Shown here: positions 1 to 64,000 of the stretch, piece by piece
Layout: each line of letters begins with the position of its first letter
Position numbering within the stretch: the stretch's first letter is position 1
Assembly: GCA_964628205.1 (NCBI GenBank)
Contig: CAZVMM010000009.1
Span: 2,226 to 66,225, forward strand
Source: an uncultured Muribaculaceae bacterium
Lineage (GTDB): Bacteria; Bacteroidota; Bacteroidia; Bacteroidales; Muribaculaceae
Direction: 5' to 3'
Length of the DNA stretch: 64,000 nt
Translations under genes and position numbers: made by a program
Notes under the pieces: generated by a model
Told to the model about the DNA's origin: nothing
The model's input: the letters and a program-made list of their open reading frames with translations, nothing else
Databases searched by the model: none

Positions 1-1002
1 AGAGGGATACTCCAGCAGATCGGGGAATTCGTGCTCATAGAAGTTAACCCATGCAGGGCAGCACGAAGTCATCACAGGCAGCTTCACATCCTTGTCGCCA
101 GCAAGGAACTTGTTGAGGCGACCCAGGATCTCGTGACCCTCTTCCATGATGGTAAGGTCGGCAGCAAAGTCGGTATCGAAAACATAGTCAAAGCCGAGGT
201 CGCGCAGGGCAGTTGCCATCTTACCTGTAACGATGGTACCGGGCTTCATGCCGAACTCCTCACCCAGGGCAACGCGCACAGCGGGTGCGGGCTGAGCGAT
301 AACCACCTTGTCGGGGTTGGTAAGGTCGTCCATGAGCTGGTTGGTATAGTCATGCTCGGTAAGGGCACCGGTGGGACATACGGCGACACACTGGCCGCAG
401 TAAGTACAATTGGTGTCAACGAACATCTTGTCGAACGTTGGAGCGATAGTGGTGTTGAAACCACGACGGATAGCGCTCAGCACGCCGACCGACTGCACAT
501 TGTTGCAGACACTCTCGCAACGGCGGCAGTAAACACACTTCTCCATGTTGCGCGAGATGGCGGGGGTCAGCTCCTGCTTGCGCTCGCTCTGCTCACCACC
601 GTTATAAGGCATCTGTCGGATGTTGAAGCGCATTACCAGGCGCTGCAATTCACAATCACTGCACTTGGGGCAGGTCAAGCAATCGTTGGGATGGTCGCTA
701 AGCATAAGCTCGGCGACGGTCTTGCGGGCACGGATCACGCGGGCACTGTTGGTGTGAACCACCATACCCGGAGTGACGCGGGTGGCACAGGCGGGAGCCA
801 AATTGCGACGACCTTCAACCTCCACCACACAAATGCGGCAAGAGGCGGGCATGTTCTGCACACAGGTTCCCTCCAGGTCGATGTGGCACAATGTGGGAAT
901 GCTGATGCCAACAGTCTTGGCAGCGTCGAGCAACATCGTTCCGGCAGGCACATTAACCTCATGTTTATCTATAGTGAGATTGATCATATTCTTTTCTTCC
1001 AT
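1..1002 (-). CDS. [FeFe]-hydrogenase catalytic subunit (HydA/HndD-like), N-terminal 334 codons; C-terminus lies beyond the window start
   Basis: Absent from the ORF track because it is open at the edge. My translation from ATG 1002..1000 reads MEEKNMINLTIDKHEVNVPAGTMLLDAAKTVGISIPTLCHIDLEGTCVQNMPASCRICVVEVEGRR (2Fe-2S ferredoxin-type N-terminus). At the window edge it reads PVMTSCCPAWVNFYEHEFPDLL (H-cluster TSCCPxW motif). It starts 16 nt after the stop of the upstream NuoF-like gene. Confidence 0.85.
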   Translation of the reverse strand, partial: MEEKNMINLTIDKHEVNVPAGTMLLDAAKTVGISIPTLCHIDLEGTCVQNMPASCRICVVEVEGRRNLAPACATRVTPGMVVHTNSARVIRARKTVAELMLSDHPNDCLTCPKCSDCELQRLVMRFNIRQMPYNGGEQSERKQELTPAISRNMEKCVYCRRCESVCNNVQSVGVLSAIRRGFNTTIAPTFDKMFVDTNCTYCGQCVAVCPTGALTEHDYTNQLMDDLTNPDKVVIAQPAPAVRVALGEEFGMKPGTIVTGKMATALRDLGFDYVFDTDFAADLTIMEEGHEILGRLNKFLAGDKDVKLPVMTSCCPAWVNFYEHEFPDLLEYPS

Positions 1003-1017
1003 GATGCTATCGAAATT

Positions 1018-2925
1018 TTAATAAACCGAGATGGCGTCGAAGCGGCAATTAGACTTACACATACCGCAGCGGATGCACTCGAAGGGGTTAATAATGTGAG
1101 GTTTGCGCATGTCACCAATAATGGCGTTGGCGGGGCACTTGCGGGCACATGCACCGCAACCCTTACACTTGGATGCCTCAATGCTATAGGTCACGAGAGC
1201 CTTGCACTGCTTTGCACGGCAAGTGTGCTGTTTAACATGCTCAACATACTCATCCCAGAAGTTATTGATGGTCGATAACACAGGATTGGGAGAGGTCTGA
1301 CCCAAACCGCACAGAGCAGTGTCCTTGATGATCTCACCAAGTTCCTTGAGGCGGTCAAGATCGGCCATGGTGCCCTTGCCCTCAGTGATACGGGTAAGAA
1401 TCTCAAGCATACGCTTGTTACCAATGCGGCAGGGAGTGCACTTACCGCAGCTCTCATCAACAGTGAACTCGAGGTAGAATTTGGCCACACTGACCATACA
1501 GTCGTCCTCATCCATGACAATCATACCGCCAGAGCCCATCATTGAGCCGGCAGCAGTTAGGTTCTCGTAGTCGATGGGAGTGTCCAAGTGTTTCTGAGTC
1601 AAGCAGCCTCCCGAGGGGCCACCAGTCTGCACGGCCTTGAATTCCTTATCGTTCTTCACGCCACCGCCGATGTCGTAAATGATCTCGCGCAGGGTAGTAC
1701 CCATGGGCACCTCAATCAGGCCCACATTATTAATTTTACCAGCAAGAGCAAACACCTTAGTGCCCTTGCTCTTTTCGGTACCAATCGAAGCGAACCAATC
1801 AGCGCCCTTGGTCAGAATGATGGGCACGTTGGCCAGCGTCTCGACATTATTCACGTTGGTAGGCTTCATGTTATAACCAGCCTCGGCAGGGAACGGCGGT
1901 TTCAGGGTGGGCTCGCCACGCTTACCCTCCATCGAGTGGATAAGGGCAGTCTCCTCACCGCAGACAAACGCGCCCGCGCCGTAACGGATTTCGATATCAA
2001 AGTCAAAGTCGGTACCCAGGATCTTCTTGCCGAGCAAGCCATATTCACGAGCCTGCTGGATGGCAATCTTCAAGCGGTGCACAGCCAGCGGGTACTCAGC
2101 ACGGATGTAGATCAGACCCTTGTGCGCATTGATACAGAAACCGCAAATGGTCATCGCTTCGATCACCGAGTTGGGATCACCCTCCATGATGGAGCGATCC
2201 ATGAATGCGCCGGGGTCGCCCTCGTCAGCATTGCAGACAACATACTTCTCGTCAGCCTCATAGCCACGGGCAAAGCCCCACTTCATGCCAGTAGGGAAGC
2301 CTGCGCCACCACGGCCACGCAGTCCCGAAGCCTTGATGATGTCAATCACCTCCTCAGGGGTCTGGTTCAGCAGGGCATTGGCGATTGCCTGATAACCGTC
2401 ACGAGCGATGTACTCCTCAATATTCTCGGGATCGATAAAGCCGCAATTACGCAGGGCAATACGCATCTGCTTGCGGTAGAAGTCCATGTGCTTGCTGTCA
2501 CTGACGGCCTTCTGGGTCTTGGGATCGACATAGAGCAGACGCTCCACTCGGCGGCCACCGATGATGTGCTCCTTGACAATCTCCACAGCATCCTCGGGCT
2601 TCACCTGGGTATAGAAGGTGTTGTCCGGAATGATCTTGACAATGGGGCCTTTCTCACAGAAGCCGAAGCAGCCAGTCGTGATAACCTCAACCTTGTCGGC
2701 AATACCATTCTCAATGAGAGCGGCCTTGAGGTTTTCTACAATCTTGTAACTGTTGGACGCCTTACAGCCTGTACCACCACAGCACAGCACCTGCAAGTGT
2801 TCAGCTCCAGTTGCAAGACCACAACACTGCTCTGACACAGAATCAGAGCTCTCCTCGCGAAGCGAGAGCGCTTGCTGCGCACGCTTCCTTAAATTGTTTA
2901 GGTCGTTAATCGAAAGTATCTTCAC
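1018..2925 (-). CDS. NADH-dependent hydrogenase flavoprotein subunit (HydB/HndC, NuoF family)
   Basis: 635-aa ORF. N-terminal thioredoxin-like 2Fe-2S motif (CCGGTGC...GCFGFCEKGP). NuoF FMN/NADH core (GLRGRGGAGFPTGMKW). C-terminal 2x[4Fe-4S] ferredoxin motifs (CKGCGACARKCP, CIRCGMCKSNC). Confidence 0.9.
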   Translation of the reverse strand: MKILSINDLNNLRKRAQQALSLREESSDSVSEQCCGLATGAEHLQVLCCGGTGCKASNSYKIVENLKAALIENGIADKVEVITTGCFGFCEKGPIVKIIPDNTFYTQVKPEDAVEIVKEHIIGGRRVERLLYVDPKTQKAVSDSKHMDFYRKQMRIALRNCGFIDPENIEEYIARDGYQAIANALLNQTPEEVIDIIKASGLRGRGGAGFPTGMKWGFARGYEADEKYVVCNADEGDPGAFMDRSIMEGDPNSVIEAMTICGFCINAHKGLIYIRAEYPLAVHRLKIAIQQAREYGLLGKKILGTDFDFDIEIRYGAGAFVCGEETALIHSMEGKRGEPTLKPPFPAEAGYNMKPTNVNNVETLANVPIILTKGADWFASIGTEKSKGTKVFALAGKINNVGLIEVPMGTTLREIIYDIGGGVKNDKEFKAVQTGGPSGGCLTQKHLDTPIDYENLTAAGSMMGSGGMIVMDEDDCMVSVAKFYLEFTVDESCGKCTPCRIGNKRMLEILTRITEGKGTMADLDRLKELGEIIKDTALCGLGQTSPNPVLSTINNFWDEYVEHVKQHTCRAKQCKALVTYSIEASKCKGCGACARKCPANAIIGDMRKPHIINPFECIRCGMCKSNCRFDAISVY

Positions 2926-3103
2926 TTTGTTTGAGATGAATTAGTTATAGTTGGTGATATGTTTAAGATTTCGTTTGGTTTTCAGGGTGTAAAATTACTC
3001 AGTTTTTTTAAATTATGGAAATTTTTACACAATTATTTACTCAAAATGGGGGAAATCCCGTTTTTGCGCTGTATTTAAGTCACAACAACCAACCCTAGTG
3101 ATG

Positions 3104-3147
3104 AAAAAATTGCCGGCAACCACACTGCGGAAGCGTGATGCCGGCAA
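3104..3147 (-). terminator. rho-independent terminator of rpsA
   Basis: 9-bp GC-rich stem TTGCCGGCA/TGCCGGCAA (3110..3118 and 3139..3147). On the minus strand it is followed by TTTTTT (A-run 3104..3109). Lies 29 nt after the rpsA stop. Confidence 0.7.
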
Positions 3148-3175
3148 CATGAGTTGCGATTTTGATCAGGAGGGA

Positions 3176-4978
3176 TTATTCCTCGCTCTTGCCTTCGTTC
3201 TTCTCGAGCTGAGCCTTAAGGGCAGCCAGGTCGGTCACGTCACCCAGAGTGGTCTTCTCGACCTGGGGAGCGGCGGGAGCGGCCTCGGCAGCGGGCTTGC
3301 TGGCAGCTGCCTGACGGCGAGCCTTGCGAGCCTCGTTGCGCTGCTCATCCTCAAAGATGCGGCTGTGCGACAGAATGATGTGCTTGCTGTCCTTGTTAAA
3401 GTCAATGACCTTGAACATCAGGGTCTCACCCTGCTTGGCGGTGGTACCGTCTTCCTTGGTCAGGTGCTTGGGGGTAGCAAAGCCCTCAACGCCGTAGGGA
3501 TCCAGACGGATCTGGCCGCCACGCTCGGTAAGCTCGCTGATAGTACCCTCGTGTACACTGCCACGGGTAAAGATGGTCTCGTAAGTCTCCCAAGGATTCT
3601 CCTCGAGCTGCTTGTGACCCAAGCTCAGGCGACGGTTCTCCTTATCGATGTCGAGAACGACAACGTCGATGGGAGCCTCAACCTTAGTGAACTCGCTGGG
3701 GTGCTTGATCTTCTTGGTCCACGACAAGTCGCTGATGTGAATCAGGCCCTCAACGCCCTCTTCCATCTCAACAAAGATACCGAAGTTGGTGAAGTTGCGC
3801 ACCTTGGCGGTGTGCTTGCTGCCAACGGGGTACTTCTCCTCGATGGTGTCCCAAGGATCGTTGGTGAGTTGCTTGATGCCCAGCGACATCTTGCGGTCCT
3901 CGCGGTCCAGAGCCAGGATAACGGCCTCGACCTCGTCGCCCACCTTCATGAAGTCCTGTGCAGGACGGAGGCGCTGTGACCAGCTCATCTCGCTCACGTG
4001 AATCAGGCCCTCAACACCGGGAGCCACCTCAACAAATGCACCGTAGTCGTACATAACGACAACCTTGCCCTTGATGTGGTCACCCACCTTGAGGTTGGGA
4101 TCCAGAGCGTCCCAGGGATGGGGCTGCAGCTGCTTCAGACCCAGAGCGATGCGGTTCTTCTCCTCGTTGAAGTCGAGGATAACGACATTGAGCTTCTGCT
4201 CGGGTTGAACGATGTCGGCGGGATTGTTAACACGACCCCACGACAGATCGGTGATGTGAATCAGACCGTCCACGCCACCCAGGTCGATGAACACACCATA
4301 GTTGGTGATGTTCTTAACGGTACCCTCGAGTACCTGACCCTTCTCGAGCTTGGACATGATCTCTTTCTTCTGCTGTTCGAGCTCGGCCTCGATGAGTGCC
4401 TTGTGGCTCACAACAACATTGCGGAAGTCCTGGTTGATCTTCACGATCTTGAACTCCATGGTCTTGTCAACGTAGTCATCGTAGTTGCGGATGGGTCGCA
4501 CGTCGATCTGAGAACCGGGCAGGAAAGCCTCGATGCCAAACACGTCGACAATCATACCGCCCTTAGTGCGGCACTTGATGTAACCCTTGATGACCTCGTT
4601 CTTCTCAAGCGCTTCGTTAACGCGGTCCCAGCTCTTGGCCTGGCGTGCACGCTTGTGCGACAGCACGAGCTGACCCTTCTTGTCCTCGCGGTTCTCAACG
4701 TATACCTCAACGGTATCGCCCACCTTCAGGTCAGGGTTGTAACGGAACTCGCTAACGGGAATGATGCCGTCCGACTTGGCACCGATGTTAACCACCACCT
4801 CGCGCTTGTTAATCGAGATGACAGTACCTTCGGTAACTTCGTTCTCCTGAAAAGCGTTCAGGGACTTGTCGTAGGTTTTTTCCAGTTCTTCAAAAGATTT
4901 GTCTCTTTTGGTCTCGCCTTTCTCATAGGCGTCCCAATCAAAATCGGCGATTGGAGAATTTTTTAATTCTTCGCTCAT
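3176..4978 (-). CDS. rpsA: 30S ribosomal protein S1
   Basis: 600 aa with six S1-type OB repeats (e.g. GTVISINKREVVVNIG, GYIKCRTKGGMIVDV, GTVKNITNYGVFIDLG). Confidence 0.97.
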   Translation of the reverse strand: MSEELKNSPIADFDWDAYEKGETKRDKSFEELEKTYDKSLNAFQENEVTEGTVISINKREVVVNIGAKSDGIIPVSEFRYNPDLKVGDTVEVYVENREDKKGQLVLSHKRARQAKSWDRVNEALEKNEVIKGYIKCRTKGGMIVDVFGIEAFLPGSQIDVRPIRNYDDYVDKTMEFKIVKINQDFRNVVVSHKALIEAELEQQKKEIMSKLEKGQVLEGTVKNITNYGVFIDLGGVDGLIHITDLSWGRVNNPADIVQPEQKLNVVILDFNEEKNRIALGLKQLQPHPWDALDPNLKVGDHIKGKVVVMYDYGAFVEVAPGVEGLIHVSEMSWSQRLRPAQDFMKVGDEVEAVILALDREDRKMSLGIKQLTNDPWDTIEEKYPVGSKHTAKVRNFTNFGIFVEMEEGVEGLIHISDLSWTKKIKHPSEFTKVEAPIDVVVLDIDKENRRLSLGHKQLEENPWETYETIFTRGSVHEGTISELTERGGQIRLDPYGVEGFATPKHLTKEDGTTAKQGETLMFKVIDFNKDSKHIILSHSRIFEDEQRNEARKARRQAAASKPAAEAAPAAPQVEKTTLGDVTDLAALKAQLEKNEGKSEE

Positions 4979-5042
4979 TTAAAAAGTTAATAATAAGTTA
5001 GTTAAACAGCCTTTTCGGACTCGTTCCCGAAAAGCGCGACTG

Positions 5043-5050
5043 CAAAGGTA
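5043..5050 (-). promoter_or_regulatory. -7 box TACCTTTG (Bacteroides sigma-A consensus TAnnTTTG) for rpsA
   Basis: CAAAGGTA on the + strand, 65 nt upstream of the rpsA ATG. Divergent to the prs promoter. Confidence 0.55.
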
Positions 5051-5156
5051 CACATTTTTATTTATTCACAAGCCACAGAGGAGTAATTTTTTTCATTTTT
5101 CATCAAATAATGAGTTTTTTACGTCTCGTCTTGCTGTTTTTGTGATAGAAATTGCC

Positions 5157-5164
5157 TACCTTTG
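5157..5164 (+). promoter_or_regulatory. -7 box TACCTTTG for prs
   Basis: Exact TAnnTTTG match 63 nt upstream of ATG 5227. A TTTG lies at 5139..5142. Confidence 0.55.
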
Positions 5165-5226
5165 CCACATAGAACCCAAAAAACTCTAAACTCTATATAC
5201 TCAAAACTTTTAAACTATCATTTATC

Positions 5227-6162
5227 ATGGCTGAATTAAAAGTCTTCTCGGGCACCAATTCCCGTTATGTGGCGCTGAAAATAGCTGAGAAACTGGGCGT
5301 GGAACTGGGCAAGATCAACATCCTGCACTTTGCCGACGGCGAGTTTGAGGTATGCTATGAGGAGCCAGTGCGCGGTGCCGAAGTCTATCTGGTGCAGTCC
5401 ACATTTAATAGCAGTGAGAATCTCATGGAACTCCTGCTGATGATTGACGCCGCTAAGCGTGCCTCGGCCCACAAAGTCATTGCCGTTGTCCCCTATTTCG
5501 GCTGGGCTCGCCAGGACCGCAAGGACAAACCCCGCGTGTCCATTGCCGCCAAGCTGGTAGCCAACCTGCTCATCGCTGCGGGCATCGACCGCTTGATCAC
5601 GATGGACCTGCACGCTGATCAGATCCAGGGCTTCTTTGACGTGCCTGTCGACCACTTGTATGCCTCCACCATGTTTGTCCCCGACATCGCTTCACTGGGA
5701 CTGAAGGACATGGTGATTGCTTCGCCCGACGTGGGCGGTGCCAAGCGCGCCAATTCCTACGCCAAGTACTTCAACGCCCCCTTGGTGCTGTGCCACAAGC
5801 ACCGGCTGCAGGCCAATGTCGTTGAGAGCATGACCATCATCGGAGACGTCAAGGACAAGGACGTTATCCTCATTGATGATATGGTCGACACCGCAGGCAC
5901 CATCTGCAAGGCAGCCACCCTGATGAAGGATAATGGTGCACGCAGCGTGCGTGCCTACATCTCACATGCCGTGATGAGTGATCCTGCCAGCGAACGCGTG
6001 ATGGCTAGCGGCCTCGATGAACTCGTAACCAGCGACAGTATCCCCTTTGACGTCGACCGCTGCCCTAAGGTGCGCGTCCTCAGCGTCGATGGGCTGTTCG
6101 CAAGCACCATCCGCCACGTGAACCGTCGTGAGTCGATCAGCGAAGTGTTCTTGTTCAAATAA
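5227..6162 (+). CDS. prs: ribose-phosphate pyrophosphokinase
   Basis: 311 aa. PRPP synthetase motifs VVPYFGWARQDRK and ILIDDMVDTAGT. Confidence 0.97.
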   Translation: MAELKVFSGTNSRYVALKIAEKLGVELGKINILHFADGEFEVCYEEPVRGAEVYLVQSTFNSSENLMELLLMIDAAKRASAHKVIAVVPYFGWARQDRKDKPRVSIAAKLVANLLIAAGIDRLITMDLHADQIQGFFDVPVDHLYASTMFVPDIASLGLKDMVIASPDVGGAKRANSYAKYFNAPLVLCHKHRLQANVVESMTIIGDVKDKDVILIDDMVDTAGTICKAATLMKDNGARSVRAYISHAVMSDPASERVMASGLDELVTSDSIPFDVDRCPKVRVLSVDGLFASTIRHVNRRESISEVFLFK

Positions 6163-6202
6163 TATCGGGCAAATTCCGTTAGCCTGCTAACCGTTATACA
6201 TC

Positions 6203-6242
6203 GGGAGACAGTCGTCAGTTGGCTGTTTCCCGCTTTTTTTGT
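6203..6242 (+). terminator. rho-independent terminator of prs
   Basis: Stem GGGAGACAG/CTGTTTCCC (one G-U pair) followed by GCTTTTTTT. Confidence 0.75.
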
Positions 6243-6302
6243 TTAGAGAGAAAAAATATTACAGTTTGCGATTTTTAAATGGTCTTCACTTGTTATTTCC
6301 AT

Positions 6303-6320
6303 TATTTTTGATTAATTTTG
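6303..6320 (+). promoter_or_regulatory. two tandem -7 boxes (TATTTTTG, TAATTTTG) upstream of the TolB-like/amidase pair
   Basis: Exact TAnnTTTG matches at 6303..6310 and 6313..6320, 82-92 nt upstream of ATG 6402. Confidence 0.45.
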
Positions 6321-6401
6321 CTGCATTCTATTACTCGCCGGATATTAATAGTAGTTTTATATGACCAATTTTGTTTAACTTTAATCATTAACCTTTTTAT
6401 T

Positions 6402-7298
6402 ATGATGAGAAAAATACTATTCGCATTGGCGTTAGGTTTCTCGTTGAGTGCAATGGGACAGGTACTGACCGTATTGTCTGTTGACAAGGTCAATCTGCCA
6501 GAGCGCGCTACCGTAGCGGCAATCAGCCCGCAAGGCGATTATCTGCTGTTGACAAGCGCGACCAACCGTGGCCTAACCTGGTTCGACCTAACTACAAGCA
6601 AGACCCGCGAGCTGACCACCGCATCCAGCGCCGGGCACAACGTCAAAATCTCACCAGACGGCCAAACGGTCATCTATCGTGAGAGCACAATTAATGATAA
6701 GCACTTGAGGTATTCAACTCTCAAGAGCCTGAATTTGGAATCCGGGACCAGCCAAGTGCTTGTTAAGCCCACACGTGACCTGCAGGGTTATGATGTGGGT
6801 GCGACGAGCGCCGGCATTGTCAACAAGGGCAAGTACAGCAAGAAGTCCACAGGCAAAGACAAAGCTGAGAATCAGCCCGTATTGTCCATCGTTAAGGGCC
6901 AGTTGATGATCACAATCGATGGAAAGACACGAGACTTATCCCCCAATGGACATGGATTCAGCTACATGTGGCCATCCCTGTCACCCGATGGCAATAAGGT
7001 GCTCTTCTATCAGGCTGCTCACGGAGCATACGTCTGCAATCTTGACGGCAGTGGCGTCTGCAAAGTGGGCCAGATGCGCTCACCAGTGTGGTATGACAAC
7101 AACACGATCGTCGGCATGATGGATCAGGACGACGGAGAGTTCATCTATGCTTCGACCATTGTTGCTGCCACCCTCGACGGCAAGTCGCAGGTACTTACCG
7201 ACGGCACCACAATAGCCATGTACCCGCATGCCTGTGCCGGCAAAATCGTCTTCAGCACCCCTGCAGGCGAAGCATTTATTATTAATGTGACTAAATGA
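6402..7298 (+). CDS. secreted TolB-like (PD40/WD40-like) beta-propeller protein
   Basis: The ORF track starts at 6318. ATG 6402 gives the signal peptide MMRKILFALALGFSLSAMGQ. PD40-like SPDG repeats are present (ISPDGQTVIY, LSPDGNKVLFY). The stop overlaps the next start (ATGA). Confidence 0.7.
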   Translation: MMRKILFALALGFSLSAMGQVLTVLSVDKVNLPERATVAAISPQGDYLLLTSATNRGLTWFDLTTSKTRELTTASSAGHNVKISPDGQTVIYRESTINDKHLRYSTLKSLNLESGTSQVLVKPTRDLQGYDVGATSAGIVNKGKYSKKSTGKDKAENQPVLSIVKGQLMITIDGKTRDLSPNGHGFSYMWPSLSPDGNKVLFYQAAHGAYVCNLDGSGVCKVGQMRSPVWYDNNTIVGMMDQDDGEFIYASTIVAATLDGKSQVLTDGTTIAMYPHACAGKIVFSTPAGEAFIINVTK

Positions 7299-10200
7299 TG
7301 ACCGCTATGAAAAAGATAATATTACTTGCCGTAGCCGCCATCATGGCAGCAGGCACAATGCAGGCCAAGACAGCCGACGAGATCCGCATCTACCTGAATC
7401 CAGGTCATGGCAGCTGGGGACCGAATGACCGCCCGATGGCCACCATCCCCTACCCCAACCTGCCCGAAACCGGCCGTCCTGACACGAACGGTTTCTATGA
7501 GTCGAACACCAATTTGTGGAAATCCATTCAGACCCGTGCAACCCTGATCAAAATGGGTGTAAAGGCCGATAACATCACCATGTCGCGGTGGTTCAATGGC
7601 CCATATCCCTATGTGTCAGGAGCACCCGATGCCGAAATCTACAACCGTCCCTTGTCAGAAATCTGTGAAGAGGTGGAAGTGGGCAATTATGACATGTTCC
7701 TGTCTCATCACTCTAATGCGTCGACCGACGGCACCGCGACCAATTATCCGCTGATACTGTATCGCGGCAAGGATGGCTCAGGTGGCGACTATGCCGCCGG
7801 CAGCCGCGACATGGCTCAGGTGTGCTGGCCGTTATTCTACACCAACGAGATTGACGTGATGAACTACTATGGGCCCGGCAACCCCAACATCAGGGGAGAT
7901 ATCGACTTTTATGGCAGTTCATCGACCCGTGTTGACCCGAATACAGGAAATGCCTATACCGGTTATCTGGGCGTGCTCAAGCATGGTGCTCCCGGGTTCT
8001 TGATTGAGGGTTATTTCCACACTTATCAGCCTGCACGACACCGTGCGCTGAATATTGACTACTGCCATCAAGAGGGTGTGCGTATCGCACGTGGTATCGG
8101 CCAGTACTTCGGTCTTAATCCCGAGACAACAGGCTATATCATGGGTAGCGTGAAAGACGTTCACAACCACTTGATTCACAATCTGTACAAGTACAGCGCT
8201 GGTAGTGTTGACCAGTGGGCTCCCATTAATGGGGCCACGGTAACCCTGTATAAGGGAGGAGACCTGGTCGACAGCTACAAGACCGACGAGTTGTATAATG
8301 GTGTCTTCGTGTTTGAGAACTTGGAACCGGGGACCTACACGATAAGCGTGGAAGCAGAGGGCTTCAAGCCACTGGGCGAATACACTGCAGCAACCGTTGA
8401 CGGGCAGTGGCAGAACCTCATATCTCAGGCGGCAGGCCCCATTGTTGTCGAGGCCAATAAAACGTCCTACGCGATGCCCCTGCTCGAGGCCACCGACTAT
8501 GAGATTCCCACCGACTTGTATCCCAACTATCCAGAGCCTGAATTGCCAGGCTATGTGTGCGCACCGGGAGAATTGTATCTGGAACATGACAACGGCACAG
8601 AGTATGACCTGGAAGGAACCATCAAGCGAATGCTCGTCCGTGGCGACAGCACAATCGTGCTCACCAATGGTCAGGGCGGTATGCCTCACGTCTACTTGAT
8701 CAACAATGTCGACAAGGTCATTATCAAGCAGTTGAGTATCAATGGTATTGCCGAGAGCGAACCCGATAACGCCGGATTCTATAGCCGATTGAACGACATC
8801 AGTTTCACCGCCGACGGACTACTCGTGGGCATGAATAGTGTTATGACCCAGTATAGCGGCGATCAGGTTGACGAAGGATTTACCCGAGGCACGCTGCGTC
8901 TGTTTAAGTGGGCCGACTTTGATAGCGATCCAGTCCAGTGGGTAAGCACACAGAGTTCAGCCAACTTCTATCGTTTCCGTCCCCAGGCACTGACCATCGA
9001 CGGCCCGTCGGATGACTGCTTGGTAACGATTATCGGCACCAATGCCAGCAGCACCGTAGGTGGCATGAGGTTCCTGAAACTCGCCATTACCAGCGACCAA
9101 ATTTCCAGCACGATTTACACAGAGAAGACCATCAGCGCTAACAGCAACTTCACATTGCCCAAGGTGGGTGAACCCGTCTTGACCTTGTCACCACGGAGCG
9201 ATGATAACGTTGTGCTTGATGGTGCCGTGACGCTGCCGTTCGAGGTTGCCACAGCTACTGCCAACGGTGTTGACAGCGAAGTTGTCGGCCGCATGCAGGG
9301 CGATGAGGACGATGCGGCAGCAGTGGGCGTGTCCTTCTTCAAGTATGCTCAGCACCAGTACATGGTGACCCCCTACATGAACGAGAGCGCTGTTGGCGGC
9401 ATCAAGCTCTATGACATCACCGCCGGACTTGACCAGGCCGCACTGGTAAGCACCACTAACACTGACTTGCCCCCTGTGGCATGCGATTTCATGTCGACAG
9501 GTGCTGCCGTCAAGGGTCAGGACATTATCCTGTACCTGATGCAAGACAGCAAGATCACCAAGTGGATGGCAGCTGCTGCATCCCAGCCCGCAGTGCCAGG
9601 CATCTATGCCTACGGCTTGGATGCTGTTGCCGATGGTGACACCTATTGCTTTACCTTCAATGCTAATAGTGCCGCCGAGCAGGCGTACATTAGTCTCATG
9701 GATGCCGATGGCAACGTCGTCGCCACTATCCCGGTGCCCGATGTTGTAGAGGGCGCGAACAGCATAACCGTTGATATGAATGATATTGATGCCGAGCCGG
9801 GAGCCGAACTCACGTGGACCGTGACGCTCGAGGGCAAGGACATCAACACCATCACCCGCATCAATCCGCTGGTCGAGACCTACGAAGGACAACTCTTTGT
9901 CGCTGTCGACAAGTCGCCCTGCAGCCCTGCAATGGGAACTATCTATGCCGGCAACCGAACGGGTAGCGGCAGCGCCACCAACGGCGTGTACGTCTGTGAT
10001 GCCATGGGTCAGCGCGTGAGTGGAGACCTGTACCGTGGAGGACACTCCTGGAGCAGCAATTACCGCATGGCAGTGGACACTCAGGGTAAACTCTATGTGC
10101 CCGATTGGGGCGACGGCACCTCGGGCGTATACATTGCCGAACCCGACAACATCGACGGCGATTGGACAGAATTCTTTATTGGCACACGCCAGAGTAGCGG

Positions 10201-11035
10201 TCTGATAGTCAATGATGGGCAGAATGTCGGTTCGTCGACACCGGGCGTAGCTATTGGTGGTAGTGGTGCCGATACAAAGTTGTATGTCTACCTTGAGGAC
10301 TTCGGCAATGGTGTCGGCGTTTACAACATCGGTCAGGGAGATGGCAGTGTGTTTGACACATGGAGCACAGCCCCCAGTCAATACTTTGATATCGGCGCAT
10401 GGCAGCTCAACACCAATGGCAACGTGGTTGCTGATGCCCAGGGACGCGGTGTTTGGGTTTCCCAGTATCGCAGTGCCGGCAACAACACTTCTGGTGTGCC
10501 CTCGCTGATGTTTGTTGATAGTGATGGTAATGTGACGTTCAACTCAGGCCGTTCACCCTATATCGACATGCTCAACGGTAGTGACCGAGCTGGCTTTGCC
10601 GTCAATGACGCGTGCGACCTGCTTGTGATTCAAGACGGCAGCGGCATGTTGCAGTTCTTTGACCTGACATGGGACGGCACCACACCCGAGATTACGCCCA
10701 AGTACTCGTTCAAGGCCGACGCACGCAATAGTGCCGGATCGATTTTCCAGATGGCATTTGACTACGGCGGCAACTTAGTGTGCGCCGGCAGCAATATTGG
10801 CATTTACTCGCTGCCCGGAGGTGACAATATCCACACCACACCCGCTTGTGGCCAGATGGCTATCGTCAAGGTTCCCACCGCTGTCATCGAGACTCGTGAT
10901 AATGCTAAGGTAGTGGTGAATGAACGTTACTATGACTTGCGTGGTATTGAGTATAGCGCACCTGTTGAGGGTGTGACCATCGTTGTCAGGACCTATAGCG
11001 ACGGTACCACCAGTAGCGTGAAGATTATCAAGTAA
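7295..11035 (+). CDS. large secreted protein: N-acetylmuramoyl-L-alanine amidase (Amidase_3-like) + CarboxypepD_reg-like + propeller-like repeats + T9SS-type C-terminal sorting domain
   Basis: 1246 aa with signal peptide MKKIILLAVAAIMAAGTMQA (alternative start 7307). Amidase_3-like Zn-ligand contexts NPGHGS, YESNTNL, SHHSNAS. CarboxypepD_reg-like GATVTLYK...GVFVFENLEPGTYTISVEAEGFKP. C-terminal ...YYDLRGIEYSAPVEGVTIVVRTYSDGTTSSVKIIK resembles a T9SS CTD. Confidence 0.75.
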   Translation: MMTAMKKIILLAVAAIMAAGTMQAKTADEIRIYLNPGHGSWGPNDRPMATIPYPNLPETGRPDTNGFYESNTNLWKSIQTRATLIKMGVKADNITMSRWFNGPYPYVSGAPDAEIYNRPLSEICEEVEVGNYDMFLSHHSNASTDGTATNYPLILYRGKDGSGGDYAAGSRDMAQVCWPLFYTNEIDVMNYYGPGNPNIRGDIDFYGSSSTRVDPNTGNAYTGYLGVLKHGAPGFLIEGYFHTYQPARHRALNIDYCHQEGVRIARGIGQYFGLNPETTGYIMGSVKDVHNHLIHNLYKYSAGSVDQWAPINGATVTLYKGGDLVDSYKTDELYNGVFVFENLEPGTYTISVEAEGFKPLGEYTAATVDGQWQNLISQAAGPIVVEANKTSYAMPLLEATDYEIPTDLYPNYPEPELPGYVCAPGELYLEHDNGTEYDLEGTIKRMLVRGDSTIVLTNGQGGMPHVYLINNVDKVIIKQLSINGIAESEPDNAGFYSRLNDISFTADGLLVGMNSVMTQYSGDQVDEGFTRGTLRLFKWADFDSDPVQWVSTQSSANFYRFRPQALTIDGPSDDCLVTIIGTNASSTVGGMRFLKLAITSDQISSTIYTEKTISANSNFTLPKVGEPVLTLSPRSDDNVVLDGAVTLPFEVATATANGVDSEVVGRMQGDEDDAAAVGVSFFKYAQHQYMVTPYMNESAVGGIKLYDITAGLDQAALVSTTNTDLPPVACDFMSTGAAVKGQDIILYLMQDSKITKWMAAAASQPAVPGIYAYGLDAVADGDTYCFTFNANSAAEQAYISLMDADGNVVATIPVPDVVEGANSITVDMNDIDAEPGAELTWTVTLEGKDINTITRINPLVETYEGQLFVAVDKSPCSPAMGTIYAGNRTGSGSATNGVYVCDAMGQRVSGDLYRGGHSWSSNYRMAVDTQGKLYVPDWGDGTSGVYIAEPDNIDGDWTEFFIGTRQSSGLIVNDGQNVGSSTPGVAIGGSGADTKLYVYLEDFGNGVGVYNIGQGDGSVFDTWSTAPSQYFDIGAWQLNTNGNVVADAQGRGVWVSQYRSAGNNTSGVPSLMFVDSDGNVTFNSGRSPYIDMLNGSDRAGFAVNDACDLLVIQDGSGMLQFFDLTWDGTTPEITPKYSFKADARNSAGSIFQMAFDYGGNLVCAGSNIGIYSLPGGDNIHTTPACGQMAIVKVPTAVIETRDNAKVVVNERYYDLRGIEYSAPVEGVTIVVRTYSDGTTSSVKIIK

Positions 11036-11065
11036 GCCACCGGCTTACTACTCTCCACATGACGC

Positions 11066-11098
11066 GAAAGGCCATCAGGTTTGTCCTGATGGCCTTTC
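11066..11098 (+). terminator. terminator hairpin after the 1246-aa amidase gene
   Basis: Perfect 14-bp stem GAAAGGCCATCAGG/CCTGATGGCCTTTC with loop TTTGT, 31 nt after the stop. The T-tail is weak (TTC). Confidence 0.65.
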
Positions 11099-11258
11099 TT
11101 CACAATACTTGACTCGTGGAAGCGGTTACTATAGAATACGGGAATGATATTTCTAAATAGCACCAGACAAAAATTGAGAATCACATGTGTGACAGGCTGG
11201 TGTGTTATTTTTCTATAAAAACGGGGTGCCAAGTGAGGGTTATTACGTGGAAAAGTTG

Positions 11259-11266
11259 TAATTTTG
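11259..11266 (+). promoter_or_regulatory. -7 box TAATTTTG for lon
   Basis: Exact match 83 nt upstream of ATG 11349. Confidence 0.45.
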
Positions 11267-11348
11267 GGCCCGCTAGCGTTGATGCGACAGCGTTGAAACG
11301 CCCTAGCGATAATCATTAACACCCTCAAGAGAGAAGACGATAATCGAC

Positions 11349-13799
11349 ATGATAGACTTACTTGACAACATCGACGATGCAATGAGCGAGAGTGAAACCC
11401 GCGTGGTGCCCATTTTCACCGAGGCGCCCGACGATAGCCAGCTGGCTGGCCTGGAACAGGGCGAGTCACGGCGCGTGGCAGTGTTGCCGCTCCGCAACAT
11501 GGTACTCTTTCCGTCGATGACGATGCCCGTGGCCGTGGGCCGCGAGAAGTCATTGCGACTGGTGAGTGAATCCCTGGAGCGCCGTCTTCCCATCGCTGTT
11601 GTGTGCCAGCGCGACAGCCGCGTGGAGGATCCCATGGAACAAGACCTGTATCGCACGGGCACCATCGCCACTGTGGTCAAGCTGCTTGAGATGCCAGACG
11701 GTTCGACCAGCGTGATCCTGCAGGGCCACGTGGCGTGCAGGCTGCAGGATATCGGTCAAAGCCACGGCGAGGCCTACTTGCACGGCACGGCAAGTCCCGT
11801 ACAGGAGCAACAGCCCGCCAAGGGTGACCGTGAGTTCGAGATGCTGATGCAGAGCATCGTCGAGACCACCTCGAGGATGTTGCGCAACATGGGTCAACAA
11901 GGCCGTGACCTGGCTTTCGCGATGAAGAACATCAGCGACCCCGTCTATCTGATGGGTTTTCTGGCAACCAACATCGCACTGGATCCAGACCAAAAACAGC
12001 ACATGCTCGAACAGAGCGACATCAAGCAGCGCGCCTATCTGCTGTTCGGCCTACTGGCCCGTGAGGAGCAACTGGTCGAGATTAAGGCCAACATCCAGTC
12101 GCGCACGCGCGAAGAACTCTCACAGCAACAACGCGATCACTTCCTGCAACAGCAGCTGCGCACGATTCAGGAGGAACTGGGTACCGACATCGACGATACC
12201 GAGCAGCTACGCGAGCGCTCAGCAGGCATGAAGTGGAACGAGAACGTGCAGCGCCAGTTCGACAAGGAACTGCGCCGCCTGGAGCGTCTCAATCCGCAAA
12301 CACCCGACTACTCTGTGCAGTACGCCTATTTGGACAATATGCTTAACCTGCCATGGGACAACTATAGTGTGGACAACTTTGACCTCAAGCAGGTTGAGCA
12401 CAAGCTCAATGCCGACCATTACGGTCTGGAGAAGGTCAAGGACCGTATCCTAGAGCATTTGTCGGTGCTCAAGCTACGTGGAGACCTCAAGGCACCCATT
12501 CTGTGCCTGTACGGACCTCCGGGCGTGGGCAAGACATCACTGGGCCGCTCAATAGCCGATGCCCTGCACCGTGAGTATGCCCGCATATCGCTGGGAGGCC
12601 TGCATGACGAAGCTGAGATACGCGGCCATCGCCGCACCTACATCGGAGCGATGCCTGGTCGTATTATCGCTGCCCTGGCGGGTTGCGGCACCAGCAATCC
12701 CGTCATTGTGCTCGACGAGATTGATAAGGTGGGCCAGGACTTCAAGGGCGACCCGTCATCAGCCCTGCTCGAGGTGCTTGATCCCGAACAGAACAACCGC
12801 TTCCACGACAACTATCTGGATGTGGACTATGACCTGTCCAAGGTGCTATTCATTGCCACAGCCAATAACCTGTCGACAGTCAGCCGCCCGCTGCTCGACC
12901 GCATGGAGATGATCGAGATCAACGGCTATATCCCCGAGGAGAAGCTTGAAATCGCCAAGCGTCACCTTGTGCCCAAACAGTTGCTGGAGAATGGCTTCAA
13001 GAAGGGTGAGATAAAGTTTGGCAAGCAGGTTCTGCTGCATATCATCGAGGACTATACGCGCGAGTCGGGAGTTCGACAACTCGAGAAGAAGATTGCCACC
13101 GTGCTGCGCCGCGTGGCACGTCACAAGGCCAGCGGCGATGACTACCCCACCAGCATCAGGGTCGAGGACCTGAAAGAGTATCTGGGAGCACCCGACTATA
13201 GCCGCGACAAGTATGAGGGCAATGAGTTTGCCGGTGTGGTAACGGGCCTTGCATGGACCGCCGTGGGAGGAGAAATCCTATTTGTGGAATCATCACTGGC
13301 CCGCGGCAAGGGCGAGAAATTGACATTGACAGGTAATCTTGGCGATGTGATGAAGGAGTCGGCTGTGATAGCCCTGCAATATCTGAGATCTCACGGCTCG
13401 TTGCTCAACATCGATGCCGAGCTGTTTGACAAGTACAACGTCCATATCCATGTGCCCGAGGGTGCAATACCCAAGGACGGCCCGTCGGCTGGCGTGACGA
13501 TGGTGACCTCGCTGGCATCATCGTTTACCCAGCGCAAGGTTAAAGACCACCTGGCGATGACAGGAGAGATCACCCTACGCGGCAAGGTGTTGCCCGTTGG
13601 CGGCATCAAAGAGAAAATACTCGCTGCTAAGCGGGCAGGCATCAAGGAAATCATCCTGTGTAAAGATAACCGCAAAGACATTGAGGAGATCAACGACATC
13701 TACCTTAAGGGGTTGACCTTCCACTATGTCAATACCATCAAGGAAGTGCTCGACCTCGCGTTACTCAAGGAGAAAGTCCACGACGCCATCGAGCTTTGA
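11349..13799 (+). CDS. lon: ATP-dependent Lon protease (endopeptidase La)
   Basis: 816 aa. Walker [10 protein letters not shown]. Lon catalytic serine context [12 protein letters not shown]-terminal LON substrate-binding domain. Confidence 0.97.
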
Positions 13800-13824
13800 G
13801 CGTAGATGATTTATCAGAATCAGT

Positions 13825-13857
13825 GGTCAAGAGCGATTACGCATGTCACTCTTGACC
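13825..13857. terminator. weak hairpin between convergent lon and mtnN
   Basis: 9-bp stem GGTCAAGAG/CTCTTGACC with a 15-nt loop and no clear T-tract. Confidence 0.35.
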
Positions 13858-13895
13858 CCTGATTCCATAATATTCAGGATATCAGGGATTCCTGA

Positions 13896-14573
13896 TTATA
13901 ACTTCGTGATGATGTCTTTTACCAGAGCAAAGGTCTCGCGGGGAGCATCGTTCCAGAAGTCCAGATACTGACGCGTGTTGTCATGGCTCGCGCCCGGAGA
14001 GTCGCTTATCACACGCAGCGCCAAGAAGGGCACCCCACTCAAGTGGCACACCTGAGCAATAGCTCCCGACTCCATATCCACGGCAAGCACATCGGGGAAA
14101 ATGCCCTTGATGCGACTCACGTCCTCTTTTTTGTCGATAAACTGGTCACCAGAGCATATCAGTCCCCTGTGGATGTCCTCACGCTCAGGAATGAGGTCGA
14201 GCAATCGTTTGCTCCCCTCGAAGTACAGCGGCAATCCCTGCACCTGTCCCAACTCGCTCTCAGGGCCGCACCACACATCGTGATAGGCAACACGTACCCC
14301 TGCCACCACGTCCATCACACTCACCGCCATGTCTGCTCCACCAGCGACACCACTATTGATGATGAAATCGGGCAAGAAAGCATTGACGAGTGTCAGTGCG
14401 CCCATAGCAGCATTGACCTTGCCGATGCCGCACTGCATAGCTATGACATCGTGCCTGCCCACTGTACCACGGTAAAACTCGCAACCGCCCATGCGGCTCT
14501 GTTCGCTATCCCGGAGCAACGGCAGGAGCAGCTCCAGTTCCTTGTGCATCGCGACTATAATTCCAATCTTCAT
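13896..14573 (-). CDS. mtnN: 5'-methylthioadenosine/S-adenosylhomocysteine nucleosidase
   Basis: 225 aa. MKIGIIVAMHKELE... start, GIGKVNAA, and the DMESGAIAQV motif typical of the MTAN/PNP_UDP_1 fold. Confidence 0.9.
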   Translation of the reverse strand: MKIGIIVAMHKELELLLPLLRDSEQSRMGGCEFYRGTVGRHDVIAMQCGIGKVNAAMGALTLVNAFLPDFIINSGVAGGADMAVSVMDVVAGVRVAYHDVWCGPESELGQVQGLPLYFEGSKRLLDLIPEREDIHRGLICSGDQFIDKKEDVSRIKGIFPDVLAVDMESGAIAQVCHLSGVPFLALRVISDSPGASHDNTRQYLDFWNDAPRETFALVKDIITKL

Positions 14574-14604
14574 TTTATCCGAACAATTATTGATTTTTGT
14601 GGCA

Positions 14605-14612
14605 CAAAATTA
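14605..14612 (-). promoter_or_regulatory. -7 box TAATTTTG for mtnN
   Basis: CAAAATTA on the + strand, 32 nt upstream of ATG 14573. Confidence 0.5.
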
Positions 14613-14633
14613 CTATTTTTTCTTCAATTATAC

Positions 14634-14641
14634 TACTTTTG
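14634..14641 (+). promoter_or_regulatory. -7 box TACTTTTG for the DUF1893-like gene (leaderless geometry)
   Basis: The G of the box is 5 nt from the A of ATG 14646. Confidence 0.5.
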
Positions 14642-14645
14642 CCAC

Positions 14646-15056
14646 ATGAAAGATTTGATAGACACCCTGCATGCCGGGGACTACACCCTGGTGGTGAGAA
14701 GCGCCGACGGAGCATTGCATTGCTTTTCTAGGCGCGGAGTGAAAGACCTGCTGACGCTGGTAACACAATCCCCGCAGGTCCTCTGTGGAAGTCACGTCGC
14801 CGACAAGGCCGTGGGCAAGGCGGCAGCCGCCTGCATGGCCGTGGGCGGCGTGGTCCGTGTCCATGCCGACGTGATGAGCGAGCCAGCATTGGCCTTGCTG
14901 CAATCCCGCGGCATCAGGGCTCAGTACGGCCAGCTGGTCGACCACATCATCAATCGTGCCGGCGATGACTGGTGCCCAATGGAACGTCTGAGCCGCGACA
15001 TCGATGATCCCAATGAAATCATAACGAGAATCCAAAACTCATTCCAATCCCGCTAA
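14646..15056 (+). CDS. small conserved protein, DUF1893 (TM1506)-like
   Basis: Only the last 136 codons of track ORF 13983..15056 do not overlap mtnN. ATG 14646 sits 5 nt after a TACTTTTG -7 box. The VADKAVGKAAAACM motif recalls the DUF1893 family (recollection, not searched). Confidence 0.6.
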   Translation: MKDLIDTLHAGDYTLVVRSADGALHCFSRRGVKDLLTLVTQSPQVLCGSHVADKAVGKAAAACMAVGGVVRVHADVMSEPALALLQSRGIRAQYGQLVDHIINRAGDDWCPMERLSRDIDDPNEIITRIQNSFQSR

Positions 15057-15307
15057 CCAAAGCGCTGGCTACCCGCAGGCACCAGCGCTCTCTCAGATAA
15101 ACATCACTAATTTTTTGTTTTGTGTCTTATGGCCGAAATAAAGTTTCTCGTTTGTTCATTAGACACACCAAAAAGCCGTTTTGCAACAACAAAACAGCCT
15201 TTTAACATTATTTTAACAATCTATCAAGCATATAGGCGCACATGCCTTACTGCCGCATGCGCCTGATAATATTGTTAGGTATTAAACACCGCTGACAAGA
15301 GGCTCGC

Positions 15308-16417
15308 TTAAAGTTCGGCTTCCTTGAGTTTCTCGGCGTTCTCGGCAACAATGAGGTGGTCGATGCAATCCTGGATGTCGCCGTCCATGAAGGCGGGCAG
15401 ATTGTAGATGGTGTAGCCGATGCGGTGGTCGGTGATACGTCCCTGCGGATAATTGTAGGTGCGGATTTTGGCAGATCGGTCGCCTGTCGAGACGAGGGTC
15501 TTGCGGCGCGAAGCGATGTCGTCCATGTACTTCTGGTGCTCGTGGTCGTAGATGAATGTGCGCAATCGAGCCAGCGCCCTCTCCTTGTTCTTAGGCTGGT
15601 CACGGGTCTCGGTACACTCGATGAGAATTTCCTGTTGCTCGCCCGTATTGGGATTAGTCCACATGTAGCGCAGGCGCACACCGCTGTTCACCTTGTTCAC
15701 GTTCTGGCCACCGGCACCGCCGCTGCGGAAGGTGTCCCACTTGATCTCGCCCTCGTTGATGTGCACGTCAAAGGGCTCGGCCTCGGGCAAGACGGCTACA
15801 CTGGCAGCGCTGGTGTGGACGCGGCCCTGGGTCTCGGTAACGGGCACACGTTGCACACGGTGCACGCCAGACTCATACTTAAGCGTGCCATACACATTAT
15901 CACCCGTGATGCTGAACACCACCTCCTTGAAACCGCCCACAGCGCCCTCGCTGCAACTGGACATCTGCACGTTCCAGCCCTTGGTCTCGCAGTAACGGGT
16001 GTACATACGGGCCAGATCGCCGGCAAACAGTGCCGCCTCGTCGCCGCCTGTGCCACCACGGATCTCGAGCACCACGTTCTTGCTGTCCTCGGGATCCTCG
16101 GGGATAAGCAGGAGCTTGATTTCCTCTTCGGTTTTTGGCACTGCGGCTTGGTTGAGATCGATTTCCTCACGGGCCATGGCGCGCAGTTCCTCGTCGGTCT
16201 CACTATCGAGGACGGCCTTAGCCTGCTCGATGTCCTCGAGCAGTTTGCGGTAACGACGGGTAGCGCCCAGCAGCGTTTCCAGCCTCTTGTATTCCTTGGT
16301 CAGCTTGACGTAGCGACGCTGGTCTGCAATGACGTTGGGGTCGGTGATAAGGGTCCCGATTTCCTCGAATCGCGCGTCCAGTCCGTCGAGTCGCTGCAAT
16401 AGTGGTGAATCAGCCAT
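15308..16417 (-). CDS. prfA: peptide chain release factor 1
   Basis: 369 aa. GGQ motif (RSGGAGGQNVNKV) and RF1-type PVT tripeptide (RVQRVPVTETQGR). Confidence 0.97.
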   Translation of the reverse strand: MADSPLLQRLDGLDARFEEIGTLITDPNVIADQRRYVKLTKEYKRLETLLGATRRYRKLLEDIEQAKAVLDSETDEELRAMAREEIDLNQAAVPKTEEEIKLLLIPEDPEDSKNVVLEIRGGTGGDEAALFAGDLARMYTRYCETKGWNVQMSSCSEGAVGGFKEVVFSITGDNVYGTLKYESGVHRVQRVPVTETQGRVHTSAASVAVLPEAEPFDVHINEGEIKWDTFRSGGAGGQNVNKVNSGVRLRYMWTNPNTGEQQEILIECTETRDQPKNKERALARLRTFIYDHEHQKYMDDIASRRKTLVSTGDRSAKIRTYNYPQGRITDHRIGYTIYNLPAFMDGDIQDCIDHLIVAENAEKLKEAEL

Positions 16418-16423
16418 TTTTCG

Positions 16424-16452
16424 TAGTTAATAGTTAACAGTTAATAGTTGTT
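16424..16452. repeat. phased heptanucleotide tract AGTTAAT-AGTTAAC-AGTTAAT-AGTTGTT
   Basis: AGTT at 16425, 16432, 16439 and 16446, an exact 7-nt phase. It fills the gap between the prfA ATG (16417) and the stop of the next gene (16460). Confidence 0.8.
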
Positions 16453-16459
16453 AGGGAGT

Positions 16460-17581
16460 CTAAAGCCCAAAAATGAACCCGAGCAGCCGATAGACGTGAT
16501 TGACGATGCCCAGGCGGTCGATGTCGGGGCGGGTCGAGAAGAACAGGAAGTTGAGGTCGCGCTCTGGGATCTTGCCGGCATAGATGGTGAAGCCGCCATT
16601 GTCACCCAAGTGATAGATGTGGGTGGGCTGGCCGGGATAGTCCTGGACAAAGAAGCCGTAGCCGTAACCCGTATAGGGCTGATAGCCATAGTTGGCATCC
16701 CGTGGAATCTGAATCCAGGGGCGGTAAGCCAGGCGCTTGCTGCCGGCGGTCCACACGCGGTTGTCACGCAAAGCGCGTTCCCAACGCATGAAGTCGTTGA
16801 TGGAGCAGTACAGGGCGCCATCGGCCTTGGTGGCAAAGAAGGATTCCTCGCCATAGTCATATTCTTGCCAACGGCCCTGCTCGTCGCGCTGGTATCCGTG
16901 GGCCATGTGGGCGATGGTGCGATCGGGCTCAAAGTAGCGGCACGTCAGCATTCCCATTCTGTCAAAGATGTTCTTCTGCATATAGGTCTCGAATGGGATC
17001 CCCGAAACCCGCTCCACTATCTGGTAGATCAGCTGATAGGTGGGGTTGATGTATTCGTAACTGGTTCCTGGGGTGAAATTCAGGTGGTCGAGCGTGCGCA
17101 TATACTGGACCGAAGCCACGTCGGTGCTGTAGAGCACGAAGTCGCGGTTATCGCGGGGCCGCGCGTCGGGGATGCCCGAAGTGTGGCTCAGGATGTGATG
17201 CAGGGTAATATTCTGGAAGAAGGGCGCCTGGAACTCGGGGAAGAACTTCGAGAGCGGGTCGTCAAGCGACAGTTTGCGCTCTTCGGCCAGCTGCAACAGC
17301 GCTACAGCGGCAAACTGCTTGGACACCGAAGCGATGCAGAAATTGGTTTCCAGGGATATCGGCTCGCGAGTCTCCAGGTCGGCGACACCAAAGCATCGGC
17401 TATACACGACGTCATTGCCCTGGGTGATGAGCACCGCTGCTCCAGGATCGTTGGGATTACTATACACGGCATCAAACACCTCATCGATGCGCCTCGTCAA
17501 TTCGTCATTAATCATGTCATGTGCCATGATGCCAGTCGCCCCGGCAATCAAAGCCACAATCACTAAAAATTTCCTTATCAT
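16460..17581 (-). CDS. serine hydrolase, beta-lactamase/PBP4* family, secreted
   Basis: SxxK motif ASVSKQF. ATG 17581 gives the signal peptide MIRKFLVIVALIAGATGIMA and lies 5 nt from a TACCTTTG -7 box. The track start 17653 would overlap the divergent gene. Confidence 0.85.
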   Translation of the reverse strand: MIRKFLVIVALIAGATGIMAHDMINDELTRRIDEVFDAVYSNPNDPGAAVLITQGNDVVYSRCFGVADLETREPISLETNFCIASVSKQFAAVALLQLAEERKLSLDDPLSKFFPEFQAPFFQNITLHHILSHTSGIPDARPRDNRDFVLYSTDVASVQYMRTLDHLNFTPGTSYEYINPTYQLIYQIVERVSGIPFETYMQKNIFDRMGMLTCRYFEPDRTIAHMAHGYQRDEQGRWQEYDYGEESFFATKADGALYCSINDFMRWERALRDNRVWTAGSKRLAYRPWIQIPRDANYGYQPYTGYGYGFFVQDYPGQPTHIYHLGDNGGFTIYAGKIPERDLNFLFFSTRPDIDRLGIVNHVYRLLGFIFGL

Positions 17582-17585
17582 GGGG

Positions 17586-17593
17586 CAAAGGTA
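17586..17593 (-). promoter_or_regulatory. -7 box TACCTTTG for the serine hydrolase gene (leaderless geometry)
   Basis: CAAAGGTA on the + strand. The box ends 5 nt from ATG 17581. Confidence 0.5.
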
Positions 17594-17615
17594 GGCTTTT
17601 TTGGGCGAAATTATG

Positions 17616-17623
17616 TATCTTTG
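17616..17623 (+). promoter_or_regulatory. -7 box TATCTTTG for the B3/4-tsaC-thioredoxin gene string
   Basis: Exact match 30 nt upstream of ATG 17653. Confidence 0.5.
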
Positions 17624-17652
17624 CAACGACTTTTTTAAAAAAGACGATAGCA

Positions 17653-18327
17653 ATGATCCAAGTCAAGATAGATCCCAGGATTATCGATGCCTGTCCTGAA
17701 ACACGCATCGGCCTCATCCGCGCGACAGTTGTCAATGAACCCACGAGCGATGAGTTGTGGGGCGAGATTGAGGCTACCGCACTGGAAATCAAGCATCAAT
17801 ACCAGTTGCTAGAGATTAATCAGCGACCGGCAATCGCCGCTACCCGGCATCTGTATCGGTCACTGGGCAAGGACCCCAGCCGCTACCGCGTATCGAGCGA
17901 AGCCTTGTGCCGACGCATCATTCGCGGACTGGGCCTCTATCGCCTGGCAACGCTCATCGATGTGGTCAATCTCGTGTCGATCAGGAGCGGCTACGCCATC
18001 AGCGGGCTGGATGGTGACCGCATCGAGGGTGACACGCTGACAATGAGTGTAGGCACCAGCGATGACGTTTATCACGGAATCGGTCGAGGATTGCTCAACA
18101 TCGAGGGTATGCCCGTGTATCGTGATGCCGCCGGCCCTATCGCCACGCCCACAAGCGACGAGGAGCGCACCAAGTTCACAGACCAGACCGTTTGCGCTCA
18201 GATCAACATCAATGCATTTGCTCCCGAGATGCCACTGGAGCAAGCTACTGACTGGATGGCGGAGCTATTAACGAAATACGCTCACGCCATGGAAGTCGAA
18301 ACCGCCATTTTTGACCCCAAAGGATAA
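17653..18327 (+). CDS. B3/B4 tRNA-binding-domain protein (PheT B3/4-like)
   Basis: 224 aa. Overall resemblance to stand-alone B3/4 domain proteins (…LYRSLGKDPSRYRVSSEAL…GLD…). Family assignment is from memory only. Confidence 0.6.
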   Translation: MIQVKIDPRIIDACPETRIGLIRATVVNEPTSDELWGEIEATALEIKHQYQLLEINQRPAIAATRHLYRSLGKDPSRYRVSSEALCRRIIRGLGLYRLATLIDVVNLVSIRSGYAISGLDGDRIEGDTLTMSVGTSDDVYHGIGRGLLNIEGMPVYRDAAGPIATPTSDEERTKFTDQTVCAQININAFAPEMPLEQATDWMAELLTKYAHAMEVETAIFDPKG

Positions 18328-18340
18328 TAATTAAGCAATT

Positions 18341-18946
18341 ATGGAAATACTAGAGATATTAGAAAAAAACATCAATCAGCGGCACATCGACCACGTGGTC
18401 GAGACGCTGAAGGACGGAGGGCTGATCATCTACCCCACCGACACGGTGTACGCGCTGGGTTGTGACGCGCTCAACAATCAGGCCATCGAGCGCATCTGCT
18501 CCATCAAGGAAATGAAATCGGCCAAGACCAATCTTTCGATCATCTGTGACGACATTTCGCAAGTGGCACAGTATGCCAAGTTCGACAATACCCAGTTCCG
18601 CATGATGAAGGCCAACCTGCCGGGACCGTTCACGTTTATCTTCCCGGCCCTGTCCAAGCTGCCCAAGGCCTTCAAGGGCCGCCGTACAGTGGGCATCCGT
18701 ATTCCCGACAATGAAATCGCCCTGGCGATTGTACGCACACTGGGCGGGCCTATCCTGACTACCTCGGTGCCCGGAAACGACGAGGACTACCGTTGTGAGC
18801 CAGGCCTGATGGCCGAAACCTTTGAGTCCCAGGTGGACATTGTGATAGATGCCGGACGCGGACAGTTGTTACCCTCGACCATCGTCGACTGCACCAGTGG
18901 TGAACCCGAGATCACCCGCGTGGGAAAAGGAAAACTTGTGCAATAA
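18341..18946 (+). CDS. tsaC: L-threonylcarbamoyladenylate synthase (YrdC/TsaC family)
   Basis: 201 aa. YPTDTVYALGCDA and LPGPFTFI motifs of the YrdC fold. Confidence 0.85.
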   Translation: MEILEILEKNINQRHIDHVVETLKDGGLIIYPTDTVYALGCDALNNQAIERICSIKEMKSAKTNLSIICDDISQVAQYAKFDNTQFRMMKANLPGPFTFIFPALSKLPKAFKGRRTVGIRIPDNEIALAIVRTLGGPILTTSVPGNDEDYRCEPGLMAETFESQVDIVIDAGRGQLLPSTIVDCTSGEPEITRVGKGKLVQ

Positions 18947-18985
18947 TTACCGATAAGCATTATATTAAATCACCGCAAGACAGCA

Positions 18986-19444
18986 ATGAAAAAGATAATC
19001 TTATGCATGGCGGCAATGCTCATGCTCGTAGCGTGCAACAACAAGAGCGGACAAAACGACAATGCGGCCGCCAACCAGGAAACATCAGCGAGCGAGATGC
19101 CCGTCGCATCTCCAGATGATGAGGGTCAGGATGAATGGATTCATCAGACCACCATCATGAGTTCGAAGCCGATGGTCATCGACTTCTATGCCACCTGGTG
19201 TGGACCCTGTAAGCAGCTTGCCCCCATCCTGGATGAGCTGGAACAGAAGCACAAAGGCGACGTGATCTTCAAGCGCGTAGACGTCGATCAAGAGCCCGAC
19301 CTGGCTAATGAGTTCCATGTCGAGGCCATCCCCATGCTCATGTTCGTTACCCCCAAGGGCGACTACCAGACGATCATGGGCTACCAAGAGGCAGCCGTCA
19401 TCGAGGCCAAGATAGCCGAATTGCTTGCCCGTAGCTCAAAATAA
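18986..19444 (+). CDS. thioredoxin, lipoprotein-anchored (periplasmic)
   Basis: Lipobox MLMLVAC and the WCGPC active site. Confidence 0.9.
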   Translation: MKKIILCMAAMLMLVACNNKSGQNDNAAANQETSASEMPVASPDDEGQDEWIHQTTIMSSKPMVIDFYATWCGPCKQLAPILDELEQKHKGDVIFKRVDVDQEPDLANEFHVEAIPMLMFVTPKGDYQTIMGYQEAAVIEAKIAELLARSSK

Positions 19445-19594
19445 CCACACTAAAAGGGACAAAAAAGACATAATAATGTCCTTTTTAGGATATCGCAACC
19501 TAATGAAATGCATTTAAAGTTGTGATATTGAGTTTTTTTTGCGAACTTTGCGGCCGATTTTGAATTAACAGACTAGTCAATATATAACTACATC

Positions 19595-20620
19595 ATGGAA
19601 ATTACTGCACAACAACTTGCAGCAATGGTTAACGGTACGGTTGAAGGTGATGCCTCGACCGTGATTAACAACTACGCAAAAATCGAAGAAGCGACCCCAG
19701 GATGCCTCACCTTCCTGGCCAACCCCAAATACACCCACTTTATTTATTCCACTCAGGCTTCGGCAGTTCTCGTACGCAAGGATTTTGAGCCCGAGCACGA
19801 GATCAAGGCCACGCTGATACGCGTCGATGACCCCTACCAGACGCTAGCCGACCTGCTGAACTTTGTCAACAGCCAACGTCCCGCCAAGCATGGTGTGGAG
19901 CAACCAGTCCATGTGGGCCAGGGCACTACCCTGCCCGATGATGTGTATGTCGGCGCGTTCGCCTACATTGGCGATGGTGTTACGATCGGCAAGAATGTTA
20001 AGATTTATCCCCAAGTCTATATAGGGGATGGCGTTGTGCTGGGCGATGATGTAATCCTGTATCCGGGCGTGAAGATTTATCACGGCTGCCGCATCGGCAA
20101 CCGCTGTATCGTTCAGGGTGGAGCCGTCATCGGTGGCGATGGTTTTGGCTTTGCCCCCAAGGAGGACGGGACATACGAGAAGATATCCCAGGTGGGTATC
20201 GTCATAATCGAGGATGACGTGGAAATCGGTGCTAATACGACCGTCGACCGCGCTACCATGGGCGCAACGGTTGTTAAGAGAGGCGCAAAACTCGACAACC
20301 TGATTCAGATAGCCCATAATGTGGAAATCGGCGAATGTACCGTTATGGCTGCACAGGTCGGCGTTGCCGGCTCGACCAAGATCGGCAAGCATAACATGGT
20401 TGGTGGCCAGGTGGGCTTTGCCGGTCACATTACCGTCGGCGACAAGAACGGTATCGGAGCGCAAACGGGCGTCGACAACAGCATCGGCAGCAATGGCAAG
20501 TGGCTGGGAGCCCCCGTGCAGCCAGCGATGGAGTTTGCCAGACAGACCGTTTACCTGAAACGCCTTGGCGAGATGTATAGCGACATTAAAGACCTGAAAA
20601 AGAAGGTAAATAAAGATTAA
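19595..20620 (+). CDS. lpxD: UDP-3-O-acylglucosamine N-acyltransferase
   Basis: 341 aa. Left-handed beta-helix hexapeptide repeats plus an LpxD N-terminal domain. First gene of the lpxD/lpxC-fabZ/lpxA cluster. Confidence 0.95.
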
Positions 20621-20652
20621 CATAGACTGCTTAAAAGCAACCATATCAATCA

Positions 20653-22047
20653 ATGAGACAAACAACACTGCAGAATGCCTTTACCGTGACAGGCAAAGGC
20701 CTACACACAGGACAAATATCAACAGTCACGTTCAAGCCCGCGGATGTGAACACGGGCTATGTCTTCAAGCGCGTTGACCTAGAAGGTCAACCCACCATCG
20801 AGGCGCTGGCCGAGCACGTGATCGAGACCACCCGCGGCACGGTCATCGCGAGCAAGAGCAACAAGGAGGCCCGCGTGAGCACCATCGAGCACGCCCTGGC
20901 TGCCCTGTATGCTGCCGGTATCGACAACTGCCTGATCGAAGTGAACTGTGGCGAGGTTCCCATCCTGGACGGCAGCGCCATCTTCTGGTGTAACGAGATA
21001 GAGAAAGCGGGCATCGTCGAGCAGGAGGCCGAAAAGGAGTTTTATGTCGTGAAGCGCCGCATCAAGGTCGTTGACAAGGAAACCGGCTCGTCGCTTATCG
21101 TTCTGCCCGACGATGATTTCTCGATTGACTGCATGATCGACTATGACTCTCCAGTGCTCAGCAACCAGTTTGCATCACTGAACAACATTCGCCGTTTCAA
21201 AGACGAGATTGCCGGCAGCCGCACTTTTGTGTTTGTCCGCGAAGTGTTACCCCTCATTCATCTCAACCTGATTAAGGGCGGTGACCTGGATAATGCCATT
21301 GTCATCTACGACAGCCCCATGAAGCAAGAGGAGCTGGACCACATGGCCGACGTGATGAACGTCCCCCACAAGCCAGCCAACGAACTGGGCTACCTGAATA
21401 ACAAGCCCCTTGCATTCAAGAACGAGCCTGCCCGCCACAAGTTGCTCGATGTGCTGGGCGACTTGGCCCTGATTGGCCGTCCACTGAAGGGGCGCATTGT
21501 CGCCACTCGTCCTGGCCACACCATCAACACCCAGTTGTCGAAGAAGATACGCCAAGAGTTACGCTACCAGAATGTCCAGGCCCCCATATATGATCCGAAC
21601 AAGGAGCCCCTATACGACATTAACCAGATTCGCACCATGCTGCCTCACCGCTATCCCATGCTCCTGGTCGACAAGATCATCGAGAAGGGCAAAAAGCATG
21701 TTGTGGGCGTAAAGAACGTGACAGCCAACGAGCCTTTCTTCCAGGGTCACTTCCCCAATGAGCCCATCATGCCAGGCGTGCTGCAAGTCGAAGCGATGGC
21801 CCAGGTGGGTGGCATTCTGGTACTGAGCAGCGTTGATGACCCGAGCAACTACTCGACCTATTTCCTCAAGATCGACAACGTCAAGTTCCGTCATAAGGTA
21901 GTCCCTGGTGATACCCTGGTTTTCCACTTGTCGCTGATGACACCGATCCGCCGAGGCACAGCCATCATGAAGGGATACGCCTTTGTCGGTGAGAAGATTG
22001 TCACTGAGGCTGAATTCATGGCGCAGATTGTCAAGAACGCCAAATAA
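20653..22047 (+). CDS. lpxC: bifunctional UDP-3-O-acyl-GlcNAc deacetylase / 3-hydroxyacyl-ACP dehydratase
   Basis: 464 aa. LpxC N-terminal part (TLQNAFTVTGKGLHTG, HTINT) fused to a FabZ hot-dog (LPHRYPMLLVDKI...FFQGHFP). This fusion is typical of Bacteroidota. Confidence 0.95.
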   Translation: MRQTTLQNAFTVTGKGLHTGQISTVTFKPADVNTGYVFKRVDLEGQPTIEALAEHVIETTRGTVIASKSNKEARVSTIEHALAALYAAGIDNCLIEVNCGEVPILDGSAIFWCNEIEKAGIVEQEAEKEFYVVKRRIKVVDKETGSSLIVLPDDDFSIDCMIDYDSPVLSNQFASLNNIRRFKDEIAGSRTFVFVREVLPLIHLNLIKGGDLDNAIVIYDSPMKQEELDHMADVMNVPHKPANELGYLNNKPLAFKNEPARHKLLDVLGDLALIGRPLKGRIVATRPGHTINTQLSKKIRQELRYQNVQAPIYDPNKEPLYDINQIRTMLPHRYPMLLVDKIIEKGKKHVVGVKNVTANEPFFQGHFPNEPIMPGVLQVEAMAQVGGILVLSSVDDPSNYSTYFLKIDNVKFRHKVVPGDTLVFHLSLMTPIRRGTAIMKGYAFVGEKIVTEAEFMAQIVKNAK

Positions 22048-22091
22048 GCATAGCTAAAACGAAACATATATAAAGAATTATACAGACAATA

Positions 22092-22865
22092 ATGGACATC
22101 CATCAATTTGCCGTCGTCCACCCTGACGCAATAATTGGGAAAGACGTGAAGATCGGTCCGTTTGTGACCATCGACGCGAATGTCGAGATCGGTGACGGCA
22201 CCATCATCGACAGTGGAGCCGTCGTGCGCAGTGGTGCGCGCATCGGCAAGAACTGCCACATACATTCTAATGCCGTTGTGTGCGATATTCCCCAGGACCT
22301 GAAGTTCCAGGGCGAAGATACCGTTGCCATTATCGGTGACAACACTGTAATACGTGAGTTTGTGACCATTCATCGCGGCACCGCCTCCAGAGGCAAGACC
22401 GTTATTGGTCAGAATTGCCTGATTATGGCTTATTGCCATGTGGCACACGACTGCGTGGTGGGAGACCATGTCATCATGTCGAATGCCGCACAACTTGCCG
22501 GCGAGGTCGAGGTTGCAGACTGGGCCATCATCGGTGGTGGTGCTCTGGTACACCAGTTCACTCACATCGGTTGCCACGTGATGATTCAGGGTGGTGCCCT
22601 TGTCAACAAGGACATCCCGCCATTTTGCATGGCCGCACGATATCCCATTGCCTATGAAGGGATTAACAAGGTGGGGCTGCATCGTCGTGGATACAGTAGT
22701 GAGCAGATTGATGCGATAGCTGACGTGTATCGTGCCATCTATGACGCAGGCATGAATGTGACTCAAGCCCTTGAGGAGGCGTCCAAGTTGCCTGCCAGCC
22801 CCGACCGCGATATCATCATCGACTTTGTCCGCAACAGCAAGCGCGGCATTGTCCGCAAGCCATAG
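22092..22865 (+). CDS. lpxA: acyl-ACP--UDP-GlcNAc O-acyltransferase
   Basis: 257 aa. Hexapeptide-repeat protein with an LpxA C-terminal helical domain (GLHRRGYS). Confidence 0.95.
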   Translation: MDIHQFAVVHPDAIIGKDVKIGPFVTIDANVEIGDGTIIDSGAVVRSGARIGKNCHIHSNAVVCDIPQDLKFQGEDTVAIIGDNTVIREFVTIHRGTASRGKTVIGQNCLIMAYCHVAHDCVVGDHVIMSNAAQLAGEVEVADWAIIGGGALVHQFTHIGCHVMIQGGALVNKDIPPFCMAARYPIAYEGINKVGLHRRGYSSEQIDAIADVYRAIYDAGMNVTQALEEASKLPASPDRDIIIDFVRNSKRGIVRKP

Positions 22866-22899
22866 CATAGAAGTCCCGTCGAGACCTGCTATATAAAAG

Positions 22900-22949
22900 C
22901 CAACCGTGGAAATGCCGAAATGAGATTTCCACGGTTGGCCGTTTTTTTA
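22900..22949. terminator. bidirectional terminator between lpxA and the convergent TPR gene
   Basis: Perfect 14-bp stem CCAACCGTGGAAAT/ATTTCCACGGTTGG followed by CCGTTTTTTT on +. On the minus strand it is followed by GCTTTTAT. Confidence 0.8.
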
Positions 22950-22962
22950 CTTCAGGATGTTG

Positions 22963-24201
22963 TTATTGCGCTTTCTCTATGGCTTGGAGCTTCTCGGCTT
23001 CGCCCAGTTTGTAATAGATGTCACGCAGGGCGTTGACCAGCTCAGCGTTGCGAGGATTGATAGCATAGGATTTTTCGAGATATGGCAAAGCCTCACGATA
23101 GATGGGATTGACCAGATTGGCCAGTTTTTTGCCATATAATCGGCTATTCTGCCGTGTTTCCTGTGCTTTGTTATAGAAGTATCGTCCCACATTGAACAAT
23201 CCGTTAGCATTGCTATCGTTGAGCTCAACACATTTCTGATAATAGGGGAAGGCCTCGTAGATGTCCTCCTTACTCTCGATGACAAGCCCCTTGAGGTTAA
23301 GCAACTCGTCATCATCGGGATTGGCCAGCATAGCCTCGTCGATGAGATCGTTGGCACCCGAATAATCCTCACGCCCGATGAAATCGTTGATCAGGATACG
23401 GATATACTGGGGGTCGCTGGTGCCATACTTGATATAGGCTTCCCATGCAAGCCTGACAACCTCGGTCTCATTACCCAGGTCACTGAGGCACACCAGGGCG
23501 TAATCATAGGCTTCCTTGCGATTATAACCAGAGTGACGGGCTATGCTGAACAGGCGCACTGCATCGATGGTGTCCCCTTTTTGCCACGCGGCGATACCTT
23601 GGTAGTAACGCACTTCGGCGACAAGGCTGTCGGGCTTGATCCAGCGATGGTCGTCGGTGCGTGCTGCCATGCGGCAATAGTCTTCCCAGACCTGATAAGC
23701 ACCCTCCCAGTCCTTGACATTGTAGAGGTCGCTGCCTGCCAACCGGTAATCGTCGTGATGGTCCACGAGGCGGTTTACGACTTCCTTGCTGTACTTGGTC
23801 TTGACCTGCGGTTTCCTGGTCTTCTTGTCGATGACGGGCTCACCTTTCTTGTTCAGGATATGGATGGTATCGAGCTTGAGAGCGTTCAGGCTGTAATCAT
23901 AGGCATCGATGAGCGTATGGCCCATAGCCTTGATGTCAATCTTCTTTCCCACACGGCGGTTATCCATGTACTTGTCATACTGCTCTAACTTGATGCGGGT
24001 GGCCAGCGCCCATGTTTCGGCGCGATTACGTGTCTCGTCGTTAGTCAGAGCGGGTTTCAGCTTGCCGAAGGCCTTCTCATAGCTATCAACAGTCATTGTT
24101 AGGCCGCTTAGTAGCTTCTTGGCCTGGTCAATCTGCAGTTGCTGAGATGATGCTGCCATAGCAACGCAAAATAATATCGTGATAATAACAATCTTTTTCA
24201 C
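22963..24201 (-). CDS. secreted TPR-repeat protein (paralog of the next gene)
   Basis: 412 aa with signal peptide MKKIVIITILFCVAMAASSQ and a TPR-like helical repeat pattern. Shares KTKYSKEVVNRLVDH with KTKYSKDIVANLVAH in 24353..25519. Confidence 0.8.
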   Translation of the reverse strand: MKKIVIITILFCVAMAASSQQLQIDQAKKLLSGLTMTVDSYEKAFGKLKPALTNDETRNRAETWALATRIKLEQYDKYMDNRRVGKKIDIKAMGHTLIDAYDYSLNALKLDTIHILNKKGEPVIDKKTRKPQVKTKYSKEVVNRLVDHHDDYRLAGSDLYNVKDWEGAYQVWEDYCRMAARTDDHRWIKPDSLVAEVRYYQGIAAWQKGDTIDAVRLFSIARHSGYNRKEAYDYALVCLSDLGNETEVVRLAWEAYIKYGTSDPQYIRILINDFIGREDYSGANDLIDEAMLANPDDDELLNLKGLVIESKEDIYEAFPYYQKCVELNDSNANGLFNVGRYFYNKAQETRQNSRLYGKKLANLVNPIYREALPYLEKSYAINPRNAELVNALRDIYYKLGEAEKLQAIEKAQ

Positions 24202-24228
24202 TATATGTTTTCCTCATTAAAAACGCTG

Positions 24229-24236
24229 CAAAAGTA
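24229..24236 (-). promoter_or_regulatory. -7 box TACTTTTG for TPR gene 22963..24201
   Basis: CAAAAGTA on the + strand, 28 nt upstream of ATG 24201. Confidence 0.45.
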
Positions 24237-24352
24237 GAGAAAAATCCCAAAATATACAATATTTCCTACGCTTTCACGAGAGATATAGAATCGATGAGCG
24301 CCGGAGACGGGCTCCAGCGCTCACATTTAGTTCAAAAAGGGAGTTTCAGTTT

Positions 24353-25519
24353 TTATTTAGCATACTGCTGCAGTCCCATGATGTCAACCAGCCAATAGCG
24401 AATGTTGTCCAGCAGGTTCTTTGCATTGGGAACTTCAGGATTAAGCTCGATGGCCTTCTCAAGCAGAGGAATTGCCTGGTCGTAGAGGGGCTGAACCTTA
24501 GGCAAGAGGTCCTTGTTGGAAGCATCGGGATTTGAATCAACAATCTGCTGTGCCTTCAGCACGAGGCATCTTGCGGCATCAGAGTATGCATTAGGATAGG
24601 AGGGATCCACCTGAATGGCTTTTTCATAGAAAGGCATAGCCGCTTCGGGACCGTTTTGCAATTCAGCGGTAAAGCCCTTGATATCATACAGCACAGCATT
24701 GTTGGGATCACTGCTGATGGCATTGTCGATATAGGACATAGCCTTGTCATACTCCTTGTTGTCAATCATGCCTTGTACGACATTGGCCAGAGATGATGTC
24801 ATGATGCCAACGATGTTGTTGCTGTTGTATCCCATCTTGTGAGATTTGGAGCAATTCTCATAAGCACCAGCATAGTCCTTGCTGAAATACTGTGAGAATC
24901 CCTGCAGGAAGCGAATCTCGGCAATTGAGCTGTCAGGATACACGATATTATTCTTCTTGGCAAACGATGAGGTCGCCATGTCAGCAAAGTAACCATAAGC
25001 ATCAGCTGCCAAATCCCATTTCTCAGCATTTCTGCAATTGTCAGCCACGCGCAAGATGTCATTCATATGAGCGACCAGGTTAGCGACAATGTCTTTGCTA
25101 TATTTCGTCTTGATCTTCTTGCTGCCGTCCTTGTTCAGCTTGAGGGATCCATCTTTGTTCACTTCAGGAACACTGTCCATGGGCAGAGCCTTCAAGTAAT
25201 ACTCGTAGCCTGAAAGCAGTGCGGAACCCATCATCTCAGTATCAACAGCATCTGGCTTAAGAAGCTGCACCTTATACATCTCGTCAAACAGGCCGAATGC
25301 TGCTTTTCCAGCGGTGTACCAGGTCAGCACGTTGTTAGCGCTCTCAGGATTAGTCAAAGCAGGTTCGATACTCTGCAATACCTCCATCATAGCATTCACA
25401 TCGTTGGATGCGGCCTTCTTTTCGAGGTCTTTCACGAGGCTCATCTGAGCCGATGCGCTAAACGCCATCATGACAGCGGCTGCGCCGAAAAGAATCATCT
25501 TTTTCATTTTTGTTAACAA
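24353..25519 (-). CDS. secreted TPR-repeat protein
   Basis: 388 aa. The signal peptide starts at M5 (MKKMILFGAAAVMMAFSASA, alternative start 25507). TPR-like repeats. Lies immediately downstream of gyrA. Confidence 0.8.
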   Translation of the reverse strand: MLTKMKKMILFGAAAVMMAFSASAQMSLVKDLEKKAASNDVNAMMEVLQSIEPALTNPESANNVLTWYTAGKAAFGLFDEMYKVQLLKPDAVDTEMMGSALLSGYEYYLKALPMDSVPEVNKDGSLKLNKDGSKKIKTKYSKDIVANLVAHMNDILRVADNCRNAEKWDLAADAYGYFADMATSSFAKKNNIVYPDSSIAEIRFLQGFSQYFSKDYAGAYENCSKSHKMGYNSNNIVGIMTSSLANVVQGMIDNKEYDKAMSYIDNAISSDPNNAVLYDIKGFTAELQNGPEAAMPFYEKAIQVDPSYPNAYSDAARCLVLKAQQIVDSNPDASNKDLLPKVQPLYDQAIPLLEKAIELNPEVPNAKNLLDNIRYWLVDIMGLQQYAK

Positions 25520-25529
25520 TTAAGTTGGT

Positions 25530-28088
25530 TTATAATGTTTGTTCGTTATCGTTTTGTGAGTTCTCGGAGTTCTGATCGTTCTCAGGAACCTCAGAGGGCT
25601 CGTTATTGTCGTTGAAGGCGTCGCGTACGCTCTCCTCATCGGTACCCTCGGGCTCAGTGTCTACCTTGCAAACGCTTGCTATCTCGTCGTTTTTCTTCTC
25701 AAGGTTGATCAGCCGTACGCCCTGGGTGGCGCGTCCCACGACACGCAGTGAGCTAACCCGTAGCCTGATGGCGATGCCGCTCTTGTTGATGATGACAAGG
25801 TCGTTATCGTCGTTCACATTCTTAATTGCAATAAGCTTGCCAGTCTTGGGGGTAATGTTAATGGTTTTAACACCCTTTCCGCCACGATTGGTCACACGAT
25901 AGTCCTCAAGGGCGCTGCGCTTGCCCATACCCTGCTCCGACACCACGAGGACATCGTCGCGGGTTCCGGCACGCATACAGATCATGCCGATAACCTCATC
26001 GCCTTCGCTCAGTTTCATGCCCTTGACACCGGTGGCAGTGCGGCCCATCGATCGCACCTTGTTCTCATTGAAGCGGAGGGCATAGCCCTTGCTGTTGGCC
26101 AGGATAACCTCGCTGTCGCCCTCGGTGAGGATAGCGCCCACAAGCTGATCGTCGTCAGCGATGTTGAGTGCGCGAACACCATTGGCACGCGGACGCGCGT
26201 AAGCGCTGAGGCTTGTACGCTTGACGATACCATTCTTGGTGGCAAAGACGATGAAGTGGGACTGGTTGTACTCAGGATCGGTGAGAGCTGTAGCACGGAC
26301 AAAGGCCATAATGCGGTTCTCGGCATCCAGGTTAAGCAGATTCTGGATAGCACGTCCCTTGCTGTTCTTGGCTCCCTCGGGAATTTCGAACACGCGCAGC
26401 CAGAAGCAGCGTCCCGTAGCCGTAAAGAATAGCATGTAATTGTGATTGGTGGCTTCGTAAACATACTCGATGAAATCCTCATCGCGTGTGTCACTGCCCT
26501 TGGCCCCCACGCCACCACGTGCCTGAGCACGGTACTCCTTGAGCGGGGTGCGCTTGATATAACCGAAGTGAGAGATGGTGATGATCATGGGATCGTCGCT
26601 GTAGAAGTCCTCAGCATTCATCTCCTCACTGGAATACTCAATCTGTGTGCGACGCTCATCGCCAAATTTCTCTTTGACCTCAATCAATTCCTGTTCGATG
26701 ACCTTGCGGCACTCGGCGGGGTCGTCCAGGATGGCCTGCAGATGCTCGATGGTCTTGCGCACCTCGGCCAACTCGTTGTGCAGCTTTTCCTGCTCCAAGC
26801 CGGTGAGCTGGCGCAGACGCATTTCGACGATGGCACGTGCCTGGATCTCGGTGAGATTGAAGCGTTCGCACAACCGCTGAATGGCGTGGTCGGTCGAGTC
26901 ACTGCTCTTGATGATTGCAATGACCTCGTCGATGTTGTCGCTGGCGATAATGAGTCCCTCGAGGATATGGGCACGTTCCTTGGCCTTCTTGAGGTCATAC
27001 TGGGTGCGGCGGATCACCACCTCGTGGCGATGCTCCAGGAAGTAGTGGAGCAGCTGCTTGAGGTTGAGCAACATGGGACGCCCGTTAACCAGACACACGT
27101 TGTTCACGCTGAATGATGACTGCAGCTCAGTCATCTTGTAGAGCTTATTGAGCAGCACGTTGGGGTTGAAGTCCTTCTTGACGTCGATGACGATGCGCAT
27201 GCCGTGGCGGTCGCTCTCATCGTTGATGTCTGAAATGCCTTCAATCTTCTTTTCCTCGACGAGACGTGCGATGTTCTCGATGAGGTCTTTCTTATTGACG
27301 TTGTATGGGATCTCGTTGACCACAATGCGCTCGTGATTGTGCTCGGTCTCGATTTCAGCCTTAGCACGCACGACGATGCGTCCGCGTCCGGTCTCGAACG
27401 CATCCCTAACGCCCTGATATCCATAGATGATACCGCCCGTGGGGAAGTCGGGGGCCTTGATATAGGACATCAGGTCGCTCACTTCCATTTCGGGGTCCTC
27501 GAGCAAGGCCAGACATCCATCGATGCACTCACCCAGATTATGGGGGGCCATATTGGTGGCCATGCCGACGGCAATACCCGTGGCACCGTTCACCAGCAGG
27601 TTGGGAATGCGGGTAGGCAGCACTGAAGGCTCCTCGAGCGTGTTGTCGAAGTTTGGCACGAAGTCGACGGTATCCTTGTCCATGTCTTCCATCATGCTCT
27701 CGCCCATCTTGTCGAGACGCACCTCGGTGTAACGCATGGCAGCGGGGCTGTCACCGTCGACCGAACCGAAGTTACCCTGGCCATCGACCAGCGGGTAGCG
27801 CATAGCCCAATCCTGGGCCAGACGAACCATAGCAAGGTAAACCGACGAGTCGCCGTGGGGATGGTACTTACCAAGCACGTCACCGACGATACGTGCCGAT
27901 TTCTTGTAGGCAGCATTGGAATAGTTGCGTAACTTGTCCATGCCATAGAGTACCCTGCGGTGCACCGGCTTGAAGCCGTCGCGCACATCGGGTAGCGCAC
28001 GCGAAACGATAACCGACATCGAGTAATCGATGTAGCTGGTCTTCATTTCGTTCTCAATGTTGATCTCTAGAATTCGATCGTTGTTCAT
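25530..28088 (-). CDS. gyrA: DNA gyrase subunit A
   Basis: 852 aa. Active-site region AAMRYTE, a QRDR-like HPHGDSSVY, and GyrA-box beta-pinwheel repeats. Confidence 0.98.
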
Positions 28089-28186
28089 TATTCAATCTTT
28101 ACTTTTAAATCTGTTCACGGACAGCGCACTGCAGGCTAACAGTCGCCCCAGGCTAGCACGCGTGCCCCGATATTAGGTTTAACCTA

Positions 28187-28194
28187 CAAATTTA
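28187..28194 (-). promoter_or_regulatory. -7 box TAAATTTG for gyrA
   Basis: CAAATTTA on the + strand, 99 nt upstream of ATG 28088. Confidence 0.4.
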
Positions 28195-28359
28195 CGCACA
28201 TTTTTTCAATCAACAATTCGTTTTGCGCCACTTTTTGACTGGCGTTGGGGCAAAATGTTTAAAAAGCACCTCAATTTTAATAAAAAAGTCACAACCGCCC
28301 ATTTGGTGCCGGCATCGGCAAGCGGAATTACAGTGGACAGCAGGCTGCCCGACGAGAAA

Positions 28360-28396
28360 GTGGGGGCGAATCCGCTTCCGCAAAATTCACCCCCAC
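28360..28396 (-). terminator. possible terminator hairpin after dnaA
   Basis: 7-bp stem GTGGGGG/CCCCCAC with a 23-nt loop, 24 nt after the dnaA stop. Followed on the minus strand by TTTCTCG. Confidence 0.3.
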
Positions 28397-28419
28397 ACTC
28401 GACTTTCTTGACTTGAATG

Positions 28420-29826
28420 CTATTGGGTCAGGCTGGCAGTAATCGCCTGTACTTCTCTTGAGAAATCCTTCTCGATGGTCATGCGTTGCTCTATCTGAAT
28501 GCAGGCATGAAGCACCGTGGCGTGGGTGCGGTCGAGCTTGGCGCCGATGCTAGTCGACGACATCTGGGCCTCCTTCTTGGCCAGATACATCACCAGCTGG
28601 CGCGCATCGCTGATTTCGCGTTTGCGCGACTTGCCATAGATCATGTCTGTCGACAGGTTATAGTAGTCGGCCACTGTCTCGGCAATCGACTCGAATGTCA
28701 CTTGCCGCTGGCTCACCCTGACCGTGTTGCCGATGACCGAGCATGCAAGGTCGATGGTGATGTCCTGTCCCAGCATCGTGGCATGGGCAAGCAGGGAAAC
28801 CATCACACCCTCGAGCTCGCGGACGCTCTCGGTGACATGGCTGGCGATGAAGTCGAGCACCTCGTCATCAATACTCAGGCCGTCCTGGGCAGCTCTCATG
28901 GCCAGGAACTTGCGGCGCAACTCATAGTCCGGCTTCTCCAGTTCCACCGTCATGCCCCACTTGAAGCGGGAAATCAGCCTGGGTTCCATGCCATCGAGGT
29001 CGCTCGGGCGGCAATCGCTCGACATTACCAACTGGCGCTGGTGCTGATGCAGGTGATTGAAGATGTGGAAGAACGTGTTCTGCGTGCCAGGCTTGCCAGC
29101 CAGGAACTGGATATCGTCGAGCAGGAGCACATCGATATTCTGGTAGAAGTTGATGAAGTCGTTGACCTTCTTCTGAATAACTGCTGCCGTTGTGTATTGA
29201 CTCTCAAAGACTCTGGCCGATACATAGAGCACCCTCATGCGCGGATATTTTTCCTTCAACTTAATGCCGATGGCTTGTAGCAGGTGGGTCTTGCCCACTC
29301 CCGTCGGTCCGAAGACAAACAGGGGGTTATAGGTCTTCACCTCAGGATGTTCGGCAATGGCCTGGCCGATGCTCACAGCGAGCTTGTTGCTCATGCTGCT
29401 GCAATAATTCTCGAAGGTGTATTTCGGGTTAAGTTGCGGGTCAATGTCATCAAGCGTGTCACCTTGTTCGAAGGGATTAGCAACACGGGGTTTCTGAATC
29501 TTGAGTGTTTGCTTGAGTTTGACGCTCGAGTTATCTTCAGTCTGCTCAACAGCGCTGGCATCGTCATCGCCTACCACATTATATTTATAGGTCAGCCTGA
29601 CATTCTCGCCAAAGACCTTCTTCAAGGCCGCCGAGAGGATGGTGATGTATCTGCCCTCGATCTGCTCCACAAAGAACTTTGAAGGCACCCTAAGCGTCAC
29701 ACGGTCGTTTTCCTGGTCATAGTCAACGGCAACAATGGGAGCAAACCAAACATCAAACTGTTCGGTCGGCAAGTTTGCCTTGATGACGTCAAGGCAGCGG
29801 TTCCACTGTTGTGCAACGTTAAACAT
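28420..29826 (-). CDS. dnaA: chromosomal replication initiator DnaA
   Basis: 468 aa. AAA+ Walker A GPTGVGKTHL, Walker B LLLDDIQF, and the C-terminal DnaA box-binding helix (…ARQLVMYLAK…IGAKLDRTHATVLHA). Confidence 0.98.
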   Translation of the reverse strand: MFNVAQQWNRCLDVIKANLPTEQFDVWFAPIVAVDYDQENDRVTLRVPSKFFVEQIEGRYITILSAALKKVFGENVRLTYKYNVVGDDDASAVEQTEDNSSVKLKQTLKIQKPRVANPFEQGDTLDDIDPQLNPKYTFENYCSSMSNKLAVSIGQAIAEHPEVKTYNPLFVFGPTGVGKTHLLQAIGIKLKEKYPRMRVLYVSARVFESQYTTAAVIQKKVNDFINFYQNIDVLLLDDIQFLAGKPGTQNTFFHIFNHLHQHQRQLVMSSDCRPSDLDGMEPRLISRFKWGMTVELEKPDYELRRKFLAMRAAQDGLSIDDEVLDFIASHVTESVRELEGVMVSLLAHATMLGQDITIDLACSVIGNTVRVSQRQVTFESIAETVADYYNLSTDMIYGKSRKREISDARQLVMYLAKKEAQMSSTSIGAKLDRTHATVLHACIQIEQRMTIEKDFSREVQAITASLTQ

Positions 29827-30130
29827 TTTCTCAAAAATTTCTTAGTAATGGTTGTTTGCTTAGTGCTTTTTGCAGTACAAATTTCGGTCAATAATTTCTT
29901 AAAAAAAAGTGCTTAAAAAATTTGGAATTTTCAAATCAATGATAACAATATTGAAAAACAACAGGTTACAACCCGCTTAGCATTTTTTAAAAAATACTAT
30001 TCATTTTTTTCTGCATACAACTATAAATCAGCCGATTAACCATCGATGGCATGAGCACCTATTCTTTTGGGCACTAACGCAACATGCTGTTATTTCAATA
30101 TTTTAAAAATCTAAAATCCGAAAACAGTAA

Positions 30131-30176
30131 TTTTCAAAAAAATCTCTATTTAGACATAATCCAAATAGAGATTTTT
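30131..30176 (-). terminator. rho-independent terminator of the MlaD-like gene
   Basis: Perfect 14-bp stem AAAAATCTCTATTT/AAATAGAGATTTTT (30138..30151 and 30163..30176). On the minus strand the stem runs into a T-tract (TTTTTTTG). Confidence 0.7.
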
Positions 30177-30261
30177 GATGTCATTTTTATGTATTCAGTC
30201 TGCGGCGTTTCTGAGTCAGTGCAGACACTCGCTCATAAATGATATGCCAGGCCGACATCGC

Positions 30262-31164
30262 TTAGAACACCTTGATGTTGATATAACGCTTGGGATGCAA
30301 CTTGATGTCGGTCAACAACGAGTCGAGGCTGGCAATGGCATGATTGGTGTTGTCGTAGAGTTCACGATCATTCATCACCTTACCCAGGGTTGAATTCTTG
30401 TCGCCAAGTTGCTTACTCAGTGCCTCCAGATTGGCTAGTGTGGCATTGAGGGTATTGATGGTCGAGTCAATCGGCATCTGCTTGAGAGTTGCCGAGAAGT
30501 CTGTCAGATTGCCAGTGGCCCCTGACAAGTTGGTTGCGATACCATTCACATTATTGATGACGCCAGGTACGCTACGGTTCAGCCCGTTCATGAGAATGGT
30601 CAGCTGCTGGGCACTAGCCTGCAGCTGGCGGGTAATGCCATCGAGCCTAGCCAGGGCGGCGGCAAGTGCGGGGTCGCCGGTCAATCCATTCACATTGTTC
30701 ATTATGGAGTCTACCTTGGGCAGCATGCCACTGACCATCGGCAGCACGTTTTCCTTCACATTATCCATGATGCCTGGCAACTCGGTAGTGGGAATCATGC
30801 TACCGGGCTCCATCGGCTGACCATCGCCCAAGTTGAGCACCAGCGAAGCTCCGCCCATCAGTCCTGACACCATGTTGATGGTACTGCCTTGGGGCACCTT
30901 CATTTTGGGCTCCATGGCCATGACCACAGTTATCTTGTTGTTCGAGTAGTCATACTGTATCTCATAGACCTGCCCCACTTGAAATCCGTTGACGGTCACA
31001 GGAGCCGCTTTGAGCAAACCATCAGCGCTCTCCACCTCTGTATAGAAGCGATTAGATGGTGTCAGCAGATTGATACCCTTCAGATAGTTGATACCCCAAT
31101 ATAGCAACGCAAGTCCCACCATGACAGTGAGAGCGATTTTCACATTCTTTGTGAGGAATTTCAT
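30262..31164 (-). CDS. MlaD/Mce-family protein
   Basis: The track start 31194 is TTG. ATG 31164 gives MKFLTKNVKIALTVMVGLALLYW (TM anchor), followed by an Mce domain (APVTVNGFQVGQVYEI) and a helical C-terminal region. Confidence 0.85.
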   Translation of the reverse strand: MKFLTKNVKIALTVMVGLALLYWGINYLKGINLLTPSNRFYTEVESADGLLKAAPVTVNGFQVGQVYEIQYDYSNNKITVVMAMEPKMKVPQGSTINMVSGLMGGASLVLNLGDGQPMEPGSMIPTTELPGIMDNVKENVLPMVSGMLPKVDSIMNNVNGLTGDPALAAALARLDGITRQLQASAQQLTILMNGLNRSVPGVINNVNGIATNLSGATGNLTDFSATLKQMPIDSTINTLNATLANLEALSKQLGDKNSTLGKVMNDRELYDNTNHAIASLDSLLTDIKLHPKRYINIKVF

Positions 31165-31220
31165 TGTCTTGTTTCTATTGTGATATATGTTCAATAGCCT
31201 GGTTGAATCGTATTTTGCGG

Positions 31221-31228
31221 CAAAGGTA
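31221..31228 (-). promoter_or_regulatory. -7 box TACCTTTG for the MlaD-like gene
   Basis: CAAAGGTA on the + strand, 57 nt upstream of ATG 31164. Confidence 0.5.
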
Positions 31229-31239
31229 ATACTTTTTTT

Positions 31240-31281
31240 AGTTAATAGTTAATTGTTGATAGTTAAAAGTTGTCAGTTTTT
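31240..31281. repeat. phased heptanucleotide tract AGTTAAT-AGTTAAT-TGTTGAT-AGTTAAA-AGTTGTC-AGTTTTT
   Basis: (A/T)GTT at 31240, 31247, 31254, 31261, 31268 and 31275, an exact 7-nt phase. Lies between the divergent MlaD-like and aroE -7 boxes. The 14-mer TAGTTAATAGTTAA is identical to 16424..16437. Confidence 0.8.
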
Positions 31282-31284
31282 TAT

Positions 31285-31292
31285 TACCTTTG
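31285..31292 (+). promoter_or_regulatory. -7 box TACCTTTG for aroE-comEC
   Basis: Exact match 29 nt upstream of ATG 31321. Confidence 0.55.
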
Positions 31293-31320
31293 CCGTCACA
31301 CTGACAAGACAATACACGCT

Positions 31321-32112
31321 ATGACCAAATCTCCACTAGAATATCAGCACTTGTATGGGCTCATCGGTTATCCGCTAGTCCACTCTTTTTCCCGCGATTT
31401 CTTTAACCGTAAGTTTGTGGCCGAAGACATAGATGCGCGTTACATCAATTTTGAGATTCAGGACGTTGGGCAACTCATGGAAGTGATAGCCGAATATCCT
31501 AATCTTGACGGACTCAATGTCACCGCCCCCTACAAGGAAGCTGTCATTCCCCTGCTTGATAGCCTGGACGAGGATGCACGCGCTATCGGTGCCGTAAACG
31601 TCATCCGCTTTATCCGTGACCCGCACACCGGCGACCTCATGGAGTTGCGGGGCTACAACAGTGACGTGGCTGGATTCGACGGCACCCTCGAAGGCTTGTT
31701 GCCAGAGAACTGTACCAACGCCATGGTGCTCGGGACAGGTGGTGCCGCTAAGGCCGTCACGGCGGCATTGCAACGCCGCGGCATCCGTGTGCAGCTAGTC
31801 TCCAGACACAAGCGCGAACACATCCTGGTCTATGAAGAAATCACACGCGCCATGGTTGCCGCTCATCAGCTGATTGTCAATGCTACCCCCCTAGGCAAGT
31901 ATCCTGACGATGACCTGTGTCCCGACTTTCCTTACCGCTTCCTTACACCAGCCCATGTATGTTATGACTTGATCTATAATCCCGAGGAAACGCTTTTCAT
32001 GCGACAGGCGGCCAGCCAGGGTGCCCGCACCAAGAACGGCATTGAGATGCTACTGCTGCAAGCCTTCGAGTCATATGACATCTGGACCCGTCACGGCGAC
32101 CTCGCCCACTAA
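31321..32112 (+). CDS. aroE: shikimate dehydrogenase
   Basis: ATG 31321 lies 29 nt after a TACCTTTG -7 box. Motifs YGLIGYPLVHSFS, NVTAPYK and GTGGAAKA. Confidence 0.9.
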   Translation: MTKSPLEYQHLYGLIGYPLVHSFSRDFFNRKFVAEDIDARYINFEIQDVGQLMEVIAEYPNLDGLNVTAPYKEAVIPLLDSLDEDARAIGAVNVIRFIRDPHTGDLMELRGYNSDVAGFDGTLEGLLPENCTNAMVLGTGGAAKAVTAALQRRGIRVQLVSRHKREHILVYEEITRAMVAAHQLIVNATPLGKYPDDDLCPDFPYRFLTPAHVCYDLIYNPEETLFMRQAASQGARTKNGIEMLLLQAFESYDIWTRHGDLAH

Positions 32113-32157
32113 ACCCGACAACATACCGGAATTGCCAATGACCTGCCTGCTCGCTTG

Positions 32158-34215
32158 ATGAACAAGAACGCTGTGCTGTCACGATTGCCGATATTACGTG
32201 TACTCCTGCCCTTCATGGTGGGGATCGGCGTCCACGATACTTGGCACACCTGGTGGGCGCCGCTTGTCTTGTTGGCATTTTCTGTCGTTCTTTACATACT
32301 GCTCGTTGCGCGGTCGCGCACACCTCAGGACCGACTTCGATTCAGGACTTATTATATCATCCCGTTATCGCTTGCTGCGTTATCCATGGGATGGATAGCT
32401 GCAATTGTGCATTGTCCACCCCACCTCAATCCGGCCCAACTGTCGCGCCGCGTCATTACCGGACGGGTCATGGACTTGAAGTATACCGACTTCTCGATGC
32501 GTCTAACCATCGATGTGCTGGACCCGGAATTACCGCGCTGCAGGGTGCTGCTGTCCACCCGTGATTGTGATTACACGCTTCAAACCGGCGACCTCGTTTC
32601 CTGGCCAGGCAAGCTGACAGAGGTCGGAAGTCTCGGTAATCCAGACGAGATGGATTACGCCCGATATCTGCTGAACAGTGACGGTATCCGTTACCAGCAG
32701 CACATGCCGCTGAGAGACCTGAAACGTGTGGGACACTCACCTACCCTGCTCACCCGATTGGCCAACGTGCGCCGCGACCTGAAACTCAAGGTACTCAACA
32801 CAGGACTGACACCCCAGAGCCAAGCGTTTGTTGTGACGCTGCTGCTGGGCGACAACACGATAATTGACAAGGCCATACGCCAGCAGTTCCAAGCGGCAGG
32901 CGTTGCCCATGTGCTGGCCTTAAGCGGATTACATATCTCTATTATTTCACTGATTATCTGGTGGTTGCTCTTTCCGCTCGACTACCTGCGATTGAAGAAA
33001 CTGCGACTTTTTATCACACTGAGCGCAATCGCCCTGTTTGCTGTCTTCACCGGCTTGTCGCCGAGTGTGGTCCGCGCGACGCTGATGACCGGGATTGTGT
33101 TCGCCTCGGTCTTATCTAATCGACGATCTCAATCGCTCAACGCCCTGGCTCTTGCCGCGCTTGTGATTCTGGTATTCTCGCCATCGGCACTTTACAGTGT
33201 GGGATTTCAGCTGAGTTTCATCACGGTGGGGGCCGTCGTGCTGTTTGCCCGTGTTCCCCGAGTGCTTGAAAGCCGCTATGGTTGGATGAATCGCATCACT
33301 GCCACCCTGATCACATCGCTAGTGGCGATGGTCGCGACGATGGCACTCACCGCCCATTATTTCCATGTGGTGTCGCTGATGTCTGTTTTCTCCAATCTGC
33401 TCGTTTTGCCAGTGTTGCCGTTATTCATGGTGCTGGCCGCTATGTTCCTGATGGTAACGGCCGCTGGCATGCAATGGCCTGTGCTAAACTGGATCATCGA
33501 TGCCATCAACCGCTACATTCACTGGTCCATCGCCCTGCTCAATGCCTTGCCATTGTCACACGTCAGTGGCATCTATGTCAGCACCATAGGCGTCGTGACC
33601 TATTTCCTGATGATGGCGCTTATCGTCTTGTGGCTTTACCGACGGAGCTACCGCTACCTGCTCTGCGCTGGTGTGACAGCCTGCCTAATGCTCGCACATT
33701 CGTTATGGATGGAGCTGTCGACCCCACGTCAAGGGTTGGTCATGTTTAATTCCCCCACATCGACGCCTGTATTCTATTATGACCACGGCACGGGGTATGT
33801 CTGGACACCTGATGACGAAGAAGTCGACTCAACCGATTTCGCCCGATATTATTCAGGCTTTATTGCCAGGCACAGCATCGAGAAAATACATTTCATCGGC
33901 AATGATGACACCTTATCACTGAAACAGGCCATGATTAAGCCGCCCTATGCCCACCTGATGGGCCGCCGCATCGTGGCTGTCGGGGCAGGAAAGTGGAAGC
34001 ACCAGACCCGGAAAAACGCAGCAACGCTCGATGACGTTATTGTCACCAAGCGTTACCACAGCACAGTTGGTAAACTGAAGGAATTATACCAATTTGACCA
34101 ACTTATTATCTCAGGAGCTATGTATGAAGCAGACAGAATTATTCTCGAGTGCGATTCGCTGCACGTCCCCGCCTATAGTCTTAAGGCAAGTGGGGCTTAC
34201 TGTATCACGCATTAG
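32158..34215 (+). CDS. comEC: ComEC/Rec2 family competence channel protein
   Basis: Multi-TM protein with a DUF4131-like OB segment and the competence domain motif AAGVAHVLALSGLHISII. ATG at 32158 (track start 32155 is TTG). No HxHxDH motif was seen in the C-terminal ~170 aa. Confidence 0.88.
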   Translation: MNKNAVLSRLPILRVLLPFMVGIGVHDTWHTWWAPLVLLAFSVVLYILLVARSRTPQDRLRFRTYYIIPLSLAALSMGWIAAIVHCPPHLNPAQLSRRVITGRVMDLKYTDFSMRLTIDVLDPELPRCRVLLSTRDCDYTLQTGDLVSWPGKLTEVGSLGNPDEMDYARYLLNSDGIRYQQHMPLRDLKRVGHSPTLLTRLANVRRDLKLKVLNTGLTPQSQAFVVTLLLGDNTIIDKAIRQQFQAAGVAHVLALSGLHISIISLIIWWLLFPLDYLRLKKLRLFITLSAIALFAVFTGLSPSVVRATLMTGIVFASVLSNRRSQSLNALALAALVILVFSPSALYSVGFQLSFITVGAVVLFARVPRVLESRYGWMNRITATLITSLVAMVATMALTAHYFHVVSLMSVFSNLLVLPVLPLFMVLAAMFLMVTAAGMQWPVLNWIIDAINRYIHWSIALLNALPLSHVSGIYVSTIGVVTYFLMMALIVLWLYRRSYRYLLCAGVTACLMLAHSLWMELSTPRQGLVMFNSPTSTPVFYYDHGTGYVWTPDDEEVDSTDFARYYSGFIARHSIEKIHFIGNDDTLSLKQAMIKPPYAHLMGRRIVAVGAGKWKHQTRKNAATLDDVIVTKRYHSTVGKLKELYQFDQLIISGAMYEADRIILECDSLHVPAYSLKASGAYCITH

Positions 34216-35612
34216 GGCTTCTGTTCAATCAGCGTGAGCACCATCTGCTTGACATCATGGGCCAGCTCAGTGGCTTCGGGCATAGAGTGGGCCTCGGCAT
34301 AGATTCTGATAATGGGTTCCGTGTTGCTGCGGCGCAGATGCACCCACGATTTTTCAAAATCAATCTTTACTCCGTCGATGGTCGTCACCGTACCCAGGTC
34401 TTTGTAATGGCGCTCTACCGCTTGCAGAATAGCGTCAACATCCATTGCTGGCGACAGTTCCAGTTTGTCCTTGGCGATGCTGTACTGCGGATATGTGGCC
34501 TTGAGTTCGCTCACCGTCTTACCGCTATGGGCCAACAATGACAGGAACAATGCCACACCCACAAGTGCGTCGCGGCCATAATGGCTTGCGGGATAAATCA
34601 CACCGCCGTTGCCCTCGCCACCGATGACTGCGCCAGTGCGCCGCATCTCGGTCGTCACATTGACCTCGCCCACGGCAGCCGCGGTATACTGGCAGCCATG
34701 CTTGGCGGTAATGTCCCTCAAGGCCCGGGATGACGACAGGTTGCTGACAGTAGAGCCCGGAGTGTGGCTCAACACATAGTCGGCGACAGCCACCAACGTA
34801 TATTCCTCCACAAAGAACTCTCCATTTTCCATTACGATGGCCAGGCGGTCCACATCAGGGTCAACCACAAACCCCACATCGATGCCGCCCTGGCGCATGC
34901 GGTCGGCAATGGCGGTCAGGTTAGCAGGAATTGGTTCGGGAGTGTGGCCAAAGTTACCCGTCGGGTCACAGAAGAGTCGCTCCACACGCTTCACGCCCAG
35001 CGCCTCGAGCAACTGCGGGATAGCGATGCCACCCACCGAGTTGACAGCATCGACAGCAACCGTGAAGTCGGCACGGCGAATTGCGTCGACGTCTACCAGG
35101 TCCAGAGCCAGCACATGGTCGATGTGTCGCTTGAGCCAAGTGTAGTTTTTCATTTCACGACCCAGGTTATCCACGTCGGCATAGTCAAAGTCTTCCTCTT
35201 CAGCCAAACGCAACACCTGCTTGCCCTCTTCATCGGTAAGGAACTCACCTCGATGATTGAGCAGTTTCAGGGCATTCCACTGGCGTGGATTGTGACTGGC
35301 TGTGATAATGATACCGCCACAGGCATGTTCGCCCACGACAGCGAGTTCGGTCGTGGGAGTTGTTGCCAAACCGATGTTGACGACATCAAAACCCATTCCA
35401 GTCAGCGTGCCGACCACGGTGTTGAGCACCATGCGTCCCGACAGACGGGCATCGCGTCCTACAACAATAATGTTGGATTTCACAGGTGAGTGGCGACGCA
35501 TCAGCGTGGCATAGGCCGATGTGAACTTAACGATGTCGAGCGGCGTCAGCCCATCGCCAGCCTTGCCACCGATAGTGCCGCGGATTCCTGATATAGATTT
35601 GATTAATGACAT
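34212..35612 (-). CDS. glmM: phosphoglucosamine mutase
   Basis: 466 aa. SGIRG, the active-site loop TASHNP, and the Mg loop DPDVDR. Confidence 0.95.
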   Translation of the reverse strand: MSLIKSISGIRGTIGGKAGDGLTPLDIVKFTSAYATLMRRHSPVKSNIIVVGRDARLSGRMVLNTVVGTLTGMGFDVVNIGLATTPTTELAVVGEHACGGIIITASHNPRQWNALKLLNHRGEFLTDEEGKQVLRLAEEEDFDYADVDNLGREMKNYTWLKRHIDHVLALDLVDVDAIRRADFTVAVDAVNSVGGIAIPQLLEALGVKRVERLFCDPTGNFGHTPEPIPANLTAIADRMRQGGIDVGFVVDPDVDRLAIVMENGEFFVEEYTLVAVADYVLSHTPGSTVSNLSSSRALRDITAKHGCQYTAAAVGEVNVTTEMRRTGAVIGGEGNGGVIYPASHYGRDALVGVALFLSLLAHSGKTVSELKATYPQYSIAKDKLELSPAMDVDAILQAVERHYKDLGTVTTIDGVKIDFEKSWVHLRRSNTEPIIRIYAEAHSMPEATELAHDVKQMVLTLIEQKP

Positions 35613-35618
35613 ATTATT

Positions 35619-35652
35619 AGTTGGTAGTTTTAAGTTTTAGTTGTCAGTTGTT
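35619..35652. repeat. AGTT-phased tract AGTTGGT-AGTTTTA-AGTTTT-AGTTGTC-AGTTGTT
   Basis: AGTT at 35619, 35626, 35633, 35639 and 35646, immediately upstream of the glmM ATG (35612). Shares AGTTGTCAGTT with 31268..31278. Confidence 0.7.
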
Positions 35653-35739
35653 CGCGTCATAATTCCGCATCACGTTTTTATCGTCCTAACGGTTCTGCTG
35701 CCAATTATGACATTGCCTTGATGGCTCTGAAGCCTAGAG

Positions 35740-36333
35740 TCAAATCATGCTATGGAAATATCGCACGTGATACAGGAAGGGCATCACCTGTGAAATCTCG
35801 CTAGTGAGCCCGAACTGGGACTTGATAACCAGATTAACCTCACACTCCACTCCCAGGTAGTTCAGCGGTAATTGAAGGCCATAGCCCCACTGCGATGTTG
35901 ACGGCAATGTGAAATCGGCATATTTGAATGAACACGACTCGGAATCCATAGCATTCTCGTTGCCATTAAAGGGAGTAAGCACTCCGTTGGCATACCATAC
36001 CGAAAGGCTGTAACGGGTGAAACGGAAGTAAATGGGCTCGCCTGTGTGGGCACGGTCACCCTTGCGGTCACCCGATTTGATCACTTGCATGTAGACATTG
36101 CCATCGGGGTCAATACGGTAGAAGGGGGCATCCTCGCCCTCCTCAAACACCGAGTCCTCGGGGACAGACATCTCCACGCGATGATTGGCCAAGTAAGCGT
36201 TCACAGCGTTGCGTTCCTGATTCAGGCGGTCGGCATAGCTCACGTCGTCATTACAGGAGCTCAGTGACAGTATTGCCAGTATAGCCAACAGGATGAGATT
36301 GTGGCGGTTGAAAATTCTAATCATATTTTTCAT
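35740..36333 (-). CDS. lipoprotein of unknown function
   Basis: ATG 36333 gives MKNMIRIFNRHNLILLAILAILSLSSCNDD (lipobox). The longer track ORF (to 36516) would overlap the upstream DHH gene. Confidence 0.65.
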   Translation of the reverse strand: MKNMIRIFNRHNLILLAILAILSLSSCNDDVSYADRLNQERNAVNAYLANHRVEMSVPEDSVFEEGEDAPFYRIDPDGNVYMQVIKSGDRKGDRAHTGEPIYFRFTRYSLSVWYANGVLTPFNGNENAMDSESCSFKYADFTLPSTSQWGYGLQLPLNYLGVECEVNLVIKSQFGLTSEISQVMPFLYHVRYFHSMI

Positions 36334-36364
36334 TATTCTTGTACTTGATTGCAGTGAAATTATT

Positions 36365-37432
36365 TTATTCGGTCGGTTGTTGTGGTTGCTGCTGTTCTTC
36401 AGCGGGCTGAGCCTCAGGGAACAAATCGCGAAGCACCTGGTGAAAAGTCTCAACGGCCTCCTGGATGGTACCGTGAAAATCGCCACCGGCAGCGTTCTCA
36501 TGCCCGCCGCCACCAAAGTAGCGCTTGCAGATGTCGCTTACCGAGAAATCGCCCTGGGAGCGGCACGACACCTTGATGCGGTCGACATCCTCGCGCAGGA
36601 ACACACTCCAGTAGATGCCCGGAATTGCCAGCGGCTTGTTGACCAGAGTCTCGGTATCACCACGATTGTAGCTGAAGCGCTCCAGTTCCTCCTTATCCAG
36701 AGCAATCAGCGAAGCGCCCTGCTCGGGATAAAGCTCCATCTTCTCGCTGATTGCATAACCCTGCAGACGCAGGCTATCGGCGCTGAAGGAGTTCAATGCC
36801 TTGTTATACAAATCCACACGATTGATGCGGCGGCGCAGTATCGAAGCCAAGATTTCATAAAGTTCAGGATTGTCGCAGCTGTACGCCAATCCGCCCGTGT
36901 CCGTAAGCAGTCCCACATACAGGCAACTGGCGGCATGCCGGTCCATGAACCGTAGCAGTCCCATCTGCATAAGCACGCGGAACACCAGTTCGCATGTCGA
37001 TGAGGCCTCGGGGAACGAAATCATCAGGTCGAACGTTGCTTCATCGGGTTCGAGATGATGGTCGATGAGCACACGCGTGGTCTTCAAGGTCTCAACCACC
37101 TCGGCCAGACGGTCGATGCGCTGCATTGAGTTAAAGTCAAGACAGAAGATCAGTTGCGCATCGGCCAGCACATGGCGAGCGCGCAACTCGTGCTTGGTAT
37201 ACACCACCAGTTCTCGCACGCCAGGGATAAACTCCAGCGCCCGAGGGGCCATATCGGGAGTGACTACAGTGGCATCTTTTCCCAAACGACGCAACACGTG
37301 GGCCAGAGCCAACGATGAACCCAGGGCATCACCATCGGGCGACTTGTGGCACGTGATGGCGATACGCTGCACACCATTGATGAGCGCCCGCAACTTGTCG
37401 ATAATCGTTTGGTCAATAATTGAGCTTATCAT
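36365..37432 (-). CDS. DHH/DHHA1 phosphoesterase (NrnA-like oligoribonuclease/pAp phosphatase)
   Basis: 355 aa. Motifs CHKSPDGDALGS, DHH (LIDHHLE) and GGGHENAAGG. Has a Q/P/E-rich C-terminal tail. Confidence 0.85.
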   Translation of the reverse strand: MISSIIDQTIIDKLRALINGVQRIAITCHKSPDGDALGSSLALAHVLRRLGKDATVVTPDMAPRALEFIPGVRELVVYTKHELRARHVLADAQLIFCLDFNSMQRIDRLAEVVETLKTTRVLIDHHLEPDEATFDLMISFPEASSTCELVFRVLMQMGLLRFMDRHAASCLYVGLLTDTGGLAYSCDNPELYEILASILRRRINRVDLYNKALNSFSADSLRLQGYAISEKMELYPEQGASLIALDKEELERFSYNRGDTETLVNKPLAIPGIYWSVFLREDVDRIKVSCRSQGDFSVSDICKRYFGGGGHENAAGGDFHGTIQEAVETFHQVLRDLFPEAQPAEEQQQPQQPTE

Positions 37433-37458
37433 TGCTTTGTTGAAATCGCATTAATCGG

Positions 37459-37466
37459 CAAAGATA
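37459..37466 (-). promoter_or_regulatory. -7 box TATCTTTG for the DHH phosphoesterase (-lipoprotein-glmM) string
   Basis: CAAAGATA on the + strand, 27 nt upstream of ATG 37432. Confidence 0.5.
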
Positions 37467-37554
37467 ACGCTTTTTTGCCACATATAGCATGAACACGACT
37501 TTTAATTATCGTTAATCTCGCCCAAAGATGGGTGTGAAGCAATACGTCCCATGG

Positions 37555-39882
37555 CTAGAACGGGTATCCGATGGCAAGATGAAAGGCCAGTCCGTCCTTG
37601 AATTTAGGAATATTGTAGTACCCTCTCTTCCCCGTACTGTAAGGAGCATGGATGCCGATACCCAGGTCGGCCCTCACCACAAGCATCTGCATATCGAAGC
37701 GCAGGCCCAATCCCGTACCCACTGCCAGTTCGTTCAGGAAAGACTTCATCTTCAGCAATCCTCCCGGACGTGACGGGTCATCCTTGAGCAACCAGATATT
37801 ACCGGCATCGAGAAAGACCGCCCCATTGAAATACCCTAAGATCGGGAAACGGTATTCGGCATTGGCCTCGAACTTGAATGTACCTGTCTGGTCATAATAA
37901 GTGTAACGGTCACGGAACTCGGGGTGATAACTGCCAGGACCGAGGGTGCGCACAGCAAAGGCCCGCACAGAACTCGAACCGCCGACGTAGAACTGTTCCC
38001 GGTAAGGCACCTCGCTGCTGTTGCCATAGGCATGGGCCGCACCCATCATCACACGGGTCGCCAAGGTGTGGCCATAGTTCAGCTTGCGGGTCCATATCAC
38101 CTGCCCCTGGGCTTTAACGAACTGAGAGAAAGGCGTTCCGAGCAATTCCTTGGTTCCTTGAGCCTTGAAGATAGACCAAATGCCAGAGAAGATATTACCG
38201 GCCTCGGTAACACTGGCGGTAAAAAGGATGTGATCGCGTGGACTCAGATTGCGGTCCAAGGTATAGGCGTACTCAATCTTGGGGATGAAGACATCGTTGA
38301 AACTCTCGTTAAGGGCAGGATTGAGAGCCATAACGGAATCAAACTTCTCAGAGCGGCTCAGCATCTTGGTGTATGTGAGCTTGAACGGCGTGAGCACATG
38401 ACTGGAATAGCGGTTGGCATGCCATTCCCAGGTCATTGCCGTGCTGAGCTGGGCCATCTTGAAGTAACCCGGCCTGTTCATCAAGTCGGCACTGAGCGAG
38501 AAGTGGGTCCAGTTGGTAAAGCGGCGCGAAGGATACAAGAATTTGGGCGCAAGCAGTCGGGGAAAGTCCAACTTGGACTCGATACCAAATTCATAGGAGT
38601 TGAAATCGGCATCTTTGTAGTTGGAGTTACCGCCGGTTTGCCACTCATAGTCGCCATAGATGTTCATTGAGAACTTTTCACCCGCAGCAAACGCATTCTT
38701 GTGAGTGGCACCGATCTTGATACCCGGGCCGATGTAGCTGTTGCTCTTGGATGTGCCGTGAACCTCAAAGGTCACTTCCCACGGCTTGTCCAGCTGGCAA
38801 TAGATATTCAAGTCGAGCAATCCCTCACCGGTGGGAGTAATACTGTCGAGAGGCACCACCTGGATGTCAACAGTGCTGAAAATGCCCAGATTGGACAGGG
38901 CGGCTTGAGTGCGGTCGATGCTGTTGACCCTGAAAGTGCGTCCCCTACGCGCTCTGATGCACGAAGGGATGACTTTGTCCTTGATGTAAACCGGCTCAAG
39001 GCGTATCAGGCGGCAATTACGGGTCTCGACAGTGTCTGGTTCTCCCTGTGCGCCATCACTCGCAACAGTTGCTGTGATGTCGTTGGTGAGATAGCGCAAC
39101 TTGGCATGATTGGGGATATCGCCCGACTCAACCAGTCGCATATGTATCACGCCTTTGTCCTGCACGCTGTCGGCAAGGTACTGGATATACTCTGGACGGA
39201 AGAAATAGTAGCCCTGATTGCGCAGTGCATTCGTGATGTCGATACGGACAGCACTCAGCGAGTCCAAGCAATAGCGGTTACCGGTTTGCAGATATTGGTT
39301 GGATCTGGCGAGGGAGTCCACAAGCTGCAAGACGCGTTCCTGGCTATTGATGTACTGGATGTTACCTATCTCATAAGGCTTATTGACGGTCACGTCATAC
39401 GAGACCTTGGCCTTCTTGGGATTGCTGCCTTGATGTAGCTGATAGCTAGCCGATGACGTGAAATAGCCGTTATTGCGCAGGATTGTATTGATCATGTCAA
39501 CACGCGCCTGGGGGTTCACACGGCGAATCAGCACCGGCTTGGCAGCAAAGTGCTTATAGAGCCATCCAGCGATACCGGTGGCATTCTCATCGATATTGTT
39601 GTATATCATCAAGCCGATGGGAAACGGCGTGCGGTAGTAAGGCGAATAGAGGGGATTGTTCGGCTTGACATTGATGGCTGTGAAGATGTCATTTTTCACG
39701 CCAGGGTCAATCTTGACACTATCCTCGTGATACTTGAGATACTTGACACCCGTGTAGAGGATGTCGTTCTCGCCCAATTTGCGCGTGGTAGAGCAAGCGC
39801 CCACCAGCAACAGCAGGACCACTGCCAGCGCCAGTCGTGTGACTGGGTATAGCGGGATATGATTAATGTTGTTCGCTCTCAT
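37555..39882 (-). CDS. Omp85-family outer-membrane protein (TamA/BamA-like)
   Basis: 775 aa with a lipoprotein-like signal (LLLLVGACS). C-terminal bacterial surface-antigen barrel ending ...HLAIGYPF. Overlaps the end of the upstream TamB-like gene by 20 nt. Confidence 0.85.
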   Translation of the reverse strand: MRANNINHIPLYPVTRLALAVVLLLLVGACSTTRKLGENDILYTGVKYLKYHEDSVKIDPGVKNDIFTAINVKPNNPLYSPYYRTPFPIGLMIYNNIDENATGIAGWLYKHFAAKPVLIRRVNPQARVDMINTILRNNGYFTSSASYQLHQGSNPKKAKVSYDVTVNKPYEIGNIQYINSQERVLQLVDSLARSNQYLQTGNRYCLDSLSAVRIDITNALRNQGYYFFRPEYIQYLADSVQDKGVIHMRLVESGDIPNHAKLRYLTNDITATVASDGAQGEPDTVETRNCRLIRLEPVYIKDKVIPSCIRARRGRTFRVNSIDRTQAALSNLGIFSTVDIQVVPLDSITPTGEGLLDLNIYCQLDKPWEVTFEVHGTSKSNSYIGPGIKIGATHKNAFAAGEKFSMNIYGDYEWQTGGNSNYKDADFNSYEFGIESKLDFPRLLAPKFLYPSRRFTNWTHFSLSADLMNRPGYFKMAQLSTAMTWEWHANRYSSHVLTPFKLTYTKMLSRSEKFDSVMALNPALNESFNDVFIPKIEYAYTLDRNLSPRDHILFTASVTEAGNIFSGIWSIFKAQGTKELLGTPFSQFVKAQGQVIWTRKLNYGHTLATRVMMGAAHAYGNSSEVPYREQFYVGGSSSVRAFAVRTLGPGSYHPEFRDRYTYYDQTGTFKFEANAEYRFPILGYFNGAVFLDAGNIWLLKDDPSRPGGLLKMKSFLNELAVGTGLGLRFDMQMLVVRADLGIGIHAPYSTGKRGYYNIPKFKDGLAFHLAIGYPF

Positions 39883-42800
39883 CTCTTCTGTTACGGGTAA
39901 CGGTGGGTTGGTCTATCGCGTCATTGCTGGTGGAGTTGCTGCCGTCTGTTGGGTTCGCAATCATCTCGTCGGTCGCTTGGATGGCATCGAGGGCACTCTC
40001 CTGTAGCTTGAGGGCTGCCTTACGGGCCTTCTCGAGGGAGTCGCGCAGCAAGTATTCGCGTGAGTGCTTGAACCTGAATAGATGTTTCAGGTTATTGAGT
40101 TTGTGCTTGAGCACGTAGGCAATGCCAGTCTCGGTCACCTGGCCCTCGAGCACGTTTTCGTAGCCAGCATGACGGTACAGCTTCAGGTACCTGTTGCCCT
40201 TGTCATTGAGGAAGTATTCCAGCGAAACGTCATTAAACAAGTTGCTGGCAATATCCTCATCTTCGCGCACCTCAGTGCTGTATTCACCACCCACCACAAT
40301 CTTGAAGCGGTCGTTGAACAAGGACTTAGCCAAGCGATAACTGTAACTCGTCTCCGTTCCGCTGAGTGACCTCTGATACTGATTAATGCCGAATGACAGG
40401 TCGATACCTGGCAGTGTCTGAGCAGCCCAAGCGTTGAGTTTGGATTGCAGGAACGAGAACAGGGCGGCGGAGGCCGATAGGTTGTTGATGTTGCCCATGC
40501 TGTTGGTTCCAGAGTAGGTGTTATACAGCAACAGGTTGATGGCCGCCTGAGAGCGCTGGTTGTCGCTCATCGACTGGAGTTCGTTCTCTACTGCCATGTC
40601 GTTCTCGCACTTGAGGTCAAATCCCAAGTCGATGTTGTTGAGCGTACCCCCCACATTAGCGTCGATGAGGAATTCCACGGGGCGTGTTCCCTCGTCCTGG
40701 CTGGTGACACTGGTCTTGAGTCTCTCGGTGCCGTTGAGTTTGAGCTGAGGATTGAGCATGTCACCACTCCAGGTGATGCTGCTGCCGCTAGTGATGTTGA
40801 AGTTCTTCTGTGCGATCAGCGGCGGGCTGTAACGCAGATTGCCACTGGAAATCACGTAAGAGCCCGTCAGGTTATCACGTCCAGCGAAATCGATAGAGTA
40901 CTTGAGTCGGCCGCTACCATCTATTGAGGCGCGGTTCTGGCCATCCTCTGAAAGATAAACATTCACTTTAGCGCCCTCATTGACCTGGATATTGACCAAA
41001 ATGTCGGTAGCGCTGGCTCCACTTGCGGTTACCAGAACGGTGGGTGCGCTAGTGGTGTTATTGAAGTCGGTGAAGGTCACCATATTTTCGTCGACCGTGT
41101 TCGTCAGCTGGGTTATCTCATCCTTCATCACATAAGTGATGTTGGAACCGTTCAGCAGCGTGGCGTTAGCGCGTACGCTCATCATGTTACCATAGCTCTT
41201 GACCGTGGCATCGATGTCAGCAAGTCCCTTGCCGAACAACTCTGTGTAGTCATCCTGCTTGCTCTCCATGAACTGCACTTCTCGGCCACGGGCTTTGAGG
41301 TCGATAACCATATTGTTCATATCACGCAGGTCCACAATGCCGTTAACGACAACGGGGCTGAGGTTGGAACCAGTCAATCTGTAATCGTTAAACATGATGA
41401 CATTGCCGTCGATGGGGATGCGGTCGCCAGCCAACTTGAGCGAGCTGCCGTATCGTGGCAGATTGACTGCTGCCGAATCGGCAACCAGATAGCCATTGAC
41501 CTGAGGATTGTCGGTCGTGCCTGTTATCGACACATTGCCTACTGCGTAGCCATCGAGCCAAATGTAGTTACCGGGGATAAAGGCATTGGCACGCTCGAGC
41601 GGGAAGCGGTTGAAGGCGGCATTGAGCTTCAGGGGGGAATCGGCCGTCGCGTCATTGAGCGACCCCCTCAGGGTTACTGAAGGCTTGCCATCAAGGATCA
41701 GGTCGGCCGACAAGGTCGTTGTGGCCGTGACGGGATCCAGGTCGAAGTCGGCGTTGAGCGTCACGTCGCCCTCATACTTGCCGTCGAAATAGAAGTCCTT
41801 GATGTCGATAACACCATCGCCATCGGCATTTGTTCCATCCCAGTTCATGTCGATGTTGGCATTGACCGTGCCACTGGTGCGGTCAAGCATTGGCATGATA
41901 CGTGTCCATTCCTCCAGGCGCAAGTTATCGATATTGAGCAGTATGTTCTCAGTGCTGTCGCCAGGGATGCGGGTCGTGAGCAGCTTGACGCTGCTGCTGT
42001 CGCTGCTCAGGGTAAGGTCAGCATCTACCATTCGTCGGCGATAATCCACGTTGACGTGGTTATCTTCGTTGAAGGTCCAATTCCGATATCCAATGACGGG
42101 GTCCTTGCCAAACATGCGCATCTTCACCTCGCCATCAGTCAAGTGGGCATTGATGCCCAAGCGGTAACCGGTTTCCTGCTTGATATTCTGCTGATGGAGC
42201 ATGAAGTCGATAGCCTGCCCCTTGATGCCGCCATCGACGGTTACCTGGGCAAACTCATCCCATGTGCCAGGGCGGTTGCCCATGTGTGCAGTGAAAGCGA
42301 GGTATTTGTTATTCAGCTCCTGGGCCTTGATGGTGATGGAGTCGATGGTGGTTTCTCCAGCACTGATGCCCAGGGCCCTGCCATTGAGCACAAAGGTGGT
42401 GTCGCGACTCATCTCGCAGCTCACATGACGGAAATCCACCTCCTGCTGCTGCAAGTATCGCTGAACGATACCATCAGCCCCCATGTGCATATCAAGGTCA
42501 AACCTCGGCATGGGTTCCTTGAGGCGCTCGACATCAATCCAGCGGGCCTCGTATTGCCGCTTCACCTCGTCCAGCGTGTTCTGGAAGTCTGTGATCAGGG
42601 TCATCACGGGACTCGGTGAGTTCAGATGGACGTAATTGTCCTCGTTTTCGACCGTAAGGCAGGTAAACCACGGAGTGCTATGGAGCGAAGCCCTGGCATC
42701 ATCAGCCACAATAAGGCTGCTATCCAGGCGCCAATCGATATCCTTCAGGGTCAAATCGGCAATCCATTCCTGGGTGCGGAGGTTGATGTCGCCCTCGGCA

Positions 42801-44797
42801 TGCAGGCGTGTGGAACCGTCACACTGGCCGTCATACATCCCCAAGCGCTTCAAGTCCAGGTCTCGCACGTTGCCGTCGGCCGTGAACACGTAGTGGTCGT
42901 TGCAAATCGTGCCGTGGGCATTGGCATCAAAATCACAGCCACGGTTAGCGCTCTGGGCATACACGTCGGCGTATCCACCGCGCAGCTTGCCTCGGGCCTT
43001 GATATTTCCAAACTGGGTGCCGTTGTAGCGAACGTGAGCCAGGTTGACGGTAGCATCGGTCCAGGTGGAGCCGCAATCGGTGAAGTCAAAGCCATGACCA
43101 CGCGCGTTGACGCTGGCGGTGAGGTTTTTCACGTCATATTTTGGTAGGAACGACTTGACGGGGAAGTTATTGAAGCTAGCATCCACGTCATAGTTCTCGT
43201 TGCAGACGTCATAGTAGCCATCGCCCCGCATCGATCCCCCACCCGTCGAGACGCGCAGGTTGCGGGCCACCCATCGGCAGCCCTCCTTGTTGATTTTACC
43301 GCTGAGCTTCATCGGCGGGAGTTTCACGTCATCAAGACCCAGCATCTTGTTGAGCACGCTGGGGTCACGCAGGTCGACTTCGGTGTCGAGGTCAGCCTTC
43401 ATGCGATCCATGTCGGTGGGATTGTAGATGGTGCCCTTGCCCTTGACGCGGCCCAAGCCAGGTACATCGGCATCGAGCGACTGGATATCGACGCGCTTGT
43501 CGTTACCTCGGGCTTTGGCCTTGATGCGCACGGGCTTGTTGTGCGGAATGTCCTTAAGGGCTTTGCGGGCCTCGGGAACCAGTTTTTCGACCTCGTTCAG
43601 ATCAATTTTGCTGTCGGTATCGATGGTGGCCTTGCCGTTGGGCTTGCCATCGAGCATATCCTGGTCGACATGGGCATCAAGCTTGATGTCGCTGCCCTTG
43701 GTCTTGAGCTTCATGTCGTTGAGGTCCAATCCGTTATTGTTCTTGTTGACGGTACCGCTGGCATCCTTAACCTGCAGGCCGCTGCGTTCCTTGCCGCTGA
43801 GGTGCTTGACGGGCACCTTGAGGTGGTCGCCATCCATCTCGAAGTTGTCGACCGCCGCATTCACGTCATCGACCTCGATATTTTTGTGATCAAGCGTTGT
43901 GCCGGGTTTATTGGGTTTGTGTCCGGTCTCGGAATATTTGCCCTTGCTGTCAGTCAGACGCACCTTGTCGGCCTTGACCTTCCAGGGCTTATCGTCGCCC
44001 TCGCCAGCAGGAGCCTCCTTGGGCATCGGGTGGTCCTTGCGGTACTGCTTAGCATCTTTTTCGCTAGGATACTGGTAATCCACATCGGCTTTATCGACAT
44101 CGAGTTCGCCCACGTCCACCGTCTTATCGCCGGTATCCACCTTCACGTTCTTGGCTTCGGCATGGCCCACCTTAGCATCAAGTTTGTCGACGGTGGGTTT
44201 CATGTCCATCTTGAAATCCACATCGTCGGCGGTGACCTTGTTCGCGTTGACCTTCCATGGCTTACTAGGCTTCTCGTTGGGGTCGGGTTTCTTTTTCTCG
44301 GGCTTGTAGCTCATTTTGGCCTTACCGCCCCTGAGCGAGGCATTGCCCACGTCGACCTTATTGTTATTGAGGTCCACGTTAGCCGCATCCACCTTGGCCT
44401 CGTCGACATCTACATCCAAGTCCATCGACCCGTCCTCGGTCTTGATCTGGCTCTTGGCGCCCTTGAGCGAGACGTTGTCGGCTTCCACTTTTTTGTCCAG
44501 CAGAGGTTTAGGCTTCACGTTAGCCTTTACCTCATCGGCCTTGAAGAGGGTGTCGCCATTCTGGTCAATGACCTGCACGTCGGTAGCGCTCACGTCGAGC
44601 GGGAAACCGACCCTGACATCCCCCACGCTGATGTCCATGCCCGTCTTTTTGCTGGCATACTCAGCAGCCAAATCTGCGGCCTTGTTTTGGACCCAAGGGA
44701 TATAGGCGGCAAAGGGCAGCGCCGCCACCACGCCCAGCAGACCGGTGCCCACCCAGGCAGCGATCTTGGAGAACATATTTCCCTTTTTACCAAACAT
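39863..44797 (-). CDS. tamB: translocation and assembly module protein TamB (DUF490/AsmA-like)
   Basis: 1644 aa with an N-terminal TM anchor (IAAWVGTGLLGVVAALPFAAYI), a long beta-rich body and a DUF490-like C-terminus. Paired with the Omp85 gene. Confidence 0.85.
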   Translation of the reverse strand: MFGKKGNMFSKIAAWVGTGLLGVVAALPFAAYIPWVQNKAADLAAEYASKKTGMDISVGDVRVGFPLDVSATDVQVIDQNGDTLFKADEVKANVKPKPLLDKKVEADNVSLKGAKSQIKTEDGSMDLDVDVDEAKVDAANVDLNNNKVDVGNASLRGGKAKMSYKPEKKKPDPNEKPSKPWKVNANKVTADDVDFKMDMKPTVDKLDAKVGHAEAKNVKVDTGDKTVDVGELDVDKADVDYQYPSEKDAKQYRKDHPMPKEAPAGEGDDKPWKVKADKVRLTDSKGKYSETGHKPNKPGTTLDHKNIEVDDVNAAVDNFEMDGDHLKVPVKHLSGKERSGLQVKDASGTVNKNNNGLDLNDMKLKTKGSDIKLDAHVDQDMLDGKPNGKATIDTDSKIDLNEVEKLVPEARKALKDIPHNKPVRIKAKARGNDKRVDIQSLDADVPGLGRVKGKGTIYNPTDMDRMKADLDTEVDLRDPSVLNKMLGLDDVKLPPMKLSGKINKEGCRWVARNLRVSTGGGSMRGDGYYDVCNENYDVDASFNNFPVKSFLPKYDVKNLTASVNARGHGFDFTDCGSTWTDATVNLAHVRYNGTQFGNIKARGKLRGGYADVYAQSANRGCDFDANAHGTICNDHYVFTADGNVRDLDLKRLGMYDGQCDGSTRLHAEGDINLRTQEWIADLTLKDIDWRLDSSLIVADDARASLHSTPWFTCLTVENEDNYVHLNSPSPVMTLITDFQNTLDEVKRQYEARWIDVERLKEPMPRFDLDMHMGADGIVQRYLQQQEVDFRHVSCEMSRDTTFVLNGRALGISAGETTIDSITIKAQELNNKYLAFTAHMGNRPGTWDEFAQVTVDGGIKGQAIDFMLHQQNIKQETGYRLGINAHLTDGEVKMRMFGKDPVIGYRNWTFNEDNHVNVDYRRRMVDADLTLSSDSSSVKLLTTRIPGDSTENILLNIDNLRLEEWTRIMPMLDRTSGTVNANIDMNWDGTNADGDGVIDIKDFYFDGKYEGDVTLNADFDLDPVTATTTLSADLILDGKPSVTLRGSLNDATADSPLKLNAAFNRFPLERANAFIPGNYIWLDGYAVGNVSITGTTDNPQVNGYLVADSAAVNLPRYGSSLKLAGDRIPIDGNVIMFNDYRLTGSNLSPVVVNGIVDLRDMNNMVIDLKARGREVQFMESKQDDYTELFGKGLADIDATVKSYGNMMSVRANATLLNGSNITYVMKDEITQLTNTVDENMVTFTDFNNTTSAPTVLVTASGASATDILVNIQVNEGAKVNVYLSEDGQNRASIDGSGRLKYSIDFAGRDNLTGSYVISSGNLRYSPPLIAQKNFNITSGSSITWSGDMLNPQLKLNGTERLKTSVTSQDEGTRPVEFLIDANVGGTLNNIDLGFDLKCENDMAVENELQSMSDNQRSQAAINLLLYNTYSGTNSMGNINNLSASAALFSFLQSKLNAWAAQTLPGIDLSFGINQYQRSLSGTETSYSYRLAKSLFNDRFKIVVGGEYSTEVREDEDIASNLFNDVSLEYFLNDKGNRYLKLYRHAGYENVLEGQVTETGIAYVLKHKLNNLKHLFRFKHSREYLLRDSLEKARKAALKLQESALDAIQATDEMIANPTDGSNSTSNDAIDQPTVTRNRRDESEQH

Positions 44798-44851
44798 TTC
44801 CGCTCGTCAGTTATTCATTGCGCCACGACGGCGACAATTCTTTATAACCCA

Positions 44852-44859
44852 CAAAGATA
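44852..44859 (-). promoter_or_regulatory. -7 box TATCTTTG for tamB-tamA
   Basis: CAAAGATA on the + strand, 55 nt upstream of ATG 44797. Confidence 0.45.
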
Positions 44860-44965
44860 CTAAACTTTTGGACTTTACGAGCAAAAACACGCTGATTTTT
44901 GGGACCGAAGCGTAAAAATCTCATTTTACGAACCACTATAATTTCCAGTCAAGCACAAAACAAGT

Positions 44966-45014
44966 GCCGCCAAGTCGCAAAGTTTTTCAAATTCTTGCTT
45001 TGCGGCTTGGCGGC
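44966..45014 (-). terminator. terminator hairpin after glgP
   Basis: 17-bp stem GCCGCCAAGTCGCAAAG/CTTTGCGGCTTGGCGGC with one mismatch (A-C on minus, G-U on plus). Followed on the minus strand by ACTTGTTTTG. Confidence 0.55.
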
Positions 45015-45066
45015 TAGGCGAGGCGGGTGTGAATCCCCGGGGGGAGATCACCAACCCCTCAATGGT

Positions 45067-47619
45067 TTAGAACCACTTGATGTAAGCAAAGTCCTGACGG
45101 TGAGGCAGAAGGTCGTTCCAGGGATATGCGCGGTAAGCGTACCTGAACATGCCGTTCTCGTGGAAGGGCACCTTGCAGTTGAAGGTCAGAATGTTGCCGT
45201 CCTCGGCTACTACCTCGAGAGGCTCAGCACGATAGAACATGGTCTGGCCGTCTTCCACCTTGTAGACCACGAGTTCGAGCTTGACGTCTCGTCCCAGGCC
45301 TGCGGTGTCGAGGCGCATGGTGACCTCGATGTCCGCCTGGCCGTTGGCGATTGCTTCACGGTTACCCATGATGTCTCCCACGAGGTGCACGTCGTCCCAG
45401 TGAGCGGCAACATTTTCTTTCCATGCCACAATCTGCTTGGCTTGGGCATAGTCGTCGGCCATCAGGCGATGGGCCCGTTCGGTCTGCGGGCAATAGAACT
45501 TCTCAAAATAGTCGCGCATCATGCGTGACATGGTGTAGTTGGGCGCGATGTGGCAGATGGAGTTCTTGATGTACTGAACCCACTCCGGCGAGTAGCCCTT
45601 GCTGTTCTTGGCGAAGTAGAGGGGGATGATCTCGTTCTCGAGCATCGAGTAGATGGTGGCCGAGTCGAGTTTGTCCTGCTGCTCCTGGTCGGTGTAGGTG
45701 CGCTTGCTGGTGAGAGCCCAGCCGGCGCCTTCGCGATAACCCTCATACCACCAGCCATCGAGCACCGAGAAGTTGAGCAGGCCGTTCATCTCGGCCTTCT
45801 CGCCCGAGGTTCCCGAAGCCTCGAGGGGTCGTGTGGGGGTGTTGAGCCACACGTCAACGCCGGTGATCAGGCGCTTGGACAGCGTCATGTCGTAGTTTTC
45901 GAGGAAGATGATCTTGCCCAGGAACTCGGGCATCTTGCTGATCTCGATGATGCGCTTGATGAGGCCCTGGCCGGCGCCATCGGCCGGGTGGGCCTTGCCG
46001 GCGAAGATGAATTGCACGGGATAGCGCTCGTTGTTCACGATCTTGCTCAGGCGGTTCAGGTCGTTGAAGAGCAGATAGGCACGCTTGTAGGTGGCAAAGC
46101 GGCGGGCGAAGCCGATGAGCAACGCGTCGGGGTTGATCTTCTCGACGATGCTGGTGATGCGTGTGGGATCGCCCTGGTTCTTGAGCCAGTTCTCCTTGAA
46201 GTCGCGCTTGACGAAGCGGATGAACTTCTGCTTGAGCGTCATGCGCATCTTCCAGATATCCTCGTCGGGGACGTGCATCAGCGGGGCCCAAGTCGACTCA
46301 TTCTCCTGGTGCTCCATGAAGTCATCGCCCAGCACCTGCTTATAGAACACCTTCCACTCGCTGGCAGCCCAGGTGGGCATGTGCACGCCATTGGTGACGT
46401 ATCCCACGTGTGACTCCTCGGGGGCATATCCCTTCCAGATGCCGGCAAACATCTTCTTGGACACCTCGCCGTGTAGCCAGCTCACGCCGTTGCTCTCCTG
46501 GGTGGTGTTCAGGGCGAAGGTGCTCATGCAGAAGCGCTCTCCCGATCCGGGATTCTCACGGCCCATGTCCATGAGTTCCTGCCAGGTGATGCCAAGCTTC
46601 TCGGGATAGCTGCCCATGTACTTGCCGAAGAGTTCCTCGTCGAAGTAGTCGTGGCCTGCCGGCACGGGGGTGTGCACGGTGTAGAGCGACGTGGCGCGCA
46701 CGATCTCGAGGGCCTGGTTGAAGCTCATGCCCTCCTGCTGCACATAGTCTACCAGGCGCTGCAGGTTGAGCAGGGCGGCGTGACCCTCGTTGCAGTGATA
46801 GATGTCGGCCTTGATGCCCAGGCGCTTGAGCAGCAGCACGCCGCCGATGCCCAGCAGGTATTCCTGCTTGATGCGGTTCTCCCAGTCGCCCCCATAGAGC
46901 TTGTGGGTGATCTCGCGGTCATACTCGCTGTTGAGGTCCATGTCGGTGTCGAGCAGATAGAGGGTGACACGGCCCACATTGGCCTTCCACACGTTGGCAT
47001 AGATGGTGCGTCCCGGGTAAGGCACCTCGTGAACGAGCTGCATGCCCTTGTCGTCGAGCACGGGCTCGATGGGCAGCTGGTGGAAGTTCTGGGCCTCGTA
47101 GTTGGCGATCTGCTGGCCGTCCATCGAGAGGGTCTGGGTGAAATAGCCATACCTGTAGAGGAAGCCCACGGCGGTCATGTTGATGCAGCGGTCGCTGGCC
47201 TCCTTGACATAGTCACCTGCCAGGATGCCCAGGCCTCCAGAATAGATCTTGAGGGCATTGCACAGGCCGTACTCCATGCAGAAGTAGGCGATTGACGGCA
47301 TATCGGTGCGCAGGGGCTTCTTCATGTACTGCTGATAGACGTCATAGGTGCTTTCGATGCGGGCCATCAGGGCGGCATCGTTCTGGATGGCGTCAATCTT
47401 GTCGTTAGAGAGGCGCTGCAGCAGCTTCACGGGGTTCTCGCTTGTGGCACGCCACGTGTCGCGGTCCAGGTCGTGAAACAGGGTCTTGCCCTCGACGTTC
47501 CACGCCCACCACAGGTTGCGGGACAGCTCGTTGAGCTTCTTGAGCTTTCCGGGCAGCTCCGACTTCACGGTGATATTCCTCCACTGAGGCTCATTGCTGT
47601 TGCTGACTTGAAATTTCAT
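45067..47619 (-). CDS. glgP: alpha-glucan (glycogen/maltodextrin) phosphorylase, GT35
   Basis: ATG 47619 ([13 protein letters not shown]...). Motif YFCMEYGL...[10 protein letters not shown] and the pyridoxal-phosphate lysine region [14 protein letters not shown]. The upstream extension in the track overlaps the synthase gene. Confidence 0.92.
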
Positions 47620-47656
47620 AATTGATCTGTTATAGTTTGATGATTCTGGTTTCTTG

Positions 47657-49315
47657 TTATGATGACTGCTGGCGGCGCTCTGCCTGCTCCAGGGCCTGGC
47701 GATAGGCCTCGTCATAGTACTTGATGAAGTTGTCCCACGAGGCCGCCTTGCTGGTCTTGCGGGCATTGCGGCTCACGGCCTGTGCCTGCCGGTGGTCCAT
47801 CAGGTACAAGTTGATGAGGCTCGAGGCGATGGCCTGCCGGGTCTCGTGGTAGTTGCTGTCGGTGCGGTGCAGCACCTTCACGCCCGTCAGGTCGCTGTCG
47901 CTGCCGATGGCGTCGAGCACCCACTGGCCGAAGCCCGCCAGGTCGGTCGTGATTGTGGGCACGCCGTGGGCGGCGCTCTCGAGCGGGGTGTAGCCCCAGG
48001 GCTCGTAATAGGACGGGAACACGGCGGCATCCAGGCCGGGCAGCAGGTCGTAATAGGTCATGCCGTAGATGCCGTCCTGGCCGTCGAGGTAACAGGGCAC
48101 GTCGATGACGGTGACCTTGTCGTGGCCCTCGTTGTGGAAGGCCAGGGCGTTGATGCGGTTATACACCGGGTCGCTCTCGGCGTTGTGCAGGTTGTGGGTG
48201 ATGACGGGGTCGAACAGGCGCCTTCCTGCCGTGTGGCCCGTCTGCAGGGCGCCCGCCAGGTCGGCCCGGGGCGACTGCATCCACGCGGGGACGAGCACCA
48301 TGGCCACGACGCGCCGGCGCTTGCTGGTCACGCACTCCAGCGAGTCCCTGAGCGTGGACAGGGCGTCGAGATACACGTCGATGCCCTTGTTGCGCATCTC
48401 GAGGCGCCCCGATGTGGCCACGAGCATCGTGTCGTCGGCATAGGGGATGCCCGTCAAGGCACTGGCCACCTGCAACATGCGCTGTCGCGCCGCAGCACGC
48501 TGGGCCGTGAACTTCGCCCCCTTGGGCACATAGTTCTGCTCGAAGGCGTTAGGCGTGACCAGGGGCATGCGCTCCAGCAGCTGGCGGCACTCGCGGGCGG
48601 TGACGTCGCTCACGGTGGTAAAGGCGTCGGCAGCCTGTGCCGCGGCCTTCTCGAGGGAGTGCTTGGACTGCATGTTGAGCTCGCCGGCCATCTGGTCGCC
48701 GTGGTAGCCCGGCAGGTAGTCATACAGGGGCTTGCCGTTGCCGCAGATGCTGCGCCCCACGCACGTGGCGTGGGTGGTGAACACGGTCGCCACCGCGGGC
48801 AGGTGGGCCCTGACGTGGAGCAGCCCCATGCCGGTGGTCCACTCGTCGAAGTGGGCCACCACCCTGATCCCGGGCCGCGACTTCCACGCGACGATGCTCT
48901 CGATGACCAGCGCGGCGGCATAGGCAAACATGCACGACTCGTCATAGTCGCCATAGCCGTGCAGGGAGTCTACGCGGAAGCGGCGCCACATGTCGCCGTA
49001 GAGGGCGTCACGGTAGGGGTAGAGCGTGTCGAACGACACCAGCACGGCCACGGGCCGCCCGGGCACGTCCCAGCGCCCTGCCCTCACCCTCATGCCACTG
49101 GGCAGCTGGGCCTGGGCCAGCCAGGGGGCCAGGGGCGTCTTGCCCTCGACAAACGAGGGCGACGGCCGCTCGGCCGTCCACAGGTCGGGGCCGATAAATA
49201 TCAGCTTGTCTCCGTATCGCCGATGCAGGGTCTTGGCCTTGGTGGAGAGAACGGCGTAGATGCCTCCCACCTTATTGCACACTTCCCAACTGGTTTCAAA
49301 CAGTAAGTCCAACAT
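47657..49315 (-). CDS. glycogen synthase, GT3 (eukaryote-like) type
   Basis: ATG 49315 gives [27 protein letters not shown], the GT3 glycogen-synthase N-terminal signature. It lies 32 nt downstream of a TACCTTTG -7 box. Confidence 0.9.
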
Positions 49316-49346
49316 GAGTTTTACTATAAGACTGAAAATTTGGGCA

Positions 49347-49354
49347 CAAAGGTA
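49347..49354 (-). promoter_or_regulatory. -7 box TACCTTTG for the glycogen synthase-phosphorylase operon
   Basis: CAAAGGTA on the + strand, 32 nt upstream of ATG 49315. Confidence 0.55.
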
Positions 49355-49510
49355 CAAAAAAATCCTCAAATTTCCCCCATTTTTAGTGAATAATCAGTTA
49401 CTGGCAATGCAAACGATTACTCAAAGACACCCTAATAGCACACCATAGCCAGCTTATGGACGAAATCACGTGAATGTCAAAAAAGAATGAACAAAACCCC
49501 AAAAAAAACA

Positions 49511-49558
49511 GTGATGAAAAAAAGTAGTGGCACATAGCCCCAAACGGCCACATGCCAC
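49511..49558 (-). terminator. rho-independent terminator of dnaK
   Basis: Minus-strand RNA GUGGCAUGUGGCC-GUUUGG-GGCUAUGUGCCAC (13 bp including 3 G-U pairs) followed by UACUUUUUUU. Lies 26 nt after the stop. Confidence 0.7.
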
Positions 49559-49583
49559 CACATGAATTATTCACTTTTAATAC

Positions 49584-51518
<1,935 letters not shown>

Positions 51519-51785
51519 AATTAAATCTCTCTTTCTGTTTTTGTTTTTATTGTTTGTGTTTAATTTTGTTGACTGAATCTAGTTGTTAGCCATTGGTCGG
51601 CTAAAACCTACAGGCTCATGTGCAAACGGTGTGCCAAAGCCGGCAGCGTGACACATTGTCAGCCATCTTGTCAGTAGGGTGGCAGAATTAGGCTTCAGGT
51701 TTTAGGTTTTAGCTGCTCACTCCACAAAAAGTACTTTTTGTCAAGATTTTCTTGAAATCTGCCATTGGTTTGCCGCTTTTTTTTC

Positions 51786-51793
51786 TACCTTTG
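51786..51793 (+). promoter_or_regulatory. -7 box TACCTTTG for udk-lptB
   Basis: Exact match 69 nt upstream of ATG 51862. Confidence 0.5.
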
Positions 51794-51861
51794 TGTGTTT
51801 GAATCGTGACAGCTGTTCACGAGATCTCATTTACAATGAACGCTAAAAAGAGACTAATGTT

Positions 51862-52485
51862 ATGATTATCATCGGTATTGCCGGCGGTACCGGCTCAGGT
51901 AAAACCACTGTGGTCCGCAAGATTATGGAACGCCTGCCCGAGGGCGAAGTGGGTGTGATTTCACAGGACTCCTATTACAAGGACTCGAGCCACGTCCCCG
52001 TGGAGGAGCGTCAGAACATCAACTTCGACGAGCCTGCGGCCTTTGACTGGAATCTGCTGCTCGAGCACGTGAAGATGCTCAAGCGTGGCGAGTCCATCGA
52101 GATGCCCACGTACAGCTATCTGACCTGTTCTCGCCAGAAGGAGACCGTGCCGATGGGTCCTCACGACGTGGTGCTCATCGAGGGCATCATGGCGCTGAGT
52201 GATCCCCGATTGAGGAAGATGATGGACATCAAGGTGTTTGTCGACGCCGACGGTGACGACCGCCTGATCCGCGTCATCTCCCGCGACTGCATCGAGCGGG
52301 GCCGCACTGCCGAGGCCGTCATCGAGCGCTACCAGCGCGTGCTCAAGCCCATGCACCAGCTGCACATCGAGCCGACCAAGAAGTTTGCCAACATCATCAT
52401 TCCCGAGGGCGGCAACAACGAGGTGGCCATCAACCTGATTACCGATTACATCAAGGGTCGCCTGACCATGAACAAGAAGAAATGA
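51862..52485 (+). CDS. udk: uridine kinase
   Basis: 207 aa. P-loop [12 protein letters not shown] and NFDEPAAFD. Confidence 0.95.
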
Positions 52486-53348
52486 GACTGCCCTGGCTAT
52501 CGGGAGACAAGACGGCCCAGAACGACACCGACGCGGCGCCGCACCGCGGCACCAAAGCCCGCGACAGGGAGACCGTTGCCCGGCTCAACGCGTCGGGCGA
52601 GGCGGGCACGCTGGTGCTGAGCACCGACAATCTGGTGAAGAAATACCGCCAGCGCACGGTGGTCAACCACGTGTCCATCAACGTGCATCAGGGCGAGATC
52701 GTCGGCCTGCTGGGGCCCAACGGAGCGGGCAAGACGACGACGTTCTACATGACCACGGGACTGGTGACGCCCAACGAGGGCCGCGTGTTTCTCAACGATG
52801 TGGACATCACCACCCTACCCGTTTACCGCCGCGCACAATTGGGCATCGGCTACTTGCCACAGGAGGCGTCGGTCTTCCGCACCCTAAGCGTGGAGGACAA
52901 CATCCGCACCGTGCTGGAGATGACCAAACTCACGCCAGCCGAGCAAAAGGACCGCCTGGAACAGCTCATCAGCGAGTTCCACCTGCAGAAGGTTCGCAAG
53001 AACCTGGGCAACCGCCTGTCGGGCGGTGAGCGGCGCCGCACCGAGATTGCCCGCGGCCTGGCCATCAACCCGCACTTCATCATGCTCGATGAGCCATTCG
53101 CGGGTGTCGACCCGATTGCCGTCGAGGACATCCAGAGCATCGTCTATAGCCTCAAGGGCAAGAACATCGGCATCCTCATCACCGACCACAATGCCCCCGA
53201 GACCCTCAGCATCACCGACAGGGCCTACCTGTTGTTCGAGGGCAAAATCCTGTTCCAGGGCACCAGCGAAGAGCTGGCCGAGAACCCGACCGTCCGCGAC
53301 AAGTACCTGGGCCACAACTTCGTCTTCCGCCGCAAGCACTTCGACTGA
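52482..53348 (+). CDS. lptB: LPS export ABC transporter ATP-binding protein LptB (start uncertain)
   Basis: Walker [10 protein letters not shown], signature LSGGERRR, Walker [15 protein letters not shown] 52482 overlaps the udk stop (ATGA) and gives a ~45-aa charged N-terminal extension. GTG 52614 is a possible alternative start. Confidence 0.88.
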
Positions 53349-53370
53349 TTAACGCTAACCGCGAATAAAC

Positions 53371-53409
53371 AACTGAGACATCTGAAACGACTGAGACAAC
53401 TGAGACAAC
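53371..53409 (+). repeat. three direct copies of (A)ACTGAGACA, the last forming the left arm of the terminator stem
   Basis: AACTGAGACA at 53371..53380, ACTGAGACA at 53390..53398, AACTGAGACA at 53398..53407. An inverted copy lies at 53428..53440. Confidence 0.7.
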
Positions 53410-53440
53410 GCCTTGTGCAAAATGGCTGTTGTCTCAGTTG
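53397..53440. terminator. bidirectional terminator between lptB and the convergent six-gene operon
   Basis: Perfect 13-bp stem CAACTGAGACAAC/GTTGTCTCAGTTG with an 18-nt loop. Sits in the 117-bp gap between two convergent stops. Confidence 0.65.
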
Positions 53441-53465
53441 TTGATTAGTTGTTATGGTTGTTTGA

Positions 53466-55295
53466 TTAACGATGGGCGGCAATGCGCCAGATGGTGCCCT
53501 CGATGAGCGAGCAGTAGACGTCGCCAGTCGTTGGATCCACTTCAAAGCCGTTGACCTCGCTGGTACCCAGGCGATAGGTATATTCCAGCTGATGGGTCTT
53601 GGCGTTCACGACCGCCAGCATGCCACGGCGTGAGCCGCAGTAGATCAAGCCATCATGCTCGAGGATGATGCAGGGGGCGTGCTCATAGCCGAAGCCCAAA
53701 TCGACCTGCCACAAGAACTGATATTGCTCCCCAGTGCTCATGGCCACGAGCGTGCCGTCCATGGTCTTGGCATAGGCCACCTCACCGTCAGCGCTGCGGC
53801 CCAGGCTCTCTCGCACCTTGTTCTCGTTCTTCACGCGCCACAGTTGGGCGCCACTGTGGCGGTCGATGGCGGTCGTGTAGCGGTCAGGGGCGACGATGAC
53901 CACACGATCGGGCGTGACGACGGGCACCACATTGCCGGGGCTGTAGAGTCGAGCGGTTCGGCCATTGTCCCACTGCCATTTCATGGTCCCCGTTCGATGG
54001 TCGAGGCATCGCAGCCGAGTGTCCCACGCGCCAAAGATAACATCACTGCCAGCGATGACAGGCGCTGCCTGACAATAGTTGCCGATGCTATCGAAATGCC
54101 ACAACAGACGATGCCGCTTCACATCCCACGCCTGGAACGTTTTGTAACCGCCCTGGTACAAGATACCGTCACGGACCACACCGTCGGCAACATAGGGGCC
54201 ATCGGCCTGAAACTGCCACTGGGGCTTGCCGGTCTTCTTATCGAGCCAGATGAGGCGCTTGTCGCTCGTGGGCAGCACCACATACCGGCCGTCCACTGCG
54301 GGACGCGAAAACAGCATGGCACCAGTCTTGTACTGCCAGCGCACCTGGCCCGTGACCTTGTCCACCGCTTTGCAATAGCCCAGCGAATTGCCGTAGTACA
54401 GATTCTTGCCGTCCACACCTACGCGGGTAAAGATGGACGCATTGTCGGCCACAACACGCTGAATGGTGACACCGCCAGGCACCGCGGGAGTCTCCTGAAC
54501 GCAGGGGCTGTCGTGATAATCAAGATTGATGCGATAGGAGAACATCACCTCGGGGTCTTTCCCGATCACCTTATTAAATACATATATCCACTGACGGTCT
54601 AGGTCGATGGTCATCAGGGTGTAACCATAGTCGCCACCGCCCATGTCCAGGGCCCGCACAATCACGCCGTTGATGCCGTCGGTCTCATAGAGACGCCAGC
54701 GGTGATAGTGTCCGCACTGATGGGTGACCACGGGATACTTCTTGAGCACATCGACATAGGCGCGGTAATTGTCCAAATCATCGAGAATGGGATAATGGTT
54801 CACGCTGAGCACCCGCATGCCAGGCCCCACCATGACGTTAAGCGTGCTGTCGAGCCACAGCAGGTCTTCCTGCTTGATGTGCCCGTCACCCATTTTCATG
54901 AACGGGCCGCAATTCATTCCCACGACCACCAGGCTATCGATTGTGAACACAAATCGGTCGCTGCCCCACAGGTCATTGAAGGTTTTGCAAGCGCTCTGGC
55001 TCCAGTTGTTCTCGTGATTGCCAGGAATAACATACAGGGGATGGCAGACGCCATCGAGGATGCCCTTTACATTACGCAACTGCTCATCACTACCCTCATC
55101 GGTGAGGTCGCCCGTCATGAGCACCGCATCGACATCTGTAGCATTGATCTCGGCCACGGCGTCTCGCAGTTTGGCCTCGTTGGTATTGCCGGGATTGACA
55201 TGGATATCGCTGAGGATAGCCAATCGGACCACCCCACCCTGCATGGCCAGCGACAGCGTGAGCACGATGGCCAGTAAAGATATCATACGTTTCAT
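53466..55295 (-). CDS. secreted calcineurin-like metallophosphoesterase fused to a PQQ/BamB-like beta-propeller
   Basis: 609 aa with signal peptide MKRMISLLAIVLTLSLAMQ. All five phosphoesterase motifs are present (SDIH, TGDL, GNHEN, NHYP, CGHYH). Followed by repeated ...G..RWQ/ WQF/ LWHF/ KWQW propeller blades. Confidence 0.85.
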   Translation of the reverse strand: MKRMISLLAIVLTLSLAMQGGVVRLAILSDIHVNPGNTNEAKLRDAVAEINATDVDAVLMTGDLTDEGSDEQLRNVKGILDGVCHPLYVIPGNHENNWSQSACKTFNDLWGSDRFVFTIDSLVVVGMNCGPFMKMGDGHIKQEDLLWLDSTLNVMVGPGMRVLSVNHYPILDDLDNYRAYVDVLKKYPVVTHQCGHYHRWRLYETDGINGVIVRALDMGGGDYGYTLMTIDLDRQWIYVFNKVIGKDPEVMFSYRINLDYHDSPCVQETPAVPGGVTIQRVVADNASIFTRVGVDGKNLYYGNSLGYCKAVDKVTGQVRWQYKTGAMLFSRPAVDGRYVVLPTSDKRLIWLDKKTGKPQWQFQADGPYVADGVVRDGILYQGGYKTFQAWDVKRHRLLWHFDSIGNYCQAAPVIAGSDVIFGAWDTRLRCLDHRTGTMKWQWDNGRTARLYSPGNVVPVVTPDRVVIVAPDRYTTAIDRHSGAQLWRVKNENKVRESLGRSADGEVAYAKTMDGTLVAMSTGEQYQFLWQVDLGFGYEHAPCIILEHDGLIYCGSRRGMLAVVNAKTHQLEYTYRLGTSEVNGFEVDPTTGDVYCSLIEGTIWRIAAHR

Positions 55296-55324
55296 CAGCT
55301 TCAGAGGGTGATTAAGGATTGATG

Positions 55325-56485
55325 TTAAAGTTTCTCGACGACATCATTTTCTCCACACGGCATCGTGATGGTGCTGTTGTAGAGCGGGAAGAGCGCGTTC
55401 ACCTGATAGGTGGTGCGCTGTTGCTCCAAGGGGATAAACACGCTGACCTTCCCCTTGCTGTCGGTTCGGGTCTTTACGCCTCCCACCTGGATTGGAGAGT
55501 TGGGGATGAAGGATTCGGTCTCACGGTCCCATAAACCGAAACTCACGTTGCCATATACCTGAACGTCACGATAAATGTTCACGTTCATGTCGCGAGACAG
55601 CTCCATCATCGTGTCAATCGGCATAAAATCAGGGCAGTTGACCGTCACGTGGACCGAGTGATTCAAGAAATGCTGCGGAATGTTGGTGAAAATGGCCGCA
55701 TCGTCGAGCGAGACGATGGTGTCGGTCTTAGACTCATTATCCAGTTCCAGCATGACTACGGCATCGCGCAGCGGCGGCAACTCATTGTTGTGGTAAGAGG
55801 CCTCCCGCAGGCGCAGGGTCGCGTCGACAGGCCTGAAATGGTACCAAGCGCCGAATATCGCCATCACAACCGCTAGCAATCCCAGAATAGAGAAGATGAG
55901 TTGCCTCAATAACTGCCGCTTGTGGCGCTGCCAGATGGAATCAAACTCGACATCTAGCAGTTTGGATACCAGCTGGACGTAAGCCCGCTCGCGGTTAATC
56001 CAAGCCAACTTGTAATTCTTCTCGTTAACATTGGCTCCCAAAATTTCTTGCAGGCCTAGCCGCTCGGTGACAGGATGGAAACACTCCGTGTCTGGGTCTC
56101 CACTATGCGGAGTGCCGTCAACAATGAAGAAATGGATGTTTTCGGTACGCCCCAAACTGTGGAAAAACTCAATCTCCTTGCCCACCCACTCGGACTTGGC
56201 CGAATTGGGCGAACAGATGACGATCAGGTTTCTTGAAGCCATAAGGCGCTGCTTCAGCTCATCGCTCAGTCCGCCGGGCTGTATGTCGGTGGGCGCGAAG
56301 AAGACGGGGCGGATAGGGGTGCGCTTCCATCCGCGCTGGTTACACATTGTAGCCGGCATGCGGTAGTGCTCCAGCTTGCGCTGCAACCTCTTGCCCCACT
56401 GGGTGTCCCTGGAGTTGTAACTGATGAAGGCAAAATACTTGAACTCATGCCCAGATGTGATATGGCCTTGTTCCTTCTCAATCAT
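55325..56485 (-). CDS. single-pass membrane TIR-domain protein (cytoplasmic TIR, periplasmic beta-sandwich-like C-terminal domain)
   Basis: 386 aa. TIR start FKYFAFISYNSRD. SPNSAKSEWVGKEIEFF matches the SxxSxWxxxE motif (E104, codon 56174..56176). TM LIFSILGLLAVVMAIFGAWY (55841..55900) is preceded by the K/R-rich WQRHKRQLLRQ. Confidence 0.85.
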   Translation of the reverse strand: MIEKEQGHITSGHEFKYFAFISYNSRDTQWGKRLQRKLEHYRMPATMCNQRGWKRTPIRPVFFAPTDIQPGGLSDELKQRLMASRNLIVICSPNSAKSEWVGKEIEFFHSLGRTENIHFFIVDGTPHSGDPDTECFHPVTERLGLQEILGANVNEKNYKLAWINRERAYVQLVSKLLDVEFDSIWQRHKRQLLRQLIFSILGLLAVVMAIFGAWYHFRPVDATLRLREASYHNNELPPLRDAVVMLELDNESKTDTIVSLDDAAIFTNIPQHFLNHSVHVTVNCPDFMPIDTMMELSRDMNVNIYRDVQVYGNVSFGLWDRETESFIPNSPIQVGGVKTRTDSKGKVSVFIPLEQQRTTYQVNALFPLYNSTITMPCGENDVVEKL

Positions 56486-56504
56486 AGCGATTTCGGTTAA
56501 AACG

Positions 56505-58016
56505 TTAAAGCGACATCTGTTTCCAGTCGTCGTTAGTATAAGATGTGAAGGTCATCGGGGTCTGGCTTTTGCCGAGAGGCAAAGTGCGGGCCACATTTTT
56601 GACATTGTTGTTGATATCCTTGGCCAGCTTGCCTAACGTGACCATGCCTTGGGTCTCCTGCAACTCTTTGAGGAGATAATAGGTGAAGAGGCCGTGCCCC
56701 TCTTCAGGATAGTTCTGCGCCGTTTCATTACCATGAGTTGCCGCCAGGACAATCATGTTACCCACGGTGGGTTTGGCATCCTGTGCCTCGACCTCAACTG
56801 CCCGCTCGACCACGAGCGACTCGTTATCACGATTGACCCCGCTGAAGCAGGCATCAAGAAAGACCGTGACGTTGGCAAATCCCAATCGGCCCAACTTGTC
56901 ATAAAACTCATCGAGGGCAATACCGTGGTTAGGCTTGGAGCCCTTAACATCAGTAGGCAGCAAGTAGGACTTGTTGTTGTCCTGAATATCGGGCACGCCA
57001 TGCCCAGCATAGAAGACGACCAGTTTCTTGAGACGGCGGTCAGGCACTTCGTTACACCAGTCACCAAGCAATTCCTCGAGGATGATGTGCTTAGTGGCAT
57101 CGAGAGAGACCATGATATTGGAAGCGGGGATACCGAGCGTCTTCTTGCAGTACTCGGCAAAAACGGTGGCATCGTTTTGGGCATAGGGCACAGCTGCCAC
57201 GTGGCGATAGTTCTCGTTACCGATGATCAGGGCATAGGTATCATTGCGTACGACAAGAGGTTCGGGGATTTCAATATCGACGGCCGACACACGCTCCTGC
57301 ATCAGCGCCGGACTGGATTTCTTGAGAAACAGCGCGACGGATTCCTGACTCAAGCCATACTCAGCACAATTCTCGGTGTTGATGTTGCGGGGCAGATTAC
57401 GTATCTCTCCCTTGTAATAGATGTGCTTGGCCCGACCGTCCTCCATGACCTCGGTGGCGAAAACGGCTTTGCCCAACATGGCGTTATTTCCCACTTCGAT
57501 CACGTTGAGGTTGGTACAGGAGAGGAAGGCCATGTCCTCGACACGCGTCAGGCTGGGAATGCTGACCGACCGCAGCGACGAGCAATTGGCAAAGGCGACC
57601 GTGGCGATACGCTTCACATAAGGCGGCATGGAGAAATTGAAGAGGTTGCGGCAATTCAGGAAAGCGCCCCACCCGATCTCATTGATCATCGCGTATTGGA
57701 TTTCAACTGTGTTCAGTTCTTCACAATTGGCAAATGCGCATGAACCGATAGTCCCGATGCCTACACCAATAACCACCTTACGGATGGCAAGATTTTGCTT
57801 GATCCACGGCGCACGGTTGCCGTCCAGGTCGTAGTCAGGCATGGATACCGCATTCTTCTTGGGGGCAAGACTACTTATATATAATGTGCGGCCATCAAAT
57901 GTCCACTCCACATCACCGTTGCATTTTCCCGAAGCGGCCTTGGTGTTCTGCGCCATTGCGGAAAGGAGGCACAACGAGCTGAACAGAATGGTTATTAGCA
58001 AACACTTTTTCATCAT
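56505..58016 (-). CDS. secreted BspA-type LRR (LRR_5) - caspase (peptidase C14) fusion protein
   Basis: 503 aa with signal peptide MMKKCLLITILFSSLCLLSAMAQ. LRR_5 repeats (IGSCAFANCEELNTVEI, IGWGAFLNCRNL, IATVAFANCSSLRSVSIP, EDMAFLSCTNLNVIEV). Caspase dyad contexts VVFYAGHG (H339, 57000..57002) and VFLDACFSG (C390, 56847..56849). Confidence 0.85.
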   Translation of the reverse strand: MMKKCLLITILFSSLCLLSAMAQNTKAASGKCNGDVEWTFDGRTLYISSLAPKKNAVSMPDYDLDGNRAPWIKQNLAIRKVVIGVGIGTIGSCAFANCEELNTVEIQYAMINEIGWGAFLNCRNLFNFSMPPYVKRIATVAFANCSSLRSVSIPSLTRVEDMAFLSCTNLNVIEVGNNAMLGKAVFATEVMEDGRAKHIYYKGEIRNLPRNINTENCAEYGLSQESVALFLKKSSPALMQERVSAVDIEIPEPLVVRNDTYALIIGNENYRHVAAVPYAQNDATVFAEYCKKTLGIPASNIMVSLDATKHIILEELLGDWCNEVPDRRLKKLVVFYAGHGVPDIQDNNKSYLLPTDVKGSKPNHGIALDEFYDKLGRLGFANVTVFLDACFSGVNRDNESLVVERAVEVEAQDAKPTVGNMIVLAATHGNETAQNYPEEGHGLFTYYLLKELQETQGMVTLGKLAKDINNNVKNVARTLPLGKSQTPMTFTSYTNDDWKQMSL

Positions 58017-58027
58017 GCTGGTAATGT

Positions 58028-58885
58028 TTAGAACCTGAATTGCAGGTACACACGACCTGTCTTCTGCTTCATTTTCATCTTGCCGGTGTCCAAGTCATCG
58101 TCCAGGTAAGTGTAATTCAGCTTACCATCGTTGCGGAACTCGTATCCGATGCCGACAAAATTCCATGTCAGATTGCCGCCAAAAGACGTGTACAGGCCAT
58201 GGCCCAGAGCCTTGCCATCAGAAACCTCGCCCTTGTCGACCATCGCTTCACTTATCATCGACAGCTGAACCGTATATCCCACATGGAAGTAGAGTTGCAG
58301 CCTGATATTGTCGGTTCCCCACCGCTCTAGTGAGGTGAAAGGATAGAAAGTGAGCGACGGGCCCACCATCATGCCATAGTCGATGGTCTTCTTCTTGTTA
58401 TGCCAGGGCATGCAACCGATAGAGGATTCTTCGCTATTCTTATAAGACGCAGGGGCGGCCGTTTCCTTATACTGATTGAAATTCAGATCCAGCCAGGTGT
58501 AATCCAGTCCCAGGAACAACACATTGCCGAGCGGGTTCTTGTGGAAATTGAAGGTATGTCCCCACTGCAGGCCAAGTCCCCACTGATTCTGGAACTCATT
58601 GCTGAACGCACCCGAAACTGACGGGAATTCATCAGACGACAGCTTGGTCGTATTGTAACTGATGTTCAGGTATGTGTTTTTACTCCAGATGGAGCGCAAG
58701 CTCGCCATGTAGTCATTCTCCTTCATGGCCTTTCCCTCTTGGGCGATAGTCTCAGCCAGCGTAACCACTCGTGTTGTGTCATCACCGGCAGCGTTGTTTA
58801 CTGAGATGGGAGCCGAAATGCCTTCGTTGGCCGAGATGGCCAGTGCACAAAAGACTGCAATTGCTGAAAAAAAGAATCGTTTCAT
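58028..58885 (-). CDS. outer-membrane beta-barrel protein
   Basis: 285 aa with signal peptide MKRFFFSAIAVFCALAISA. Alternating amphipathic strands (WGLGLQWGHTFNF, IRLQLYFHVGYTVQL, GGNLTWNFVGIGYEF). C-terminal aromatic ...RVYLQFRF. Confidence 0.75.
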   Translation of the reverse strand: MKRFFFSAIAVFCALAISANEGISAPISVNNAAGDDTTRVVTLAETIAQEGKAMKENDYMASLRSIWSKNTYLNISYNTTKLSSDEFPSVSGAFSNEFQNQWGLGLQWGHTFNFHKNPLGNVLFLGLDYTWLDLNFNQYKETAAPASYKNSEESSIGCMPWHNKKKTIDYGMMVGPSLTFYPFTSLERWGTDNIRLQLYFHVGYTVQLSMISEAMVDKGEVSDGKALGHGLYTSFGGNLTWNFVGIGYEFRNDGKLNYTYLDDDLDTGKMKMKQKTGRVYLQFRF

Positions 58886-58908
58886 TGTCGTAATAATTTC
58901 TTTTATGA

Positions 58909-61179
58909 TTAATGATTTAGTGATTGTTTTATCTGTTCGACTGCTTGACGGGCATTATCAGGAATGATGCCGATGGCCTCGAATTGCCTGAAGTCGTCAA
59001 GGAAAGTATCTCTCAATTCTTGTTTATACTCTTGGTAGATCGACATGGCCTGTTCTCGCTCTCCCATGAACAACAACGCCGCAGCCAGATTGGCCCGGAT
59101 GAATGTCTTGGTGCTGTCGATATCCAGCCCGGCACGGGCATATTCAGCGGCCTTGATGAAATTACCCGTCAGCAGGGCATGATTTGACAGGTTGCCGTAG
59201 GAGCGAGCCACATGCGAATTGTAATCCCGGGGCGACAGGCGGGCGAGTTCCTGGTTAATGTCCAGCTCCTCTTGGTAATACCTACCGGCATCGTCCCATT
59301 GGCGAAGCTTATCACAGGCGGTGGCCATGTTGCGCAATAGCTTTGCCTTTTCAGGACGATACGTGTCGGGGTTCAAAATCTCAAGGGCCGAATAGGCATC
59401 CAGAGCGATGCCAAACAGTGTTTTGCTTTTTTCCATTTCATCATCCTGGTAACATCTAACACCCTGCTGATAAGCCCGATCGGCAATCAGTGGCAGATAA
59501 CGCACCGGATTTTCGTAGGCCAGCTGCTTGTATAACTCCAGAGACTCGATAAGAGCACGCTCCCCCTTTTCTGGATCGCTGGTAGCGAAATAGAGGACCG
59601 ACAGGTTGTTGAGGGCGGTTGCCATCATGGGAGCGTAATACTGAGAATCGGCCTCTGAGAGGTGGCGATAGACACCCAGCGACTCGTCAAGCAGGCTGAT
59701 GGCTTGCTCGATATTCAGGTCATTGCGGTAATAGAGCGTGGACAAATTGATGAGTGTTGCCGCGTAGTCGGCCAGATAGGCGCCACTATCAGCCTTGCCC
59801 AACTGCCGGTAGAGCGCCAGTGCCTTGCTGAACATCAGTTCGCTGTCATAGAAACGTCCGCCAGCGGCGCCATAGAGCAGAGCCAGATTATTGAATGTCG
59901 AGGCCACGGCTGGGCCATAAATCTCGGGCATTTCTTGACTGAGCGGCATATAGATGTCCAAGGCATCATTGTAGAGGCGCTCGATGGTGGACAAATCTCG
60001 CGACTCTCTGGAATAGAGCACCGCCAGATTGTTCAGCACCGAAGCCAGCAGAGGTTTGAAGGTCAAAGTGTCAGCCGAGGCCAGACGGCGGTATATGCCA
60101 ATGGCTTCATCGAATAAGGGTTCTGCCATCGACGGTTGTGCCGACTCGGAATAAAGCATGGCTATGTTGTTGAGTGTCCTGGCCAATAGCGGTTCATACC
60201 GCCCGGGGTCCGTCTGGGCCAGGCCACGGGATGCATCGATGGCTTTCCGGTAGTACTGCGCCGCCTTGTCGGCCAGTCCCCGCTGCTGCAGGTAACTGCC
60301 GGCATCGGCTTGCCACTGAGGATTCATGGCGTCTAAGCCGGCTCGTTTCTCGATGTAATATGTTGCGGAATCGTTCTCGTGTGCCAGAGCAAAACGCTGG
60401 AAAAAGCTGAAGCAGTCACGGGCGATGTCCTCGCGCTGGGTTTTCTCAACCATTTCGCTCTTTTCCACCATCTCGCGCGATATCACATTCGCTTCGTGGA
60501 GCTGATTGAGTTCATTGATGCGCTCATTCATGTCGCCCTTGGTCCTGAGCAGGGAGTCGGCACTTGCCAGATTTCCGTTCAAGATAAAATCGCCAACGCG
60601 CCGGTTGAAGTCATCGAGCATGTCATAATCGATGGTAGCATAGTATTCCGCCATTCTGCGCACCAGCATCGCGTTCTTGTCCTGCTGGTCATAAAGGTCC
60701 TGAATCTGCTGCAGATACTGCTGCTGAGAGACCTTGTTCTGCCTTTTCAGCTCATTGATTTCATTTTCCTTCCTATTCAGGTCACGGGTCATGGCTTTGT
60801 TGATCTGGCGCTGTGCGGCCAATTTGTCCTCAAGCAGCTGATCTGGCGTATCCATGACCAGGATGATGGGACTAGTCGAGTAGGTATAGACCTTGGGTGC
60901 CGCATCGGCGTCGACCAGCTGATATCCTTTTTTCCTGACAGACTCTATCTTGAAACTCTTTCCCGGAATCGGGAAGGAGAACGAGCCGTTGCGGTTCTCG
61001 ACAACGACACTGGTTCGTCCCTGGATGTGCACGGTAGCGCCAGTGAGTCCCTGACCTGACTGGTGCCTGCCAGCGACCAGGCGGCCACGTGTTTTCACCA
61101 CCCCGTGCTGGGTCTGTGCCAATGCCCAAGCGCCCACAAATACGCAGATCAGAAACAATATCAGTTTTTTCATATTCAT
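58909..61179 (-). CDS. secreted CarboxypepD_reg-like + coiled-coil + multi-TPR (TPR_12-type) protein
   Basis: 756 aa with signal peptide MNMKKLILFLICVFVGAWALAQ. N-terminal beta-sandwich (GATVHIQGRTSVVVENRNGSFSFPIPGKSFKIESVRKKGYQ). A Q/E-rich coiled coil. At least 8 kinesin-light-chain-like TPRs (ALNNLAVLY..A..IY..L pattern repeated). Confidence 0.85.
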   Translation of the reverse strand: MNMKKLILFLICVFVGAWALAQTQHGVVKTRGRLVAGRHQSGQGLTGATVHIQGRTSVVVENRNGSFSFPIPGKSFKIESVRKKGYQLVDADAAPKVYTYSTSPIILVMDTPDQLLEDKLAAQRQINKAMTRDLNRKENEINELKRQNKVSQQQYLQQIQDLYDQQDKNAMLVRRMAEYYATIDYDMLDDFNRRVGDFILNGNLASADSLLRTKGDMNERINELNQLHEANVISREMVEKSEMVEKTQREDIARDCFSFFQRFALAHENDSATYYIEKRAGLDAMNPQWQADAGSYLQQRGLADKAAQYYRKAIDASRGLAQTDPGRYEPLLARTLNNIAMLYSESAQPSMAEPLFDEAIGIYRRLASADTLTFKPLLASVLNNLAVLYSRESRDLSTIERLYNDALDIYMPLSQEMPEIYGPAVASTFNNLALLYGAAGGRFYDSELMFSKALALYRQLGKADSGAYLADYAATLINLSTLYYRNDLNIEQAISLLDESLGVYRHLSEADSQYYAPMMATALNNLSVLYFATSDPEKGERALIESLELYKQLAYENPVRYLPLIADRAYQQGVRCYQDDEMEKSKTLFGIALDAYSALEILNPDTYRPEKAKLLRNMATACDKLRQWDDAGRYYQEELDINQELARLSPRDYNSHVARSYGNLSNHALLTGNFIKAAEYARAGLDIDSTKTFIRANLAAALLFMGEREQAMSIYQEYKQELRDTFLDDFRQFEAIGIIPDNARQAVEQIKQSLNH

Positions 61180-61195
61180 GAGATAAGGGGTTGTC

Positions 61196-63535
61196 CTAAA
61201 TTATGCCCAAAGAAACATCCACAATATTATAATCATAACTCTTGACCCGCGTCGAGAGTTCTTGCCAAGGTTTAAGGCAACCGTGAAGCATTCTCACCTC
61301 ATTCTTGTAGTCCACGTCGCCATGGTCACGGTAGCCCAGGATCTCGTGCGATGCCACCCAGCGCAGGTGTTCGGTCTGGGCAATCACGTCGAGGACACGT
61401 GTCACTGCCTGGTCGGGGGATGATTCTTGCCACAGATAAGTTGTCTGGTTCACCTCCCTGGACAAGACATGGCTTGTCAGCAGGGCAGCGCGATCATCAC
61501 CGAGGGCCAGCGCCGCCAGCTGCTGCTTGGTCAGCTTGTGGAAACAGTTCTCCATGTTCTGCCGCTGCATGCGCCTTAACTTGGTTATCCCCGTAAGCGT
61601 GGGGCTATACCCCGGATACTCGTCATCGTTGAGCTGCATCAGCCTGCGTTGCTGCTCATCCCAGCTCTCTATTTTCTCTCCAGCAGCGCCTTTCAGGTTA
61701 CGGATGGACTCCTCGTACTTCTCCATAAAAGCGCGCGCCTCGCGGTTGATTGTGTCGCCAACTACACTATCCCAAGTAAAGACCCCACTCAAGGAGCCAA
61801 AACAAGTAATCGGTGCATTGAGGTGCTCGGTCTTGGTAATCGTGTGCTGATGCTGGTGCCCGCCATCGCTGCAGCATTCGGCCGCCCACAAGCGGTTATA
61901 GTGCTCGGCGATGCGTTTCAGATGACCATCATGGTCGCCACAGACGCGCACCAGAATGCGTAAGTGCCTCATGTCCTTACGGTAACGCACCGCCAGCCGC
62001 AGGATCCGCACCGCCAGCGACATGTTAGATTCATCATCATCGAGGGTTATGACAACATAGTTGAGCTTGTCGATGATCTTTTCCACATATTTATAAAAGG
62101 CCACGCTGCCCGTGTCCACGTCATGGAGCAAGATGTGCGTGTTGGCCTGCGACGGTTCTCCGTCAAGCGCTTCACGGCACACGATAGCAGGAGAATTGAA
62201 GGCAAACACCCCCGCATGGGTCATGATGTCCTTATCGACCACATCACAGTGGAAGGGGGCGCGTTGCACATTATCATCAGTGCTGCCGCTCTTGACAAAC
62301 GACCCAAACTCATAGAGAAAGCGTACTGAGTCATAGCCCACCTCGCCAAAGCCGACAACCAAGGCGTTGAAGGCCGACGAAACTGTCGCGTCGTGCTCGA
62401 CATCAACGTAGCTGACAGGGTGCAGGGTCACATCCTGCTTAAGCATCTCTACGCTGATATGTGACGGATCGACTACCCGAACCGTGCAACGCGCGTTATG
62501 CTGCTCATCCTCAATGACACGGTGCATGCTGTTGTAACGCGCCTTGCAGTACAGCGTGACAGGCACGGTAGCGTCACCCACGGTAACGTCCCGCTTCAGG
62601 CATTGCACTATCTTGATGTTGACATCGTCCTTGTCGGTGAGGACAAACATGTGCAAGCTCCCGGTGGTCTTGCGCCGAATGATCCGAGCGAGCTGGTTGA
62701 GGTTGAGCATACGCTTCAGCACATCACTGTATCCTAGGCCGTCCTGTAGCGAAAGCTGAGAGGCGTCAGCATAGGTACCTGTCGTCAGACAGTCGAGCTC
62801 GATCAGGCGCTCCAGGTCATTATCGCGCAGGGAGACAAAATTGAATAGCCGCTCCATGCCATTCTTGACACTGCCGGCATCGCCCTTGTGGTTGGTGCGG
62901 ACAATGATGATGCGGAACGCACCTTCGCGGCCACGGTAATGTTCCTTGATGCTTTGGGCGAGCAGATAGGTGGGTTCGTTCAATCCCCAAAACACAAAAG
63001 TGTCCCGCTTGCCCCCGAGCACGTAAGCCTCGAGAAACATCCTGAAAGCGGCAATGATGTTGTAACCGAAGTGTCTGATCACAAACATCAGAGTGATGAT
63101 CGCTGCCAAGAAGTGTGCCAGCGAGAAAAACAGCATAAAGAGCCAATTGTGGTGAAATGCAGATTGAATGGCCGCCGCATCGCTCTCCAAGAGGAACATT
63201 TCGGTGGAATGGATGATAGCCATCGGCACATTAGTGAGCAGGGACCACCGGCTATGATCGATGTACATGCCGACATCATAAACCACAAACCCTAACAGCC
63301 ATACGACAAAAAAAGAGGTGGTCAGCATCCGGCTGGCCAACCGTGACCAGCGATTATGTCGGCTGCGATAGAGTAAGAGCATCAACAGTATCCCCAAGAT
63401 GACTGCCACCACACCCAACAGACTGCTGCACCGGGCCATATCAATCAGGAACGGGTTTGCGCCATCAGTCTCGAGCTGCTCATGCGGCAGACATGCAAAC
63501 CAGTTGGCTATATTCAATAGAGGGGATAGACTCAT
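61196..63535 (-). CDS. polytopic inner-membrane protein with two Rossmann-like (TrkA-N-like) domains and a RyR-like C-terminal domain
   Basis: 779 aa with about four N-terminal hydrophobic helices (aa 38-155). GxGxxG at aa 395-400 (VVGFGEVG, 62336..62353). C-terminal IAQTEHLRWVASHEILGYRD...LKPWQELS...KSYDYNIVDV resembles the bacterial RyR domain (recollection, not searched). CDS confidence is high; domain calls are moderate. Confidence 0.75.
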   Translation of the reverse strand: MSLSPLLNIANWFACLPHEQLETDGANPFLIDMARCSSLLGVVAVILGILLMLLLYRSRHNRWSRLASRMLTTSFFVVWLLGFVVYDVGMYIDHSRWSLLTNVPMAIIHSTEMFLLESDAAAIQSAFHHNWLFMLFFSLAHFLAAIITLMFVIRHFGYNIIAAFRMFLEAYVLGGKRDTFVFWGLNEPTYLLAQSIKEHYRGREGAFRIIIVRTNHKGDAGSVKNGMERLFNFVSLRDNDLERLIELDCLTTGTYADASQLSLQDGLGYSDVLKRMLNLNQLARIIRRKTTGSLHMFVLTDKDDVNIKIVQCLKRDVTVGDATVPVTLYCKARYNSMHRVIEDEQHNARCTVRVVDPSHISVEMLKQDVTLHPVSYVDVEHDATVSSAFNALVVGFGEVGYDSVRFLYEFGSFVKSGSTDDNVQRAPFHCDVVDKDIMTHAGVFAFNSPAIVCREALDGEPSQANTHILLHDVDTGSVAFYKYVEKIIDKLNYVVITLDDDESNMSLAVRILRLAVRYRKDMRHLRILVRVCGDHDGHLKRIAEHYNRLWAAECCSDGGHQHQHTITKTEHLNAPITCFGSLSGVFTWDSVVGDTINREARAFMEKYEESIRNLKGAAGEKIESWDEQQRRLMQLNDDEYPGYSPTLTGITKLRRMQRQNMENCFHKLTKQQLAALALGDDRAALLTSHVLSREVNQTTYLWQESSPDQAVTRVLDVIAQTEHLRWVASHEILGYRDHGDVDYKNEVRMLHGCLKPWQELSTRVKSYDYNIVDVSLGII

Positions 63536-63576
63536 ATTCTGATAAACATAAATTCACGAAAAAAAGAATGAATGCG

Positions 63577-63584
63577 CAAATTTA
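63577..63584 (-). promoter_or_regulatory. -7 box TAAATTTG for the six-gene TIR/caspase operon
   Basis: CAAATTTA on the + strand, 42 nt upstream of ATG 63535. It is the only TAnnTTTG match I found in the right orientation in the 184-bp divergent intergenic region. Confidence 0.5.
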
Positions 63585-63703
63585 GTAAAAAAAATAAAAA
63601 AATTGCCATGTTGCCATCCTTTTTTGGCTATTAACCTATTATTCACGCCAATCTGCTCAACCAAATCGTGGCGCACAATGCTGGATTGATGGCTAAAAAG
63701 TAT

Positions 63704-63711
63704 TAACTTTG
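63704..63711 (+). promoter_or_regulatory. -7 box TAACTTTG for the lolE-like gene (near-leaderless)
   Basis: The box ends 9 nt before ATG 63720. Confidence 0.45.
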
Positions 63712-63719
63712 CAGCCGGA

Positions 63720-64000
63720 ATGAATCACGAGTTGTACATCTCACGACGCATGACGCTGAACAACGAGCGGCAGAAAGGCTCCCCGAGTCTGACGGTCGCC
63801 CTTGTTGGCATTGTGCTTGCCGTGGTGGTGATGATACTGTCCATCGCCATCGTGATGGGATTCAAGGGTGAAATCACTGGCAAAATCATGCATCTGGACG
63901 CCCACTTGAGAGTCACCAATGCCGCGCTGGGCATCGATGACAACTATGCCACAATCAACGGCCGTGAGGTGCGTGAAGCCGTGGCTGGCGACAGCACCAT
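63720..64000 (+). CDS. FtsX-like ABC transporter permease (LolE/LolC-like), N-terminal fragment running off the window end
   Basis: My translation: MNHELYISRRMTLNNERQKGSPSLTVALVGIVLAVVVMILSIAIVMGFKGEITGKIMHLDAHLRVTNA..., the typical LolE/FtsX N-terminus. A TAACTTTG -7 box lies 9 nt upstream. Confidence 0.75.
   Translation, partial: MNHELYISRRMTLNNERQKGSPSLTVALVGIVLAVVVMILSIAIVMGFKGEITGKIMHLDAHLRVTNAALGIDDNYATINGREVREAVAGDST

Follow-up and report, generated by a model that had tools for sequence, protein, structure and literature searches.

A Muribaculaceae operon joining a membrane TIR protein, exported TPR proteins and a RyR-domain channel-like protein: a candidate modular signalling system of the Bacteroidales

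In type X Thoeris, a TIR protein paired with an ion channel protects bacteria against phage (10.64898/2025.12.03.692087); neither 'RyR' nor PF02026 occurs in the text of that Sorek-lab preprint or in the supplements consulted. RyR-domain proteins are known from phages, where they bind or hydrolyse 2'cADPR, 3'cADPR and cADPR (PMC13232231; 10.64898/2026.06.04.730250; both 2026 preprints). Two of these, RyDEP and RyR Tad (PF02026), are anti-defence sponges or glycosidases that switch Thoeris off. A third point of reference is the NTP-dependent conflict systems (Kaur, Burroughs, Iyer & Aravind, eLife 2020), which deploy TPR-CHAT, caspase, trypsin and TIR components and were described with no mention of RyR, RCK or ion channels.

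The operon described here resembles Thoeris, especially type X, in having a ThsB-type TIR with a catalytic Glu beside a membrane channel-like protein, and it may share the logic of a TIR-made NAD derivative activating a membrane effector. Whereas Thoeris TIRs are soluble and come from two-gene operons found preferentially in defence islands, this TIR belongs to a single-pass membrane protein with an ectodomain, accompanied by exported TPR partners and a putative RCK and RyR effector, in housekeeping surroundings. PADLOC returned only generic caspase and ThsB-TIR domain matches and no system call, so the operon matches no named defence system, in line with its preliminary description as a candidate undescribed one; as that description had stated, the usual TIR partners are absent.

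The window, the whole 64,000-nucleotide stretch analysed, carries six minus-strand ORFs with successive gaps of 16, 23, 11, 19 and 29 bp: gene 1 (61196..63535; 779 aa), gene 2 (58909..61179; 756 aa), gene 3 (58028..58885; 285 aa), gene 4 (56505..58016; 503 aa), gene 5 (55325..56485; 386 aa) and gene 6 (53466..55295; 609 aa). Sequence reading and a pattern search place a Bacteroidetes-type -7 promoter box, TAAATTTG, at 63577..63584 on the minus strand, 42-49 nt 5' of the first ATG and inside a 191-bp divergent intergenic region, a position that fits. The motif TANNTTTG alone occurs 28 times in the window versus 19.7 expected, an enrichment that is not significant, so only the position of the TAAATTTG box carries meaning. 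At the other end, a hairpin between the convergent gene 6 and an ABC ATPase gene (53397..53440) is a likely bidirectional terminator, with a 13-14 bp stem and a predicted RNA fold of -27.4 kcal/mol (z = -6.75; 0 of 200 shuffles as stable). The flanking genes on both sides are all housekeeping: downstream an ABC ATPase, uridine kinase, DnaK, glycogen phosphorylase, TamB and Omp85, and upstream a divergent FtsX/LolE-like gene, read from the plus strand, which is also the neighbour in a related locus (L004). ORF layout, promoter box, terminator and flanks had all been noted in the preliminary description, and each is borne out. The six genes form one conserved, transcription-unit-like operon.

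Gene 5, the invariant core of the system, encodes a cytoplasmic TIR domain, a single transmembrane (TM) segment at residues 196-214 flanked by positive charges on the TIR side, and an extracytoplasmic tandem β-sandwich domain (residues 219-386). The TIR domain is matched by Pfam TIR_2 (6.8e-10) and by ThsB_TIR (30.7 bits, above the cut-off of 21.2). Its E104 sits in a W-x-x-x-E motif, aligns with the Glu of the TLR2 'YEL' and is invariant (n=16 sequences), and we propose that the domain is catalytically competent. In Foldseek searches of the AF2 model, the TIR part matched the RPS4, RUN1 and SARM1 TIRs, and the ectodomain (pLDDT about 90) matched pilin, CnaB and CarboxypepD_reg-like sandwiches. 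Gene 5 has 3590 homologues; its relatives occur in at least 231 GTDB species, a lower bound given by a motif-based search, and orthologues are found in many Bacteroidales, those of the 80 best loci sharing 55-68% identity.

Besides the TIR protein, only gene 1 has a large cytoplasmic domain; everything else in the operon is extracytoplasmic. The assignment of the cytoplasm-facing parts in the preliminary description therefore stands, whereas its treatment of the RyR-like membrane protein as a bystander does not: the prediction for gene 1 is a channel-like protein gated by RCK domains, and the RyR family to which its C-terminal domain belongs has been shown to bind TIR products. In the AF2 model (pLDDT 76, pTM 0.72), three long TM helices and a pore-helix-like segment are followed by two RCK/Rossmann domains, with the RyR domain at the C-terminus. 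The best Foldseek match is the GsuK K+ channel (4gx5, E 1e-7, 626 columns), followed by the TrkA gating ring, Slo2.2, Slo1 and MthK, with TM-scores of 0.25-0.4 for these fold matches. No Pfam channel or TrkA_N model matched gene 1, none of its homologues carries an annotation, and the family comprises 633 clusters at 50% identity. The second Rossmann domain contains a GxGxxG-type motif, read from the sequence as VGFGEVG. Model secondary structure, hydrophobicity and invariant residues delimit a membrane and pore region (residues 27-171; 63023..63457, minus strand) that runs TM1, a positively charged loop, TM2, short helices at 97-115, the loop ESDAAAIQS and a long inner helix, with P104, M105, F114, D119 and A122 invariant. 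Residues 97-115 and ESDAAAIQS may form the pore loop. The loop has no TVGYG filter, its sequence instead being ESDAAAIQS with an invariant Asp; without a K+ selectivity filter, the term 'channel' reflects fold similarity only. Gene 1 thus shares the predicted fold of GsuK, MthK, Slo1/Slo2 and TrkA (two RCK/Rossmann domains behind membrane helices with a pore-helix-like element) but differs from RCK-gated K+ channels in lacking TVGYG and in being extended by one more TM helix at the N-terminus and by the RyR domain at the C-terminus.

That R12-like RyR domain (61208..61411, minus strand) carries H723, W726, H751 and D768, all invariant in 25 gene 1 homologues. Each single test of the assignment is statistically weak: Pfam gives E 7e-4 and 20.2 bits, under the 27.4 cut-off; phmmer against the PDB finds a B. 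theta/RyR1 chimera at E 0.026, on which a PDB profile search did not improve; and alignment to stand-alone RyR proteins by hhalign reaches E 0.004 at low probability, the four residues falling on H38/W41/H63/D80. A small-RyR HMM matches the extreme C-terminus in 53 of 120 homologues. The four residues also share the spacing of RyDEP H75/W78/H100/D117 and RyR Tad H129/W132/H154/D171, bar a 3-residue insertion, so that the ligand or catalytic H, W, H and D of these phage members of the same domain family are found again in gene 1 and in the RyR proteins that stand alone in related loci. The latter have homologues encoded in 238 phage records. Unlike the phage proteins, the operon's RyR domain is host-encoded, co-operonic with a TIR gene and fused to a channel (in relatives, also to a C39-like peptidase) and would therefore be a signal receiver or a built-in off-switch. 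The C39-like peptidase fusion looks like the behaviour of a portable sensor domain. Of the functional links in the operon, the tie between gene 1's RyR family and TIR-product binding is the strongest.

The remaining four products, from genes 2, 3, 4 and 6, have the hydrophobic N-terminal signal regions claimed for them, and these are kept in orthologues of the last three. Gene 2 combines a signal peptide, an N-terminal β-rich domain, a coiled coil and a TPR_12/TPR_10 array; an N-terminal signal-like hydrophobic region is present in 94 of the 107 long TPR partners in related loci. Gene 3 encodes a small outer-membrane (OM) β-barrel ending ...LQFRF; signal peptide and C-terminal ...QFRF are kept in 13 orthologues. 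Gene 4 encodes an exported BspA-type LRR protein with a caspase domain (LRR_5 1.3e-19, Peptidase_C14 9.7e-18; NCBIfam caspase_w_EACC1, sub-threshold), whose signal peptide and [YF]xGHG and D[AS]CxSG motifs are kept in 14 orthologues. The putative catalytic residues named earlier, TIR E104 and the caspase His and Cys, are thus conserved. Gene 6 encodes an exported calcineurin-like metallophosphoesterase with a PQQ/BamB-like β-propeller (Metallophos 1.4e-13, PQQ_2 3.4e-25; weak NCBIfam matches to the cyclic-nucleotide phosphodiesterases SpdA/CpdA), and its signal peptide and DxH, GNH[ED] and GHxH motifs are kept in 13 orthologues. Among the domains first proposed, Pfam confirmed TPR_12, LRR_5 with Peptidase_C14, TIR_2/ThsB_TIR and Metallophos with PQQ_2, and left OMP_b-brl (gene 3, E 2.7e-4) and RyR sub-threshold; CarboxypepD_reg and TrkA_N were not recovered in the window proteins, although predicted folds agree with both.

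We surveyed 83 non-redundant related Bacteroidales loci; because they share ancestry, the counts do not represent independent events. At least one exported TPR protein stood beside the TIR protein in 79 loci, often as 2-5 paralogues. RyR-domain proteins were present in 58, of which 36 have a stand-alone form and 49 a fusion to TM/RCK, and none was found within 10 kb in the other 25 (about 30%), several of which are truncated contigs. The LRR-caspase occurred in 14 loci, the OM barrel and the phosphoesterase-propeller in 13 each, and the barrel accompanied the caspase in 13 of the 14 caspase loci. CHAT was present in five, and the majority of TIR-TPR loci have no protease at all; elsewhere the protease position is taken by an exported CHAT or a TM-anchored trypsin. 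The full six-gene order was retained only in the closest relatives, joined there by a seventh gene for a 100-aa RyR protein that is absent from the window operon; beyond them, what stays with the TIR protein is the exported TPR and RyR-domain proteins. The channel gene may come first in the operon or adjoin the TIR gene on its upstream or downstream side, and in some loci is split into an MscS-like channel and a soluble RCK-RyR protein, arrangements from which we conclude that its linkage to the TIR gene has survived repeated rearrangement. Four minimal variants (L007, L051, L061 and L066) keep channel and TIR, and in L007 no TPR, barrel or caspase gene remains. In L091, an unrelated TIR family lies beside a gene 1 homologue, two further RyR proteins, nSTAND1 and TPR-CHAT. 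The TIR-TM-ectodomain protein and the exported TPR protein(s) are the constant core, and the LRR-caspase/barrel pair and the phosphoesterase are optional modules.

The B. thetaiotaomicron 'putative ryanodine receptor' (PDB 3NRT, 4N05, 6UAG) is the orthologue of the stand-alone RyR protein of related loci (E 7e-38). Its gene is directly upstream of one for a 682-aa TM + RCK + RyR-like protein. Also encoded there are a TPR protein, an exported protein with CarboxypepD_reg and coiled-coil parts, and a membrane protein built as [TIR-like]-TM-CarboxypepD_reg. This last protein has only weak DUF4062/TIR_2 matches in its N-terminal domain (E about 0.006) and is not a gene 5 orthologue, tblastn giving no match. 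Caspase, barrel and phosphoesterase are all absent, as the stand-alone RyR gene is from the window. The B. thetaiotaomicron locus follows the same logic and is a variant of the system. More than 21,000 assembly-collection blocks contain its RyR protein with identical sequence, pointing to a gene widely present in this common gut species. Housekeeping flanks are also found in L001, L004 and B. thetaiotaomicron. A search for defence families in 139 flanking ORFs from 66 loci gave almost no matches, and the system does not sit in defence islands; housekeeping setting and wide presence are unlike typical mobile defence islands.

Parts common to the relatives and the NTP-dependent conflict systems are TPR-CHAT, caspase, trypsin and TIR, with nSTAND1 shared by L091 and the caspase linked through the weak caspase_w_EACC1 match; the window operon, however, has no STAND, vWA-MoxR or GTPase, and its protease modules are exported. 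Gene 5 is single-pass like animal Toll-like receptors, sensor outside and TIR inside, but its ectodomain is Ig-like, and the LRR is part of a different, exported protein, the caspase. In the cADPR-ryanodine receptor Ca2+ release axis, too, a TIR-type enzyme and a RyR-repeat-bearing channel share one pathway; the operon's channel is of the RCK type, with no relation to the RyR pore, and only the RyR repeat domain could reflect a shared evolutionary origin.

We consider it about an even chance that the operon is a variant of a modular Bacteroidales signalling system in which a TIR-made messenger is read by a RyR/RCK channel under the control of exported sensors. Such a system would have three layers: the single-pass protein, with TIR in the cytoplasm and the tandem Ig-like/CarboxypepD_reg-like domain outside; exported TPR protein(s) as constant partners, to which LRR-caspase/barrel, CHAT, trypsin or phosphoesterase-propeller may be added; and cytoplasm-facing RyR-domain proteins, in the window gene 1. 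An extracytoplasmic event would alter the TPR/ectodomain assembly and cluster the TIR protein; as conservation of the catalytic Glu and the ThsB type of the TIR suggest, clustered TIRs could convert NAD+ to a cyclic-ADP-ribose-type messenger. The messenger, or falling NAD+, would be read by the RyR/RCK part of gene 1, and the pore would open or close, changing ion flux and membrane potential. Gene 1 is cast as messenger sensor because of its fold, its four conserved ligand residues and the published cADPR binding by phage RyR domains. The 100-aa RyR protein of relatives probably buffers or hydrolyses the messenger, its gene having been lost from the window. This mechanism gives no part to four of the six products, all extracytoplasmic.

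The same parts could serve a physiological second-messenger system, the membrane TIR protein and RCK-RyR channel regulating ion or osmotic homeostasis or envelope physiology on envelope- or host-derived cues while the TPR, protease and phosphoesterase proteins maintain the envelope. In ordinary K+ transport, the RCK domains of TrkA and GsuK are known to sense NAD(H)/nucleotides. The fold match of gene 1 to both is consistent with such a role, as are the housekeeping flanks in the window, L001/L004 and B. thetaiotaomicron, the flanking ORFs without defence-gene enrichment, the strong conservation of the TIR protein in Bacteroidales and its recurrence beside an MscS-like channel, TerB and DUF4301. 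We nonetheless judge it unlikely: heavy module shuffling, with several TPR paralogues per locus and interchange of caspase, CHAT and trypsin, is what conflict systems typically show, nSTAND1 and additional TIR genes occur in one variant, the distribution looks patchy (even with the species count a lower bound), and the bacterial TIR signalling systems characterised to date are all anti-phage.

The preliminary description had instead placed a Toll-like cascade at the centre, the exported LRR-caspase, on a TPR and barrel scaffold, sensing a ligand and cleaving the TIR ectodomain to switch the TIR on. The topology fits, with the exported LRR-caspase, its two proposed scaffold proteins and the TIR ectodomain all outside the cytoplasm, the caspase motifs are conserved, and exported proteases recur in other variants. 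This cannot be the core logic, however, because LRR-caspase, barrel and phosphoesterase are each confined to 13 or 14 of the 83 loci; CHAT is rarer still, protease-free loci are the majority, L007 dispenses with TPR, barrel and caspase, a conserved cleavage site was not identified, and gene 1 and the RyR proteins are left without a role. We accordingly give it little credence. Least probable is that the TIR is solely an NAD+-depleting killer enzyme that makes no messenger, with RyR and channel genes as unrelated neighbours or guards against stray ADPR products. Many bacterial TIRs do deplete NAD+ (CBASS, Pycsar, pAgo, Avs), and the 25 loci with no RyR gene suit this idea, but RyR-domain proteins, presumed rare elsewhere in these genomes, occur within 10 kb in the other 58 in several arrangements, their ligand residues are invariant, and by its score the TIR is of the ThsB type, which produces signals.

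Together, the results move the interpretation from an LRR-caspase cascade to a TIR-TPR core with RyR-domain channel-like proteins. Its most likely role is a conflict or abortive response to phage or envelope attack, Thoeris-like with an outside-in trigger, the immune role being the least secure part of the proposal. The system is widespread in gut Bacteroidales yet undescribed.

The operon is real and conserved. Re-reading the window reproduced, to the nucleotide, the six minus-strand ORFs of the preliminary description: a putative channel-like RCK/RyR protein (gene 1, 61196-63535), an exported TPR protein (gene 2, 58909-61179), an OM barrel (gene 3, 58028-58885), an LRR-caspase (gene 4, 56505-58016), a TIR-TM-ectodomain protein (gene 5, 55325-56485) and a phosphoesterase-propeller protein (gene 6, 53466-55295), separated by gaps of 16, 23, 11, 19 and 29 bp. 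The -7 box TAAATTTG (63577-63584) was also found where it had been placed, 42-49 nt upstream of the first ATG and inside an AT-rich 191-bp spacer that the operon has in common with a divergent FtsX/LolE-like gene. Across the window, the count of TANNTTTG motifs (28, versus 19.7 expected) shows no significant enrichment, and the evidence for the box is therefore its position only. RNA folding showed the hairpin reported downstream of the operon to be strong (-27.4 kcal/mol, z = -6.75), and the flanks are housekeeping genes as originally read, encoding an ABC ATPase, uridine kinase, DnaK, glycogen phosphorylase, TamB and Omp85.

The FtsX/LolE-like gene (approximately 63727-64000, plus strand), which is incomplete and whose N-terminus was read by eye, begins ~190 bp upstream of the operon and has its own TAACTTTG box (63704-63711, plus strand). 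The same neighbor occurs in three related loci (L004-L006), where the downstream flank differs; because one side is kept and the other has changed, conservation of the insertion site is partial. On the plus strand, long ORFs (315-556 aa) run antisense inside operon genes (53655-54602 and 56649-57743) and inside dnaK (49800-51470). No family matches were found for them, and codon usage at 53-60% G+C is their most likely origin.

Pfam searches recovered most of the domains assigned earlier (TPR_12/TPR_10, LRR_5 with Peptidase_C14, TIR_2/ThsB_TIR, and Metallophos with PQQ_2), whereas OMP_b-brl and RyR remained below threshold. Signal-type N-termini are present in the four products for which they had been proposed and are kept in the caspase, barrel and phosphoesterase orthologues; gene 5 has the single expected TM helix, with a charge bias that places its TIR domain inside. 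The gene 4 caspase matches PF00656 (9.7e-18), and the motifs of the caspase His-Cys catalytic dyad, [YF]xGHG and D[AS]CxSG, occur in 14 of 14 orthologues. Given its conserved signal peptide, we rejected a cytoplasmic effector of the type IV Thoeris kind. Only two modules of the window operon are cytoplasmic, the gene 5 TIR domain and, in gene 1, the RCK-RyR part.

The gene 5 TIR domain scored 30.7 bits against ThsB_TIR (Pfam cut-off 21.2) and 6.8e-10 against TIR_2, and also gave PADLOC ThsB matches. Residue E104 lies in a W-x-x-x-E motif, is invariant in 16 sequences and aligns with the Glu of the TLR2 'YEL'. In the AF2 model the TIR part is similar to plant and SARM1 TIR domains, and residues 219-386 fold into two beta-sandwiches, modeled with confidence, that are of the pilin/CnaB/CarboxypepD_reg kind. 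The segment RMPATMCNQRGWKRTPIRPVFFAPTDIQPGG (56282-56362, residues 42-68) is near-invariant in 16 orthologues, yet has pLDDT <50; it is a family-specific insertion or a BB-loop-like element of the TIR domain. Gene 5 has 3590 detectable homologues, the best 120 of which are full length with at least 62% identity and carry no informative name. An exact-sequence look-up of the window TIR protein returned no record.

Gene 1 belongs to a family of 633 clusters at 50% identity, and no functional annotation was found among its homologues. Its AF2 model, built from 25 homologues (pLDDT 76, pTM 0.72), predicts three long membrane helices followed by two Rossmann/RCK domains and a C-terminal helical domain, an order in which tandem RCK gating domains follow a putative pore-forming membrane domain. 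A short helix-loop between membrane helices 2 and 3 occupies the pore-helix position. Foldseek comparison to the PDB matched the model to the multi-ligand-gated K+ channel GsuK (4gx5, E 1.2e-7 over 626 columns), with further matches to the TrkA gating ring (4j9v, E 1e-6), Slo2.2, Slo1 and MthK. A TVGYG selectivity filter was not found in gene 1; ESDAAAIQS is the sequence of the loop that follows the pore-helix-like segment, and this loop carries an invariant Asp.

Phage PF02026 proteins hydrolyze (RyDEP) or sequester 2'cADPR and 3'cADPR through contacts H75, W78, H100 and D117 (PMC13232231), and RyR Tad, also a phage RyR-domain protein, binds 3'cADPR, 2'cADPR and cADPR via H129/W132, H154 and D171 (10.64898/2026.06.04.730250). 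The ligand-contacting residues expected of RyR domains are a His, a Trp at +3, a His at about +25 and an Asp at about +42. In gene 1, H723, W726 (+3), H751 (+28) and D768 (+45) do not vary across 25 homologues and align with H38/W41/H63/D80 of the stand-alone RyR proteins encoded in related loci; in both, the pattern matches the spacing in RyDEP and RyR Tad. The stand-alone proteins are clearly above the PF02026 threshold, and the gene 1 domain falls below it (20.2 bits, cut-off 27.4, E 7e-4). Its other matches were to a B. theta/RyR1 chimera (phmmer, E 0.026) and to the stand-alone RyR proteins (hhalign, E 0.004); a PDB profile search with the gene 1 alignment gained no sensitivity over the single sequence. 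Among 120 gene 1 homologues, 53 are matched by a small-RyR HMM right at the C-terminal end, and precomputed PF02026 matches exist for two homologues (P0189 and P0218). As a reading of sequence, the putative RyR identity of the gene 1 C-terminus is weak in each single test, and the tests are mutually consistent.

Contigs carrying TIR homologues at 62-68% identity have the window gene order plus a seventh gene, which encodes a 100-aa RyR-domain protein between the TIR and phosphoesterase genes (11168-11470 in locus L001, 11162-11458 in L004). The window has 29 bp at this position (55296-55324) and lacks the RyR gene, as does L007, a locus reduced to channel, TIR and phosphoesterase. The full six- or seven-gene order is limited to the closest relatives, and we rejected a fixed, universally syntenic unit of six genes. 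Scanning one genome from each GTDB species turned up relatives of the TIR protein in at least 231 species; nearly all of the best 80 are labeled Bacteroidales (Muribaculaceae/Sodaliphilus, Prevotella, Bacteroidaceae), mostly rumen and gut MAGs, and two of these records have Bacillota bin names.

To count components, we called ORFs and clustered proteins across 83 non-redundant loci, which are related by descent, so that the counts overstate independent support. Exported TPR proteins, often as 2-5 paralogues, are present in 79/83 loci. A signal-like N-terminus was found in 94 of 107 long TPR partners, and the partners without one look like start-codon miscalls or truncations. RyR-domain proteins of any kind occur in 58/83 loci (stand-alone or small fusion forms in 36/83, fusions to TM/RCK in 49/83), and the 25/83 RyR-less loci include several short, truncated contigs. 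LRR-caspase (14/83), OM barrel (13/83), phosphoesterase-propeller (13/83) and TPR-CHAT (5/83) are much less frequent.

Pfam annotation of accessory clusters gave a second TM + RCK + RyR-like family (with a weak Slo-like_RCK match), a split version made of an MscS-like channel and a soluble RCK-RyR protein, TerB and DUF4301 proteins, an exported TPR-CHAT protease, a TM-anchored trypsin-like protease and a kinase-like fragment. In locus L054, the TPR-TIR genes are preceded by a block (3686-8071) that encodes DUF4301, a TerB-like protein of 106 aa, an MscS-like channel, an RCK-RyR protein that is soluble (~370 aa) and a small RyR protein. This block, which recurs in L083, L074-L076 and L084, has the look of gene 1 in split form. 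The RyR domain is also fused to a C39-like cysteine peptidase, in L022 (1901-2995, minus strand, with a zinc ribbon) and L091 (10931-11905, plus strand), and these fusions suggest that it is a portable ligand-sensing module placed on different effector types.

Distant gene 1 homologues (47-48% identity) occur in two kinds of locus. One, L091 (197-13476), encodes two C-terminal-TIR proteins of a different TIR family (491 and 461 aa), nSTAND1, TPR-CHAT and the gene 1 homologue, together with the C39-like peptidase-RyR protein, an intramembrane protease (PrsW) and a RyR protein of 93 aa; this locus forms a bridge from the TIR-TPR-RyR system to STAND-based conflict systems. The other brings CHAT and trypsin together with a kinase-like protein and a small RyR protein, with NUDIX, patatin, HD or PIN genes nearby. 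As these distant loci and the accessory modules show, RyR proteins and TIR enzymes meet repeatedly, in varied arrangements and with different TIR families. Given the varied arrangements and L091, the non-independence of the loci weighs less. A small RyR gene (11070-11342) also lies on MT837259.1 (L095), an 'UNVERIFIED Bacteriophage sp.' scaffold from human feces, and is 68% identical to the query and 75% to the closest locus copy. We rejected this scaffold as evidence of phage capture, since the record lacks both verification and annotation and the gene that follows is like the bacterial downstream neighbor; the scaffold is probably a piece of bacterial DNA, not a sponge captured by a phage.

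The seventh gene has its orthologue in B. thetaiotaomicron, the 'putative ryanodine receptor' (PDB 3NRT), to which structural similarity of the phage proteins has been pointed out (PMC13232231); our literature searches on 3NRT found no existing description. In B. thetaiotaomicron (L093/L094, 10001-17009) the RyR gene is directly upstream of four genes. The first product (682 aa) combines TM, RCK and RyR-like parts; the second is exported and of the CarboxypepD_reg/coiled-coil type; the third is a membrane protein whose N-terminus is weakly DUF4062/TIR-like and whose ectodomain is CarboxypepD_reg; the last is a TPR protein, encoded convergently. On the flanks of the locus are frr, rsgA and pyrH-type genes. 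We rejected direct orthology to gene 5, as tblastn gave no match, and the architecture is analogous only.

As had been suspected, PADLOC and NCBIfam assigned the six proteins to no named defense system, giving generic domain matches only. The operon belongs, as one variant, to a modular Bacteroidales TIR-TPR-RyR system found in none of the catalogues or papers searched. Host TIR-RyR operons are not mentioned in PMC13232231, 10.64898/2026.06.04.730250 or the Thoeris catalogue (types I-XI plus 29 putative types), and RyR/PF02026 is absent from the text and searched supplements of that catalogue (10.64898/2025.12.03.692087). Nor did the literature searched, which excluded Burroughs et al. 2015 (a possible TPR-TIR source), describe an operon of TIR, RyR and caspase/TPR.

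In logic, the closest known relative is Thoeris, type X in particular. Gene 5 has a ThsB-type TIR domain with the catalytic Glu, but PADLOC placed none of the recognized Thoeris effectors (such as SIR2-SLOG, Macro-TM, caspase ThsE, DUF2270, DUF6650, SLATT) adjacent to it; unlike the Thoeris caspase effector, the operon's caspase is exported and fused to LRR, and whereas Thoeris is enriched near defense genes, the operon sits among housekeeping genes. Type X is a validated pair of TIR and ion channel whose signal is unknown (10.64898/2025.12.03.692087). It is a two-gene operon with a soluble ThsB, whereas the operon here has six genes and a membrane-anchored TIR, and the likeness is the TIR-plus-channel pairing only. 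Three features set the operon apart from Thoeris: the membrane-anchored TIR, the extracytoplasmic sensor layer and the RyR domain as likely receiver. The STAND, vWA-MoxR and GTPase cores of NTP-dependent conflict systems (Kaur et al. 2020, which does not mention RyR, RCK or ion channels) are absent from the six window proteins, and nSTAND1 appears only in the distant variant L091. Toll-like receptors carry LRR and TIR in one TM polypeptide; the gene 5 ectodomain is instead a tandem beta-sandwich, and the operon's LRR sits on the separate exported caspase.

The preliminary description had suggested that an LRR-caspase cascade may act upstream of the TIR domain, in the manner of a split Toll pathway. 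As the core logic, this is ruled out by the presence of the caspase in only 14/83 loci; such a cascade could be what the optional protease module adds. We judge a TIR-to-RyR/RCK reading the most economical, because those are the only cytoplasmic modules in the window. The gene 5 TIR would make an NAD-derived messenger, and the RyR/RCK module of gene 1 would read it, or the drop in NAD+. Input would come from the exported TPR proteins and the TIR ectodomain, with exported protease and phosphoesterase modules as optional additions. The stand-alone RyR protein, missing in the window, may buffer or destroy the messenger; if it buffers the TIR signal, the window lineage runs without a buffer. The anatomy of the operon and its gene associations are shown by the analysis. 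Enzyme activity, ligand binding, conduction, signal direction and trigger are what we infer, and the coupling itself stands in even balance.

An immune role for the operon falls on the doubtful side of that balance. A serious rival is a physiological role in ion or envelope homeostasis, which is argued for by the housekeeping setting and the wide occurrence of the B. thetaiotaomicron RyR gene. Of 139 flanking ORFs at 66 related loci, about 10 (a raw count) matched PADLOC models, mostly of generic ATPase or radical-SAM type, leaving almost no defense-family matches; the identical B. thetaiotaomicron RyR protein was found in >21,000 blocks of the assembly collection. A further elaboration of the TIR-to-RyR/RCK coupling seems to us unlikely, namely a Toll-like outside-in receptor in which exported TPR/Ig-like sensors cluster the TM TIR enzyme and a cyclic-ADP-ribose-type product gates a cation channel via the RyR repeat. 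If true, two animal signaling ideas would have a bacterial counterpart in a single Bacteroidales operon, and the cADPR-to-ryanodine-receptor axis would have a prokaryotic version, possibly the one from which it evolved. SLOG, Macro and SAVED are receiver domains for TIR signals, and the RyR domain would be a new one beside them.

Known Thoeris systems detect infection in the cytoplasm; this one, if the reading is true, would be the first TIR signaling system with TIR as a membrane receptor and an extracytoplasmic sensor layer. Because it lies outside defense islands, pipelines based on defense-island enrichment would miss it. Members of the family are common among Bacteroidales of the human gut and rumen, and experiments are feasible in B. 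thetaiotaomicron, where a variant adjoins the crystallized 3NRT protein; being directly testable, the operon family is of high interest for experiment. Both preprints, of May-June 2026, raise what phage proteins that bind or destroy TIR-made cADPR signals mean for animal ryanodine receptors (PMC13232231; 10.64898/2026.06.04.730250), and host systems using the RyR domain were not found in the papers searched. If our reading is true, the operon family would be the missing host half, a TIR enzyme and a RyR-bearing channel under common selection, and would offer a tractable bacterial model of a RyR repeat reading an ADP-ribose-derived ligand.

Follow-up and report, generated by a model that had tools for sequence, protein, structure and literature searches.

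In a 64,000-nt stretch of DNA from an uncultured Muribaculaceae bacterium (hereafter the window), we identified a gene for a 386-aa protein that is most likely a type II (N-in, C-out), single-pass inner-membrane, receptor-like TIR signal generator. The product is laid out as a TIR domain, a juxtamembrane helix, one transmembrane (TM) helix and two beta-sandwiches, the latter forming a 171-aa all-beta tail. Exported TPR proteins and RyR-domain proteins are co-encoded with it, which suggests that the locus may be an outside-in TIR pathway as yet uncharacterised. The best explanation of the data, which we hold with modest confidence, is a membrane TIR signal generator gated from outside the cytoplasm, with the exported TPR protein as its partner and RyR domains as its read-out. 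The link to RyR-domain genes is the strongest lead and was missed by an earlier reading of the letters alone (the sequence-only reading). Coordinates are collected in Table 1.

Table 1. Positions in the window of the TIR gene, its parts and the genes encoded with it
Feature	Position	Strand	Description and basis
Membrane-anchored TIR gene	55325..56485	-	386 aa plus stop, ATG start; ORF and translation, AF2 model
TIR domain, predicted cytoplasmic, aa 15-176	55958..56443	-	Pfam, Foldseek, profile matches, dN/dS
Codon of E104, putative catalytic Glu	56174..56176	-	W100+4, helix alpha-C
Basic juxtamembrane helix, aa 177-195, LDVEFDSIWQRHKRQLLRQ	55901..55957	-	Conservation, model
Single TM helix, aa 196-215	55841..55900	-	Hydropathy, family TM counts
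Ectodomain beta-sandwich 1, aa 219-304, predicted periplasmic	55574..55831	-	Model, Foldseek
Ectodomain beta-sandwich 2, aa 305-386, CarboxypepD_reg-like	55328..55573	-	Foldseek, hhalign, relatives' Pfam matches
Exported BspA-type LRR plus caspase protein	56505..58016	-	Variable accessory gene; Pfam
Putative outer-membrane beta-barrel protein	58028..58885	-	Variable accessory gene; Pfam OMP_b-brl
Exported TPR scaffold protein	58909..61179	-	Signal peptide, weak CarboxypepD_reg-like domain, coiled coil, TPR_12 repeats
First operon gene, 779-aa membrane protein	61196..63535	-	N-terminal TM helices, two Rossmann-like regions, C-terminal RyR
RyR (R12-like) domain of the 779-aa protein, aa 704-779	61199..61426	-	Pfam, jackhmmer, 3nrt alignment

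The reading frame is far from a chance occurrence: homologues of the TIR protein in the databases number over 3,500, the top 120 being full-length and 62-99 % identical. NCBIfam assigns the protein to no named family. We collected 65 TIR-protein loci from rumen and gut Bacteroidales genomes. dN/dS values of 0.01-0.16 for the TIR part and mostly 0.1-0.4 for the tail (0.50 in one pair) indicate that both parts are under purifying selection. A first AF2 run on 46 close homologues (62-70 % identical) modelled the TIR domain poorly (pLDDT 55-68) and was replaced by a run on a more diverse alignment; this final model (m53f22440cef6) has a mean pLDDT of 92.4 and a pTM of 0.70. The landmark strings of the sequence-only reading were found where it had placed them: FKYFAFISYNSRD spans aa 15-27, SPNSAKSEWVGKEIEFF aa 92-108 and the TM string LIFSILGLLAVVMAIFGAWY aa 196-215, the latter preceded by a K/R-rich stretch (QRHKRQLLRQ) and followed by 171 aa.

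That the N-terminal domain is a TIR domain, as had been proposed, is now supported by Pfam, a confident model and profile matches. Two Pfam models matched above their cut-offs, TIR_2 (PF13676) with 39.9 bits (cut-off 28, E 6.8e-10) and ThsB_TIR with 30.7 bits (cut-off 21.2, E 4.4e-7); TIR_2 was also matched by 61 of the 63 diverged relatives. The domain has pLDDT values of 85-96 in the final model, and Foldseek returned a probability of 1.00 against the TIR domains of SARM1, RUN1, AbTir, MyD88 and TLR1, with additional matches to RPP1, SPARTA, MAL and TLR TIR domains (target-normalised TM-score 0.52-0.74 for isolated-TIR-domain entries). The modelled fold superposes on solved TIR domains and displays their flavodoxin-like alternation of beta and alpha elements. 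Sequence-profile matches were obtained to AtTIR, L6, ROQ1 and the ThsB structure 9uv0; in this search, TLR TIRs scored about as well as enzymatic plant TIRs and ThsB, and the PDB matches to TcpB (4lqc) were much weaker than those to plant TIRs.

The glutamate that had been singled out as catalytic, E104, does lie at W100+4, five residues into the predicted helix alpha-C (model helix 99-110), where its aligned counterparts are the Glu residues of L6 'SKWCLMEL', AtTIR 'SSWCLDEL' and TLR2 'SEWCKYEL'. It is invariant in 64/64 close relatives, sits in the invariant context S-x-W-V-G-K-E-I and is retained in 59/63 diverged relatives, three of which carry Gly instead. By alignment, E104 appears to be the conserved helix alpha-C Glu that marks enzymatic TIRs, and the TIR domain (the N-terminal 176 aa) is probably catalytically competent and NAD-cleaving. 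A retained Glu is necessary but insufficient for NADase activity; TLR TIR domains are known as adaptors, and the Glu of TLR2 aligns at the E104 position.

All 63 family members possess exactly one TM segment and no N-terminal signal sequence, and in the 386-aa protein this helix reaches a Kyte-Doolittle 19-mer score of 2.5. The positive-inside rule, on which the topology had been argued, stood only in part: the K/R asymmetry is weak in this protein alone (four on the N-terminal side against three on the C-terminal side) but is clear across the family, where K/R residues flanking the helix average 4.4 on the N side and 1.4 on the C side and N exceeds C in 63/63 members. It is at the family level that the argument convinces, and on this basis the TIR domain is predicted to be in the cytoplasm and the tail in the periplasm. 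The folds matched by the ectodomain, those of pilin and adhesin stalks and of CarboxypepD_reg, are of kinds usually seen in exported proteins. A conserved ectodomain disulfide was considered as a further mark of the periplasm and dropped, as C284 and C377 do not co-vary in the alignment rows inspected. The juxtamembrane helix runs unbroken into the TM helix (model helix 181-216), with a column conservation of 0.81, equal to that of the TIR domain, and it is conserved too in TIR-TM proteins of Sinorhizobium and Butyrivibrio and in TIR-WD40 relatives.

The sequence-only reading had described the tail as a beta-sandwich resembling CarboxypepD_reg and the N-terminus of the neighbouring TPR protein. 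We find two such domains, and the resemblance belongs to the second. Sandwich 1 is all-beta (pLDDT about 95-98), has no match in Pfam and resembles, by Foldseek, the tandem Ig-like stalk domains of pilins and of the thioester adhesin 6fwv. Foldseek with the first AF2 model matched the SusC NTE domain 9hfj and two carboxypeptidase structures, 2nsm (N) and 1qmu (D), each of them containing a transthyretin-like domain; these matches probably belong to sandwich 2. Alignment of sandwich 2 with the N-terminus of the TPR protein using hhalign gave a probability of 88.6 % (E 2.6e-6), revealing a motif common to the two. Pfam CarboxypepD_reg was matched directly by 9/63 ectodomains of diverged relatives (best E 9.6e-9), and the isolated ectodomain of the 386-aa protein returned no Pfam match (PF13620 and PF13715 included), even at E up to 10. 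The sandwich-2 unit also recurs 17 times in a giant protein of 4816 aa. Since hhalign detected no similarity between sandwich 1 and sandwich 2, the two are not a recent duplication; nor is sandwich 1 similar to the TPR-protein N-terminus. The ectodomain alone falls into 369 clusters at 50 % identity and evolves 3-10x faster than the TIR domain; compared with the syntenic relative L016, the TIR domain is 80 % identical and the ectodomain 46 %. From the model, the C-terminal 171 aa are predicted to form a rigid periplasmic stalk of two beta-sandwich domains. The nearest structural matches of the ectodomain are stalk domains, so it could act as a spacer or anchor and not as a sensor that binds a ligand.

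The TPR gene is a conserved, near-obligatory and translationally coupled operon partner of the TIR gene, adjoining it in 52/63 related loci with a median gap of 7 bp, and TPR/TIR gene pairs are co-directional in 93/93 cases. Its product matches Pfam TPR_12 (E 7e-25) and, at its N-terminus, CarboxypepD_reg under the cut-off (E 1.5e-3); a hydrophobic N-terminus is present in 71/84 members of the TPR-protein family. Two accessory components are less constant. The LRR-caspase protein has a signal-peptide-like N-terminus and matches to Pfam LRR_5 (E 1.3e-19), Peptidase_C14 (E 9.7e-18) and, below its cut-off, the NCBIfam model 'caspase, EACC1-associated type' (E 1.5e-18); caspase or CHAT genes occur in 10/63 loci. 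The putative barrel protein (Pfam OMP_b-brl, E 2.7e-4, below cut-off) is always encoded together with the LRR-caspase protein (7/63 loci, i.e. the window's locus and six relatives). Most components of the operon carry signal peptides, suggesting that they act outside the cytoplasm.

The operon comprises six genes (53466..63535), the first of which encodes a membrane protein with TM segments at 37-55, 67-85 and 135-153, weak matches to TrkA_N and NAD_binding_7, and a C-terminal domain that we assign to the RyR (R12) family. Although this domain lies below the Pfam gathering threshold (RyR, PF02026; 22.8 bits, cut-off 27.4, E 1.1e-4), it was recovered by jackhmmer from a bona fide RyR protein (E 1.4e-17) and has the H, W, H and D residues of the ligand motif HLRW...H...x17-D (H-x2-W...H...x17-D), at aa 723. 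It aligns to the Bacteroides thetaiotaomicron RyR-like protein 3nrt, and the RyR domain was the only part of the 779-aa protein matched in a PDB sequence search. On the strength of its TM prediction and the very weak TrkA_N matches, the 779-aa protein is a candidate channel-like protein, and it is a candidate reader or effector of the TIR signal. Its family was found in only 15 related loci.

RyR-domain genes of any kind are far from confined to those loci, being present in 41/63 TIR loci and adjacent to the TIR gene in 20; none was found within 10 kb in the other 22. The linkage holds in the reverse direction: 22/43 RyR-fished loci of at least 8 kb contain TIR genes, and 39/54 TIR ORFs have a RyR gene no more than two genes away, co-directional in 37 of the 39 cases. 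These counts describe loci fished with either the TIR or the RyR protein. In relatives, stand-alone RyR proteins of 97 aa adjoin the TIR gene. The H-x2-W...H...D residues are kept in 51/65 RyR domains, and in phage RyDEP and RyR Tad these residues bind or cleave 2'/3'cADPR (PMC13232231; 10.64898/2026.06.04.730250; 2026 preprints). Binding of gcADPR by RyR domains has been shown for phage proteins only (PMC13232231), and we found no description of a chromosomal TIR-RyR association in the literature searched. The 97-aa proteins keep H-x2-W, H and D at the spacing of RyDEP (H75, W78, H100, D117), which is also that of RyR Tad (H129, W132, H154, D171); the domain of the 779-aa protein also keeps all four, with three extra residues separating W from the second H. 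In contrast to RyDEP and RyR Tad, which are anti-Thoeris counter-defence proteins of phages, these are chromosomal bacterial genes co-oriented with TIR, and one of the RyR domains is fused to a multi-TM, Rossmann-like protein. The chromosomal RyR proteins may serve as sensor, buffer or off-switch.

Outside this family, the same TIR subfamily is fused to TM+TPR, TM+propeller, TM+YD-repeat-like regions, cytosolic WD40 arrays or nSTAND1, and the C-terminus thus appears to behave as an exchangeable sensor module. Distant relatives of the TIR-TM-X type reside on Sinorhizobium and Butyrivibrio plasmids, the Sinorhizobium protein combining TIR, TM and TPRs in a single chain, and in the distant relative P0155, an nSTAND1 domain precedes the TIR domain. 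We rejected P0171 as a TIR-TM-ectodomain-coiled coil-TPR Rosetta-stone fusion and do not count it as evidence: it combines a 5'-truncated TIR with a truncated sandwich 2 on a single Logan contig and is therefore regarded as a decayed or recombined remnant. The single-chain Sinorhizobium protein takes its place as evidence. The description of a membrane TIR as unusual stands insofar as no characterised example, and no account of a membrane TIR receptor, was found in the literature searched, but the architecture is common in genomes, given the 369 ectodomain clusters and the plasmid-borne TIR-TM-X proteins.

The genes form an island with a GC content of 0.52-0.54 against 0.59-0.60 for the flanking core genes, and island gene content varies between close relatives. 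The TIR gene itself is located among core chromosomal genes. TPR and TIR paralogues occur in tandem arrays, and several different TIR genes are often present per island. Some related loci contain an ECF-type sigma-70-like gene, an MscS-like channel, a TerB-like protein or a PrsW-family intramembrane protease, the latter directly after the TIR gene in four loci. A phage or plasmid origin is unsupported, as IMG/VR and the GenBank phages hold no relatives and the plasmid matches are confined to the distant TIR-TM proteins. PADLOC detected no complete defence system at the locus, returning only weak ThsB model matches (best E 1.6e-6).

The exported partners and the swapped C-terminal modules make gating from outside the cytoplasm plausible. 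In the mechanism that we favour, the periplasmic stalk would engage the co-translated, exported TPR/coiled-coil protein, and in the window and six related loci, the exported LRR-caspase and the outer-membrane barrel may join the assembly. A change in this extracytoplasmic assembly would cluster or re-orient the TM and juxtamembrane helices and so bring about the contact between TIR domains on which the activity of TIR NADases depends. The active TIR domain would then cleave NAD+, probably releasing a cyclic-ADPR-type signal, and the RyR-domain proteins of the locus (here the 779-aa protein, in relatives the 97-aa proteins) would read, buffer or degrade it. We infer the NADase activity and its product, the direction from outside to inside, the contact with the TPR protein, the RyR read-out and the trigger, be it phage, envelope damage or another.

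A protein of this kind might instead be a membrane-tethered, NAD+-depleting suicide effector triggered inside the cytoplasm (e.g. by a phage protein), its TM helix and stalk serving only for localisation or oligomerisation at the envelope and sensing nothing outside. Many bacterial TIRs are abortive-infection NADases, a validated E. coli TIR defence system contains a TM element (PMC11350192), and the resemblance of the ectodomain to structural stalks rather than ligand-binding domains fits this explanation, as does the cytoplasmic nSTAND1 sensor NTPase ahead of the TIR domain, beside a SIR2-TIR gene, among the relatives. It leaves unexplained, however, why an exported TPR partner should be near-obligatory and translationally coupled, why the extracytoplasmic module is swapped for TPR, propeller or YD-repeat and why the ectodomain diverges 3-10x faster yet remains under purifying selection; we consider it unlikely.

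The regulatory neighbours seen in some loci (sigma-70-like ECF, PrsW-family protease, MscS-like and TerB-like) raise a different prospect, that of a non-killing, physiological envelope-signalling module. The complex would inform the cytoplasm of the state of the envelope or surface by means of a second messenger derived from NAD, much as anti-sigma signalling works across the envelope. Such a role would agree with the position among core chromosomal genes, the absence from phage and viral collections and the lack of any known system in the PADLOC results. Against it stand the rapid gene turnover between close relatives and the atypical GC, the tandem arrays of TPR and TIR paralogues, and the caspase, CHAT, nSTAND1 and SIR2-TIR neighbours, which are hallmarks of conflict systems; we consider a physiological role distinctly unlikely.

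Retention of the Glu in 59/63 lineages, within its invariant motif, argues against the TIR domain being a non-enzymatic adaptor for TIR-TIR contacts within the island, as in TLR/MyD88, with the Glu in a structural role. The three diverged lineages that have Gly for Glu and keep the rest of the protein could be explained in this way, as could the several different TIR genes per island and the model's matches to MyD88, MAL and TLR TIR domains. However, the co-encoded RyR domains keep their nucleotide-binding residues, and the best profile matches include enzymatic plant TIRs and ThsB (with TLR TIRs scoring about equally), and we regard a pure adaptor as improbable. Finally, a host-directed virulence or immunomodulatory factor of the TcpB/TcpC type, interfering with TLR signalling in animal cells, is suggested by the gut and rumen commensal hosts and by the bacterial Tcp proteins being TIR proteins, yet it is extremely improbable for a TIR domain that lies on the cytoplasmic side of a TM anchor without a secretion signal, belongs to a family whose operons also encode bacterial TPR and RyR partners and matches the TcpB profile so much more weakly than those of plant TIRs.

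Among known systems, the locus resembles Thoeris (types I-XI) in having a TIR with the catalytic Glu, a ThsB_TIR match above cut-off, the 9uv0 profile match and a separately encoded protein whose RyR domain is of a kind that binds gcADPR signals in phage proteins. The 2025 systematic Thoeris survey treats ThsB proteins as cytoplasmic sensors, and no membrane-anchored ThsB was found there, whereas the TIR described here is TM-anchored, with a predicted periplasmic stalk and an exported TPR partner. RyR, the candidate reader, is absent among the effector sensor domains of that survey; none of the known Thoeris effector domains, such as SLOG and Macro, was identified in the operon by Pfam or PADLOC, and PADLOC calls no Thoeris system at the locus. 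The likeness to SARM1, L6, RUN1, ROQ1, RPP1 and AbTir extends to the fold and to the helix alpha-C Glu, aligned with L6 'WCLMEL', but SARM1, the plant TIRs and AbTir are soluble and activated by ARM/SAM, NB-ARC or filament assembly, whereas the TIR here is linked through the membrane to an ectodomain.

Likeness to animal receptors is one of layout. The ectodomain of IL-1R is built of Ig-like beta-sandwiches (PMC7075850), the one predicted here of two beta-sandwiches, and an LRR protein is encoded nearby. The order, however, is reversed (TIR aa 15-176, TM 196-215, ectodomain 219-386) to give a type II protein, rather than the type I ectodomain-TM-TIR arrangement of TLR/IL-1R receptors, and the layout is analogous only: homology is confined to the TIR domain, and the LRR is part of a separate exported caspase protein. 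The enzyme-type motif is kept here, and signalling most likely proceeds through a small molecule, not adaptors.

Combinations of TIR with TM or TPR components have also been described in validated anti-phage systems of E. coli (PMC11350192), the authors of which remark that bacterial TIR systems seem to lack membrane features like those of TLRs, and, according to the accessible part of that source, the BcTir/Tpr system of Bacillus cereus is a two-gene TIR+TPR operon with validated anti-phage function (10.1101/2023.05.26.542521). The accessible portions of these two sources contain no TIR with a periplasmic domain and no exported TPR partner. The kit of TIR, caspase, CHAT and TPR, with nSTAND1 in P0155, likewise recalls the conflict systems of Kaur, Burroughs, Iyer and Aravind. 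Those are NTP-dependent, whereas the window is without an NTPase (no STAND or nSTAND domain was detected in the six operon proteins) and most components here have signal peptides; RyR goes unmentioned in that paper.

In the work surveyed, bacterial TIR signalling (Thoeris and its relatives) has been studied with soluble cytoplasmic sensors. If the favoured mechanism is true, bacteria also make TIR receptors that signal from outside to inside, and the logic of their layout is that of TLR/IL-1R. A more far-reaching version, possible but rather unlikely, is a trans-envelope pathway of Bacteroidales in which an extracytoplasmic TPR/beta-sandwich assembly would switch on a membrane-anchored TIR cyclase and RyR proteins, including the channel-like multi-TM protein, would read the cyclic-ADPR isomer that it makes. 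Animals would then have a bacterial parallel to their cADPR-ryanodine-receptor axis, which might even have evolved from it, and no earlier bacterial TIR receptor would be known to sense beyond the cytoplasm. The reciprocal TIR-RyR gene linkage points to a testable host-side role for a domain known since 2026 to bind TIR-made cADPR isomers in phage proteins. Whether RyR R12 domains sense cADPR, a long-standing question, also becomes approachable in a simple bacterial system. Given its abundance among Bacteroidales of the rumen and gut, the family may shape resistance to phages or competitors as well as NAD metabolism in these communities.

The peptides and coordinates quoted in the sequence-only reading were all correct on the ORF at 55325..56485 (Table), which carries FKYFAFISYNSRD at aa 15–27, SPNSAKSEWVGKEIEFF at aa 92–108, a basic stretch (QRHKRQLLRQ) N-terminal to the hydrophobic helix and a 171-aa tail C-terminal to it. 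Its N-terminal domain, read earlier as TIR, matches Pfam TIR_2 (E value 6.8e-10) and ThsB_TIR (E value 4.4e-7), both over the cut-off, and the protein belongs to the TIR superfamily. A database search returned thousands of homologues, of which the best 120 were all full-length (62–99 % identity) and either unnamed or labelled 'hypothetical protein'. We recovered 65 loci from Bacteroidales genomes of rumen and gut, among them members of Prevotellaceae, Muribaculaceae, Paludibacteraceae and Alistipes.

Coordinates of the six-gene operon and of features within the TIR protein
Feature	Position	Strand	Remarks
779-aa multi-TM protein	61196..63535	-	Operon gene 1
TPR protein	58909..61179	-	Operon gene 2
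Putative OM barrel	58028..58885	-	Operon gene 3
LRR_5 + caspase protein, BspA-type LRR, exported	56505..58016	-	Operon gene 4
TIR gene	55325..56485	-	Operon gene 5; ORF call and translation, 386 aa
Exported calcineurin-like phosphoesterase + PQQ/BamB-type beta-propeller	53466..55295	-	Operon gene 6, directly downstream of TIR gene
E104 codon	56174..56176	-	Aligned to Glu of L6 motif
Hydrophobic helix of TIR protein	55841..55900	-	aa 196–215
Beta-sandwich 1	aa 219–304	-	AlphaFold model, pLDDT about 95–98
Beta-sandwich 2	aa 305–386	-	AlphaFold model, pLDDT about 95–98

A first AlphaFold run with close homologues as input modelled the tail well and the TIR domain poorly; a second, using a diverse alignment of 63 sequences, gave a mean pLDDT of 92.4 (85–96 in the TIR domain). 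Foldseek matched the TIR domain to the active NADases SARM1 (target-normalised TM-score 0.65–0.74), AbTir (0.72), RUN1, RPP1 and SPARTA TIR-APAZ, and the family profile matched PDB entries for AtTIR (E value 1.9e-6), L6, ROQ1, RUN1 and one ThsB. In the profile alignment, the family motif S-e-W-V-g-k-E-I lies over S-K-W-C-L-M-E-L of L6, so that the glutamate proposed as retained, E104, corresponds to the Glu of the L6 motif, which we take to be the catalytic E135. Conservation of E104 is complete among 64 close relatives and extends to 59/63 diverged ones, with Gly in three lineages. The relatives with Gly (P0143, P0212 and P0223; motifs WVNNGI, FVNGGI and YINAGI) may be regulatory paralogues that have lost catalytic activity. 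Glu at this position is needed for catalysis and is not enough by itself; TLR2 also has an aligned Glu, and adaptor TIRs too are among the Foldseek matches of the N-terminal domain. A rival reading takes the TIR domain to be an adaptor only.

All 63 family members have a single TM segment, and the 15 residues on its N side hold more K/R than those on its C side in 63/63 (mean 4.4 vs 1.4); the bias in the window's protein by itself is only 4 vs 3. The TIR protein has no N-terminal signal sequence, and its tail belongs to fold classes typical of exported proteins. Because of these three features, an N-in, C-out orientation is well supported as a prediction, in agreement with the cytoplasmic TIR domain and periplasmic tail envisaged from sequence. 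This layout is an inverted version of that of IL-1R/TLR, and the protein falls outside the TLR/IL-1R family because its domain order is reversed. A further rival would make it a Tcp-like factor aimed at the host.

The tail of the window's protein has no Pfam match; CarboxypepD_reg is matched by 9/63 homologous tails (best E value 9.6e-9). Among solved structures, its fold comes closest to the tandem Ig-like stalk domains found in Gram-positive pilins and in the thioester adhesin 6fwv; the fold search with the first model also returned the SusC NTE domain and structures of carboxypeptidases N and D, in which a transthyretin-like domain is present. Together with the two modelled sandwiches, these matches favour the suggested CarboxypepD_reg/Ig-like fold. 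The proposal that this fold recurs at the N-terminus of the neighbouring TPR protein is likewise supported, with sandwich 2 aligning to that domain (hhalign probability 88.6 %, E value 2.6e-6), itself a weak CarboxypepD_reg match (E value 1.5e-3). A profile search with the tail gave 369 clusters (50 % identity), and the TIR-TM-tail layout holds for nearly all members that are full-length. CarboxypepD_reg and FlgD_ig-like domains also occur in a 1246-aa protein (7295..11035, +) that is unrelated to the island and shows how common the sandwich fold is among the exported proteins of this organism. A tail that is structural only is what the rival reading of a membrane-tethered suicide NADase would assume.

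The operon comprises six head-to-tail genes with gaps of 11–29 bp, and all its products except the TIR and 779-aa proteins have a signal-peptide-like start. In 52/63 related loci, a TPR gene from the family of the window's gene adjoins the TIR gene, on the same strand in 93/93 cases (median gap 7 bp), and the N-terminus is hydrophobic in 71/84 TPR proteins of this partner family. Other genes in the 63 loci encode a caspase or CHAT protein (10 loci), a PrsW protease (6) or a second TIR-TM family (5). The LRR-caspase and putative outer-membrane barrel genes (56505..58885) are invariably paired in all seven loci that have them, and the caspase, encoded beside the receptor-like TIR gene, is predicted to be periplasmic or surface-located. 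The phosphoesterase-propeller protein is 78–82 % conserved in relatives, with weak similarity to cyclic-nucleotide phosphodiesterases and 'anti-phage phosphoesterase' models; its gene may be the island edge or an operon member. A non-lethal role in envelope signalling is another rival account of the TIR protein.

The block at 55000..63500 has a GC content of 0.48–0.55 vs 0.59–0.60 in the nearby core genes for DnaK, LptB and GlgP, suggesting acquired or fast-turnover DNA within a core chromosomal region whose flanking genes include TamB, Omp85, GlgP, Lon, GyrA, ComEC and DnaK. For the six-gene block set beside these flanking core genes, the GC values are 0.52–0.54 and 0.59–0.60. Gene content of the island varies among close relatives, and several different TIR genes in tandem are frequent in such islands. 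Between the window and the syntenic relative L016, core proteins are 91–99 % identical (DnaK 97 %, Udk 99 %, LptB 91 %), the TIR domain 80 % and the tail only 46 %. Nei–Gojobori dN/dS is 0.01–0.16 for the TIR domain and mostly 0.1–0.4 for the tail.

An iterative search of the related loci found 65 ORFs with an RyR domain; an RyR gene is present in 41/63 and adjoins the TIR gene in 20. In the reverse direction, 80 metagenome loci were fished with the small RyR protein, and 22 of the 43 that reached at least 8 kb contain TIR genes; 39/54 TIR ORFs lie at most two genes from an RyR gene, 37/39 on the same strand. A group of human-gut metagenome loci (among L138–L154) has up to three RyR-domain ORFs and no TIR gene within 10 kb, so bacterial RyR genes are not all TIR-linked. 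Among the 65 RyR-domain ORFs are stand-alone 97-aa proteins, which strongly resemble the Bacteroides thetaiotaomicron RyR-like protein 3nrt (~70 % identity by eye), and members of the family of the window's 779-aa protein, in which the C-terminal 76 aa are an RyR domain (jackhmmer E value 1.4e-17; aligned to 3nrt). Phage RyR-domain proteins bind 2′cADPR, 3′cADPR and cADPR, with affinities from nanomolar to sub-micromolar, through an H-x2-W motif plus a further His and an Asp (2026 preprints PMC13232231; 10.64898/2026.06.04.730250); these residues are retained in 51/65 RyR domains and in that of the window's 779-aa protein. We found no report of chromosomal RyR-TIR linkage in the literature searched, and the 2025 Thoeris survey does not list RyR as an effector domain. 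The 779-aa protein may be an effector resembling a ligand-gated channel: it has some three TM helices near its N-terminus and two Rossmann-like stretches (TrkA_N and NAD_binding_7 matches, both very weak), with no solved relative beyond its RyR part. In the syntenic relatives closest to the window (L001–L007, L016), a 97-aa RyR gene lies between the TIR and phosphoesterase-propeller genes; the window lacks it at 55296..55324, the gap there being just 29 bp.

Anatomy, gene linkage and residue conservation are observed, and the TIR activity, its product, the direction of signalling, the physical contacts and the trigger are inferred. The protein would be a type II membrane TIR whose periplasmic stalk docks onto the exported TPR scaffold; when this assembly changes, the TM and juxtamembrane helices would relay the change and so favour TIR-TIR association. 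The active TIR would then cleave NAD+, probably to a cADPR-type signal that RyR-domain proteins would read, buffer or destroy. Its predicted mode of action is that of a Thoeris ThsB coupled to a membrane receptor, and it is a possible member of Thoeris.

The TIR subfamily and its conserved pre-membrane helix also occur with alternative C- or N-terminal modules: a TM helix and TPRs in a single chain (Sinorhizobium plasmid pK101b, L073 6560..9316, 918 aa), a TM helix and propeller-like domain (Butyrivibrio fibrisolvens plasmid pNP243, L074 6983..9427, 814 aa; also rumen contigs), a TM helix and long YD-repeat-like region, cytosolic WD40 arrays, and an nSTAND1 NTPase N-terminal to TIR-TM-ectodomain (L072, 1231..5092), whose gene adjoins a SIR2_2+TIR_2 gene. 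In the fragment P0133, the C-terminal part of nSTAND1 is joined straight to the TM helix and ectodomain without a TIR domain, and the aligned portion of P0151, which does not take in the N-terminal part, also lacks one. The metagenomic WD40-array proteins (L075_9, L084_0, L095_2, L105_0 and L147_3; 730–1254 aa, TIR plus coiled-coil) adjoin RyR genes. The L073 and L074 products, annotated 'TIR domain-containing proteins', are single-pass and share the juxtamembrane helix with the TIR family, which places the receptor-like architecture in at least three phyla. This module swapping matches what is expected when one constant output domain is coupled to interchangeable sensor modules.

Follow-up and report, generated by a model that had tools for sequence, protein, structure and literature searches.

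The window analyzed here, 64,000 nucleotides of a contig from an uncultured Muribaculaceae bacterium, carries an open reading frame whose product joins a predicted signal peptide, an array of leucine-rich repeats (LRRs), and a caspase-like domain, which raises the question of where such a protease acts and with which partners. The initial annotation had read the gene as encoding a secreted, ligand-gated protease that could cleave a co-encoded envelope protein or an invader component. The reading frame and its 503-aa translation were recovered as first described (Table 1). Both annotated domains were matched by Pfam with scores far above chance, LRR_5 (PF13306, residues 77-187) with an E value of 1.3e-19 and 70.8 bits against a cutoff of 27.7, and Peptidase_C14 (PF00656, residues 261-491) with an E value of 9.7e-18 and 65.1 bits against a cutoff of 21.4. 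Four AF(A/L)xC-type units are present in the translation. The AF2 model (mean pLDDT 87.1) has beta strands across residues 28-207, and its pTM of 0.54 leaves the relative placement of the LRR and C14 domains uncertain. The best Foldseek matches of the model in the PDB were GSU0716, MALT1, caspase-9, and metacaspases, all with a probability of 1.00 and with TM-scores (target length) of up to 0.72, in agreement with the caspase fold that had been proposed. A single-sequence phmmer search of the caspase domain against the PDB returned no match, so that solved caspase relatives are detectable by the family profile only; the family profile aligned to MALT1 with an E value of 8.8e-6. Among solved structures, the family profile also matched two LRR_5 surface proteins, 4gt6 (E = 3.9e-49) and 4fs7 (E = 3.4e-45), and these best solved LRR matches carry the annotation "cell surface protein." The NCBIfam EACC1-type caspase model NF047832 scored 67.1 bits, below its cutoff of 140.

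Table 1. Features of the LRR-caspase locus, in window coordinates
Feature	Coordinates	Strand	Length or residues	Description
Candidate promoter element TAAATTTG	63577..63584	(-)		Fits the -7 consensus TAnnTTTG; located 42-49 nt upstream of the row's first ATG
RyR membrane protein gene	61196..63535	(-)	779 aa	First of the row; hydrophobic segments 28-60, 66-93, 129-164
Exported TPR protein gene	58909..61179	(-)	756 aa	Signal peptide, weak CarboxypepD_reg-like N-domain, coiled coil, TPR_12/TPR_10
Barrel gene	58028..58885	(-)	285 aa	Outer-membrane 8-stranded beta-barrel; signal peptide, helix 43-67, C-terminal Phe
LRR-caspase gene	56505..58016	(-)	503 aa	Exported LRR-orthocaspase, predicted; signal peptide, BspA-type LRR, linker, C14 (ORF, translation, Pfam, AF2)
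Signal peptide MMKKCLLITILFSSLCLLSAMA	57951..58016	(-)	1-22	Predicted SPI cleavage before Q23
BspA-type LRR domain with N-terminal cap	57396..57938	(-)	~27-207	LRR_5 core 77-187 at 57456..57788
Peptidase_C14 (caspase-fold) domain	56544..57236	(-)	261-491	Pfam, Foldseek, profile alignment to MALT1
Asp282 codon (QNDA)	57171..57173	(-)	282	Predicted S1-pocket acid; invariant; aligns to MALT1 D365
Catalytic His339 codon (YAGHG)	57000..57002	(-)	339	Invariant; aligns to MALT1 YAGHG
Asp388 codon	56853..56855	(-)	388	Predicted S1-pocket acid, two residues ahead of Cys390; invariant; aligns to MALT1 D462
Catalytic Cys390 codon (DACFSG)	56847..56849	(-)	390	Invariant; aligns to MALT1 LLDMC
Flexible post-Cys loop	56757..56831	(-)	396-420	pLDDT 52-54; invariant R396, R405
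Membrane-anchored TIR protein gene	55325..56485	(-)	386 aa	TIR 20-118, membrane helix 191-218, ~170-aa beta-rich C-domain
Metallophosphoesterase and PQQ-like beta-propeller gene	53466..55295	(-)	609 aa	Exported; downstream, co-directional (Pfam)

By its sequence, the LRR-caspase is a metacaspase/paracaspase-like (orthocaspase) enzyme. It appears to share with the orthocaspases, metacaspases, and MALT1 (MEROPS C14B) the caspase-hemoglobinase fold, a His-Cys dyad in YAGHG/DAC motifs, and two acidic S1 residues; unlike them, it has a signal peptide for export and an N-terminal BspA-type LRR, and its gene is obligatorily paired with that of an outer-membrane barrel. The dyad reported by the initial annotation is intact and lies at the same codons, and its residues fall on the MALT1 His and Cys that we take to be H415 (in YAGHG) and C464 (in LLDMC). 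Asp282 and Asp388 align with D365, assigned by residue count on the profile alignment, and with D462, both of them S1 residues in published MALT1 structures. H339, C390, D282, and D388 were invariant among 31 diverse homologs, and these four residues, together with R396 and R405, were invariant also across more distant paralogs. Because the two aspartates align with acidic S1 residues of MALT1, the predicted P1 specificity should be for Arg or Lys. The loop that contains R396 and R405 is a candidate autoprocessing linker of the p20/p10 type; the two arginines could also be structural residues and not cleavage sites. Known pseudo-variants have Tyr/Ser in place of the dyad. Bacterial pseudo-orthocaspases exist (PMC6426788), and on that precedent the protein could be a scaffold with no proteolytic role; the invariance of His339, Cys390, and both S1 aspartates, in the 31 orthologs and across paralogs alike, makes such a pseudo-protease hardly credible, and the dyad led us to rule it out.

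The proposed Sec-type signal peptide was likewise borne out: it begins with MMKK, continues with a hydrophobic core, and ends in AMA|Q, a pattern that is near-universal in homologs. A hydrophobic h-region was found in 113/117 full-length homologs and a strict AxA|Q-type pattern in 85/117, the listed misses likewise ending in xAQ; A22 and Q23 are at least 90% conserved among the 31 diverse homologs. SPI substrates in Bacteroidetes follow a Q-rule (PMC5837995), which the predicted LRR-caspase N-terminus fits with small residues at -3/-1 and Gln at +1. A lipobox-like motif was present in 4/117 homologs and not in the LRR-caspase under study. An NCBIfam scan (E ≤ 0.01) returned two families, neither of them a T9SS tail family, and in the AF2 model the C-terminus falls inside the caspase domain. 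In a protein that has neither a lipobox nor a T9SS C-terminal domain, no known Bacteroidota surface-export route applies. The LRR-caspase probably works in the cell envelope and not inside the cell, and its sequence points to a periplasmic location.

These features bear on the proposal that the LRR-caspase is an outward-acting, gingipain-like protease, shed on outer-membrane vesicles or displayed at the surface, which attacks host, dietary, or competitor proteins and uses its LRR as an adhesin. Gingipains are clan CD proteases with Arg/Lys specificity, which the specificity predicted here resembles; BspA-type LRR_5 repeats are typical of surface proteins, as the annotation of the best solved matches illustrates, and the family lives in gut and rumen Bacteroidales. 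We nevertheless consider this role decidedly unlikely. Besides the scarcity of lipoboxes and the missing T9SS domain, strict pairing with a small barrel and operons containing inner-membrane sensors would be ill suited to a nutritional enzyme, and the high conservation and near-constant gene pairing described below are unlike those of variable surface adhesins.

The initial annotation had singled out export as the unusual feature, a claim that stands in part. Characterized defense caspases (ThsE, PCaspase) do act on cytoplasmic proteins, but a 2012 survey by Asplund-Samuelsson et al. already contained 46 metacaspase sequences with an N-terminal hydrophobic helix, probably a signal peptide, and classed 30 as extracellular (PMC3501461). 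Several further exported C14 paralogs are also carried by related Bacteroidales loci. What distinguishes the present family from the survey proteins is that it forms one specific, very large Bacteroidales clade with a conserved gene context, whereas the survey text has 0 mentions of "LRR" and describes neither an LRR architecture nor an outer-membrane partner (PMC3501461). The LRR-caspase architecture is common to ~5,900 sequence clusters, and a collection with one genome per species yielded 532 places with confirmed relatives. The best 80 loci are nearly all labeled Bacteroidales, and the gut and rumen are the home of the family. NCBI names its members only "leucine-rich repeat protein," and nothing was found in the literature on the LRR-caspase fusion, its cassette, or exported Bacteroidales caspases. 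Mean pairwise identity is 0.55 in the LRR and 0.58-0.69 in the protease part. The LRR is thus about as conserved as the protease, which speaks for a conserved partner from the cell itself rather than for a variable ligand of an invader.

A candidate for such a partner is encoded by the adjoining barrel gene. The AF2 model of the barrel protein (pLDDT 86.5) has eight strands, and its Foldseek matches were OmpX, OmpA, Ail, and OprG, the first three at E values of 1e-6 to 1e-5. The protein ends in QFRF, and its match to Pfam OMP_b-brl (21.6 bits) is below the cutoff of 28.7. Judged by the model, it belongs with the small 8-stranded outer-membrane barrels of the OmpX/OmpA-N/Ail type. The barrel gene lies directly upstream of the LRR-caspase gene, on the same strand, in 64/66 loci, with a median gap of 32.5 nt, and the pairing holds even though barrel identity drops to 24-30%. 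The barrel is therefore the constant partner of the LRR-caspase, and the two genes form a two-gene cassette.

The cassette occurs in at least two different envelope gene sets. It accompanies genes for a TPR protein, a membrane-anchored TIR protein, and an RyR membrane protein at 10/66 loci, the form seen in the window, and genes for DUF4384 (C2), LPP20-like, CHASE2, and Cys-His-Asp (C4) proteins at 53/66 loci; neither set is present at the remaining 3/66. Profiles of C2 and C4 gave no usable match against the PDB, and an NCBIfam scan of the alternative-context proteins C2-C5 returned nothing. Gene order varies inside each set, and this shuffling argues for functional linkage. The initial annotation had sought the substrate among the co-encoded envelope proteins. 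Of these, the barrel alone co-occurs with the protease family-wide, whereas the TPR, TIR, and RyR proteins do so at the 10/66 loci only. The other 56/66 caspase loci have no gene of the TPR/TIR/RyR set nearby, TIR included, so that TIR or TPR may be the wrong substrates, or substrates in this lineage only.

In the window, the LRR-caspase gene is part of a tight, co-directional row with genes for envelope proteins, separated by intergenic gaps of 11-29 nt. The Bacteroidetes -7 promoter motif has the consensus TAnnTTTG, and the 16-mer around the candidate match upstream of the row was a unique match; a scan for sigma-70 promoters and terminators found sites no more numerous than in shuffled sequence. 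The RyR membrane protein has a large soluble region with a weak RyR match at its end (Pfam 20-21 bits, below cutoff) and only a marginal RyR match against the PDB. Its gene is kept with the operon, also in the rearranged order of locus L035. The TPR protein begins with a hydrophobic segment (residues 1-24), and its gene accompanies the TM-TIR gene in 54/80 metagenome loci. Five operon products besides the LRR-caspase had been counted in the initial annotation. The metallophosphoesterase-propeller protein is 79-84% identical in relatives, compared with 49-69% for the operon proteins, and its gene is absent from the rearranged loci L004-L006 and L035. Being far more conserved than the operon and lost in the rearranged loci, it was rejected as a system component, and its gene is probably a syntenic neighbor.

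The TIR protein matches Pfam TIR_2 and ThsB_TIR, its best PDB sequence match is the TIR domain of TLR2, and Glu104 of its SxWxxxE motif is invariant in 11 orthologs. The initial annotation had spoken of a TIR ectodomain, which the topology contradicts. The TIR domain is N-terminal, has no signal peptide, and precedes a single membrane helix; it is therefore predicted to be cytoplasmic, with only the C-terminal ~170 aa, in which no Pfam domain was found, lying outside.

TIR and caspase genes that adjoin, 19 nt apart, recall type IV Thoeris (ThsB TIR plus ThsE), which has the same adjacency and likewise combines a TIR bearing a catalytic-type Glu with a probably Arg-specific caspase-like protease. 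In that system a nucleotide signal, the TIR product, switches on the Arg-specific protease, whose targets in the cytoplasm include EF-Tu (bioRxiv 10.1101/2024.10.24.620036). A similar pair here would use a TIR-made nucleotide to activate the LRR-caspase, leading to degradation of cell proteins and abortive infection, and the retention of Glu104 would suit such a role. PADLOC returned a generic caspase match and weak ThsB-like matches and assigned no system. The compartments differ, however: the protease has a conserved signal peptide and is predicted to be exported, whereas the membrane-anchored TIR protein lacks one and is predicted to face the cytoplasm. The protease also carries an LRR, with no separate ligand-binding domain besides it in Pfam and NCBIfam scans, and the terms "signal peptide," "transmembrane," "periplasm," and "leucine-rich" do not occur in the Thoeris paper (bioRxiv 10.1101/2024.10.24.620036). 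Nor are the two genes co-inherited. The TIR family mostly occurs without the caspase, which was matched at 13-15/80 TIR loci; both barrel and LRR-caspase genes stand beside the TIR gene at only 13/80. At three loci (L082, L085, and L089), the TM-TIR/TPR backbone occupies the same syntenic site without the cassette. Together, this bare backbone and the 13/80 co-occurrence indicate that TIR function cannot depend on the LRR-caspase. Topology and co-occurrence led us to reject the direct type IV mechanism, and a Thoeris-like pair is in our judgment very improbable.

A role in envelope maintenance also has to be weighed, in which the LRR-caspase would be the protease half of an adaptor-protease pair with no immune or death function, routinely turning over the barrel or other envelope proteins that the LRR or the TPR protein delivers to it. 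In Prc-NlpI of E. coli and CtpA-LbcA of Pseudomonas, a TPR adaptor brings cell-wall or outer-membrane proteins to a periplasmic protease. These pairs and the DegS-RseA stress relay are analogous to the window's row in layout only, namely in the combination of periplasmic protease, TPR protein, and single-pass inner-membrane protein with a cytoplasmic signalling domain. Prc, CtpA, and DegS are serine proteases, however, and the LRR-caspase, a predicted clan CD cysteine protease, has no sequence relationship to them. The genomic setting is consistent with such maintenance. The genes of the window mark it as core housekeeping territory (GyrA, Lon, ribosomal protein S1, TamB with an Omp85 protein, DnaK, and LptB), in which no mobile or defense genes, and no defense island, were seen. 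The locus is syntenic and vertically conserved in relatives, the LRR is conserved and not diversifying, and all partners are envelope proteins, the exported TPR protein among them. Searches with tblastn found no full-length copy in phages, where LRR fragments only were matched, in gut phage contigs, or on plasmids, where generic caspase domains only were matched, on plasmids of other phyla. Against this, the TIR domain with its conserved catalytic-type Glu and the CHAT, trypsin-like, and FGE-sulfatase domains of sister loci are among those named by the Aravind group as typical conflict-system effectors (PMC8195603). Relatives differ, moreover, in whether a single syntenic site holds the cassette, which is unlike an essential housekeeping function. 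We regard pure housekeeping as unlikely on this evidence.

The window and its sister loci draw on the same effector-domain repertoire as the TPR/caspase/TIR/CHAT/trypsin/FGE-sulfatase conflict systems that Kaur et al. (2020, 2021; PMC8195603) describe from multicellular bacteria. Those systems are built around NTPases (STAND, MoxR-vWA, and GTPases) and are mostly cytoplasmic, whereas no NTPase was seen in the present case and all components are either exported or anchored in a membrane. Other TM-TIR loci have neighbors such as an exported TPR-CHAT protein, a trypsin-like protein with a membrane anchor, and a PrsW protease; the TIR backbone appears to have a protease slot, a point that we list in support of the reading preferred here.

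That reading, held with slightly better than even confidence, is that the LRR-caspase is a periplasmic, barrel-tethered, Arg/Lys-specific protease that is exported by Sec and processed by SPI. The N-terminal BspA-type LRR would serve as a docking module, and the C14 domain, with its His339/Cys390 dyad and putative acidic S1 pocket (Asp282 and Asp388), would cut after Arg or Lys. The protein would act as a two-gene cassette with the upstream OmpX/OmpA-like barrel, the LRR most likely tethering the protease to the barrel, or to another conserved envelope partner, under the outer membrane. It is probably a zymogen, activated by clustering or by self-cleavage in loop 396-420 (Arg396, Arg405). In this genome the cassette seems to have been inserted into a TPR/membrane-TIR/RyR-membrane-protein operon, where its likely role would be to cleave a periplasmic partner, namely the TPR protein or the TIR protein in its ectodomain. 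Such cleavage would couple an event in the outer envelope to the cytoplasmic TIR domain and membrane effectors.

A bolder extension, which we put forward tentatively and consider rather improbable, would give gut Bacteroidales an undescribed alarm pathway across the envelope, with the barrel and LRR-caspase cassette as its outer arm. Phage entry, contact-dependent attack, damage to the barrel, or a similar event at the outer membrane would set off the periplasmic LRR-protease, which would then cut TPR proteins in the periplasm or the membrane TIR protein in its ectodomain, and this would turn on a cytoplasmic TIR NADase and an RCK/RyR-type membrane protein. The layout would be that of a "split Toll-like receptor," in which an external LRR and an internal TIR are joined by proteolysis and not in one polypeptide. 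Swappable protease arms (caspase, CHAT, trypsin-like, and PrsW) and the CHASE2/DUF4384 backbone would make up a modular family.

To our knowledge, every characterized bacterial caspase-like protease is cytoplasmic, including those of type IV Thoeris, the CRISPR-linked PCaspase and Craspase, and the gasdermin activators. With the LRR-caspase family, the periplasm of bacteria that dominate the gut and rumen would contain a caspase relative that is apparently active and specific for Arg/Lys; this relative would be tied to an outer-membrane barrel and, in part of the lineages, adjoin a membrane TIR protein. Should the cassette prove to be a sensor-protease, Bacteroidales would have a new class of signalling or defense at the level of the envelope, and bacteria an example in which LRR, protease, and TIR elements work together on the two sides of a membrane. 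Even on the conservative reading, the proteins form a large family that lacks annotation but has a clear partner and catalytic residues open to testing.

The window ORF translates into the 503-aa LRR-caspase quoted in the initial annotation, and codon arithmetic places His339 and Cys390 where that annotation had put them; both claimed domains, LRR_5 and Peptidase_C14, score above their Pfam cutoffs (see the table). The claimed caspase fold was borne out by an AlphaFold2 model with 31 homologues as input (mean pLDDT, 87.1), for which the top Foldseek match in the PDB was Geobacter GSU0716, followed by MALT1, caspase-9, plant and yeast metacaspases, caspase-7, and caspase-8, all with a probability of 1.00. 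A single-sequence search of the PDB with the protease domain alone yielded no detectable relative; a profile of orthologues and paralogues (alignment A5) aligned with the MALT1 paracaspase domain (E = 8.8e-6), pairing YAGH339G with YAGH415G and DAC390 with LLDMC464. We take H415 and C464 to be the catalytic His and Cys of MALT1. By residue count on the same alignment, Asp282 and Asp388 correspond to MALT1 Asp365 and Asp462, which in the published MALT1 structures are part of the S1 pocket, where the P1 arginine is bound. His339, Cys390, Asp282, and Asp388 are invariant in the 31-sequence family alignment and in more distant paralogues; the dyad is thus intact, as initially claimed, and its invariance effectively excludes a pseudo-protease. 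The LRR-caspase is most aptly called a metacaspase/paracaspase-like orthocaspase, with cleavage predicted after Arg or Lys rather than the Asp specificity of a caspase. The NCBIfam EACC1-type caspase model reaches 67 bits, below its cutoff of 140. The loop after the catalytic Cys (residues 396 to 420) is the least confident part of the modeled protease domain (pLDDT, 52 to 54) and carries R396 and R405, which are invariant in the 31-sequence alignment and the paralogues; it may be an autoprocessing linker of the p20/p10 type, in which case the protein could be a zymogen.

Positions of the features discussed (window coordinates unless a residue range or another locus is given)
Feature	Position	Strand	Remark
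LRR-caspase ORF	56505..58016	-	503 aa
His339 codon	57000..57002	-	arithmetic on translation
Cys390 codon	56847..56849	-	arithmetic on translation
LRR_5	residues 77-187		Pfam, E 1.3e-19, 70.8 bits, cutoff 27.7
Peptidase_C14	residues 261-491		Pfam, E 9.7e-18, 65.1 bits, cutoff 21.4
Barrel	58028..58885	-	directly upstream of LRR-caspase
TPR protein	58909..61179	-	exported
RyR-membrane protein	61196..63535	-	first operon gene
TM-TIR protein	55325..56485	-	TIR domain, residues 20-118; helix, 191-218
Metallophosphoesterase-propeller protein	53466..55295	-	29 nt downstream of TIR gene
Omp85/POTRA (775 aa) and TamB/AsmA-family (1644 aa) proteins	37555..44797	-	adjoining
Free RyR-domain protein	L001:11759-12055		98 aa, Pfam E 9e-36
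Exported ~615-aa protein	L062:2201-4045		and 17 others, alignment A3
Barrel homologue without LRR-caspase	L097 and L098, ~6087-6893		45% identity
TPR+CHAT	L125:3666-5903		envelope-located, conflict-type neighbour of TM-TIR
TIR-TM-FGE-sulfatase	L097:1989-3284		same
Trypsin-like	L116:11595-12908		same
PrsW	L132:765-1472		same

As read from the translation, the N terminus consists of MMKK, a hydrophobic core, AMA, and Gln. A strongly hydrophobic core is present in 113/117 full-length homologues and a strict AxA|Q-type pattern in 85/117, with the listed misses likewise ending in xAQ; Ala22 and Gln23 each show conservation of 90% or more in the 31-sequence alignment. Gln at +1 is the signature by which Bacteroidetes signal-peptidase-I substrates are recognized (PMC5837995). 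The LRR-caspase has no lipobox (a lipobox-like motif occurs in only 4/117 homologues), and the NCBIfam scan returned no T9SS sorting-domain family. Because of these two absences, the periplasm is the best prediction for its location; the signal peptide proposed initially stands, and "exported" fits better than "secreted." An outward-acting, gingipain-like protease is improbable, as the protein lacks any known surface-export signal. Taken together, the LRR-caspase is very probably an exported, catalytically competent C14B-type protease. Mean pairwise identity is 0.55 in the LRR, 0.69 in the p20-like part, and 0.58 in the p10-like part; since the LRR is conserved nearly as well as the protease, a conserved self ligand is favored over a diversifying invader sensor; the ligand gating proposed in the initial annotation is a putative property. 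BspA-type LRR segments also occur in gut phage contigs (MT836667.1, OR338544.1, and 7 others; 29 to 44% identity to LRR residues ∼92 to 186), none of which carries a caspase domain.

A protein search with the LRR-caspase recovered 5,896 sequence clusters at E ≤ 1e-5. The best 120 share the LRR_5 plus Peptidase_C14 architecture, nearly all at ∼490 to 530 aa with a few truncated to 385 to 460 aa, and "leucine-rich repeat protein" was the only informative source name among the clusters. Relatives are encoded at 532 places in a one-genome-per-species collection, the best 80 belonging to rumen and gut Bacteroidales (Muribaculaceae, Prevotella, Bacteroidaceae, Alloprevotella, and Paludibacteraceae); the nearest species representatives are only 68 to 69% identical. 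One of these loci (L033, CAZAWC010000134.1) shows a typical Bacteroidales row of DUF4384, barrel, LRR-caspase, LPP20-like, and ∼615-aa protein genes under the title "uncultured Staphylococcus sp.," probably a binning or labeling error in a public MAG. Further exported C14 paralogues, which differ in their N-terminal module or lack one, are encoded at related loci, and prokaryotic metacaspases with likely signal peptides were already on record in a 2012 survey (PMC3501461). That a C14 domain is exported is thus no novelty in its own right, and calling export the unusual feature was an overstatement. What appears to be new is the LRR_5 plus Peptidase_C14 fusion with its gene context, of which literature searches found no description.

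When the six window proteins were mapped by tblastn onto the best 80 genome loci and all ORFs of those loci were clustered, the barrel gene proved to be conserved in 70/80. It lies immediately upstream of the LRR-caspase on the same strand in 64 of the 66 orthologous loci with enough upstream sequence (median gap, 32.5 nt), a pairing kept even where barrel identity to the window protein drops to 24 to 30%. The AlphaFold2 model of the barrel (pLDDT, 86.5; pTM, 0.75) comprises a signal peptide, a disordered stretch, an N-terminal helix (residues 43 to 67), and eight long beta strands, and its Foldseek matches are OmpX, OmpA, Ail, and OprG. The C-terminal residue is Phe, as is usual in outer-membrane barrels. 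We consider the barrel a probable functional partner of the LRR-caspase. A barrel homologue also lies between the RyR-membrane and TPR genes, beside TIR, at two loci (L097 and L098) that carry no LRR-caspase, so the barrel can occur in this backbone without the protease.

Among co-encoded envelope proteins, which the initial annotation had proposed as possible substrates, only the barrel is a constant partner. The window-type set, comprising the exported TPR protein, the membrane-anchored TIR protein, and the RyR-domain membrane protein, accompanies the cassette of barrel and LRR-caspase in 10/66 loci. A Prevotella/Bacteroidaceae-type set of a DUF4384 protein, a weakly LPP20-like protein, a CHASE2 membrane protein, and an exported ∼615-aa protein does so in 53/66, and the remaining 3 have other genes. 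Gene order is shuffled inside each set (e.g., L035, L011, L016, and L036), which points to linked function more than to coincidental proximity. We regard the cassette as an independent module that can be combined with at least two different backbones. The ∼615-aa protein, whose gene usually adjoins that of the CHASE2 protein (which lacks an output domain), has no match in Pfam, NCBIfam, or the PDB; its invariant YPYCDCEDRS ... YYPGHLA ... CDPT supplies Cys, His, and Asp residues that look like a transglutaminase/cysteine-peptidase-type triad.

The TIR domain precedes the sole hydrophobic helix of the TM-TIR protein, which has no signal peptide; the domain is therefore predicted to be cytoplasmic, contrary to the "TIR ectodomain" first suggested, and the conserved ∼170-aa beta-rich C-terminal region would be periplasmic. 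Glu104 (SEWVGKE104I) is invariant in 11 orthologues, at the position that the catalytic Glu occupies in TIR NADases. Mean column identity in the family is 76%, and among solved structures the human TLR2 TIR domain matches best in sequence (E = 7e-4). The conserved Glu and the adjacency of TIR and caspase genes recall type IV Thoeris, yet the opposite topologies of TIR and protease and their lack of co-inheritance make a direct mechanism of that kind highly improbable. In a metagenome scan with the TIR alignment (80 further loci), TPR proteins lay beside the TIR gene in 54/80, the barrel in 13/80, and the LRR-caspase in 15/80; in rumen metagenomes, TM-TIR nearly always adjoins one or several TPR paralogues, mostly without any caspase. 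At the same syntenic site, with a permease upstream and the metallophosphoesterase downstream, L082, L085, and L089 lack the cassette and hold the RyR-membrane protein, a longer TPR protein, TIR, and a small RyR protein; L091, L092, and L099 have this gene set with flanks that differ or are lost at a contig end. Sister loci place other proteases near the TIR gene (an exported TPR-CHAT, a membrane-anchored trypsin-like protein, and a PrsW intramembrane protease), as well as a TIR-TM-FGE-sulfatase protein. Our reading is that the TPR/TIR/RyR set forms a backbone whose extracytoplasmic protease arm is optional and can be exchanged.

The window otherwise has a housekeeping character, encoding gyrase A, Lon, ribosomal protein S1, ComEC, glycogen synthase and phosphorylase, DnaK, TamB with an Omp85 protein, an LptB-like ATPase, and a protein read as uridine kinase; the adjoining Omp85/POTRA and TamB/AsmA-family proteins form a TAM-type outer-membrane assembly pair. 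Relatives keep the operon in synteny, the 64 kb showed no mobile element, and phage and plasmid collections held no full-length copy of the LRR-caspase. This core-genome setting and the conserved LRR would suit a housekeeping adaptor-protease pair resembling Prc-NlpI, which is nevertheless unlikely given that the cassette is present or absent among relatives and that the domains are of conflict type. TIR, caspase, CHAT, trypsin, FGE-sulfatase, and TPR are all listed for bacterial conflict systems (PMC8195603), and this shared repertoire counts against a purely housekeeping setting. The systems described by the Aravind group are NTPase-centered, and a text search of both of its conflict-system papers turned up neither an exported LRR-caspase nor an outer-membrane partner. 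The RyR-membrane protein of the operon is multi-pass and has both a stretch resembling GxGxxG and, at its C terminus, a weakly matching RyR domain; a related family of ∼640 to 720 aa (D4) has a weak RCK-domain match. In relatives, a free RyR-domain protein, absent from the window, lies between the TIR and metallophosphoesterase genes. The exported protein that joins a metallophosphoesterase to a PQQ/BamB-like beta-propeller is 75 to 84% identical in relatives, far more conserved than the operon upstream, and has weak NCBIfam cyclic-nucleotide phosphodiesterase matches (SpdA and CpdA).

In the mechanism that we infer, the LRR-caspase pre-protein would be exported and cleaved before Gln23, and the LRR would dock the protease onto the co-encoded barrel in the periplasm, most likely at its periplasmic N-terminal helix or turns. 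Clustering, or self-cleavage within loop 396-420, would switch on the C14 domain, which would go on to cleave on the C-terminal side of Arg or Lys. The likely substrates in this genome would be either the exported TPR protein or the periplasmic part of TM-TIR; this step, which we put forward tentatively and hold to be doubtful, would connect an event in the outer envelope with TIR in the cytoplasm and with the RyR membrane protein. What the data show directly are the domain identities, the conserved residues, the export signals, the barrel fold, and the gene linkage; docking, activation, substrates, and trigger belong to the inferred part of this scheme. The LRR-caspases form a large Bacteroidales family of predicted periplasmic LRR-orthocaspases locked to an outer-membrane barrel, and they are of interest as a concrete and testable parallel, located in the envelope, to the bacterial caspase systems that act in the cytoplasm.
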